DNA of 49,621 nt, counting the filler, from Sphacelaria rigidula (taxonomy: Eukaryota): assembly GCA_964200075.2 (NCBI GenBank). It is 3 parts of 3 records of this genome, joined end to end, with 100 filler letters (N's around TTAATTAATTAA, not from the genome) between each part and the next. Parts side by side here need not be neighbours in the genome. Positions count along the whole stretch, not along the records: positions 1 to 16,475 come from CAXNAA020001345.1; 2 more parts are not named here. One strand, given 5' to 3'. Under the pieces are notes generated by a model, which worked only from the letters and a program-made list of their open reading frames with translations, had not been told where the DNA came from and did not search any database. A program made the position numbers and the translations under genes. Shown in pieces: positions 1-49,621 of this stretch; positions within the stretch are counted from its first letter, which is position 1; every line of letters begins with the position of its first letter.

Positions 1-955
1 GGACTCGGGACCCGAATCTTGGCCACGGCATCTTGCACCCAAAATTGCGCTCAATCTGTACCCATAACATAGGTGTCACACGAGTTTTGAAGATCCGGGG
101 CCGAAGATCTGTTGCCATAACATCCGGCCTAATAAGGACCCCAATTTGGCCCATATCGGGGAAGCTTAGATTCATTTGTCACGATTTGAGAACGGTTTTA
201 CACGAATTTGAGCCCAGATCCGTGGAAAATCGAGGTCCCCCGAATCTGTAGCAACTGCCGTACGTATGTTGACGTACAGTGATAGGGCAACAGGCGTTTG
301 GTATTTTTGCAACAACACCAGCAGACAGTTTTGTGACAGCACAGACAGTGCCTGCGAGCGCCGGCTGCTGGAGCAGCCCCGCATGAAGTTTGATCAGCGG
401 ATAAGAAGTGTTGACGCCGTACCTGCGGTGATGGCAATTTTTTATGCCGCACTGTACTGCTGTTTGTATGATAATGACGAACGGTACTACTGTACAACCC
501 TACACTCTGCTGTCACGGTACTTGCAGGGTGATGAATGACACTGCACTCGTGAATTCTTGTCGCACACTGTGCACTGTTCTCGCAATGCCGACTACGGTA
601 CCATCATGTGTTACCACAGGGCATTATCGTGTACTGTGATTGTGGAGTGTACTTCACAACATTATACCCTAGGGTACCACGGTACGACGCTGCTCTTGAA
701 GGATGATTCCCTGCCTCCCTGTTCTTCGGCTTCTCTGTCTGTGATATCACACCTGCCCAGAAAATGACTGTTCGTGTACAGAACAATAAAAAAATCTGTG
801 AAGCCACACAGGGGTACACACGAATCTGAGTTTCACAAATCTGGGCCTCCCCGATTTGGCACAGATTCGGGTCCCGCCAGATTCGGGATTGGCTGCCATA
901 CACAGTGGTCTCATAACTCGCAAAATTGAGGTGAGAAACGGCGATTTAGGAATCG

Positions 956-1765
956 GGCCGGGCGAAATTCGGAACAATATTTTCAAGGCCGTTTACAGGC
1001 CCAGGTTCGGTGCTTGTGCCTTGAATCTGTGTGGAACCTGGCTAGGCCATAACCGACCAAAAAAGTGGGGAAGGTTTACATATATACACATATTTCACTT
1101 GCTTAGGACGCTGCTGTAAAGTAAAGACCATATTTTCACGAGAAGGCCTTTACCCCTCTCAAAAACAAAATGAAGGGCCCATCTTTTTCTTCGGCATGCC
1201 TTTGCAATTCTCCATGATGAGTTTCAAATTTCAGTTGTTAAAACTAAGCTGAAAAACTGATATCAGGTCCGAGAGCGCGGTATGTTTTTCCCTCAAAACT
1301 CCCCTGAGGAACAAAAGAAAAATGAAGAAAAATGAAAAACAAAAAACGATTATTATATTCTTCATTGTGCAGTGGCGATTATCCGAACGAAATTTCAAAG
1401 CACAACTCTCAAGAACTGAGACGCAATATCCAGATTTAGTGCATCAAGTGCCTCTGCTCGAAATAAGTTGATTTTAGTGTTGAAACTTATGTGCGCCATA
1501 TCTCGAGACAGATGACGAATTAGGCAAAAGTGGAGGTATTGATCGTTTTCCCGTTCTCCAGGGAAGGTTCACACCAAAATTCGTCATCATCCGCTGTATA
1601 TATCGTTCCTTCGGGGTTTCCTAAAGACTTGATTATTGACGCTACCTCCGTACGGTTTAGAAATTACTAGACATTAGATTTCACAATGAGAAGAAAATGG
1701 CCCAGACTTCTGAGCACATGGGCATCTTCCCCATGATCAGACGATTAATACGATATGCAGATCGA
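956..1765 (+). repeat. Dispersed repeat (probable non-autonomous DNA transposon remnant), copy 1; boundaries approximate
   Basis: Aligns by eye over several hundred bp to the reverse complement of ~10540-11700. Shared blocks include acgaaatttcaaagcacaact, tatccagatttagtgcat, gctacctccgtacggt and aaaatggcccagactt. Confidence 0.75.
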
Positions 1766-4529
1766 GGAAAATCATACCGACAGACAACTGTAGAGACCAC
1801 CGATTCGTTTCGATGAAGGGGAGGGGCTGAAGGTGTGACGAAAAGAAAGCAAAAGTTATACTCGCACTCGTCCATACAGATTTTGTATTGAACTTACAGT
1901 ACCAGACATCAGTTGATTGCGATAGACTGTATACATACGAGTACTGTGTCAGCCACCCTGCAGAAAAGTTGCATTTTTGTTGTTCTAGCTTTGCTTGGGA
2001 GCGTGTAAAGGTATACCACAATCATGGTGATAATGTTTCATCGGAACCACGCTCTCACGTAAGTTGGTGCAGTCGCTTAATTGTCGCGCAGGCAGCCAGC
2101 CACCGCATTGTGTGGGACTTCGGGTATAATACAAGCTGTGTGAAAATACCACGCATAACTACCGTCATGCGTCATAATTAGTAGAAATTTCGGAATATGT
2201 CATGTCTCGAGTATGTATCGATGTGACACCCGTATCGTGGGATAATCGGGGCCTATTTCCCATCACAGAAAAAGACCATGTCAGCATCATTGCATTCTTT
2301 TCTTGCGCAATGCAGTCGCATCAATCTCGAGTTGCGTCCATTTGTTTCCACACAGTTGACGATTAATGTCGCGTCTTCCTGGCCCATCCTCTGTATATTG
2401 TAAATAATTATCTTGTTTTTTTTCCTTGAAGGAAGGAGGGTAGCTGCGGCCCATCCTCTGGTACGTCGACTTGTGGTGACCTCCTCTTGCCTGCATTCTC
2501 CAGAGGGCAGCTCAAGAGACGCGGGGAGTAGTGAACAACACGAGTGTTGAAAGACGAATCAGCATCCATGATCACGTGAGTGTAGTGGTACGGTACCGAC
2601 GTGTGCCGTAAGTTTTGTCTTTGTTTTGCAGCCTCCAATTTGCATGTATATGATTTTGCCCCAGAGGGTGAAGATGAGATGCTCGTGCTATACATGCCAC
2701 ATGCGAAAGTCGTGGGATATGCGCAAATGCTCTGTCGTAGGGGGACGTGACTGCTGGGGAGCAGTATGCTACTCTTTTTACGTCTAGTTGACGACACCCG
2801 TACATGTGCTGTACTTTGTACATCGATGTGTGCTCTATTTGTTCAGCAGTAATACACTAGACATGACCTGTCTCTTGTGTTTTTATGACGACGCTACGTG
2901 CCTACGTAGAGCCCAAGGGGAAGCATGTTTCCCTCATTTTCCTACCCGTTGCCATCGACTCGTCTTTATTTGACCTTCATTTCATTTTTTTTATTACTCA
3001 TTTTATCTTCTCTTGTTCAACCTCCAGTACGCAGGCTATGTAGAGGATATCCTTGAAAAAAATCTCTGACCGCGAGGTTTGATACATCGAGCAAATGTAC
3101 CGGAAATAATAAATCTGATTAAAGAAATGAAGTTCGTCTGGAAGCTCGGGAGCGCCGGTTGAGCGAAGTTCTGTTTCGAAGTGTAGCAGTGTATTGACGG
3201 GGGTTGCTTAGCTCTACAGTTCCTCACCGTGCATAATATGCGCAGACATCATTATGGGCACAGTTGTGCACCCATTGTGCTTCACACTGCCACACTGGCC
3301 CGGAGGGCACAATGAAACATATTGCTAACTGATGTTTCATGTCCGCACGGAAAGGCTCCGTCGCTCTTGTCCGATACTGCCTTGCCTTGCCCTGCCTTCT
3401 GACCCTCCATTTTCATTTGTACTTGCTTCTGACATCGCTTTGCCACCTCAGAGCGCAAACATGGAAACACTTCCACTTCGTCGCCTTCACGAAGGAAAAT
3501 GAGCACATGCCGTGGCAAGAACACGAGCCCCAGGGCAACTTTTTTCTTCGAGGTACCAGGTAAGAGACCCACGCAAATTTCGAGATTGGCAGTCCGAGCT
3601 TGCTTCGAAGGTGGCTCATATACTACATTTACAGTAATAATGAGATCATAAGGTCCAAACCTCATCTTTTGGAGCATCAAGTCCATCCCTTTCAAAGACG
3701 CAACAATATTATAGTAGATCCTGGTATCCCATGATGCTGATTTCGATCCCTTCTGTAAGTTTCATTATTGGTTTGGGGGGCGCGTCGGGAAGTGCTGCCA
3801 AACTGGATTGCGCAACACTCGTCGGCGAGACTCAGACGCTTCGTTGGACGGCGCCATTGGTGCGCTTTTCGAAGTATTCAAGTATTCCCCGCTAGGCCAT
3901 AGTTGGAGTCGAAGCTGTCGAGGATACACACGTACAACGAGGGCGTAAGCACAGTATGTCTGGCACCTAGTGTCCTTCCCAACTTCACCTGCGGCACTGT
4001 CAGGTTCACGAGCTGTGTTTTGTGCTCCGACTCCACAGCGCATCCTCCATTCCTGTTCGACGTATTTCAGTATCTTTGCCGCCGAATCTGACGAAGTGAT
4101 ATCGCCCTGGTCTCCTTGTCTCCGTTCCCGTCTGGCATGTCGAATTGTCGCTCGGCACCGCACCTGTTCAGCAGGAGGCTGCAAGATGTGTTGGATTCTC
4201 AAGAGGGCCATGTGGCCATGACCGCGGTGAGTGAGGGGTTCGTGTGTACGCGTTGAGGGGCGACGCAAGCTTTTTTCGATGTTCGCCGGTACCGCGCCAG
4301 GGTGACTGACCACATCCAAAGTGTGCTATAGTACGTTGTGCTGCTATGGTATTGCGTACCGTACAGGTCGCCACGTGTGGTGTCACAAAACAGTAAATGC
4401 TTTCTGCGCGCAAAACTATCGGAATCCCGTGGCAGGTGGCCGGCTTGACGATGTGTTTCCGCCTGTACGTGTGTGCGGTAGTGTACCTGTACGGCAATTA
4501 TGACCCAAACTGACATAGAGGAAATTTCC

Positions 4530-5042
4530 AAGGTTATGTTGTGTAGGGTACGGGTACGCTCGATAGGTTATGAGATTTCTTGCAGAACTTGGAGAACCTT
4601 TCGGGTAGGGCGTGAATGTTGTATAAAAACCCGTACCCGCACCCAGGTATTCCAAGGTTATAATATAACGTGGAATTGTCGGGTACCAGCACGAGAGTCT
4701 CGCAGCACTCACAGAATATGTCGGGTAGGGTATGAGTGTTGTACAGAAACCTGTATTTACACAAGGGTATTTACCCAAGGGAATACCACAGCCCCAGGTA
4801 ACGGATATGGAAGGCTTACAGAGATTTCAGCACTTGAGAGTACGGGTATGGATGCTGTGGAGAAAGCCGTACTTTCACCCGAGTATTACTACGAGAGTAT
4901 AACATGACCTTGGGTACGCGGATGGAAGGCTTCAAGAACTTGCGGAACTGTCGGGTAGGGTATGGGAGGCTTACCAACTCATACAACTGTTGATTATGGG
5001 TAATACCCGGGTAAATACCTCAGGTATACAAAAAAACGTACC
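4530..5042. repeat. Degenerate internally repetitive element rich in TACCC/GGGTA motifs
   Basis: Recurrent tcgggtaggg (~4601, 4721, 4951), gggtat, taccc and cagaa motifs. No convincing coding frame. Confidence 0.55.
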
Positions 5043-5692
5043 CTACAGTACATAACCTCGGGAAATATTGCTGCTGAAGCTGCTCGAACTTGCCGTGAAG
5101 AGCATGTTTATATAATCGTTGCTTTCTCGACACATCAGGAAGCAGCAATGACACCGTCCGGGCGACTTGATATAGCTCATATCAACCGCACTTGTCCTTC
5201 CAGTAGTCTCCTCTCCGAGTGGCAATGCGACCGGCTTGACGAGTTGATGAGGTTGTTTCCCTTGGGGAGGTGACTAGGTGGTCCTTACTGTCCCGACGTA
5301 TGCGCGCACAGGTTGATCCCACTACTTGACCTCAATACATATCGTCGGTTCGTGGGACCAGCCTGTAAACACAAGGGGCGCATATTGAGGTGTAGCTCCA
5401 CCGGACATGTCGTGTCGCGACTGCGCCTCTGCATCTTCTCTTTCCGTAGGGAATTTTTACTCTCGATATGCTAGACGCAGATCTTTTGCGGCGTTCTATT
5501 TTGCCATCATATAGTTGTCATGCAGTCGACACCCTGGCAAGGTGCAGGGTTCCCCGAGCGACCGCTCGTCCGTTTTTTCGCACTCGGCTCTACCCTCTTC
5601 CCCGCCCCCCTGTCGACTGCCCACTCTCATACTCCCACCCCGCGTGCTCTTCTCACGGCAAACCGCCCTTTGCTGGATTGTAGGATGTCCAA

Positions 5693-8600
5693 ATGCCAGT
5701 TTCAGTGGAGGTTGGCGTCGTCGCCGCACTTTTGTTAGTTGGAGCTCTTTTCTGGCTGTGGCGGTATGATGCGAAAATGGAAAAGGCCCTACAAACCGCC
5801 CTGGAGTCTGAGCAAGAACGCCTGGAGAGCGCTCTGCGCCATAAAGAAGTGGCTCGACGACGCGCTGAGAGCGAGGAGGCTGGAGAGCACAGGACCCGCG
5901 CCAGGGTCGTGGAGGCTGAAGCCCTTCTGAGGGCACGACGAGCTCGGGCCGACGGCGCCGTGCGCCGACTGGAGATGGCGAAAATCTCCAACAAGGACGA
6001 GGTAACTTCGTTCGAGGTAATTGTGGGAGCTTTGAAGGAGACAGCCCCAAGTAAGAATCGAGAGCTCGGGGCTGTTCTTGAAAAGCACCCGATCAGCTTG
6101 GAGCTGAACTTGGTTGTGGCAGGGAAGTGGACGACAACGGCTCGAGCGGTACGGGTGAAGGATAACTATTGAGATCTATTGCGAAGATGGGGGTTATTGC
6201 TGCCGGTCACGGCGACGAGTCGTTTAGCCAGTGCAGGACATGTCTGAGAAGCTCAGCCAGCCTTGTTACCCTCCATGTTTCCCTGCTCGTACCTCGTCTC
6301 ACGACTCAGATCGTCGATCTGGAAGCCCAGGTCGCGCGGCACAAGGCGCGAACAACGCAGATGAAGAACGAGCTTCGGCTGGAGGTTGAAGCCGCAAAGG
6401 CTCGTGATGCCGCTGCTGCTCGCAAGCACCGGGCACAGGTGGAAGCGGAGGCTGCCGCAACCGCTGTTAAGGTCGCAGCTGAGAGGGAAGCTGCAAGGAT
6501 TCGGCGGATGCACGCCGAGCTCGAGGCGCACGCCGTTGAAATCGAGCAGAGAACCATACCCGAGGTTCAGGCAAGGCTCGTCGGAGCGGCGGCGGTAGAG
6601 GCTGAGGAGGAGGTAGACGTGGAGCCGCAGGCATCACAGCTCGACAGTGAGGTGAGCATTCACAGTAGGAAAGTAGCACATCATGGCACTAGTAATAATA
6701 TTCGGAGTAGGAGTGGGAAGAGTAGCGGTACAGTAGTAGTAGAACAGTAAGCCGTAGCGACACTGCAAGGGTTCGAAACATTGGTGAAGACGGTTCTTTA
6801 ACGCCGAATATTTCGGCTTTGCCTCGTGTCTTTTCATTCCTCGGGTGAGACAAGAAGTAGAAGGCTCGGCACAAGGCACCTCTCTCCGCGTCTTGAGGCA
6901 TATTGTTGGCTAGACTACAGAATCGGCAAGTGTTGTTCATCGATGCGATCTGACCTCGGGTCTTGGTTCTTGTGGTTGATTGCACCGACCGCCCCGTTCC
7001 CTCTCTTCCGTAGGTGGAGAACTGGGTCGCGGGCAACCTGAAGCTCGCTTTCCGCGGTATGGTCCGCCGCACTGCAGAGGCTGCGGGGAGGATGGGCGAT
7101 GTAGCACAGCGTCTCAGTTTCGCGATGCGCGCGCTGGAGCCCACGCTGGAGCACAATCTGTCCGGTCTGAATCTACCTTCAAACGTTCTGTCCCGGGGGG
7201 AGTTCACCACGACCACGGTGGTCACTCTCCCGATCATGGGGCAGACACATGACGAGTTCGTCGTGAAGACGAAGAAGGAGGTGTGTATTTCGAGACCAAG
7301 TGGTGTTGTACGAAAGGTTTTGAGTGGGTTTATTTTGACAACAGCAGAAGGCGACATACTCGTCATGTAGCGGGTGCACGGACAGCAGCAGCCACTGGAT
7401 TGGAGTAGAAATGAGGCGGTCACGTTTGTGTGCCTGTGTGAAAGCCTCAACGTATTTCGATGCCGCTGCTTGATAACTGTGTGCTCAACGTCGCCCCCTC
7501 TCCATGCAAGGCACGAAGCAAAACCGGCGAACTAGAGAGAGCTCTAGACAGTAATATATCCCAAGCATCTAGCCGAAGTCGTTCGATGTAGGTTGAATAG
7601 AAAGCAACAGAAGCCGAGGTGCCGTGGTTGATATCTATCAAAATTTAGCATCATGCCTGTGCTGTGTATTCGGTTACGCCCGCACTCAGTCCTATGTATG
7701 TGTACGATCAGGAGGATACGTGAGATACGATGCAGTTGATGTTGGATGATGACATCACGGAATTGCGAGGGAATGTAGGATTGGACCAACCGGGGGATTG
7801 GGGGTGGCATGCGCCCACAATACGTGTCTAATGACACATGTATCGCGATCACATCTCTCCCCGGGGCAGGAGCAGTTTACCCCACCGTGGCTCAGTTGCG
7901 TGTTTCTACTTGTTCTACATGTGCAGATTCCACATCGTGTGGTGAGTGCGTGTTGCAAGGAGTTAATAAAAAAGGGTGAACACCCTGTCTCCTCTGTGTA
8001 CCAGTCTTCCCCAACGATTTTACCTTACTCAGTGCGAGCTTACACGCTGGGAGAGGAGGTGAGGATGAGCACACAGACATCAAGCAGCGGAATCCAAAAA
8101 TGGTGACGCTCTTACATAGGCACACAAACGTAACCGCCTCATTTCCACTCCATTCCAGTGGCTGCTGCTGTGCGTGCACCCGCTACATGACGAATGTGTC
8201 GCCTCGTGCTGTTGTGAAAATAAACCCCTTCAGACGCTCTCCTACAACACCACTTGGTCTCAAAAGACACACCTCCTTCCTCGTCTTCACGGCGTACTTG
8301 GCGTCTGTCTGCCCCATGATCGGGAGAGTGACCACTGTGGTTGTGGCGAACTCGCCCCTGGACAGGACGTTGGACGCTGGGCCCAGCGTCCAACGTCCAG
8401 TCCAGGGGCGAGTTCGCCACAACAATAGTGGTCACCCTCCCCATTCTGGGGTAGACAGACGCCAAGTACGCCGTGAAGACGAGGAAGGAGGTGTTTATTT
8501 TGAGACCAAGTGGTGTTGTAGGAGAGCGTCTAAGGGGGTTGTTTATTATTACAACAGCACGAGGCGACACATTCGTCATGTAGCGGGTGCACGCACAGCA

Positions 8601-11600
8601 GCAGCCACTGGAGTGGAGTGGAAATGAGGCGGTTACGTGTGTGTGCCTGTGCGAGAGCCTCGACGTGTTTCGATCGCGCTGCTTGATACCTGTGTGCTCA
8701 ACGTCGCCTCCTCTCCGTGCGAGGCACGAAGCGAAAACGGCGAAGTAGATGGAGCTCTGAACAATATATCCCCCAAGCATCTAGCCGAAGTAGTTCGATG
8801 TGGGTTGAAAAGAAAGCAACAGAAGCCAAGATATCGTGGTTGATTTCTATCGAAATTCAGCATCATACGCGTGCTGTGCCTTACATCACAATTTCCCCGT
8901 GTTTTGTTCTGCTTCTGCTTCTGTGGTTCCTTGAGCAGACCTACGACGAGGAGGCCCGCAAGTGTTGCATTCGGGAGAGTATTGTTCTGACCAGGTGACA
9001 AACAAAAATACCTCATAGTCGCGGTGGGCTGGGCAAAACATGTTTTTACAGCTGGGCTGACCAAGACTTTCTATCGGCGGTTGAACAGCTCTTCTCTGCT
9101 TCTCAAGTTTAGGAAGACATTTCTTGAGGGAACGGGGGGCGGGATAATAACCCGATGACGAAAAATCCTCTGACCGCTTACGTTGATGTTTTTTATGCGT
9201 GCAGGAGGCCCTTGTGAAACTTTGGTTCAAAACTACTCGAATTGGGCGGGGCATTTCACTTTTTGTGCTGTGAGTAGTCGATGATGTCATGCATACCTAG
9301 TTGAGGATGCCCGCTCTTTTTTCATGGAGATATGGATTGTGAGGGAGTGCAAGTAGTGAAGTAGCTGAGCACTTATCGGAGGTGTGGTGAACTATCCACT
9401 GCCAGTACTACAGAAATGTAGAGCCAATCCTCAAGTTCAACAGAGGAACAAGTACGATGCATTGGCTCGTCCAGGTAGTGATGGCCCTATTGACGCAACA
9501 TGGTTGTGTGATTTCAACCATGTGACCGCCAGGGTGGATCAGTTGTCGAATCGGCACACCCATTTCACAAAAAAATATATGGGAGACCCAGATTAGCCAC
9601 CGAGGCGCTCAGAGGATCAAAATTGTTGCCGTTATAGGCAATGTTTTACACGTCGGACACATCATGATCCATTATTATTAGTGTACTGCTCCGGATCATT
9701 TTTTCCCCTGCTCCCATAGTTCCTCCCTTCAGCGCTGGACGCCGACCATGCGGAGCACCGCAAAGTCGCGTTTTGGCTTCTCTGACCCCGCGGTCACGTA
9801 TTATGTGTTTTGGGACCAACGGATGGATTCGAGAGTCTTCTTTGGTGAGCAATTTTGGACGGATTATGGACTGTCTGTCCAGTGTGTGCAAACTTTCACC
9901 TTCTTGGGTGAAGCATTTTCCATCTCCTGACTTCTGAGACGTCTCTGCTTCTCTGGCTGCATTCCCCCGATCACCGCCGCTGTTTGTTGTCATTGTTGCT
10001 ACTGTTGTTGATCCTACTGTAAGGCTCGGGCGGCACGAGAACATCGTGTCTGTGCTCGCAATGAACGACACCCTTGAGTCTATGCCGCTGCTAATGCCCA
10101 AGGCGGAGGGCACTTTGACGGCGCTCTTGCACGAAGGGTGTCCCACCATGACGGACATGATCAGGTCACGTATATTGTCATCGCAAAGTCTACACTCGGG
10201 TCCCATTTGCACTTTCTCCCGTCCCCGCTAAGCTGTATGACTGTTCTCACCGGTTTTCGCCCGAATTTATAGTGGACCAGGTGTATACCCGCCAAATACT
10301 TTGATGTCATTGCCAGCATTTAACTATGAGTAGAAGTCGTCGCGAACCCATTCTCAAGTCAGCCGTGTTCGGACTACCGTGTTTCGCAGCGGTACGGGCT
10401 GGCACTACCGGCCGCGCCTTGAATCTGTCCTACAGCATCTCTGTTTCCCCGTCTGATTTGGCCATACGAGCTGGCCCGGCCTAGACGCGGATTTAAGCTC
10501 TCAAATCAAAATATCATCGGTACGGACGAGTTGGGCCGTGATCCGCACGTCGTGTTGGTCGTCTGATCAAGAGGAAGGTGTCCATCTGCTCAAAAGTCTG
10601 GGCCATTTTTTTCTCGTTGATTAACCCCATGTCTAGTTTTGTCTAGTCATTCCTATACCGTACGGAGGTAGCGTTCAGATTGATCGAGGAATTGATTGTC
10701 GTACTTCAAGTGATCCCCCCGGGATCCAACCGTGGTCACATGATAGACGCATCCAAGAAAAAAAAACTGAAACACTAGCTGAAGGAAAAGAAGGAACAGA
10801 CAAAGTCGAACAGAGCGACATCGTAGACATACTATGTTCTATATGAAATCCCGAATGATACATACAGCGGATCATGACGATTTTTGGTGCGGACATCCCC
10901 TGGAGCACAGGGAGGCGATCGATATCCTCACCTTCGCCTAATTCGATATCTATCTCGAGATAAGGCACACATAGGATTCCATACTAGAATCAGTATCTCA
11001 CGAGCAGAGGCACTAAATGCACTAAATCTGGATACCGCGTCTCAGTTTTTGACAGTTGTGCTTTGAAATTTCGTGAGGATAATCGCTAGTGCACAATGAA
11101 GGGAAACAAACACTTTTTCTGTTTCGATTTGTTTTTCAAGTTATTCGCTTTTTTAGGGGAGTTTTCAGGGAAAATGGACAAAGCTCTCGGACCTCACCTC
11201 GGTTTTTCAGCTCAATTTTTAGAAGTTTGATTCGAAACTTATCATGGAAAATCGCAAAAACGTGCCTTGGAAAAAAAAGTAGGCCTTCGTGTTTTTTCCT
11301 GGACAGTTAAAATATGGTGTTTATTTTATTATTTACGAAGCATATCTTTATGTTTTTTCATTTGTCGCACTTTAAACCCCTTCCCTTCCTCGGGATGCTC
11401 CGTCTCGAAAGGGATGCGTGGTCAATGGTCAAACGACTAAGGCAAGCAACAAATGAGTACGCCCCTCCTTCCTCGGGATGAGTCCGTGGTCTCAAGGCAT
11501 TAGCCCATATCTTCCCTGGTAGTTTTGACAATACTCAAACGTCCTAAACATGTGAAAAAACGATGAAAAACCAACCGTTCTCACTTTTCATGGTTCATTA

Positions 11601-12282
11601 TGGCCTAGCGAGGTCCCACCAATAATTTCAATACACAAGTACCAGACCTGGACCGGTAAATGGCCTGCAAAATACTGTTCCGAATTCATATTGGCCCGGT
11701 TTTTGGAAGGTTCATTCACAACTCAATACTTAGAGCTGGACCCTAGAATTTGGTATGAATAATCAATGGGGCATATTAAAAAAAAAATGTGCATGTATCC
11801 GAAGATTTTTTTTCTTTCATGAGTTAAAGGCAATGATCAGTTTTCAGGTTTCCATAAAATGCAGTTAAATCATGAAGAACAAACCTTTGGGTCCATGCCT
11901 ATTTTTTTTTGTTATGCCCTATTGATTTTCCATACCAAGTTTTACGGTCCAATCTCAAGTATTTGCGAATGGGCCTTCAAACTTCAAATCTACTTCTAGG
12001 CTCGCCCAGCTCGTAGTAGTTTCATCCATGGCTGATTCTCTCTTCATTTCGCACGCGCGCGCGCAACCTGAAGTATTACTAGACAAGGAAACGACGACGT
12101 ACAACAAATCCGCACATGATTTTGGTTTGTATGTATGCACGCATGCACAGCTTTCGTACTGGTCGCAAAGACGAAGTCACACAACTTCTCTGTCCTTTCC
12201 GCGGGTATCGTGGAACACCAGCACGTTTCAGGTCGCCGCGGGCGAAGCCGTAGCACCTGCAACGCGTGGCTCTATGGTCATG

Positions 12283-12336
<54 letters not shown>

Positions 12337-15300
12337 CTCCGTCTCCGTCTCCGTCTCCGTCTCCGTATCTCTTTTATTCATTATTGTGCACATGATTTGA
12401 CTTTTTACGGTACTTTTCCTACGTTTCGCTCGATGGCTTTCTTACAAACTTGCGGTGCCTGAAGATAGCTTTCAATCTAAGCAATGACGCCTTCAAGTGA
12501 TGACTTCGTTGTCGATGTCGGTTGGTTTGCGCTCTGCTAATTTCTTTTTCTGCCGCCTTGATTCTTCCAGGGCCCTTCACGGTGTGGCGCGCGGCGTCCA
12601 CCACATGCAAGATCTCGACTTGGTGCACGGCGACCTTAAGCCCGATAATGTGCTGATTTACCGTGATGCGAGCGGAATGACCGAAGCGAAGTTGTGCGAT
12701 TTCGCGTTCGCAACCGGTGAGCCGTTTGTGTATCCGAGCATACAAATTGTACACACACGTACGAAGACACACGATGGGTACTAGATTGCAACCGTCTGTG
12801 TTGTTCTTCAGTCCTCCAGGGTGTGTGTGCCTGTGTGCCTGTGTGTTTCGCCTGCGTATATTCAAGTCGTGGCATGTTAAACCATGACTATCCTTATGAG
12901 GTAAATGCATACGCATTTATGTTTGACCAAGAAGATTTTCAAGCCTGTCTGCACAGCGGACACTTCAGGACGGCTTCATTAGAAGACACGGCTGGTCTGA
13001 ATTACTAGGTTCAGATGTATTGTGTAGTTGGTGTCTATCTTTTATCAAGGAAGTGAAAACCACCCCGCGTCTGTCGAGTAGATCTACCCTATTTTCCTCG
13101 GAATCGCGCGGGTCCCTGTTTACTTTACTCCGCTGCACTCGCTGGCTTCATCACGAGCACAGACCAGTACAGTACAGTTAGTCAAAATCATGCAATGTTC
13201 AATCGATAAATGACGAGGTGTTGGCTCAGTACTTGTCGTGCACGTCGAACACACAGTATACTGTATATAACCCGGTTAGTTGCTTCGTCCATTGTACCTT
13301 GACCCCTCGTCCAAGCGTGAGTCTCCCAGAAAAGCATCAGCCATCTACATTGGTGTTGTAGTAAAGTATATTGGTTCGAGTTTTTCCGCACAGCGCCTCA
13401 TCCTGTTCGTTCGTGTGTGCGGTTTGATGTGACTTGTGTGCGTGGATGCGTTGTGCATGGCGATCAGAACGTAATGCGAGGAAAGAGGCGGATACAGGAA
13501 CTCTGGGATTTATTCCCGTCGAGAATATGGGAAAGTCGGTGGTTAGTGACTTTGCTCAGGACTGGATGTCCATGGGTGTCATCCTGGATGTATGTTTTCG
13601 CAAGCGGGAACACGGAGACTACATGTTCAAGGTAAATTTGTTTTCACAAGCTTGGATCTCTAAATCAACGAGGCCCATCGGGGGCAATTGCTCCTAGCCT
13701 CGCATGCCCAACAACAAAAGCACATGTCGGTCGACTGGTGGCGCCGGGTCTATTCAGGGTTCTAAATTCGGTACAGTATGGACTCTTTTTTGTTTGTTTG
13801 CCTTGGTGAATCATTGATATCTTCCGTGCACTAGTGCCGTACTGTCAAGGTCCATTGCTTCGGGCTTCCGATTGATCATTGTGTTCCTACTGAGCATATG
13901 CTATCTCAGTGTTTTCAAAGTCAGTTCAAGTACGTGTACAGTACGTAAAAGTAGCAGCAGCAGCAGCAGCAGCAACCCTGTGAAAGGGGAGACGGCGTTG
14001 GCGCCAGTTTGATTCTCTGCGAAAAAGCCTGTATTTTGCGTCTATCTGTCCTCTTCATGCCTACACCAATCTTCACCTCGTGCGACAAGCGATGGATACT
14101 GTTGAAGGAAAACTGTTACATTTTCTTTTCCAGACTCAACATCAGCGATGGGATGCCTCAGCATCTGCTCGAAACAGCGGAAGCGGAAGAAGGGACAGTG
14201 ATTCTCGGATTCGTACCCAGGGTTGCTTCATGAGTGTATGGTACGGTGTCGGCCGATCACCACTGGCGGTGTATCATCACATACTTGTTGCGTCCTCTTT
14301 GCCCGTGCTGTTTTGACGGTGACCACATGGCATATGCAGGAGGCTCTCAGCGATGAAGAAAAGCAGGAGCTGGCCGTTATAAGGCGTAAGGGCACGAGGT
14401 TGGGTGTGGACTACCGCAACCTTGATGAGTTCCATGAGTGGGACGTGAGTATTTGAAAAACTGCCAAAGTAGCCGAATTGACGTTCATCTCGGAACCTTT
14501 TTTTTTTTGCGGCGCATCATCCAATATTCTAAGCAATCTGACAAAAGCTGCTGCTGATATGAAGCGATGTGGTGTGATGGTACGTCAAAACTGTTTGCGG
14601 AAACTCAGCACTCTAGTGGCGTGGCTGGAACTGTCTTCTACCGTAACGTAAAAGACGCCACGCCATCATCGCCCAATTGTGGTCTTGATGGAGGATGACT
14701 CACGTGTACTGTACTGCATTTTGGTATGTTTCTCAGAAACTAGGGGTCTCCGACATGACGTGAGCAAAGCTTACGAAGGAATGTGTGTCCCGCAAATCGA
14801 CTGATGCACACGCAACACTTTTAAGAAATGTCGCTTAACGACGTTTTGATGCGACCTGCCGTCTTTTCCTCCGGGTTCGTTTTCTCCCTGTCGTCTTGCC
14901 ATCCTCTATTGCCGAAACGTTCGTCCCNNNNNNNNNCTCCCTTCCTCCTCCCGTTTCTCTTCCCTCCCCCCCTCCTCTCCCCCCCCCCTCTGCCCTCCGC
15001 CCCCCCCCCCCCCCCCCCCCCCTCCCCCACACGCCAAATCCCTCCATTGACGTTACTGACCATCTATGGTTGCCCGGCGGCACAAGGGGATGCTGGAACC
15101 CCGACAGAACGCAATGTACCGTATTACAATCCGATCGCGCTGTGCGTTGACGTAATGGGATGCAGTACAACCTGACCAAGATATGCCTGGAGGAGGAGAG
15201 GTACAGCAAGCTCGCCGTCCCGCACCGCTACGATGATGATGTGCCGTGCCGCACTGTGGTGAGTATGTTGTCTGGTCCAACAAACCTGCGCTGTGTTCTG

Positions 15301-16075
15301 CTCTTGTCTTCATTTTTCCGTCGGGAGCGGTGGTGCGTTACAGAGCAGGATTGAATTGCCTCTACAAACACACAACGAGAGCAGGTGTGTTTTTTCTCGT
15401 CTCTGTTGTCTGCGACGCGGAACTGTTAGGTGTGTAGATACCAATGGTATTTTTTGTCTACATGTCCTCCGTATCCCGATATGGTGATTCCAGAGTAGCT
15501 GTAAGCAACTCATCCCACCAAGGGAACAACACCTTCATTATGCCGCCCCGCCATCCCCACCGATATCAAAGAGGGTCTGTTTTCCGCACGATTGAGCAAT
15601 AAAAGCCAACAGCAACACTGTCAAACGCGGCCCCACATTTCCACGTGACGTTATTACGACCTACTGGCAATTCGTGGGCCTTTCCCCTTGTATCAGGTAC
15701 CGCAGTACCGCATCCGCCATTTATCCTGACTGCAACGATGTCGCCCAACTTGACTTGAACCCACAATGGACCAACGCATCGATATGCTGCATACGACAAA
15801 GTGAGCATGGGAGGTGGTGAAACAGAAGAACCCTGAACCTTGAAGATTGCAACATGATTGTGTTTGTGTGTACATATGTATTTATATATATTCCTAACAA
15901 CGAAAAGGTGGGGACGTGGATAACCCAACTTCTCTTCCGGGATCCGACCCAGCGCCCCACTATCACGGAGGTCCAGGGCTTTCTTGTGTACCTGCACGAC
16001 ATCAGCCAGAGGGTCGACAACGGCTGGATTACTCTGGATTCAGACGGGAATTTCACGAGCGTGAGTCTTGCATAG
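5693..16075 (+). CDS. Membrane-anchored coiled-coil protein kinase with atypical motifs, 10 exons, ~596 aa
   Basis: Exons with GT-AG boundaries and consistent phases: 5693-6001, 6310-6651, 7014-7280, 8939-8994, 10024-10164, 12571-12716, 13468-13631, 14340-14444, 15166-15258, 15908-16075. The spliced product has an N-terminal hydrophobic helix (VGVVAALLLVGALFWLW), then ~200 aa of Ala/Glu/Arg coiled coil. Kinase subdomains follow in order: LSRGEFT (I), FVVKT (II), IRES (III), RHENIV (IV), HGDLKPDNVL (VIb), LCDFAFA (VII), GTLGFIPVE (VIII), DWMSMGVIL (IX), RDPTQRPTITEV (XI). An in-frame acceptor AG ending at 5683 means further upstream exons are possible. Confidence 0.85.
8050..8716. repeat. Long loop-less inverted repeat (palindrome, arms ~330 bp) derived from kinase exon 3/intron 3 sequence
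   Basis: Centre ggacgttggacgctggg|cccagcgtccaacgtcc at 8381/8382. Arms pair out to ggagaggagg (8050) / cctcctctcc (8716) with one 3-nt indel. The left arm on the minus strand reads NVLSRGEFATTTVVTLPIMGQTDAKYAVKTRKE. Confidence 0.92.
8391..8879 (+). pseudogene. Direct duplicate of the 3' part of kinase exon 3 plus the start of intron 3 (pseudo-exon with in-frame stop)
   Basis: Homologous to ~7182-7667. Translates NVQSRGEFATTIVVTLPILG*TDAKYAVKTRKE followed by a GT donor. It lacks the 5' part of the exon and its acceptor. Confidence 0.8.
10540..11700 (-). repeat. Dispersed repeat, copy 2 (inverted relative to 956-1765), inside kinase intron 5; boundaries approximate
   Basis: Reverse-complement similarity to 956-1765. 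Carries extra sequence at ~11330-11520 (two cctcgggatg motifs) that is absent from copy 1. Confidence 0.75.
12286..12366. repeat. Compound microsatellite (TC)n-(CCGTCT)n in kinase intron 5
   Basis: Directly visible in the sequence. Confidence 0.95.
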
Positions 16076-16475
16076 CAGTGCGTTGCAGTTGCAGTCGTGA
16101 GCGGCTGGCGCCCGGGATAGGGGGAGTGACCAAAGGAGTCGGGCGGGGATATGATTTGGTCGGTTTAAACATACATACTGACCGTGGGCCACAAAACCCA
16201 GATACACACGCGAAAGTCATCGTCCAGCGTAGCTGATAGTGACCTTTTTCAAGGCGGTTTGTAGATGATATGAGGTCCATGGTTTTATGACATGGATAGC
16301 CTCTTGGAGACTGAAGCCCTGCGCCATGGACAGGGGTCACAAGCTCATCCAATTCATCATCTCCCCTCTTGGTCCCTTTGTGCCCCCCCCCCCCGCTAGC
16401 CTGGTCCGGCGAGAACCCGGCGTGCTCCGTCCCGGCTTTGTAGGGATGCGAGGTCAACGGTCTCATGGCTACGGC

Positions 16476-16575
16476 NNNNNNNNNNNNNNNNNNNNNNNNN
16501 NNNNNNNNNNNNNNNNNNNTTAATTAATTAANNNNNNNNNNNNNNNNNNNNNNNNNNNNNNNNNNNNNNNNNNNN
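16476..16575. other. Artificial contig-joining linker (44 N + TTAATTAATTAA + 44 N)
   Basis: Exactly 100 nt, with stop codons in all six frames. Identical structure at 33050-33149. Confidence 0.97.
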
Positions 16576-19500
16576 GGGGTTGCCGGGGACTTGTTTTGGT
16601 TGTATATTCTGTTCCGTATTTTGTTTTTGTATTTGTTATTTGATTTTCGTTTTTTTTTTTTTTTCTTCTGGTGTGTCGTCTTTTTTTGGCTTTGGATCCT
16701 GATATTGTGTTTTCTTTTGTTTTTTGCCTTGGCGTCATTTTGTTTGGCTTTGTTTCTGTTTTTGTTTTTATTTTATTTCCCCTTCTTCTTTTTCTTTTCC
16801 CTTCGCGTCGTGCTTCGTGTTCGATTTTGTTTTGTGTTCAATGAGTAATTTCTTGGCTATTTCTGGATTCATTTGGCAAAGAACAAGTGACGACCGTTCC
16901 ATTCCTGACCCCCGAGTCTGGAACCTCCGTCCTCCGCGCCGTACATTCACGATCATCCCGTATACTGCTGGAACAGTTGCCACGAGATATTTATTTCTTC
17001 ATTTTACTTTATTTCTTCGTTGTACGCACCTTTTGTCTTCTTTTGTGGAACATGTTTATTTTATTTTTTATTTGTCTTTTTGGTAAAGCGACCCCCCCGT
17101 CTGGAATAATTGCGCTCTTGCCCAACCGCTCCGTACAAGCGTACCGCCTCCCTCTTCGGGATCGGTCGTGGCGTGTCCCTTTTTATGTGCGTACCACGTT
17201 GAGTTTTATATTAACATGGGTGATAGTGACCGAAGCCGAGTGCCTGAAATGTTTTGACCTTCTTGGCTCAAACTTTTCACCCTACTTGCTTCGTACACAC
17301 GGTAACCGCTCCCGTTTACAAAGACGGTTGCTCCGCGTTGTGTTTCTTCTTCATGTTATTGATATTTCATTTTCGCTATTGCCCAACGTGCCCCTGGTTT
17401 TGTATTCACTTTGGTTTGAGTTTCTGCGTCTATGTCGGGAATTTCGCCATGAGTGTTCCAAGTTCCTGACCCTCGAGTCTAGAACACTTGGCCTATTTTT
17501 TTGCGGGTCCTGCACACGTGTGACCGACCTCGTTTATAGAAGGGTCATGGGTAATGCGACGCGATGATTTACACTTTGGTGGTCGGTAAGTGACAACGAG
17601 GTCACCACTGGTCGCGTAGTACATAGCGGTGTTGAAGAATCGTCATTGAAGTCGCGGTATAATCGGTTGCAAACGTCTCCTCATACAGGACCACTACGAA
17701 TAATGATAAGGTAGATTGCTCTTACGGAACAGTCCGTTCCGCCATGTCGATATCCAATCATTGGTACAGCCTACAGGCTCAGAGTCCGCAACTCGCTATT
17801 TTTTCTGTCACTTATATCAGTTTTTTGCGTACAATTAACCGCCCCTGAAATCGGTCGGTGGTGTTTTGCTTTTATCAGGGGATATTGGACGAAGTAACGT
17901 GACGGTACGACCGGCTGTGGTATTTACTCCAGTTTGTGTTTGGGCCAGTCTCGTTTTAGTCCGGACGGGCAAATACTGTGAGGAGTAGGCTGCGTTGGTC
18001 CCCTCTTGTCCTGCGTATTTGTCGTGGTTCAGAAATGTGTTGGGAGATCCGCCTCGGAACTACGTAGTAGGCCCGAAGGTTTTGTATTGACTCCACTACG
18101 TTTCTTTTGGCGTACACGGACACCTGACCTCACAAACCGGTCGGTTGTTTTCGTATCTCGTCGTGCGAGAAAAAAAAAGTGCTGTACGACTGGATCATCA
18201 CCCAGACGTACATAGCAAAACGTTGCTCTCACAAACATGTACCGACAGTCAACTCACGTCAACCGGGTTGATTGTCTGTATCATGCGTGTTTTCTTTTTT
18301 TCACCGTATGGTTTTCGTGGGAAATCACCTTTTTCGTGACGAAATCGGCTGTACGTTGTTGGCTTTTGCTGATTGACTGGGACGAGTGATTAGCATGAAC
18401 TTGGTTACCGGAGTGATATAATGCCTTGGCGGGTTTGCTTGTTTTTCTACCAATGAACTCAAACACATCGGACATCCGGTAAGAGTAAACTGTTTTCATA
18501 AAAACTGTTTTCATAATATAGTTATGGCAGGGTATGATGACCGTTCACGGATGAGGTTCTGATTTCATGTGACTACACCGGAAACGCTCACGGCTTTTTG
18601 AGGGCACAGCATTTTAGGGTAAGTCGGTTTGATTCATTTATTTTTGCTCATGATTCCTCGTGAGAATCTCACGGAATTCGAGGACACTGTACTGTATCGG
18701 TTCGTTTTGTTTTCGCTTTGCCTTGTTCTTTTTGTGTTCTTATTTTTTCTTTATTCTTTGTGTTGGTCTACGTTTTTGTGGTGCGGGAGAAGGTATGGAC
18801 GAAGCACTCTCGCCTCTTGTCATAATCTGCGAGTGCTTCAACCATGAGAGACATATGTTATGTGATGAGTACTCTGCAGTGTAGTTCGTCCGGATACACA
18901 GAACGGCGGGTACTAGAGTCGTATATGTTTCGCGAATATTTCAGCGGCTTGTAGATGCCGAGCCAGCTGTTGGTTGATACGTGCGTAGTTAGACGCTATC
19001 GTGTGGGATGACGTGAAATTATTGGAGTTCAACGGTAGATATATACGTGAGCTTATTAGAAGTTGCTTAGCTACGTTTCTGAGTTATGACTTTGAATAGA
19101 AACATGTCCGGGAACTGGCTGATAGGCAAGTGCACTGCCCCCTGTTCACACTCTTTCTCCGCCCAAGGACCCAGCAGTAAGCACAGGACTAATTGAGACT
19201 TTGCCAGCATCTGATAAGACTTCAGCTACACCCTTCTGTGGTGATTGAGCCTCAGGATCTAAGGAGACTACACGTGAGTCTTCCCTGAGTGTAATATACA
19301 TATTTTGTTCTGCTTACTTCTCTACTTGTATCCATCTGTTGATTTGTGCCGCAGCTGAGCATACAACTGTAGCTTGCACCTCTATCGAACCGTCATTTGA
19401 TCCTTGGACATCCGACATCACCCCCCTGCATCAAGCAGCCAAGGTGACAATCTACTCTTCATTTAACACAAAAGAACACGAGCGAAGAGCTTCCACTCTG

Positions 19501-19657
19501 TCGTTGCTTCTCTCTCTGGTGAAATAGTCATCGGCACGCGTGTACACCGCATTCGTTCGGTGCACCTAGCCACAACTGATTCACTGCTGCAGAGTTTTGG
19601 AGGGAAATATGGTTTCACTCTGTGTGACTGTTTCGCGTCATCCCTGCGAAACGATAT

Positions 19658-19990
19658 CACACGCAGTCATTTGGCTACACCCAAAAATGCCTCCGGAGGG
19701 ATGCGCGGCCCTCCAGGGGGAAACCAAGTCTCCAGAGGCCTTCCATCTGTCTAGAGGAGACCAAACTCTACCGACCCTGAGGGCCGCGCACCCCTCCCGA
19801 GGAATTTGGTGGTATGTGGGGCCCTCCTGAGAAAAGAATAAGCCTCCGGAGGCGTTTAACCCCTCTGGAGGGAACAAAACAATCTCTTCTGGAGGGTTGC
19901 ACACCCCTCCGGTGGCGTTAAATTCCTCTGGAGGCTCTAAAAGTGTACCCACCTGGAGGAAGTTTGGAGATAGCCAAATGGCCGCGTGTG
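19658..19990. mobile_element. MITE with CACAC...GTGTG termini and internal CTCYGGAGG subrepeats (CMC/EnSpm-like)
   Basis: TIR cacacgcagtcatttggctacacccaaa vs tttggagatagccaaatggccgcgtgtg, flanked by AT on both sides. Many internal ctccggagg/ctctggagg units in both orientations. Confidence 0.7.
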
Positions 19991-21399
19991 ATGCCACTTG
20001 AACCTCATCTTAGAGATTAACCCCGTTTCCCAGGATCCACTATTAATAATATGAACATTAATACACGTTAAGCACTTAAATACTCTCACCCTAGTGCCAC
20101 TACTCCGGCGCCACACTTCGAAAAATTATCCGAGTTGCTCTCAGGCGAAAAACCGTACCATCTCTGCATGAAAAAGACTGAAACAAAAGGCCCCGATCTG
20201 GATTTCATTGAAATGCCATCTACCATCGATGTATTGTTTTATGTGGGTTATCCTTGGTGTGCTCCTGCACCGTCGATACCCATCCTAATACGTAGTATAT
20301 TCTAAAAGATATAAGTCGTCTGGCGGCTCGCCTCCTTTCCGCCTCTCTACGCATCGGAACTCTTGTGCGAACCGGGTACCACGTAGCTCATGCAAAAATA
20401 TTTGTCTTCTTCAAAACGGCTTCTAGCTCCGCAGACTCATCATCAGGAGAACCGGCCGCCACTCTCAGTACTTCTATCAACTCGTCTCAGACCGTTCCCT
20501 GTCGAGGATATGACAAACGCCTTCCCGTCACCATGCATGGGATCAGTGAACTTGTTGCCAGCCGTCCATGTGTTCGAGGTAGTTGGACCAGCCCCGCACA
20601 CACCGGCCCAGCCTCTCCGATGCTGTGTGAGTGTCGTTTTTTCTTTGCCAAACAATTGGGAACGTGATCTCACGGAGGGTGCATTCCAACTCAATGATAC
20701 CCAGGTTATGATGGTCACGATCGTAGTCACCAACGCCATTTGCAACCGAAATAAATATACACCTTTCTCTTTCTCTCTGTCTCTCTCTCGCACACACGGA
20801 CATCTACCCGTACCCATCCGCGCAAATTTCTGAATGATCCTTCAGCCACTGAGACATTGTTTCCCTGCTCAGCATCAAGAATGCAGCACCCGACGTATGC
20901 CCGCTCTGAATCATCGACCCTCCCACCCAATCTCTACAATACAGCGGGAGGCAGTGGCATGCATGTTGCGTGTTGTTACTACATGCAGGGACAGGTTATC
21001 ACGCACATTAGTCGATGCGGGGGTACAGCTGACGCTCCCCTACAAATTTCCAGACGCTATTTCTCAACGGTTTAAGCAAGATATAGCGGAACTAAAATTG
21101 AAAGCTCAGTCACGCCGCTCGCTATATCCATCTCTCATCTCGCTTGCCCGTAAATGACGCTTTCGCCACCGAGAAGAGATTGTGTCCCAGCTCAAGTCGC
21201 TCACTGCCAGCACTTGGTGGGCCCGTCCACATTTTCATTGTCCACACCCACTCTACGGGACATGTGGCGATGGTCCATTGACGTCACGTCAAAATCGAAA
21301 CGCATCGTTCACTGCACGTTTTCGCCTACATCCGATCGCACCGACTTTGGATTGTACGTGCGAAGGAAGCAACGGCCATTGCATCACAAATTTCCTTAC

Positions 21400-24300
21400 T
21401 CAGAGGGACAGACAGCAGTGGGCACTCTGGATGGCGCTCCTCATGTGTGCGATGGCGTTGGTCCGGCCGTTGGGTCCACAGAATGCCGCTTCGTAGTCTT
21501 CACACACCGCGGACGACCCGGGGCTGCCGGAAGGCCAGTCTGGAGTGCTGACGTACCTGCGCCCATTGTATCGTGGCAGCGCGATGTTTCGATGTGTAAG
21601 AAGCGCTGTGTTTGTGTTCAGAATTTCGTGTGTTGACGCACCCACTCTGATGCGGCCTGTTCTGTATTTTTTTCAGCGTTTATTTGTGGTTGGTATACGG
21701 CTACGCAGGAAATTCGAGCGCTGGATGATGATCACTGCGCGGGAGTTGTAGCTTCGTGTTACTGATCAGCAGTCCAGGCATTGCTGTACGGGGATCGGTG
21801 AGATTCATGAGAACTTCTACAAGTACACAGACTCTCGTTTGAATCTCATGCAGAGTTTTCTTGGGAAGCACGTTCAGCACTCTTACGACTCGTTTTCGTC
21901 GACAGGCGTTGTACGTAGGAGATCAGAGGCAGACAACACTTATTCTACGTATGCAATAGCATTGTTCCATGCCATCAACATCGTGCCCTGAAGTCCACGA
22001 GGTACACTCACCCAGCGTGTTTCCCGGGGTAGCCGTGATCGCCCTCGTCGTTCACGACACCCGAGTATGCGTACAGGTCAGTATCTTCTCCAGGCCCGGC
22101 GACTCTGATGTTGCATAGTCCGATGCCCTTACCGTTTACGAGCATCTCCCACAGTTCGCCGTCTTCCATTTCGAGGTATTCCTCTGCAGATAGTCTGTCC
22201 TCCACTGGGTCTGGCTCGCAAGTCTGGTTGGGGTTGCTGTCTGTATTCTCGACCACGTCAAGACGATAAAAGACAGACGCCGTGGCCGCCAAAATGAACA
22301 AGGAAAACTCGCGAACTGAGGCGACAGTGGGCATGCGGGAAAGTGCGACTTTATGGGAACATAATGTGGAGGCAGAACCTCCTCTTCGAACTGTCCGACT
22401 TACGGCTGTGCGTGATGGAGTGTTATCTTCGAAACAGTCATCCTCTACTGTAGTGTACGGTGCCAGTGACATCTGGAAGGTATCACTAAAACATGTCACG
22501 ACACCTCAGTTATCACGGGCGCATGTCATTGGCACATCCTGAGTCGGAAAACGTGGCGACAAGCAGCGAACGCAGCGACTGGAGTTGGCCTGCAAGCCCA
22601 AGAGTAGGGAACAGCGTTAGGGTTATGGCCCGGGTGAGGGTTAACGGCAGCTGGGTAGGTGCAGTGGGACGCCCAACTCATTACTGGCGCATCGATTGTG
22701 CATTCTGGCACGTACCGGCGCGACGTGCTACTGGTATCTTGAGGTTTGAGTGGAGAAAGTGCTAGTGTCACCGGAAACAAGCACGATAAAGGCGGGTATA
22801 CCCTGTAATGCGTGAGCGAATCGCATGCGTTTTGGACCGCATCGGAGCCTCAACACCCGAATGGTTAGGGTTAGGGTTTGGGCCAATGCTGAGGTCAGGA
22901 TCAGGAGCGCGGTTCCTGCAGGGACTGCTCCGAGCGGTCTCGAAAAAAGTCGATCCTGGGATGTTTCGAACTCCGATGTGGTCCAAGAAGCACGCGGGTC
23001 CTATCACGCATTAAACCCCTTCAAAACCGACGTCGATGTAGAAATATGTTGACCAGGAAAGGCAGAACAAACCAGCCATCCCATGCGGTGGGGGAGGGGT
23101 GGGTAAAGTGTTTTCGTAATGATGAGGTTCATGGGCGTGTGATGCACAACGATTTACTGTGTATCTTCGCGGAGTGAAGAGCCCTCAAGTCACCGACCTG
23201 TCGCTGAAAACATATAACAGTGCTTTTCCAAGTACCCTGTACTGTCTAAAGCAAAGTCTTAATATCGGGCAACCGGCCGGTCGAAACATCCCCCTCCGTC
23301 CTCGGGATGACCCATAGGCAGCAAGCACAATGAACGAATGGCCTGATTACTTAAATTCTCCACCTGCATGTAGGAATAAAAACCCAATTAACGCATCTTT
23401 TATGCTGGTTAGCATGATCGATCTGTGAAAATATATTCCTGTAGTTGTCACCAATGCCACCACCACCATCGAATGATACCTCTAGTACCACACAAGTGTC
23501 AAAGTGCTACCGTCCTCACCTTCACAGTAGACCCCGAAGATCTCCAACTTCACCTGTAACGCGACAGAGGCAACATCCGGTTCGGATCAAGCGCGATGAA
23601 TGTTATCCAGGTTTACGCTATGGCGCAGATAGGGAGCGACGACATTTGTTTGGACGCAACCGACTACGAAACCCACGACAGAAATAACGGGAACGTATCT
23701 AAATTGCAGCCTCGTTCGGGAAAACGACTGTCGGCGGCAACACTTGCCTAGATATCGCTGACCAATCAAAAACACGGTACTTCTACATTCTGTCTTGTTC
23801 TCTACTTCCCGCGCAAATCCAAAAATGTGCACGAGGCCCTGGTCGAGTGTGTCTCATCCACTTGGTGAATATCTCGCCATTACGGTTCATACGACCGCCG
23901 CCGGGTGCGGCGCTGGAACAAGGTGGCCTTCAGAACAGCACGCGGGCAGACATGTTGACTCATGGCATGTACATACCTCGGAAATACTGATCCACTCATT
24001 GGGGGAGAGGTCGGAAGTGGCAAAGATGTTGACTTGGCGCACCCCCTTTGTAGCAATATCAGGGAGTTCCGCTATCGTAATCTGCGGCGAAATGGCGTCG
24101 GTGTACACGGGGTGGATGAGACAAAAGGCGTCGCGTCCAGACACAGTCGCGTCGCATAATTACGCGCCAACCTGATGCGGGGTGTCGGCAGCTACCTGAG
24201 GTGAGGCGACCCGACGAAACAGTACTCTGATGGAAACAAGACAATATCTAGTACTTCGTCTGATATTGCACAATTGGGATACATGGAAATCAACCGTGTG

Positions 24301-26381
24301 TCTACCCTGAAACTGTATGATGAGTTGTGAGGATAGCCGTGTGCATTGTGGCAGCGAATGGATTGATGAGTGATCCTACGATAGGGGGGAGGGAGGGGGG
24401 GAGGGGGGGCGTAATTCCACGAAAAAGGGCTCATGGGTGTGTCAGACGACCTAACGCACTCGCGTTGTGTTTGTATTTAAGTGAAAACGATGGCAAGTAG
24501 TATGTGAGGTTTTTTGCTTTCGTCTCATCTATAGTGGGCACCGGTCTACACCTTTCGGTATGCGTGGGCGCACCAGCCGGGGTCACACAGGAGGATGGCC
24601 AACACGAGAGAGCTTTTGTGCTTTTTTTTCTTTCTCGTTCTCCACCTTCCTTCTGCGTATGGACGAGGGATATTTGTTGGTAGGTGCGTTCGAACAACTT
24701 TCACTACTTTTGCGGGAGAAATGTCTCCAACCACTACCCCCCCCCCTCCCCCCCCCGGCCGCCGCCCTAGCGTAGGATGAACTCGACTAGCGTAGGATGA
24801 ACTTGACACGTACCTCATGTGGCGTCCATGTGTTCATTTCATACGTGTACTTCCTTTTACCTCCTTCCTACGTTTGGGTATATACCTTTTTGAGGTCTGG
24901 TGGATTATCAAGGTAGGCATATGGACTGCATAACTGTTCGATTGCGTCGATAGGGGTACTCTGCATGAGACAACCTACTGTACTCCGTACCTCTTCGAAA
25001 CCGGCTGTGGTGCCCGAGCTGGTGAAAGTTCCAAGGTTTATATAATCCCAAGAGCCGTCTTCGGTCTGAATGTAGTAGGAGATACCAACGGTCCTCTGAC
25101 GCGTGTCGCCGGCATAGAAGGCTGGACCATGCGCACACGGAAACGAACACGTCAATAGTTGTTCGTCGGAGTCATCGATAACAACGGGGAACGCTAGGCC
25201 AAAATCTAGTACCGCTTCCGAGAGAGTTGTGCCTCCATCGAGCATACCCCTGAAGGTATAATATAGAATTAGTACAGTACAAGAACGTATCATGGGTTTA
25301 TGATATTTGGCTGACGCAGGACGTTCGTTTAGGTGTGCTGGCTATAGCATTCATGTCCCGTAACCGGGTGAATACATTGAAACAGCCGATCATCAAAGTT
25401 GAGCATGAAGCTCTTCATTGAGGATGAAAACCCGGAGAATGAAGACCTTCGTATCCACATCAAATCTTCGAAATATGGTTCCATTCCCTCACCTATTGGT
25501 GGATATTGACAATTGCTACATGCCTCACAAAAAAAATTTCGATAACCGAAATGTTGGGGTCCTAGATGAAAAAACAAGTTGGGAGAATCTAGGTGATCCG
25601 ATCGGATCGCCGAATTGCCCCGACATTGTTACTTCACCTATGACCCCAACATTTCGGTTATCAAAATCACATCTTGTATCACGTGTAGTACTTGTCAATA
25701 GCTATCAGAAGGTGAAGGAAGGGAACCATATTTCAAAATTTCGGGGTGGATACAAAGGTCTTCATTCTCCGGGTTTTCATCCTCAATGAAAAGCTTCATG
25801 CTCAACTTTGATGACCGGCTGTTTTTGGCGAAAAAAAGGGTTGAACAAAGCCCGTTCGCAGCAGCAAGCAGCGTCGGGAGGATGGTGAGAACAGGAGGGT
25901 GCCGTTTACACTCGTCAAAGGAAGAACCTCTGTCGTTTGGGGAGGAACTGTGGTTTGTTGAGCGGTAGTTTGCAGATTTGTACTCATTTCTACGCGATTG
26001 TAGAGCGTCCACACGGTACGGCATTGAGACATGTCTTGCAAAAATGGCGTCGTTGACGAGGAGGTACGGACCTCAAGCATATCCGAAAAAGTCGGACGAA
26101 ACTTGGTCGACTATCGTCCCGAGGTTTGCAGCACGCTGTTATTTCGTTACCGAAATCGCCGCAATTGCGTTCATTCGACGATAATGATTCGTTGTACAAG
26201 GTGGAAGAAGAAGCTACTAGGGTAGACTGAATTTTCCTTCGCTTCTTGCGTACTCACCGATTTGAATTTGGGCCATGTGCTGAGGTTCATGGAAGTCGAA
26301 GACCAAGGCGCACTCGTCCAAGTTATCGGGATCGTATGGCTGCTGACAAGACCAACGGGATTCCACGTCGAGATCATCGTC
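21400..26381 (-). CDS. F5/8 type C (discoidin/CBM32-like) domain protein, partial model; 5' and 3' ends uncertain
   Basis: Phase-consistent GT-AG exons: 26381-26258 (DDDLDVESRWSCQQPYDPDNLDECALVFDFHEPQHMAQIQI), 25121-24991 (AFYAGDTRQRTV...TFTSSGTTAGFEE), 24081-23977 (...LSPNEWISISE), 23553-23520 (VKLEIFGVYCE), 22240-22012 (DSNPNQTCEPDPVEDRL...GKHAG) and tentatively 21556-21400. The SRWSC / AFYxGDxR / SSGTTxGFE / WxSIxEV motifs match the F5/8C-type domain as I recall it from brown algal proteins. Confidence 0.7.
24368..24784. mobile_element. MITE of the GAG-terminal (Sola2-like) family in an intron of the F5/8C gene
   Basis: Left end gagtgatcctacgataggg and right end ccctagcgtaggatgaactc. The right TIR is tandemly duplicated (to ~24803). 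No clean TSD. Confidence 0.6.
25380..25823. repeat. Loop-less palindrome / foldback element (~220-bp arms) in an intron of the F5/8C gene
   Basis: Centre gatccga|tcggatc at 25601/25602 and ends aaacagcc...ggctgttt. Long matching blocks include ttcattgaggatgaaaacccggagaatgaagacctt and gataaccgaaatgttggggtc. TTG lies on both flanks. Confidence 0.9.
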
Positions 26382-26929
26382 CTGATCATCAGCGATGTCA
26401 CAGGAAGAAACGCGTTAATGGGTCGTTATTCATGGGGTATTTTTCAGACTATGTATGTCGACGTGTTTAGACATTTTTTCGTGTTGAAAAAAACAAATCC
26501 GGAAAGAATATCCAACGCTGAATTTTCGGAGTAATATGTAGCCGGTGTTGAAATCTTCAATTCCTGGACTTCGTTGAGACATCTGCCGCCACCTTTTTCG
26601 ACAAGCATGTTTCTTTTCCAAAAAAGTCGAGAATGTCTGAAAGAAACCACTCAGTTGATACCAACCCCAAGCAGTGACCGAAAAACAACGAAGGGTATAC
26701 ACGTAGTAGAACGAGAGCTATACCGATGTCGCACCGTAGACTACAGCAGTGCTGGTCTGGAGGCATCTATCACAAGCCATACCACTTCAAGAAGGCCTGC
26801 TCATAATTATTTGTAAATATCACACTTTGTCCCCCTGCCTCTTCACAGTGGTACTGTGAGGTGAGACACCCTCCTCCATCGTCCTGAAAGTTGATGCCGA
26901 TGTTTCCGCGCTGGTACACGTTTACACGG

Positions 26930-26971
26930 TTAGGGTTAGGGTTAGGGTTAGGGTTAGGGTTAGGGTTAGGG
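26930..26971 (+). repeat. Interstitial telomeric repeat (TTAGGG)7
   Basis: Seven perfect units, visible directly. Degenerate copies also occur near 22617-22643 and 22863-22882. Confidence 0.95.
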
Positions 26972-29713
26972 TGAGGACGAATCATCACGACCACGAATCA
27001 CCAAATTCACCGTTGCTTCGGGCTGATTGCCCAAAACGGGGTAAAACGTTGACCGCTGGTCCAAGGGGGATCCACGCACCTCTTGCGCCATTCCACGTGT
27101 CTGGGCTGCGTGTACCTAGGTTGCAACGCTGAAAACAAAGCCTAGAGATTGATTCGTACGATTCGAACCAATCATACTAAAGCCAAGTGATTTCCAGACG
27201 ACTCATTATTTGTCCGACCCTTGCACGTTTATCCCCCGAAGTTCACTCATCCGCAAGTGTTCACACCTATTCTTGGAGTTGGACTGTGGAATATTTCACA
27301 TATATACCATGAATGATCAAGAACATTTTCATGGAAGAAGTATTTCTATATTGTGCTTTCGCCAGCTATCGGGGGTCCCAGGGTTTGCAGAGATTTGGGG
27401 GGATCGCATGCCCTTCTGGGACCTCCGATAACTATCGAAAGGAGAAAAACCTCATCTATGAAACGTTTTGTAATGCTTCCGTAGTTTATGCATGCAAAGG
27501 TGAAGGATCTGAATCCAGGAATTGGTGTAAAAAACTTCCCTTTCGCGCGATGAAGGAGTGAGCTGTAAAGGTACAAACCTCAAAATACTTAGTTTCAGTG
27601 TAGGGACGTATTTCAAAGTCAAAGCGAGAATTTTTGCGTCAGATTTTCGAGTTCCGCAACGAAACATTCGACAAATGTTCCTTGGGCTACCTCAGCACGG
27701 GTATGTTGTTTCATGTTTCGCTTCGAGGCACTCTCAACTGACTTCCGGGGTCTCCACGCCAGGATCCTACCCGGAAGCCGGAAAAAAGCTGTGGTAGAAA
27801 AAAAAAAAAACGTACACTGAATAGAGCCCGCACTTTCCTCGAAATAAGCGTGTCCTGGTTCGTACATCAGCAGAGGCCATGATCGGGTTGCTTTCAAAGC
27901 TTGCCTGCATACCCATATTATGCGCCAAGGCAACTTGGAGCGATGGAGAGATATGAAATACAACGAAAGCACAAGCCTTCACCCACAATCAAGGCTCACC
28001 CGTAGGGACTCGGCTAGTTCGCAGGAGATCTGATTACAAAAAACGGGGTCTCAAAGCAGTCGATAATTAGCCACAGGGCCAATTCGGCGGCAGTAGCCAA
28101 AGTGAGGTCAAAGGGGCACTCACACGCTCTCCTCGACAAGCGACGCGCGACACTCTTTTTGGGTACGTCTCTACTCCGACGGAAATTACAACCCCGAATA
28201 CCTGAACCAGTGACGAGCACATCCATAGCTAGTGCACTCCATACCATCAACCTGATTTCATCAAACCCGCCAAACCAGAAACAAGCGAACTGCACGTAAA
28301 GATCCAGTGAAGCCCTGGTCAGTAGTCTTGTTCAGTCACAACTGCCGAACGCAAGATGACACCTTCCCAATGCAGGAGTGACGCACGTGGACAGATAGCA
28401 CCCTGTAGGACACCCTACAGAGTTCAGCAACCCTGTACAGCATTTGCAAACCCTAGTACTCCTACCAGCATTTTGTATAGCGTTTTCTCGACACACTTAC
28501 TGTGAGCAATCCTGTGGAGGCACTCCCAATTTGAAAATTCCAAATTATTTTGTTACAACATCTGTCGAATCATTTTTATTTGGAGAAGCTGTTCGAAATA
28601 AATCCTCTTCTTGCCCAATGTTGAAAATTAGGCAACAAGAGGGTTTATCGGGAAAGAAGTCGTTCCAAATAAGCCCTACTTCTGCCCAATTTCCAATATT
28701 GGACAAAAAGAGGATGTATTTTGACCAGCTTCTGCTGTTGTTATGAGGTTATCAATGTTCAGCCGTGCTTCAGAGTAGCACCCCACGGATTGTGCAGATG
28801 GATCGCTCGATCCAACAATCAGCACAACTCGGCTCGTAAATCGTGCCCGAAGCAAGATACCTCAAGGCAGCTTCACACACATGCAGGTTGATATCCACTT
28901 GATCTTGAAGATTCTTGTTCACTCGTATTCGTTATCGCTCTGTTCAATGCTCTTTCACGTCGCTCACCGAGAGACTATAGTTATTGTTGCTCAGCCCCAC
29001 GTTCTCAAGTGACCCGGTGAGGGTAGTTGGTGGGCAAGTATAAATGTCGCATATTCCCTTTTATCGAAGTCACATCTGACCTAGTCACGCTCGATCAGAC
29101 CCGCAACTGTAAAATCCCGGATTTGGTCATAAGCGCCTCCTAGCCTCACGGTGCTGTACACATCCTATGTACTGGCAGATTTGGGATTCGTACAAAAGAA
29201 GATGCTCGGAATAAATGCTCACTTCGCCCGCCAACTCATCCAGAAATCGGGCAAAAAGAGAACTTATCGCGAACAGCCTCAGCTGGGCAAGTCCCATAAC
29301 CTGTACAGTAACCAGCGTATGAGAATCGAGAGGCATAATATATTGTTGAAGACTCATCATTTCCCCCCCCGATTCACATGCCATTTGGGGCAATGAGGGA
29401 ATTTCCAACAGCATGTGCTGCTGGAAAATCTCATACACAAACTGCGAGTATGTCCACACGGCTGAGCTCAGCTGTGGTAAGGTACGGCTACAGCATATAC
29501 ATTTCTAGTCTGTGCACTATAGTCCTGAAAACCCCGTAGTCCCGTGTTAATGAAAAAACAACCACAATAACAACAAGATGTAGCAGGGATATCGCGACAA
29601 CAATACGCCCGGTATGGCGCTGTCCTCGACTTTACGATACCATCCAGGGCAGCACCATCCCGTGCAGATAATTGTTGTGGCCTATATACTACAGAGCTAC
29701 CGCAGAGACATGC

Positions 29714-30137
29714 AACAGCCTGGATCCGCTTTTGAGGTTCAACATTTGGGTGAGGTTCAACTCGAAAGCAGTGTTTTCCCTGACCTAAAGTCATGACCAA
29801 TGAATTTCATATGGACGACCTCATGTCCCCTGACCTCCTTGAGACTATTTCTGGGGGTTGCCCGTCTTCCGTGCCCCCAAAGCGTATATGCGAAAGAACC
29901 TATTCCGGGCTAAAAACGTCCCCTTTTTCGCCCCGATATCGAGGCAAAAAGGTGCTTTAGCACATACGCTTTGGGGGCACGGAAGACGGGCAGCCCCCAG
30001 AAATAGTTTCAAGGAGGTCGGGGGGCATGAGGTCGTTCATTTGAAATTCATTGATCATGACGCTAGGTCAGGGGAAGCCCTGTTTTCGAGTTGAACCTCA
30101 CCCAAATGTTGAACCTCAAAAACGGATCCAGGCTGTT
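29714..30137. mobile_element. Foldback MITE, ~190-bp inverted arms, 4-bp TSD ATGC
   Basis: aacagcctggatccg...cggatccaggctgtt. Arms pair inward to ~29902/29948 around a short spacer. ATGC lies immediately left and right. Confidence 0.88.
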
Positions 30138-31918
30138 ATGCGCTATACGTATGGCTATACAATGTGGATGCCTGTCAGTTTAGATTTAGATATATGGGGA
30201 TGTTATATATACCGCCATGCAGCCGAGTGAGGTAGATCGTTACATGCAGTCATGACCAGCAAGCACGTAACAACTCAAAACAGCTACAGCACGAACATAA
30301 CAGACCGTTTTGAAAGGAAGTACTCTAACACCATGTTCTGTTGGGACGTTTCTCTCCCGGATATTTTTGCAGCCAGCATTGGGTAAACACATCTGTCTCC
30401 CTGCTGCCGCACAGTGGTCGCAATTCATGGGCGACCTATACGTCGCGGGCTGCTGAATGCGGTCCTCTCGCTCGTGCTGAAAAGCCACATCAGCACATGA
30501 ACTTGGATGGAAAACCCGACCGACGGCATACGAAAGTGTAATCATGGTAACAAAGAACTGTTCGAGGGCGTACAGAATATATCAAGGACGCCTGAGAAAT
30601 GAAGAAGGGCTTCCCAGGAACGAGAAACAAAATATGAAATGTTCGAGGACGAGAAGACAGCTCCGGATGACTGCACATCTGTCATGGACTCAGCAGCGCA
30701 GCTATTGCTCGAGATAGGGCTGAAACGCACGTATGTGGCTGTGTTGAAGGTGAGGATGCACGCTGGAGCTCGTATTCACTGTCACATAATTAGTCATATT
30801 GCTAGGCAAGTCGCGGTGCACGCACATAAACGAGATCTGGTGTACACCCGTCCGTGCCGCAGCCACCTTGAGCCGACGTCTTCGTGTCCCACCTTACGGC
30901 CGAGATGTCGACCCTCGTGAAAAACCGTGCTTCATCGAAGAACTGCCCTGCTCGCGCGAGAGGAAACACAGGGTACGGTAAAGGCGGATGTGAGTGAAAG
31001 GAAGGATACTCTAGCAACGCCGATGATTTTTGTCCGTTTTGACGCACTACCAACCCCATATATGACTTCGGTGTGTGGGATATGCTGCGTGTGATGACAT
31101 GTACAGCTTGCTTCCAGAACAGCGGTGAAGATTATGGCGGAGGCCGTGTACGAGAGGACCTACGACCATGGAGACTTTCTTGGCATGCGTGGAAGTGAAA
31201 TAGGATGCCTCCGGCGGTGGCTTAGCTGCTGCTGGCGTCTCCACATGGGGGCTGGCGTACTGTAAGCTGTGAGCTGCGGGGCGCTTTCGTTGATGTACGA
31301 TCAACGCGCACTGGGAGAAGGGTTCATCTCTTCAATTTGTCGGTTGTCGTTCACGCTGCCGAGGCCACCACAAGCGTTTCCTCGACGCGAGATGTGGTTC
31401 CACCACGAGCAAAGACGTTCTCGTAAGATACAGGCCACTACTTGTTGCTTCATTTGTGGCCTGCGCCGTCGAGCGCAGACACAAACACGTCTTTTCTGTA
31501 ATAGGTTGGGTTTCTCTTCAAGGAGCGCAGCAGCTAAGAGAAGACATGACCACACTGGCATGTCATCGTGTACCTACTTAGCAAGCTTAGCACAGGCAAG
31601 GGGAAGGATGTGGGATGTGTCATACATGCTGAGAGGACACGGTTCTCTTCACCACACAAGACTACCACCGGATACCTATCGTGGCATACATGTGTGAGGC
31701 TTAGATGGCTGCGTTGTCGTGCGCTTCGGCACGTTACCACGCCCAGAGCAGGAGCTCCATTTGTTTTTGTTCCTCATCGCGTACGCTGTTGTTCCCCTCG
31801 CTAAACCTCGTACAAGTCATCGTGACTTGATTGCAAGCAGATGAACCGTTTCTGTGTCTGGTATCTGATATGGATAGTTCCTAAAATTAATCTAGTTCCA
31901 TAGCCTCAAAACGGGAGT

Positions 31919-32069
31919 GAGCAATGGCACGGTGGGGGTCCACTTGTTATCTCTTAGGCTCTGCAGTGGGGGGGGGGGGGGGCTCTGCATGACAAATGTC
32001 TGGGCCTTAGTGCGCAGCCCCAGAAAACTTCTGAACTGAAAGGGCACCCCTGCTACCGTGGCATTGCTC
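31919..32069. mobile_element. 151-bp MITE, GAG...CTC termini, TSD GAGT (Sola2-like)
   Basis: gagcaatggcacggt ... accgtggcattgctc, with GAGT at 31915-31918 and 32070-32073. Confidence 0.8.
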
Positions 32070-32444
32070 GAGTCAACGATGAGAGAAGGTACTGTCCTCG
32101 GCTTTTCTCGGGCGTCAGAAAACGATGCCGGTAATATTTCGAGCCCGAAGAAAAATAGCAAAGGACAGGTAGTTTTTCATGTATGAAGTGTCTTATTTTC
32201 GCATCTGTATCGAGTTGTCAGCCACAAAATTTCTATTCCGAAACGCGAACGGGTGCAATTATCTGTTGCTGAATACTACTCTCAATATATATATATATAT
32301 ACCACCAAATCAAAGATATTTTGAGAATCCTGGCGCTGTTTTTCTTGATGCCTGAAGGAAGCCGAGGACATCGCCCCCCTCACCTTTTGACTGACCTTCT
32401 AAGGCTTGAATATAGACGAATTTCACCATCTGCTCATACTTGTT

Positions 32445-32701
32445 GAGTGATGCTGCGGTAGGGGTACACAAATATTTTCTGAGGCTAGAATTGTTAGGAG
32501 CCCTTAATCTCATCCCATATACGACTCATGAAAATGTGCGAAAGTACGCCAGCATTACTATTCCAATGTGCTGGGGATATCCCGAATGAATCTGCAAACG
32601 GGGATGCCCCGACCCATATTCTTGTGCGTCTAGAATCGTTAGGAGCCCCTGAACCAGACAAACGTTCGCGAAAAAAGTGCACCCCTACCGTAGCGTTGCT
32701 C
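32445..32701. mobile_element. 257-bp MITE, GAG...CTC termini, TSD TGTT (Sola2-like)
   Basis: gagtgatgctgcggtaggggtacac ... gtgcacccctaccgtagcgttgctc, with TGTT at 32441-32444 and 32702-32705. Confidence 0.82.
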
Positions 32702-32937
32702 TGTTGCCAAACACAGAAATGGTCTGTTTGCCCACAGTTAGGCGCAATGCTTGTATGGGCCTTAGGGTGGGGAACAACAGCACTGGGCTGAGTGCTCCCG
32801 CGCTTCTTGAAACGTTACCCAACCTATCTCGTACAAGACGCTTTTGGTCACTGCTCGACCACGTGGACCACAAACGAAGTGGCGAGTAGTCCGTATGTTA
32901 CGGGAAAGCCATGCTACGGTGGGGGCCGTACATTTGA

Positions 32938-33228
32938 AAGTGAGGCCACGGTAGGGGTGCATTTTTTAGACTAGATAACAGCCGATTTTGTATTTTGGGG
33001 TTCAAACAAAATATGGGGCTGAAGTGGCATATCTGTCTTGCACGAAAGANNNNNNNNNNNNNNNNNNNNNNNNNNNNNNNNNNNNNNNNNNNNTTAATTA
33101 ATTAANNNNNNNNNNNNNNNNNNNNNNNNNNNNNNNNNNNNNNNNNNNNCGTGTTTTGGATGAGATAAGGGGCTCCTAATAATTCTAACCTCAGAAATTA
33201 TTTGTGTACCCCTACCGTAGCGTCACTC
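32938..33228. mobile_element. Two MITE ends of the same GAG-terminal family on either side of the assembly linker
   Basis: aagtgaggccacggtaggggtgc at 32938 and gtacccctaccgtagcgtcactc ending at 33228. 33150-33228 is an inverted copy of 32445-32523. The flanks do not match, so these are probably different copies. Confidence 0.6.
33050..33149. other. Artificial contig-joining linker (44 N + TTAATTAATTAA + 44 N)
   Basis: Same structure as 16476-16575. Confidence 0.97.
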
Positions 33229-34300
33229 AGCGCATTTCCGGAGCGATCGAAAAAATATATTTATACTTGTGATGTCAGTCAAATGTACAGAGACTCGTCG
33301 CTCCCCGTATCCCTCACCATCGAAAGACGACGTGTATGTGTCGGGCAGGTGGGCGCGCTTTGCCTCTCTGTCTCGGTACCGGCCGTGGAAGAGATCAAGT
33401 GGGGACTCTTGGCCGTGGAGCATGTCGATACGTCATGGGGATCAACTAGACTCTATATTCACGAGAAACTGGTCTAGGAATTGTGTTTGTGTGACACTTG
33501 GAATATAATGCTCATGTTTGCCGACACGTCTCAGGTTTGTGTCACACATGATGTTTGGTCTATTAATAGGAAGCGAGAGCTTCGCCTTGTTGATAGGTAG
33601 ATGTAGGAGACCTGACCTATGGCGGATAATGGCACTTTGACTCACTCGACCACCCAGTTGATTTTCTGGTAGCCAAAACCTTCTGTGGGTACTTTGGATG
33701 CGAGCGAACCCCAGGATCAAGCTCAAGTGGGTTAGGAATGGGAATTCAGGTGTGGCTCCCGACTTGTGCCTCATCATTACGAATGTCTCTACAAAAAGCA
33801 GTCGGGCCTTGAACAAGGTCCCACAAGACGAAGGACGCTTTCGAAGGAACATCTTCGCGCCTTCTATGGCATCAGCTAACCACAATGGAACGTCCAAGTG
33901 GTGCGGGAGCGTGCGTTGTGTGTGTTAGCTGACCTGTCCCAACCAGATACCCGTGGGCATCTTACCCACTGCAGCAGACAGCTCAAGCAACAGAAATCTG
34001 GTCTTGCTCATCCTCAATTGTACAATACTTCTTCACCAGGTCATACTCCATCAACAATTCTCAAGAGCTTACGGAACCATGCGGACCCATACCAATAAAG
34101 CCCTGATGAAACCCTCCAGACATGTATTAGCCAAAAGGCTGCGGTGCACCTGTCAGGATCCAAGACTTAAAGTATGCCAAGCTACGGGAACGAGAGACCG
34201 AAATGAAATAACAGAACTCAAGAACAGCACGGCTTCGAATCACATTGACAGCATTCGTCCCCGCCAACCTCCACCACCCGGATATAACTCCAAGGTGCGG

Positions 34301-37300
34301 TCACAATCGCCTCTCCACTTCCGCAAGTTCCTCCTTTATCTTGGCTCTAAGTGATGAAAGATCCAGTCCGCTTTTACGCTCGTCGGCGGTCACTTTCTTG
34401 AGCTGATTCTCCAGCAACTGGGAAGACAGATATACCAGGGGTAAAGAATGTGGCGCAGGATAATAAAAGCACGCTCAGGACGGAAGAGGTGGGCAGGGGG
34501 ACGGGAAGAAGTTGTTTCGAACGCAGACTGGGTATGCCGATGGTGGAGAGGCAACTGTGACCGCCGTGATTGTCAGACCTCGAACACATATTCAGGTGGT
34601 GAGGGCTCCCGGGCAGGAAAGTACCGGAAACTGGACGTACGGATCAAAGTTTCGAGGAACTCACATGGTGAGAAGAAAACGAGCTTGAATCAACAATGTG
34701 CAAGGCGTCAGCGAAACTACGCCCCCATAAATATGCGGATCACCTCGAAATACCCCGGAATGGATATCATAATTGGAAGGCAACCCCACTCGCGGCCACG
34801 TAGCTACGGTGTACCTGGGTACGGAATCACACCCCGTACCTGCTCGCCAAGAGGACGGCGAAGGACACTCTGTTTTTCAGGGTATCTTGCCAACATTTGC
34901 GACAGTACGTGGCGGCGAATAGTTGCACACGACAGGAGCATTTCATAAGATAATCCAGGTACGGTATGCTACACCGAAATCGCCTAGGAAATAAGCGCAA
35001 GCTTGCGGTAGCACCCTGACTGACCTTTTTGGTTTCAAGCAAATCCTTCCTGGTCGCCCAGGCCCCGGCGATAACACCTTTGCCCGCGGCCTCATCGCTT
35101 TCCCTTCGATGTAGAGCGTGCTGAGGTAAGCGAGCGAGGGAAAGGAAACAAGACAATTGAAAAACAACAAACGCGAACTCGAAAGTGTATCGCGACGCTG
35201 CTCGAGAGGTGAGGCAACCTCGAAAATAATCTCGAAAACAAATGTCGGTATATACGACACAACGACAGCCCATCGGGCAGGAAAATTCAGGGGGATGACA
35301 GCTTCTCCTCGGCACTTGTCCCTCAGCCTTCCGAGAAGGATGGGGTGCTGACAGGGGGCATTTGCCGGCGGAGACGACCCGAGAGGACAGGATGTAGAGC
35401 GCACGCTCGTGTTCCTTGTTTCATCTCGTTGATCCTCCGCATAATTGCAGGAGACAGAGCGCACGTTTGTCCTCGATTACTCATTGTTTTTCTCACTTAC
35501 ACCATCTGTACAAAACGCTAGACGGTCGACCGACATGTTCACTCGTTGTCTGTCGCAATGAATTGAGTTACCCTATCAACCAACGATTACTTACAAGATG
35601 AAAAAGCGGCACGCAGTTTTCTGATTGGCCCAAGAAAAAAAGTCGGGAAATCTGATTGACCGACATTCGTTGATCAGCGGCTGACGTCATCCACGGCGCA
35701 CCTACCTAGCCGGTACATGGAAAATTCAACACCACCCGCATAACGCACTCCACCCATTCCCAATCAAAACGCGATGCCCAACCATGTAAGGGATCGAAAC
35801 TGCATATAATACCGAATGGGTCGCAGCTTCCTACCGGTAAAAGACGCACAGTTCACGTCGGAAAAACGGAGACAGTACACGCGTGTGGGAGTCAAAACCC
35901 ACTGTACACCAGCGGTAGCGGCAGCGCTCGTACGATCAAATTGACTACGAGTCTCCCCCGACTGCATCAACCTGCCATGCATGTACAGCCCACGCAACTC
36001 AGGAAAGCTCCCCCCGCGTAGTCAATTCCTGGACGAGTCACAATGCCAGCTCAACACCAGACCACCTTCGCAAAAAAATGGTCTGCGGTATGCCTCGGCT
36101 CAACCACTGGTTCTAGCAACGAGCACGATGTAAAAATCCACTGTTTATCAACATTACGAGTGCGATACGTCAAATATTCCGCCATTTCAACCTCCCCCCT
36201 TGCGCCGGCCATATCTCCCTTCGCACCCGCATATTTTTCTTGGGCACAAACTCGCGGATCCCACACGCGCCACACCTGGCGCCTTCACAAGTAGCCATCC
36301 TCATGGGCGCCGCCACCCACCATAACAACGGACCACTCACAGAGCTCAACAATTCAACACAGTGTGCATGCTTTCCCCCTCATTGGCAACCGTCCACGTG
36401 TCTCGCTCGAGTTTGCTTTAGACGCCTCCGTGTCTCGTTTTTCGGAAGTCCGCGCGTCTCGCTTGTCGTGTTCACGCCCAATGGTCATACCTTGGCGGCT
36501 GCCTCTGGGCTGAGAGCGGCCTCTTCGTTCAACTCTTTCTCCAGGTGGTCGCGCATGACTGCCAGCGTCAGAGGGGTTTCGTCGGCCGCAGCTTTAACCA
36601 CCTTCCAACAAGGCAGCAAAAATGCCACAGTACAGCGAACGGGTCGAGGTAGGCATCAACGAACAATAACATACCACCATAATGGCGAGGCATTTGAAAA
36701 AATACTTCGTATAACAATGACGGTGACGATGTAGTCGTCGGCGCAGTCACATGCGCGATCCAGTGCCACGCGTTCGGTGATGAAGGGGCGTGCATTGTAA
36801 CAACCTAAAATCGCACAAAGGCTTTGCCCTGAACGTTTCGCCTGGGGGCTCAAACAGGCGAGTACATATGGACGTGCCAAGTGAGCCGACTGAAAACTGC
36901 ACCACAACTTAACAAAGCCCGCAGACACAGTGTTCGGTTTTGAAGGCCAAGGCATGATAATCCATGCAAAAACACAAAACGTCGAGTAGCACGCACGCAA
37001 TCCTCGGAGAAAAAGCCTGGCGGGAACAAATGTACATAGGAACGGTAAGATGTGAAACTCATAACTCAACGTGAAAATCTGAAAAAAATAACTCGTGTCG
37101 GATATACCATGCGGCTTGAAATTCTGATGGAACACCACAAAGGAATGTCGAGATAGCCTGCAACACTGTCCAAGCGATAGCTTGGGCATATTGTACTACT
37201 GTAAGCGAAACGGAACAACCTTTACTGGTAGCCATCCCTTCACGTCCATCTCGATGGCATAAGACACCTGTCCATACACACAACAGTGCAGAGCACGGGA

Positions 37301-40300
37301 AGAGGGAGGGGGGGGGGACAAACACGGGCGTCGCGGCATGTAGCGCTGAAGCACAACTGGCGGAGGTACGGACTGCAGCAGAGAACGTCGAGGTCGTGCG
37401 TACAAGGGTATTTTCCTGCATGATACCCTCCCCTGGTACGTTATCCGTCTTCAGCTCGAAACCCAATCGGACAGTAGATAGCTTGAAAGTCGAGTATGCT
37501 CGGGAATAGGGGTCATGGGACGCGAGGCGAAGTACAGCATGTGGCACCACTTAAGCGGTACGCCTACGTGGCTTGAGATCTATCCGAGTGTTAACATGTA
37601 CCCTGGCACTCGAACCATGAATGCGGATTTTGATAGCGGACTATCCTAATCTGTTGTACGGATTTAGATAGATGTATTTTGGTACATGGTTCCGGATATA
37701 CACTACCGGGAACACATGTCTGACCTTCGTGGTGATGGGGTCGACAGGTTCTAGCAGGAGAAGAGAGTTCACGTCTCCGCGCGTGCTTGCCTTGTTGAGT
37801 GGTACGCCATCCGGGTTATTGGCCTACACACACGGTGGGAGCGAAGACACAAACAACATCATGAGGGGACACCCTGTCCGTGCACCGCCTGCCTTCAGTC
37901 ACCGAGACCGTGCAAAGCTTCGATGCTGGTGAAACACAACACAATGACATGGACCAGCGCCGATTCCATGCGGAGTCATCGACACACACAAACATTACCA
38001 GCCTTCACTTACTGCACCGTCTATTTGGTCAGTCTGCGTCGGGGCGGTACTGTCGGATTTGCGTGAGTGCGCACCTTGCCGTGCCGACTGTCTTTAGCGC
38101 ATATCTGTCAGCCACACCTGAACGAAGAGCACACTTCCAGCCTTCGCCCCGACCATCTCCGGTGGCGCCCTGGTGAAAGCGGAGGCAAGATCGGCCGAGG
38201 TATTCAAGAGCGTTGGGAGTTGGAAGGGGGGGTCTTTAGCTCATTTTCGTCAAACTTTCTCGCCAACTGACCATGTTGGGATGAGTTTCACTCGAGACGG
38301 AGGGCATGGCAATGATAGCAAGGCTGCCATACGGGGCCACGATACGTTCAAGTGTTGCACCGTACGGTTGGCAGCCTGTTTCGGCTAGTGCGCACCTTGA
38401 TCTAATCCCGGAAACTGTACGTGGAAACTGAAAACAAAAAATAATCACGAAACGTTTCGTCAGGTTCTTTCTCGACAACGAACCTGCTCCCGGGAACGTC
38501 TCTATACACAAGTACCTTCAGGATACCCGAGAAACTTAACGCTACGGTACTCTCCGACAGCCAAGGTGCACTTGGGGGATGTCAAAAGGGGAGCGGCTGA
38601 GATAGATTCGAACCTGTACATGACGTAGCAAAAATCCCTGGATGAAACGAGGCCTCCCTTCTTGGGCTTTCCCTGAAGGTATACCAATCGCTGGGTTGTG
38701 TCCAGCGCCCGCACCATTTCTGAGTTTTGTGTGTTAACCGAATCCCATTCCTGCAACAGAAGAAACAAACGCGCAGGAAGTAGCGACGGTAAAATCAACT
38801 TCGGACCGCAGCTGCCTGCGCACGGGATAATCCTTGACATGCTACTGGAGAGGTGTTGTTGTACATTCGGGGACGCAACGCACCACACATCACATATCAG
38901 TACACGAAACACCGCCGCGCCTCGATGGTGAAGCTGGAATATGATCAAGAGTCTGGGCGGATTTTGTGGGTTCGGAACAGTAGAGTGTTGTCTGGCTTCA
39001 GTAGCCCGGCAGCGCGGTAATGAAGGTTGGCAAAATAACTCGACAAAAATTCGACGGCCTGCGGGAGTGGTCATCATCCAATGTCCGGTAAAAGACGTGA
39101 AAAGGCAAGTATCGGGGGAAGCGCGGGTTGACCCCAGGAGACGATTACACCCACCCACCCCCAAGCAGGAGAGGAGAAAGGTTCAGTTATAATCAGTAGA
39201 AATTCAAAATATCAACCGAACTGTTTGACCATGGTAACCGGCAGTGCGACTCAAGACATCAGTCGGGGCTAAGGACGGTATCGCCCTCTGCATGGCGTGC
39301 CCCAGGAATCAATGGCTTCAACCACAAGACCTTCGACATCGCTCAGTAGAGTACACGACACAGCTGCAGATAAGTTGTCACATAACATGAGCGATTGACA
39401 CGAACTAGTGCGGTATGCTCAGACGTCAAACACTTCCAGACACCTGAGTGACTGACAAACAATAACTCTACATCAATTACCAAGGAATAAGGTGTACGAG
39501 AAAACCCTTCCCGGAAAAACCGAGGGCTTCTCGGAATGAGGTCATCACCAAGCCTCAAATCATATTCGACGCAACCACGAAATATAGGACGATCGGATAA
39601 AGCCCTAAGGGTGTGCAGTGATTCAGAGTGCAGGGATCTGACAGCAGGTGCCCATGTGTTCCCTCGGGCTTTCATATGACTTGCCTTGCGTCTACCGGCC
39701 TGCCACCAGCACAGAGCCACCTCGTCTACGGGAGCCTTAATAATCGTCTGCGCCGCACGAACGACAGGTAGACCGCCCGCAGCCTTATGCGCAGCTTCGT
39801 CGCGTATCCCGTATATCTGAATTTCGGATGCATCCAAGGCACACGGGTAACAAGTGCGTGCAGTTAGTGTCGAACAATCGTCTTCATTCTTCAATTTGAT
39901 GATACGCTAGCATCAAGCAGTTCGGCAATCCGTGCTGGACGAGAGCAGAACCGCGCACGGGAGAAATGTTGCCTGCACAAAGATGTATGGAAGAGGAGCA
40001 GCACACAGCCTCCGGCATACTGGTGTACATAGATGCGGCGATTCGAGTTCCATGAACAAAGGGGTAACGCCCAGTAAAGAGGTGTCTTGAGGTTTTCGAC
40101 ACTTTAAGGGTATCGTGTTAGGCAAGAAGAGTTGTGCTTGCACCTACTGGTTCTTGTTCCTCACGGATCAGGGTAGTGTGTCTTGTGCTAGCGTGTGTTG
40201 TGTTTTGGGTGGGCGCGGGAAGTATACTTCGAGGGGTGTTGTTTACGACAAGATAGCAGAACCATTCAAACGTGCACGTGGACAATTCAAGATCTATTAC

Positions 40301-43300
40301 GTGTGACGTTTTGACGACGTGTCTAAGGCGACACGAGAGCATTTTGACGTAGATGGTGATTGTGTCGAACGAATTTGTCAATTTCACAGTAGACGGCAAG
40401 ATGCAGAACAGTGGCCAGAACGAGCTACAGAAGTGGTCAGGATCCGCGATCTGAGGCTGGCTCATTGTGTTCACGAAGGGCAGTAGGCACGACCAAGCCC
40501 CTCCCTGTAGTTTTGAGGCCCTTAAGGATACGGGACGCCTCGGCTGAACTACGCCGAAACGTTGTAGTAATGCTCAACACCATCCCGTTCGTCGTCTACG
40601 ATTTCCCCTGCAGTATATGCGTATGACAGAAGAAACACTGTCTGTTTTCAGCAAGAAAAGCGAGTCAAATCCAGGTATTTTGACGATGAAATTCTGTACA
40701 CTACTGTTTCCTAAATGGATCCGAAAATTGCAACACGCAACTTTTCCTGCTCCACCCCCCGAAAAAACACGGAAGACGTATGAGGATGTACCCTTCGCTC
40801 GCCGGTTACCAGCGCCATGAATAACAAACGGTTCTCAAGCAGTTCACCGGCGGACCAAATGACACCACCTTGCACGCAAGTGCAAATGAACCGCGCTCAC
40901 CACCCTAAAAGAGTGCTTGCGATGACAGTGACAGCACTGTGATTTCGCACCTTTACTCTTTCAGTTTCCTTGCGAAGACTAAGCGCATCACTCAGGTCCA
41001 TGGCTTTCACGTACAAGCCAAGCCGCTGAGCTACTTCCTGCCAACCACAAAACAAGAATGGGGTTCGAAAGGCGGGGTTAAAAAGAGGGCATGCCGGTCG
41101 GTCCCACAAACTTTTTTACACCAGCGGCGTGTATATGATGCGTACTCCATTGCAGAAAAAAACTGTCGCATACCTTCAAGGGTACCGATGGATGAATAAA
41201 AAGCTGTTTCTCGTCCGAAAAAAACAGGTGGTTCTCCGTGCACGCTTGAAAATATCGAGTATTGGTTGGTAAAGGGAGCTTATTTTTCGCCTATTTACTT
41301 GAGTTCGGTATCGAAACCAACCCAGAATTTCCCGGGAAAAAAATCCGCACCGAAAATAAGCACATCAGAGGCACGAACTTGTCTTCTGTAGGTGCACAGT
41401 ACGGTCGGTAGCCAGATAGAAGAGCTTCAAGAGTGCCAACAGCACGGCGCTATCGAGGCTACTGCCTATCCGCATCAAGAGGTATTGAACGAACTAGTAT
41501 TGTGCGTACAACGCTTTTAGCGCCCATTGGTACTTAAGCGGTCTTTATCAAGGTGTGGAGTTGCTCTATTTTTTGGATCATTGTAAACATCTTGTTCCCG
41601 CTGAGTTTGATCAGGCATCGTCGTATCACACGAGATATACGGCATAAAACACGAGGTACGAAATGTTGCACCGGTAAACTCGGAAGTTACGACAGAGCCA
41701 GTACTCTGGAAATGGCGGCAGATATTGTCCACGTGTACTTTTCATCCGTGTGTATTGTGCAGTCCTCTCCGTGTCTACATGATGACTATGACCGTCGCTA
41801 CTGATCCGTGAACTTACCAAGGACATGAAAGTATCACATCAATGGCCTATACGCCTCTGACGTGATGGGTTTTTGGTACCCGCAAAGTTGTAACCCGGCG
41901 GTGGTTTCCAGGGGAGGGCGGGTTACGTACCCCAGTGTACTGCCGGTACTGGTATAATGCCAAAAATGGCTCAAAACTTATCGCTCCGATAGAGTACATA
42001 CGGGTGACAAAACACCGTATTCTACGGTACTGAAGTGCAGTACAGTTCCACGTAGAGCATGCCGAGAACTACATTTACCGTGGTGTCGCAGGAAGGTGCA
42101 GATATTTCCGATTACCGCATTGCCCGGAACCATTGTTGTATTTTACCATACCGCAGCCGCCCATCCCCTCATCGCATCGTATCGCAGTTTGGGAACTCGC
42201 ATACCGTGTTGCCGCGCGATGCGATACCATACCGCGATGAAACCTACCATCCCCTTCGTGCCATACTAGGCGTACCTAACACCTTATCCCACAGTGATAC
42301 CGAGAAAATCAGGTACTGTACCTTGCAATCGTTTTGCATGCACTGCTCCCCAGGACAGTCCTCGTTATTCTAGGCTCAAAAGGGTACACACGCACCACAC
42401 CTCAAAGTCCCTGTTTAGCGCCATGCACCGTACCGGAGGATCGACGTAAACTCGACGATATACCAAAATGCCAATACTTTCCGAATAATTTCCTCGACAA
42501 CGGCGGCATTACAGTACGGTGTACAGCGTGCCACCTCGGGGGTGTTTCCTACATTACGGTTCTACATACAGATGTCCCCCCTGGTGCTTTTGCGAACGCA
42601 GGTGGCATAAGTGCCGTGCCTACCGATGCGCGCCGCACTGCGCTCTACCAGCGCAGGTCTCGATGGCGGTGCTCACGCTGGCGAAAAATGTTTCTCGAAC
42701 ATCCAATGAGAACATCCCGTCGCAAGATTCCGACGTCATACAACTGGATCTTTTCTCGTATCGCGGAACTGCTTGACGGTAACTGGAGGCATGGACAACT
42801 GATTGGCTGCGGAGGGGGCGGGACAGTGTAATACTCGGACACCTCGTATACCGTATACTTGTATCTACCGCGACGTCATTCTCCAACACAACAGGATATC
42901 TTCTGGCTTTGCTGGGCTTGTTGATAAGAAAAGTAGGTGTGGGAAACTCGTAGCCTGCGGGTGGTGCGGGGTGGTGCAACACTTCTCTACTTTCGGTGCT
43001 GTCCATATGGCACAGCATTTCGTGAGCAAAGCTTTCCGAACGTTCGAGCCGCTTCCCCCACACGACTACCGCGAGGCGGTCTAGCCGAACCTCCGTGTAC
43101 TCGTCACACGAACCCGTTCGCGGGGTAAGTGTTGAGGTTTCCTCCTTCCTTCAAGGGAAAAAGAAAAAACGTCTTTCGTGAACCATGACATGCGAAAGTG
43201 GCGACTAGAGTTTTTTCTCACCTTGAGCGCAGCGGGCGCAACCACCGGTGCCTCGCACAAAGTGTACTGCTGACCGGCATAGGTATTGCCGTAGCCGTAC

Positions 43301-44215
43301 CAGCAGGCGCCGGCGCCGCCTGCCACGGCTGGGTGCGTGGTTCAATATCAAACGGAACAAGCAGCCGATGGTTGCAATCGGGATTCAAGCTTCCAACAGG
43401 CTGTGGTCTGACACAGTATTAGGCCGTGCCTTATCAAATTGTTTTCGTGTCGAAAATGTGCAGCCGAATCGAACTTGTTCGTATCTGATGCGCTCCACGT
43501 TGTTTATTTTCTGAGATGGTTCAGAACATGAATGCCGTCGGCGCACCAGGCGCGAGCGAACTCGATTCCATCGCACGTTTTTGAGTCGAAAACAATTTGA
43601 TGAGATACGAGTAGTAGCATCCAGCATCATTACACGATGTTCAAGCCTCGTGTTGTCTGATGTTGCTCCACGACCAAGATAAGCAGACAGAGGAATACCA
43701 TCTGCGTGCTGCAACAGCACTACCGCCTGTTTCGTCTTCGTGCTTGCCAGAGTTCAGAGTTCGTCACTCCTGTAGTAGACTTCGCCCATCACAGCCTAAC
43801 TGAGCCCTGCGCTGCCTGTTTTGAACCGTGAGTCGGGGGCGCCTGTCCTGAGCCCAACGAATTTCCTATGAATTTTCCATTGTGAACAATGTTTGGTTTG
43901 GGGATGGATCGTCCAATTTCCCTACACTTGTAACGAACGATGCTGTCGACTGCAGTTTCCAATTTGACAAATGAGATGATTGCGCATAGATCAGACATAG
44001 CATGGCACACTGAACAAAGTAAAGCAAAGGCAAGCGCAAAGTACAGTGAGAATAGCAATTCAGTTCAGCGCGAGTAAAGCCCTCGCCGGGGTTCCGCTTC
44101 GGCGACCGGACAACAGAGTACAACTTCTGTAAACATATCACATCAACCGCTTCATTCGACGCTTACCGAGGGCAGCTACAGGTCGCCTACTGGCGGTACC
44201 GAAGCGCTGAAGCAT
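34301..44215 (-). CDS. START (lipid-binding) domain protein with mitochondrial-type N-terminus and C-terminal coiled coil, 11 exons, ~344 aa
   Basis: Phase-consistent exons: 44215-44167, 43328-43222, 41037-40951, 39816-39685, 38750-38614, 38169-38118, 37823-37725, 37267-37220, 36601-36491, 35120-35025, 34417-34301 (1035 nt, ATG to TGA). START hallmarks are RRKEWDSV, LVSSRDFCYV, STRGDV and EMDVKGWLPVKVV. Confidence 0.85.
43425..43609. repeat. Imperfect ~185-nt hairpin (MITE remnant or pre-miRNA-like) in intron 1 of the START gene
   Basis: atcaaattgttttcg...ttctga [gatggt] tcagaa...cgaaaacaatttgat. Arms of ~85 nt with scattered mismatches. Confidence 0.7.
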
Positions 44216-44554
44216 CTTTCTTTCCCCTTTTATCTTTCACTGATAGAATTTCTACGGTTTTTTGAAGCGTCTGCGCTTGTCGTCAAGGGCACCGCCAGCA
44301 GGAAGGGAAGAAGTAGCAAACTGCAACATCAACACCTTGATCGCCCCCGTGCCGTTTCGGACATTGAAGCCGTTATTGTTCCGAAAACCTCACTTTTTGA
44401 TTGACATCGCACAATATTTATCATACTCCAAATGGAACATGACGACTGAATTGTCTGGTCGGCTACGCACTCCCAGCTCTGCTCTGCGCAATCACGTCCG
44501 TGAAAGCCAGCGCCCGTGCTTAGCTTTGTGGAGGAGATCGGACGAGCTCTCATC
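44216..44554. promoter_or_regulatory. Probable bidirectional promoter / 5' UTR region between the START gene and CCT1
   Basis: Divergent ATGs at 44215 (-) and 44555 (+), with only 339 bp between them in an otherwise repeat-rich, gene-sparse region. Confidence 0.6.
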
Positions 44555-47500
44555 ATGTCCAGTGTAGGGCTTGCGCTTGGTGGAAACCGGACTTCAGGAC
44601 AGGTACGTGAATGCAACGAAATATTTTCTTTTCGGCTGTGGTGTCCAAACCTGTCTGGACCGCGCGCCAGTAATCCGAACTTGAAATCAAATAGGCGGCT
44701 GTTGCCATGGTGCGTTGAGCTAGCGCAAATATCCAAAGCTAAGTATTAGTGCTCAACGTTAGCAAACACGACATTCTCGTCGGTGCACACTGTTTCCAGG
44801 TGGGGTCGGTGCCAATCTTGTGGGATCCGTGCGCGTCTATCAGTGTTGTTTACCGGGTGAACTGCAGGGGTGGTATCTTGCGTGGTGTTTGTTCGAGAGG
44901 AGCGGCTGCAGATGTCAAACCTCTGCACTCTGCGTTACACTGATGTACTGTGCGGTATAACTACTGCACCATGCTGTACTGTAACCACACTTTTGCTGCC
45001 TGCACTACAGCGGGTGTTGATACATTCTTGCGGTGAGCAGGAAAAGAAATTCCATCGGTGGTTATTTGAGGTCAATATCATAACCCCGTTCTGCGTAGCG
45101 TACCTGGCTTGCAAATTTTGTACCCCACGTACCGCGAGCCTGGAGTCCGCCGGCAGCACAAAGAGCTACAACACTATGCCGTAGTTGGGACGAGGATGCA
45201 AGCGCAGATTGCCCAGTGAAAACCTGTGGCGAGTGATAGCACGTTGGCAGCCGGGGACTGCTGGGTGCTACCTAGAGCTGCAAAATGCCCTTGCACCATC
45301 CTTATTTGTAGCGCCTCGCTCCGATATCCGGGCCGGTTTCATACAAGAACACAGTATGGTGCCGTCGGGTATGGCGCGGTGGACGAGGGTCTGGCTATCT
45401 GTACGAGCAAATCCAACCTCACTGGCACCACCTCGCCTTATTATAGTTCCCTCCAATCCTCTGACTCCATGGTCTCTCCACACGCACTCTGAATATTATT
45501 GTGCTCTCTCAGGATGTTCGAACGCAAAATGTGACGGCAGCGACGGCAATCGCCAACATTGTCAAATCGTCCTTGGGGCCCGTCGGGTTGGACAAAATGC
45601 TCGTCGATGAGGTGGGTCATGGATTAAGATTTTTTGTGCTCATTCTTCTGAAGACCGCGGGTTTCACTTTGACTTGAATATTGCCGTGCAAACAACACGT
45701 TTCGAGCGAAACGGGGCACGAGATAGTTGGCACTTGGAATGTCGTAGAACACGTACATGCCTATCCTCTGACAGTCGGGTCGGAGGTACAAGAGCTTGAC
45801 CGAAGCAGCCACGGGATTGCTCCGAGTTTTGCACCAGTGTAGGGTAATGGGTTGGGAGCACACCACTGCTTCGAAATCTGTGCCGCTTTCCTGGCACTGC
45901 ACAATTTTCACCAATGAACCCTTGCACACCGTGGGGTGGTACTTTTAAAACACATGTGTCCCGTTACCTCACAACCGTAGGCTCGCGAACTCTAATCCTA
46001 CTTGAGCCCACTTCTCTTCCACTGCTGCCCGCTTACATATATTCTTGTCGTAAAGGTGGGAGACGTTACAATTACCAACGACGGGGCCACGATTCTTAAA
46101 CAGTTGGACGTGGAGCACCCTGCGGCCAAGGTTCTCGTCGAGTTGGCTGATCTTCAGGACCAAGAGGTGATGGACTTTGTCGCCACGGGGTTGTACTCTG
46201 CTGCGAGGACTTGGCGTTTTACATCGCGAATGCGGCAGATCCTTGCTGTTATCCAACGTCGGTGCAGTGTTCACAATCTTGTGCTGTGCTTCTACACACT
46301 TTCTGCTTTGTACTCCGGTTTCATGTGCGTTTATTATTTGTATTGATTTTTCCCCGCTGCCCCCTCTTCCTTGTTTTTCAAACATTATTCTGCTTTGGTT
46401 TTATGTTTCAACTCTGTTTTGTGTCTCACCCCTGCAGAGTCCGTGGGTGACACTTCATACTCCAATAGTGTGGTTCTTAAATTCTTTACACTACAGTTTT
46501 GTGTTTTATTGTTTTTTTCGCACACCCCCGTTACCTGAAGCCATGCTGCAGGGAACGGCCATGTTTTGTTCGTTGTTTTGTGTTTCTTGTTTTTTGTCAT
46601 CATTTTTGTCATCTCAGCGGGACCTGCTTTTTTTTGGAGTATTACACTCTTTTCCCTTCCTTTCCATTATTCTATTCTTTTTTTTTTTCTCTCGTTTTTG
46701 TTCAGTTTACTTCGTATGTCCTATCTTTGTTCCCCCCCCCTTTTCGAGTTGCCTTCGACGATTGTTGTGTTTTTTTTTCACCTTCGGTACGTCTATGTTT
46801 TGGATAATGACCACGCCTGGATCATGACTACCTCGGGGATCAATTGATATGCGATAATCAATCAATCAATCAATCGAGTGTGCTCCCGATCGGGCCGATG
46901 AAACGCGATGACGTGAACATATGCTTCCAAAACTTGAAACTCGCTCAACACAAGTCTCTGAAATCCCACAAGTGATTCCTTCGGCACCACAGATTCCGGC
47001 TGGCCCAAGTGTGCAGTTCCCTCGTGATTCGTGCCTATGGACTAAATATTTTCAGCAAGCGCAAAAAGTGCTGAGTGTGATGAACAGCCACTGGTTGCAG
47101 TCCCTGGCTCGGGCATGATTCCGCCCCGTTCCCTGTTGAAAAGTCGAGTATAATCGTGAACACGCGCTCAGGTGCAATCTCGACTTTGCGCTTATGACGT
47201 AGCGGTGCTGAGCATCACCCCGTCAAAGCAGTTTCAGGAAGTGCACCGTGCTTCACTGTCAGTTGCTTCTCGACGCTGGCGAAAAACACTCCTTTGTTTC
47301 CCCGACCTCTCTCTCCGAGTTTCAGGAATCTCTGTTGGAAGCACCCTTTGCTAGTGTTCCTATCTTCGCCCTGAGCGAAATACTCAACTGTCTCGCTATT
47401 CCCACTGTCGTTTTATGTGGATGTCGGCATACACTCAGGTTGGGGACGGGACAACCTCGGTGGTCATTGTGGCGGCAGAGCTATTGAAGCGGGCGAACGA

Positions 47501-49155
47501 GTTGATCAAAAACAACATTCACCCCACCACGGTCATGGCCGGTTTCCGGGTAGCCCTGAAGGAGGCCGTCAAGTACATCAAAGCCAACCTTTGCGTCCCG
47601 GTGGATAAGCTCGGCAGGTATGCTTGGTTTGTACTCTTGGATGGATAATGTGTTGCTTTTGGATCTGATATTAGGTGGGAGATGGAAAGTGTTATGGTGT
47701 GTTCTCTTGCTTGTTTCCTTGTGATTTTGGGGCTCATTTAAGGCACGACATGGCCTGTGACTACGGAAGGTGTCTGCATCAGATACCCATTGCGGAGTAC
47801 TGCGCAGATATCGGAACGATTTTGAATGAAGACAACAACAATAGCTCCGATTCGCCATCCCAAAAACAACAATAGCCCCGGTTCGCCATCCCAAGAGTCA
47901 GTGCGGGAGAGATGGTGCCGATCACACTTGGCAGCGTTTTTGTTTTAGCCGGCATTATTTTGCGAGGATACCCACACCAACTTGACGCTTTCGTATTGTC
48001 ACCTTGACAACATGATTCCTATGTTTTAACATGATTCTTGCGTATTTCGCCGTGTCCGAACACAAGGCCGAACCTGGTAAACGCGGCCAAGACGTCCATG
48101 AGCTCCAAGATACTAGGGCCTGAGAGCTCGTTTTTTGCGGAGATGGCAGTGGACGCGGTCACCGCCGTTAGAACGGAATCCGGGGGTGACTCAGGAAAGA
48201 AGGTGAGGGTGTTCCGCTTTAGTTTCAATCGTTTCCACATATTCGTTACAGGAGCAGGGTCCTGGTTTGGGGAATAAGATATCACGAAAGGCGAGATCAC
48301 GTGCATCCAAGCCGTTGTGTTTGCAAGCTTTTCTCTACAATCACGTGCAATCGTGGCAGGAGTTGCTGCACGAGAGGCAGAGGGGTCCCGTATCCTGCGC
48401 TTATCTTTGGCCTGTTCGTAGACTTTTGATACCGTGGTTTCCTTTTTCGGAACAAGCTCCGACACTTTCTACGATAGCCCCCCCGGAAAACCGGCTAAAA
48501 GTGTCACGAAAACAAATGGCCGTACAGCGCCTGATGTTCGGGTTCGNNNNNNNNNTAGAACGAACCCAAGCGCGGGAATTCCCAGCTTCTCGTTGTGCTC
48601 GGTTTTTCCCATTTCAATTTACGTAAAGATTTTGCCTCCCCAAACCGTGCAATTTTTGGAGGGGGGCTATCGTCGAAAGTGTCCTCCGTGAGGTACTTGA
48701 AGCGGGGGCTGTAGGTTCATGCGTCACGTGCCAGTAGTGACCCCTCAAACACATGTATTTGCCCTGGACGTACTGTAGCACGCAAAACGAGGGTGTAAAC
48801 AAAATCAACCATACGCAAGAGAACACTGAGCGATTGCGCTATTCAGCAGTCTTGGTCAGTATCCGAGGATCGATTGTACGTGTTACCCTGTCTCACGGCT
48901 TGCCCGCTCCGTTTTTCATGTCATGCTGTCGCACGCGCATCCGACTGCGGGTACCATCAGGTGGTCAAGTACCCAGTATCGGCGGTGCACATCCTCAAGT
49001 GCCACGGACTCAGTCTCTTGGATTCGGTGGTAGAACCGGGATACGCGCTCAACTGTGTGCGAGCATCGCAGGGCATGCCCACCTCTGTCAAGAACGCTAA
49101 GGTCGCTTGCCTTGACATTAACTTGCAGCGATACAAGATGCAGATGGGTGTGCAG
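44555..49155 (+). CDS. CCT1: T-complex protein 1 subunit alpha (CCT-alpha), first six exons; gene continues beyond the window
   Basis: Exons 44555-44602, 45513-45611, 46056-46166, 47439-47617, 48067-48202, 48961-49155 splice in frame. They give [117 protein letters not shown]...AAKTSMSSK...[14 protein letters not shown]...KMQMGVQ, with alpha-subunit-specific motifs. Confidence 0.96.
48461..48683. mobile_element. MITE in CCT1 intron 5, 4-bp TSD CTCC (contains a short N gap)
   Basis: gacactttctacgatagcccccc ... ggggggctatcgtcgaaagtgtc, with CTCC on both flanks. Confidence 0.75.
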
Positions 49156-49557
49156 GTAGGGTTAAATCTCATGTGCCGAGTCAAGATTTGTTTTTCGGAT
49201 GTGCGTCCTCTTCACGATGTAATATGTTGGTTATGTGACGACAGACGGAAACCAGGCACGTTGTTCACGGATACACGTCGAAGTGCATCACGTCTCTGCG
49301 GCATGGTACCGGCGTTGCCATGCTGAAAGCGTTACTCAACTCCTAGACCGCGAGGGTAGGTCACCTGCTGAATCGGCATCAATATTCACTTGAAAAAAGT
49401 ATGCGTGATCCAGACGGACTACCAGCATCGCGGTCTAAGGGTTAAGCGAATGTAAACAGGCGATCGATTATAAACATGTTGGTGTCTACCATCAACAAAA
49501 GAGCGATCCTAACAGCAGTTTGTGAAAACGGAAGTCTCGACGTTTACGATAGCCCAT

Positions 49558-49621
49558 GAGTCATCCTACGATAGCGGGGGGGGTATTTTGGGCCATTTGT
49601 TGCTCGAGATTTCGAGTCAGA
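49558..49621 (+). mobile_element. Left end of another GAG-terminal MITE (truncated by window end)
   Basis: gagtcatcctacgatagcgggggg is nearly identical to the TIR at 24368. Confidence 0.5.

Follow-up and report, generated by a model that had tools for sequence, protein, structure and literature searches.

A partly palindromic three-copy block in intron 3 of a kinase-like gene of Sphacelaria rigidula: origin and possible relation to small RNAs

Introduction

Intronic miRNAs can repress their own host gene through seed-type sites, which usually lie in 3′ UTRs. In Drosophila, hpRNAs that arose de novo consist of inverted exon fragments and originated close to the gene from which they derive; they are separate transcription units, defined both by their Dcr-2-dependent siRNAs of 21-22 nt and by the fact that hairpin and target are derepressed in dcr-2 mutants (PMC10317233). 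In the proto-miRNA model, as outlined in PMC3237417, homology between the arms and the future target reaches past the small-RNA site, and the antisense arm keeps a perfect site while the rest diverges. Among brown algae, Ectocarpus has one Dicer, one Argonaute and two RdRP homologues, and genes are reported to contain 75% of its miRNA loci, the majority being intronic and in the orientation of the host (PMC4513859). Many of its miRNA candidates sit on extended hairpins (PMC5381526). In both brown-algal surveys, pre-miRNAs are reported not to resemble protein-coding genes, and hairpins that are extended or have terminal loops of less than 8 nt are rejected (PMC4513859, PMC5381526).

The locus discussed here is a palindrome in intron 3 of a kinase-like gene, within a 49.6-kb window (the whole stretch of Sphacelaria rigidula DNA that was analysed). 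It was originally predicted to be a self-targeting hpRNA or proto-miRNA locus. With host-repressing intronic miRNAs it would share the logic of an intron-encoded first-order negative feedback, but these are processed, whereas the complementarity of the kinase hairpin reflects common descent with a coding exon. Like Drosophila hpRNAs such as Dsim-hp58, it contains an inverted coding-exon fragment near the progenitor and would form a long hairpin of near-perfect pairing, parts of which are fully complementary to the mRNA of the progenitor; unlike the hpRNAs described there, it lies within the progenitor's intron, its arms are two thirds intron, and it is known from sequence (PMC10317233). As in the proto-miRNA model, its arm homology extends beyond a putative small-RNA site and the antisense arm keeps a perfect site amid divergence, but a miRNA precursor looks quite different from a pair of 337-nt arms closed by a 4-nt loop, and the locus is inside the target gene itself (PMC3237417). 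Brown-algal intronic miRNA loci likewise place a hairpin in an intron, on the host strand, where it could be co-transcribed with the host. Measured against the survey descriptions, however, the kinase-intron locus departs in its extended hairpin, its short loop and its coding similarity (PMC4513859, PMC5381526). Its extended form and its loop of 4 nt exclude it as a miRNA precursor under the brown-algal criteria.

The host gene and its three-copy block

The part of the host gene that concerns us comprises the following features.

7014-7280, + strand: exon 3 of the kinase-like host gene, 89 codons (RNA-like contigs in runs X6 and X7; acceptor AG at 7012-7013)
7281-8938, + strand: intron 3, 1658 nt, GT..AG, holding the whole block (contig joint 7278 to 8937, cut shifted by +2)
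8939-8994, + strand: exon 4 (contigs in X6 and X7)

Exon 2 ends at 6651 and exon 5 starts at 10024. One RNA-like contig in each of the runs X6 and X7 covers exon 3 (from 7012 or 7016 to 7278) and joins it to 8937-8995, which places the splice joint at 7280 to 8939 with GT..AG ends. The exon-intron boundaries assumed beforehand were therefore correct. The gene is expressed, transcription passes through intron 3 as had been supposed, and the palindrome leaves with this intron. A downstream exon matches Pkinase (Pfam, E 5.8e-8); no Pfam domain was found in exon 3 alone, and the label "Gly-loop/VAIK" for this exon was given by inspection.

The palindrome, which had been predicted with arms of about 330 bp homologous to the exon 3 end, the donor and the intron, was reproduced by repeat search and BLAST. 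It is spacerless (8045-8381 / 8382-8721), and 303 of the 337 aligned positions are complementary; the MAFFT alignment of the arms has 303 Watson-Crick, 34 mismatch and 7 indel columns. The repeat search returned arms at 8207-8381 / 8382-8556 (0 nt between, 89%) and outer arms at 8045-8225 / 8541-8721 (88%), and the inverted BLAST self-match spans 8050-8716 (89.6% over 670 columns). Both arms are copies of 7179-7510, i.e., the last 102 nt of exon 3 (7179-7280), the 5′ splice site and the start of the intron. The left arm matches 7179-7503 in inverted orientation (8374-8050, 85.5% over 325 nt), while for 8389-8878, comprising the right arm and its extension, the match is to 7179-7666 in direct orientation (83.9% over 491 columns, BLAST). 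The copy that forms the right arm does not stop with the palindrome but extends in direct orientation as far as 8878; the palindrome therefore belongs to a larger arrangement of three copies.

7179-7666, + strand: copy A, the in-place segment, with the exon 3 end, the 5′ splice site and the first 386 nt of intron 3 (direct and inverted repeat families, BLAST)
7667-8044, + strand: single-copy intron spacer from copy A to the left arm, without other match in the window (BLAST)
8045-8381, + strand: left arm L, 337 nt, inverted copy of 7179-7510 (repeat search, BLAST, alignment)
8365-8398, no strand: palindromic centre, perfect over 34 nt, with the predicted loop at 8380-8383
8382-8721, + strand: right arm R, 340 nt, direct copy of 7179-7510 (repeat search, BLAST)
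8722-8878, + strand: continuation of the direct copy past the palindrome, equivalent to 7511-7666 (direct repeat families, 87%)

The block (8045-8879, 835 nt) lies 0.9-1.2 kb downstream of the original exon 3 / intron 3 boundary, which is present in three copies because the block consists of the inverted partial copy L followed by the direct copy R. The resulting order is direct, inverted, direct, with extents of 488, 337 and 497 nt and a 378-nt single-copy spacer between the first two copies. As predicted, the + strand pre-mRNA carries the left arm in antisense orientation to exon 3: 8273-8374 is antisense to the exon 3 end, and L is also antisense to the 5′ splice site. The exon-derived share of each arm is 102 of 337 bp, about two thirds being host intron 3 sequence. 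Within R, 8389-8490 is a pseudo-exon interrupted by an in-frame TAG (8452-8454); a pseudo-donor GT follows at 8491-8492. The minus-strand frame of L translates to SNVLSRGEFATTTVVTLPIMGQTDAKYAVKTRKE. A peptide difference reported earlier was found again, exon 3 reading ...THDEFVVKTKKE and both arms ...TDAKYAVKTRKE.

The palindrome is confirmed as a genuine DNA structure. Fold-back reads are a known source of palindromes, and a chimera of this kind, arising in sequencing or assembly, has to be considered since no short-read contig bridges the centre with at least 31 letters on both sides and since run X1 may be the very sample behind the window's assembly. However, contigs of X1 cover 6700-8482 and 8583-9200 without a single deviating letter, reproducing without error the 34 substitution and 7 indel columns that separate the arms. 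At the centre, contigs 8281-8394, 8367-8398 and 8369-8482 each have 0 other letters, and the first and last of these carry arm-specific bases (8364, 8399) and cross the centre by 13 nt. Run X4, a DNA run of a second study, shows 6 substitutions and a 7-nt deletion relative to the window. Its contigs hold 6700-8183, in which the upstream spacer is joined to outer L, and 8423-9200, in which R is joined to the extension, the 3′ intron end and exon 4. Because the X1 and X4 contigs carry them, the arm-specific differences are seen in short reads, and a fold-back read would not yield these. An artefact is thus extremely improbable.

Divergence among the copies

Comparison of the copies centres on two short stretches.

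7218-7247, + strand: stretch of exon 3, 30 nt, perfectly complementary to 8306-8335
8306-8335, + strand: antisense 30 nt of the left arm; in the hairpin with R, 25 Watson-Crick pairs, 2 G:U and 3 unpaired

The perfect complementarity claimed for this pair is exact, with a run of exactly 30 nt. By nearest copy, L resembles R in 7172-7213 and 7248-7425, L resembles A in 7214-7247, and A resembles R in 7426-7510; on sequence grounds, the three copies are a gene-conversion mosaic. The 30-mer falls within a 34-nt patch in which L equals exon 3 and R keeps 7 differences, a pattern that looks like a short gene-conversion tract.

The arms were also said to come from a paralogous copy. This was not established, because two thirds of each arm are host intron 3 and the block is bounded by microhomologies, although a synonymous excess keeps a paralog possible. 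In the exon-derived part, A and R differ with a pS of 0.417 (10.5/25.2 sites), a pN of 0.142 and a dN/dS of 0.26. Synonymous differences are over-represented relative to their share of sites (p 0.023), and they are three times the A-R divergence of the intron (53/385, 13.8%; p 0.0018), the host-intron parts of the arms being 12-14% diverged. A simple local copy would not explain this excess. Five consecutive residues differ (HDEFV vs DAKYA), and the exon-derived part has a higher density of A-specific differences than the inner intron part (17/75 vs 14/145, p 0.013). Two routes would account for these features: the block may have been copied from a paralog, or exon 3 may have been overwritten by a paralog after a local duplication, in which case the arms would preserve its former sequence. 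Against both, the sample comprises just 33-34 codons, and the intron-derived parts are clearly the host's own intron. A-specific differences also cluster in the intron (six sites in 7311-7325), so that clustered change is not confined to coding sequence. BLAST found no further copy of the block within the window, and a paralog was found neither there nor in protein or metagenome searches. A paralog origin of the exon-derived part is therefore conceivable but rather doubtful; it is compatible with any functional reading.

Predicted pairing in the pre-mRNA

The long dsRNA hairpin that had been proposed for the sense pre-mRNA agrees with the predicted fold of 8040-8725, which reaches -622 kcal/mol vs -241 +/- 6 in 20 shuffles (z -59.9) and contains unbroken helices of 90, 48, 34 and 24 bp. 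When R is included (MFE structure of 7014-8995), 310 of the 337 positions of L are paired with R and none with A, which is left free. When the RNA ends before R (MFE structure of 7014-8381), L instead pairs with A, at 289 of 325 positions, and 7271-7290 is buried, including the GU at 7281. The duplex energies are -538.8 kcal/mol for A:L vs -627.5 kcal/mol for L:R.

These structures could suggest a kinetic cis element in splicing. Once transcribed, L could pair with the exon 3 end and the 5′ splice site until R, seconds later, displaces it, and the balance between the two duplexes would tune the speed or efficiency of intron 3 removal. The switch from a buried 5′ splice site to a free A and the stronger L:R duplex are what such an element would need, but they are thermodynamic predictions. 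Moreover, the normal 7280|8939 joint is the only one in the RNA-like contigs, and neither duplex shows signs of conservation. U1 snRNP is normally on the 5′ splice site long before a further 760 nt have been transcribed, and this early engagement also speaks against the element. A role of this kind seems very unlikely.

The self-targeting proposal

According to the original prediction, Dicer would cut the hairpin into siRNAs of about 21 nt, and those from the inner left arm would guide Argonaute to the exon 3 mRNA and to paralogs, giving a negative feedback proportional to transcription. The long unbroken helices and the sense orientation within a transcribed, spliced intron are consistent with this. 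When the 317 left-arm 21-mers were compared with the exon 3/4 mRNA, 10 were perfect matches, 8 had a single mismatch and 9 had two. The 30-mer is kept solely in the antisense arm, with 7 changes at this place in the sense arm, and such a perfect antisense site beside a changed sense arm is also what the proto-miRNA model predicts. If the organism is a brown alga, precedents are provided by the silencing genes, intronic miRNA loci and extended-hairpin candidates reported for Ectocarpus (PMC4513859, PMC5381526). A further precedent is the inverted exon fragments near their progenitors described in Drosophila (PMC10317233).

Other observations argue against selection for such a role. A perfect run of at least 30 nt has P 0.21 under shuffled mismatches, and it fits a conversion tract. 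The arms have accumulated 34 mismatches (11 G:U, 6 A:C, 17 transversions) and 7 indel columns, with the greatest decay at the outer ends; strand-specific preservation of arm pairing was looked for in these mismatches and not found (11 G:U vs 6 A:C, p 0.33). Changes unique to L number 0 in 109 exon-derived columns vs 13 in 228 intron-derived ones (p 0.012), which would favour the proposal, but against the inner intron part only, the comparison is 0/109 vs 2/145 (p 0.51). The scarcity is common to the whole inner 254 nt and hence not special to the exon-derived part, which makes up just 102 of the 337 bp. Loci similar to protein-coding genes were found in neither of the two brown-algal miRNA surveys (PMC4513859, PMC5381526). 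In addition, the same gene has left an older inverted pseudo-exon to decay.

12044-12271, - strand: second inverted pseudo-exon, older, copied in antisense from the catalytic-loop exon (about 12554-12718) and since decayed

This copy lies in the intron upstream of the catalytic-loop exon and was detected by repeat search (12132-12191 / 12685-12744, 42/60), by blastn (67% over 98 nt, E 2e-4) and by pairwise BLASTP (17/48 identities, E 1e-5), with an E of 0.066 in window-wide tblastn. The window holds 5 other inverted repeats with arms of 62-191 nt, and this recurrence was counted in favour of reading the palindrome as a relic.

Taken on the sequence, a selected self-targeting hpRNA locus is unlikely, and there is no sign that the hairpin is maintained by selection for a silencing role. 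The p of 0.33 for G:U vs A:C, the mosaic relationships and the stop codon gained in R give its evolution a neutral look.

Origin of the block and its likely fate

Short direct repeats bound the block.

8039-8044, + strand: CTTACA, left member of a 6-nt direct repeat bounding the inserted block
8880-8885, + strand: CTTACA, right member, bounding the block 8045-8879

Within 7000-9000, CTTACA occurs at 8039, 8111 and 8880. CGCTGGG stands at both ends of L (8045-8051, 8375-8381), and in the same interval only at 8045 and 8375. Its presence at the L ends, together with CTTACA around the 835-nt block, points to template switching; from these two short repeats, we infer that microhomologies were involved. 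A local origin is favoured by these junction repeats, by the host intron in the arms and by the single occurrence of the block in the window.

Inverted triplications (DUP-TRP/INV-DUP) that arise by iterative template switching, and ODIRA, have in common with the kinase block the direct, inverted, direct order and a palindromic junction from the inverted copy to the next direct copy. However, they span kilobases to megabases, compared to hundreds of bases here, and the kinase block differs in its unequal copy extents and in the spacer between copies 1 and 2 (PMC11293582, PMC10766183, PMC4689423). Since only one of its junctions is palindromic, it is not a plain ODIRA product.

The best explanation, which we consider probable, is a fairly old local rearrangement. 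Template switching during replication or repair, at the 7-nt CGCTGGG and 6-nt CTTACA microhomologies, would have produced the block, and the three copies would later have exchanged patches by gene conversion. Each pre-mRNA would then carry a predicted 337-bp, almost loopless hairpin that is removed with the accurately spliced intron. In the predicted fold, the adjoining R soaks up the antisense L, so that the exon and the 5′ splice site would stay free. As a plausible substrate of Dicer, the hairpin may yield some siRNAs, of which only those from the inner 102 bp would match the mRNA. For the kinase-like gene, the palindrome would thus be a tolerated and slowly decaying by-product that may feed Dicer.

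Three copies of one exon-intron boundary

Intron 3 of the kinase-like host gene contains the palindrome that had been claimed for it. In the repeat search the inner arms, 8207-8381 and 8382-8556, are 89% complementary with 0 nt between them, and the outer arm parts, 8045-8225 and 8541-8721, are 88% complementary. By self-BLAST, 8050-8716 aligns with itself in inverted orientation, 89.6% identical across 670 columns. A three-way MAFFT alignment gives 303 Watson-Crick, 34 mismatch and 7 indel columns between the left arm (copy L) and the right arm (copy R), and the central 34 nt (8365-8398) form a perfect palindrome. Both arms are homologous to 7179-7510, a stretch that takes in the final 102 nt of exon 3, its donor site and roughly 230 nt of the intron that follows. 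The 30-nt perfect complementarity between 8306-8335 and 7218-7247, singled out by the original prediction of a self-targeting hairpin made from exon 3, is exact.

The right arm does not end with the palindrome. It extends past 8721 to 8878 as a direct copy of the intron and is 83.9% identical to 7179-7666 over 491 columns, so the exon 3/intron 3 boundary is present in triplicate. The order is direct, inverted, direct: the copy in place (A, 7179-7510), L (8381-8045) and R (8382-8721). All of this structure is intronic except the exon part of A. No further copy was found in the 49.6-kb window at the DNA level (BLAST) or the protein level (tblastn).

Layout of the three copies
7179-7666, copy A, in place
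7667-8044, single-copy spacer
8045-8381, copy L, inverted
8382-8878, copy R, direct
last 60 nt of intron 3, after R, remainder of the intron

Presence of the structure in independent reads

Two DNA-type short-read runs from separate studies, X1 and X4, bear on the reality of the palindrome. Contigs of X1, which is possibly the same sample as the assembly, cover 6700-8482 and 8583-9200 with 0 differing letters, leaving 8483-8582 without contig cover. Around the centre lie the X1 pieces 8281-8394, 8367-8398 and 8369-8482, which include the arm-specific bases at 8364 and 8399 and reach across the centre by 13 nt; a piece was counted as bridging only with 31 letters on either side, which none of them has. 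Relative to the window, X4 shows six substitutions and a deletion of 7 nt. One of its contigs (6700-8183) joins the spacer to the outer part of L and another (8423-9200) connects R, through its extension, with the 3′ part of the intron and with exon 4, with 8184-8422 not covered by contigs. Because X4 differs from the window, the three-copy structure is common to at least two non-identical individuals or strains. A fold-back read artefact is highly improbable, as arms differing at 41 columns recur in the short reads of both studies.

The X4 differences are listed at 8984, 7722, 6806, 9096 and 9118. The 7-nt deletion at 7722 lies in the intron spacer, and the G>A change at 8984 would replace Val by Ile in exon 4, where two RNA-like runs have G. 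Elsewhere in the window, 16476-16575 and 33050-33149 are identical joints of the form 44 N, TTAATTAATTAA, 44 N, and two runs of 9 N are located at 14928-14936 and 48547-48555. Their appearance is that of linkers from assembly or scaffolding, not of biological sequence. The three-copy structure sits in the uninterrupted stretch 1-14927.

The host gene and its transcription

The host gene is identified as a protein kinase by an exon downstream of exon 3, within 12488-12784, that matches Pfam Pkinase (E 5.8e-8, 32.9 bits, cut-off 31.7). Exon 3 alone has no Pfam match, and exons 1-2 and the pseudo-exon in the left arm give nothing credible in Pfam; the Gly-loop/VAIK label of exon 3 was assigned by inspection and by its position upstream of the ...LGRHENIV... 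exon. In a word-index search of the exon 3 peptide among longer proteins, 142 candidates yielded 0 matches at E <= 0.001. HMMER, run on 1.84 billion representatives, returned four matches with E values from 1e-5 to 1e-3, which were dismissed as relatives because they are internally repetitive proteins aligned in 5-6 stretches. The catalytic exon matched one longer protein from 55 candidates, an unnamed 110-aa fragment with 55% identity. In metagenomes, a 21-mer common to A, L and R had 0 matches, and 346 pattern matches to the exon 3 peptide included 0 confirmed by tblastn.

Two RNA-like runs, X6 and X7, both from one study and taken as RNA by guess, each contain a single contig with a 7280|8939 joint (GT..AG ends). 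Beyond the joint, the contigs run into the exon starting at 10024, and their upstream loose end matches the end of exon 2 at 6651. The joint is absent from the DNA-type runs. Since exon 3 is spliced to exon 4 in these contigs, the host gene is transcribed through intron 3 (7281-8938, 1658 nt), as had been presumed, and the intron is accurately removed. The polymerase therefore reads both arms, placing them on one RNA; the contigs cover no intron interior, so that transcription of the arms is read from the spliced joint.

Predicted folding of the transcript

When 8040-8725 is folded as RNA, the predicted energy is -622 kcal/mol, compared to -241 +/- 6 kcal/mol for 20 dinucleotide shuffles (z -59.9), in agreement with the proposed hairpin. 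In this fold 310 of the 337 positions of L are paired, the loop is 4 nt long (8380-8383) and the uninterrupted helices measure 90, 48, 34 and 24 bp. The result is the same when exon 3, intron 3 and exon 4 are folded jointly: 310/337 positions of L are predicted to pair with R and none with A. For a transcript ending just before R, by contrast, A and L are predicted to pair at 289/325 positions, burying 7271-7290 and with it the donor GU. The duplex energies are -538.8 kcal/mol for A:L and -627.5 kcal/mol for L:R.

Since A:L pairing covers the donor in the fold that lacks R, a lone inverted copy would be expected to mask the splice site and to pull the exon into double-stranded RNA. The adjoining R absorbs the antisense L in the models, which may be a reason why the block is tolerated. 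The difference in donor exposure between the folds with and without R would also fit a kinetic element in splicing, a minor reading to which little probability is attached.

Origin of the inserted block

The junctions of the 835-nt block (8045-8879) carry short repeats. Between 7000 and 9000, CGCTGGG occurs only at 8045 and 8375, as the first and last 7 nt of L, and its complement CCCAGCG only at 8382, as the first 7 nt of R; these 7 nt are without homology to copy A. CTTACA directly precedes L (8039-8044) and recurs at 8880-8885, a single base beyond R, with a third occurrence in the same interval at 8111. The 6-nt repeat flanks 8045-8879 and not the palindrome alone. Both junction repeats are short. 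The simplest reading of these junctions is that the ancestral intron would have read ...GAG-CTTACA-TCAC... and that the block may have been written in by serial template switches, which would have left and re-entered at these putative microhomologies.

The direct/inverted/direct order is that of inverted triplications, and the block resembles, at smaller scale, those attributed to iterative template switching in the accessible text of three reports (PMC11293582, PMC10766183, PMC4689423). It is not a plain ODIRA product. An ODIRA-type triplication has three equal adjacent copies and palindromic junctions on both sides, whereas the copies here have unequal lengths (488, 337 and 497 nt), A and L are kept apart by 378 nt of spacer, and of the two junctions L|R is palindromic but the one on the A side, at 8044/8045, is not. 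A MITE or foldback transposon was likewise rejected: the ends of the block are not mutual inverted repeats, R overshoots the palindrome by 157 nt, the content is host exon and intron, and the copies in the window are all local.

A second inverted pseudo-exon is located at 12044-12271 (-), in the intron just upstream of the exon from which it derives. It is a decayed copy of the catalytic-loop exon, 12554-12718 (+), which lies about 300-500 nt downstream. The two share 42/60 nt in the core and 67% over 98 nt in blastn. BLASTP aligns them with 17/48 identities, including KLCDF.FAT, at a pairwise E of 1e-5; window-wide tblastn reaches only E 0.066, and Pfam finds nothing on the pseudo-exon. This decayed copy is in the same gene. 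Inverted copies of nearby exons thus seem to arise repeatedly here, the older one having apparently been left to decay. The intron between this pseudo-exon and the catalytic exon also holds a long CT/GA dinucleotide microsatellite (about 12283-12441), reading LSLSLS... or ERERER... in the ORF list.

Five other inverted repeats (arms of 62-191 nt, within 3 kb) are present in the window. Mutually unrelated and each present there only once, they may be MITE-like elements.

Other inverted repeats in the window
11725-11963, in a later intron of the kinase gene, with a sub-threshold MIR8562 match
25380-25824, with a nested palindrome at 25536-25667
29714-30137
32444-32523 / 33150-33229
43425-43609

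A dispersed repeat of about 1.1 kb, probably a fragment of a transposable element, has one copy within a kinase-gene intron and its counterpart upstream of that gene: 10540-11686 matches 966-1763 in inverted orientation with 76-78% identity.

Divergence and exchange among the copies

The alignment of A, L and R contains 69 variable columns, 35 of which are specific to A, 13 to L and 15 to R, with 6 three-way columns. These classes are not interleaved (P 0.0145 for the longest R-specific run), and L-specific sites lie at the outer end (Mann-Whitney p 1e-4).

Pairwise divergence (%) along copy A; segment borders were set after inspection of the data
7172-7213: A-L 23.8, A-R 26.2, L-R 2.4
7214-7247: A-L 2.9, A-R 23.5, L-R 20.6
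7248-7280: A-L 21.2, A-R 21.2, L-R 0
7281-7425: A-L 12.4, A-R 13.1, L-R 4.8
7426-7510: A-L 21.2, A-R 12.9, L-R 22.4

Three different nearest-neighbour relations succeed each other along 340 nt, which suggests that the copies have exchanged patches by gene conversion. The perfect 30-mer falls in the patch where L equals A and R has 7 differences. A short A-to-L conversion tract would explain it and would suffice, since the difference density of R equals that between A and the arms in the neighbouring exon-derived segments. A perfect run of at least 30 also occurs in 21% of shuffled A-L mismatches.

Changes unique to L are found in 0/109 exon-derived columns compared to 13/228 intron-derived ones (p 0.012). 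The inner part of the intron is equally clean (2/145, p 0.51) and 11/13 of the changes lie in the outer 85 nt (p 7e-6), so the cleanness of L tracks distance from the centre, not exon identity. The cluster of L-specific substitutions is located at 8048-8117, near the junction at 8044/8045. It possibly reflects low-fidelity synthesis following a template switch, or conversion between the arms that weakens with distance from the centre.

Mismatches between the arms comprise 11 G:U, which pair in the sense RNA, versus 6 A:C, which pair only in the antisense; this strand asymmetry, the signature of structure-preserving substitution, is not significant (p 0.33). A further 17 are transversions. R carries an in-frame TAG. 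Two X4 variants fall inside the arms, one retaining its pair as G:U and one breaking it. None of these sequence comparisons shows selection for the hairpin, to which a low probability is still given.

Local copy or paralog

Host intron 3 makes up two thirds of each arm, at 12-14% divergence. Because the arms are mostly host intron 3 and the block sits in that same intron, a local origin is favored. The original prediction had deduced a paralogous source from the peptides, and the peptide difference itself is real (...TDAKYAVKTRKE in the arms, ...THDEFVVKTKKE in exon 3); a paralog origin is possible, yet it is not implied by the peptide alone.

In the exon-derived part, A and R differ with pS 0.417 (10.5/25.2 sites), pN 0.142 and dN/dS 0.26, in a sample of 33-34 codons. 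The synonymous divergence is three times that of the intron (53/385, p 0.0018), and the differences include more synonymous changes than their share of sites predicts (p 0.023). This looks like divergence between two functional coding sequences and does not fit a simple local copy. Either a paralog was the source of the exon-derived part of L and R, or a paralog overwrote exon 3 after the duplication, in which case the arms would keep the former state of exon 3. Against both routes, A-specific differences also cluster inside the intron, with six sites in 7311-7325. Because of this clustering and the few codons, involvement of a paralog in the exon part is regarded as a real but minority possibility, and a local origin of the arms stays the favored one.

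The hairpin as a small-RNA locus

Several features expected of an hpRNA locus are found. The long inverted repeat is predicted to fold into extended double-stranded RNA (z -59.9; 310/337 positions of L paired), and the exon 3-exon 4 joint of X6 and X7 places both arms on one RNA. Of the 317 21-mers of L, 10 are perfectly antisense to the exon 3/4 mRNA, 8 have one mismatch and 9 have two. A hairpin of this kind is a plausible Dicer substrate; membership of the hpRNA class requires Dicer-dependent siRNAs of about 21-22 nt and repression of the target through RNAi. The 34 positions at which L and R differ would allow small-RNA reads to be traced to one arm or the other.

The hairpin is not a miRNA precursor of the brown-algal type. 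The criteria in PMC5381526 call for 8 nt or more in the terminal loop and exclude hairpins that extend past the miRNA/miRNA* duplex; the hairpin here has a 4-nt loop (8380-8383) and 337-nt arms. No Rfam family reaches its gathering score, the best being mir-2830 with 44.1 bits against 70; the Rfam matches to the hairpin are generic, sub-threshold and on both strands at 8335-8424.

Young plant MIRNA genes are reportedly derived from inverted duplication of target sequence, as Allen et al. are said to have proposed in 2004. Among known systems, such genes, as presented in the accessible part of PMC3237417, and the de novo hpRNAs of Drosophila simulans are closest in working logic. In Ectocarpus and Saccharina, 75% of miRNA loci are in genes, nearly all of them intronic and on the host strand, and the authors found no similarity between brown-algal pre-miRNAs and protein-coding genes in the portions of these surveys consulted (PMC4513859, PMC5381526).

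The original interpretation is partly supported: its structural premises (palindrome, predicted fold, complementarity and transcription) stand, its silencing function stays a hypothesis, and its paralog is possible but does not follow from the peptides alone. The reading that we consider most probable, with reasonable though not strong confidence, is a tolerated, decaying relic of an inverted triplication made by template switching, possibly with incidental siRNAs. A self-targeting hpRNA maintained by selection is unlikely. Slightly less likely still is that the self-made hairpin RNA works, each round of transcription yielding siRNAs whose L members would cleave the host mRNA, and perhaps those of paralogs, at 7218-7247.

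Implications

Even as a neutral relic, the locus offers a clean small inverted triplication, resolved to single nucleotides, with putative microhomologies at its junctions and apparent conversion patches shared by an exon and the copies of it in the intron. It would also be a case of a palindrome neutralizing a splice site's antisense copy that could otherwise do harm. If the silencing activity is genuine, it would form a self-limiting loop, caught at the very start of the path by which an inverted duplication of the target becomes a small-RNA gene, and the perfect 30-mer in the antisense arm only would reflect selection, not gene conversion. If, in addition, the organism is a brown alga, the locus would be the first exception to surveys which, in the parts available, found no small-RNA hairpin from a protein-coding gene. 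Should the hairpin be processed, a small-RNA regulator would have been born inside its own target gene, and the origin of algal small-RNA loci would become directly testable.
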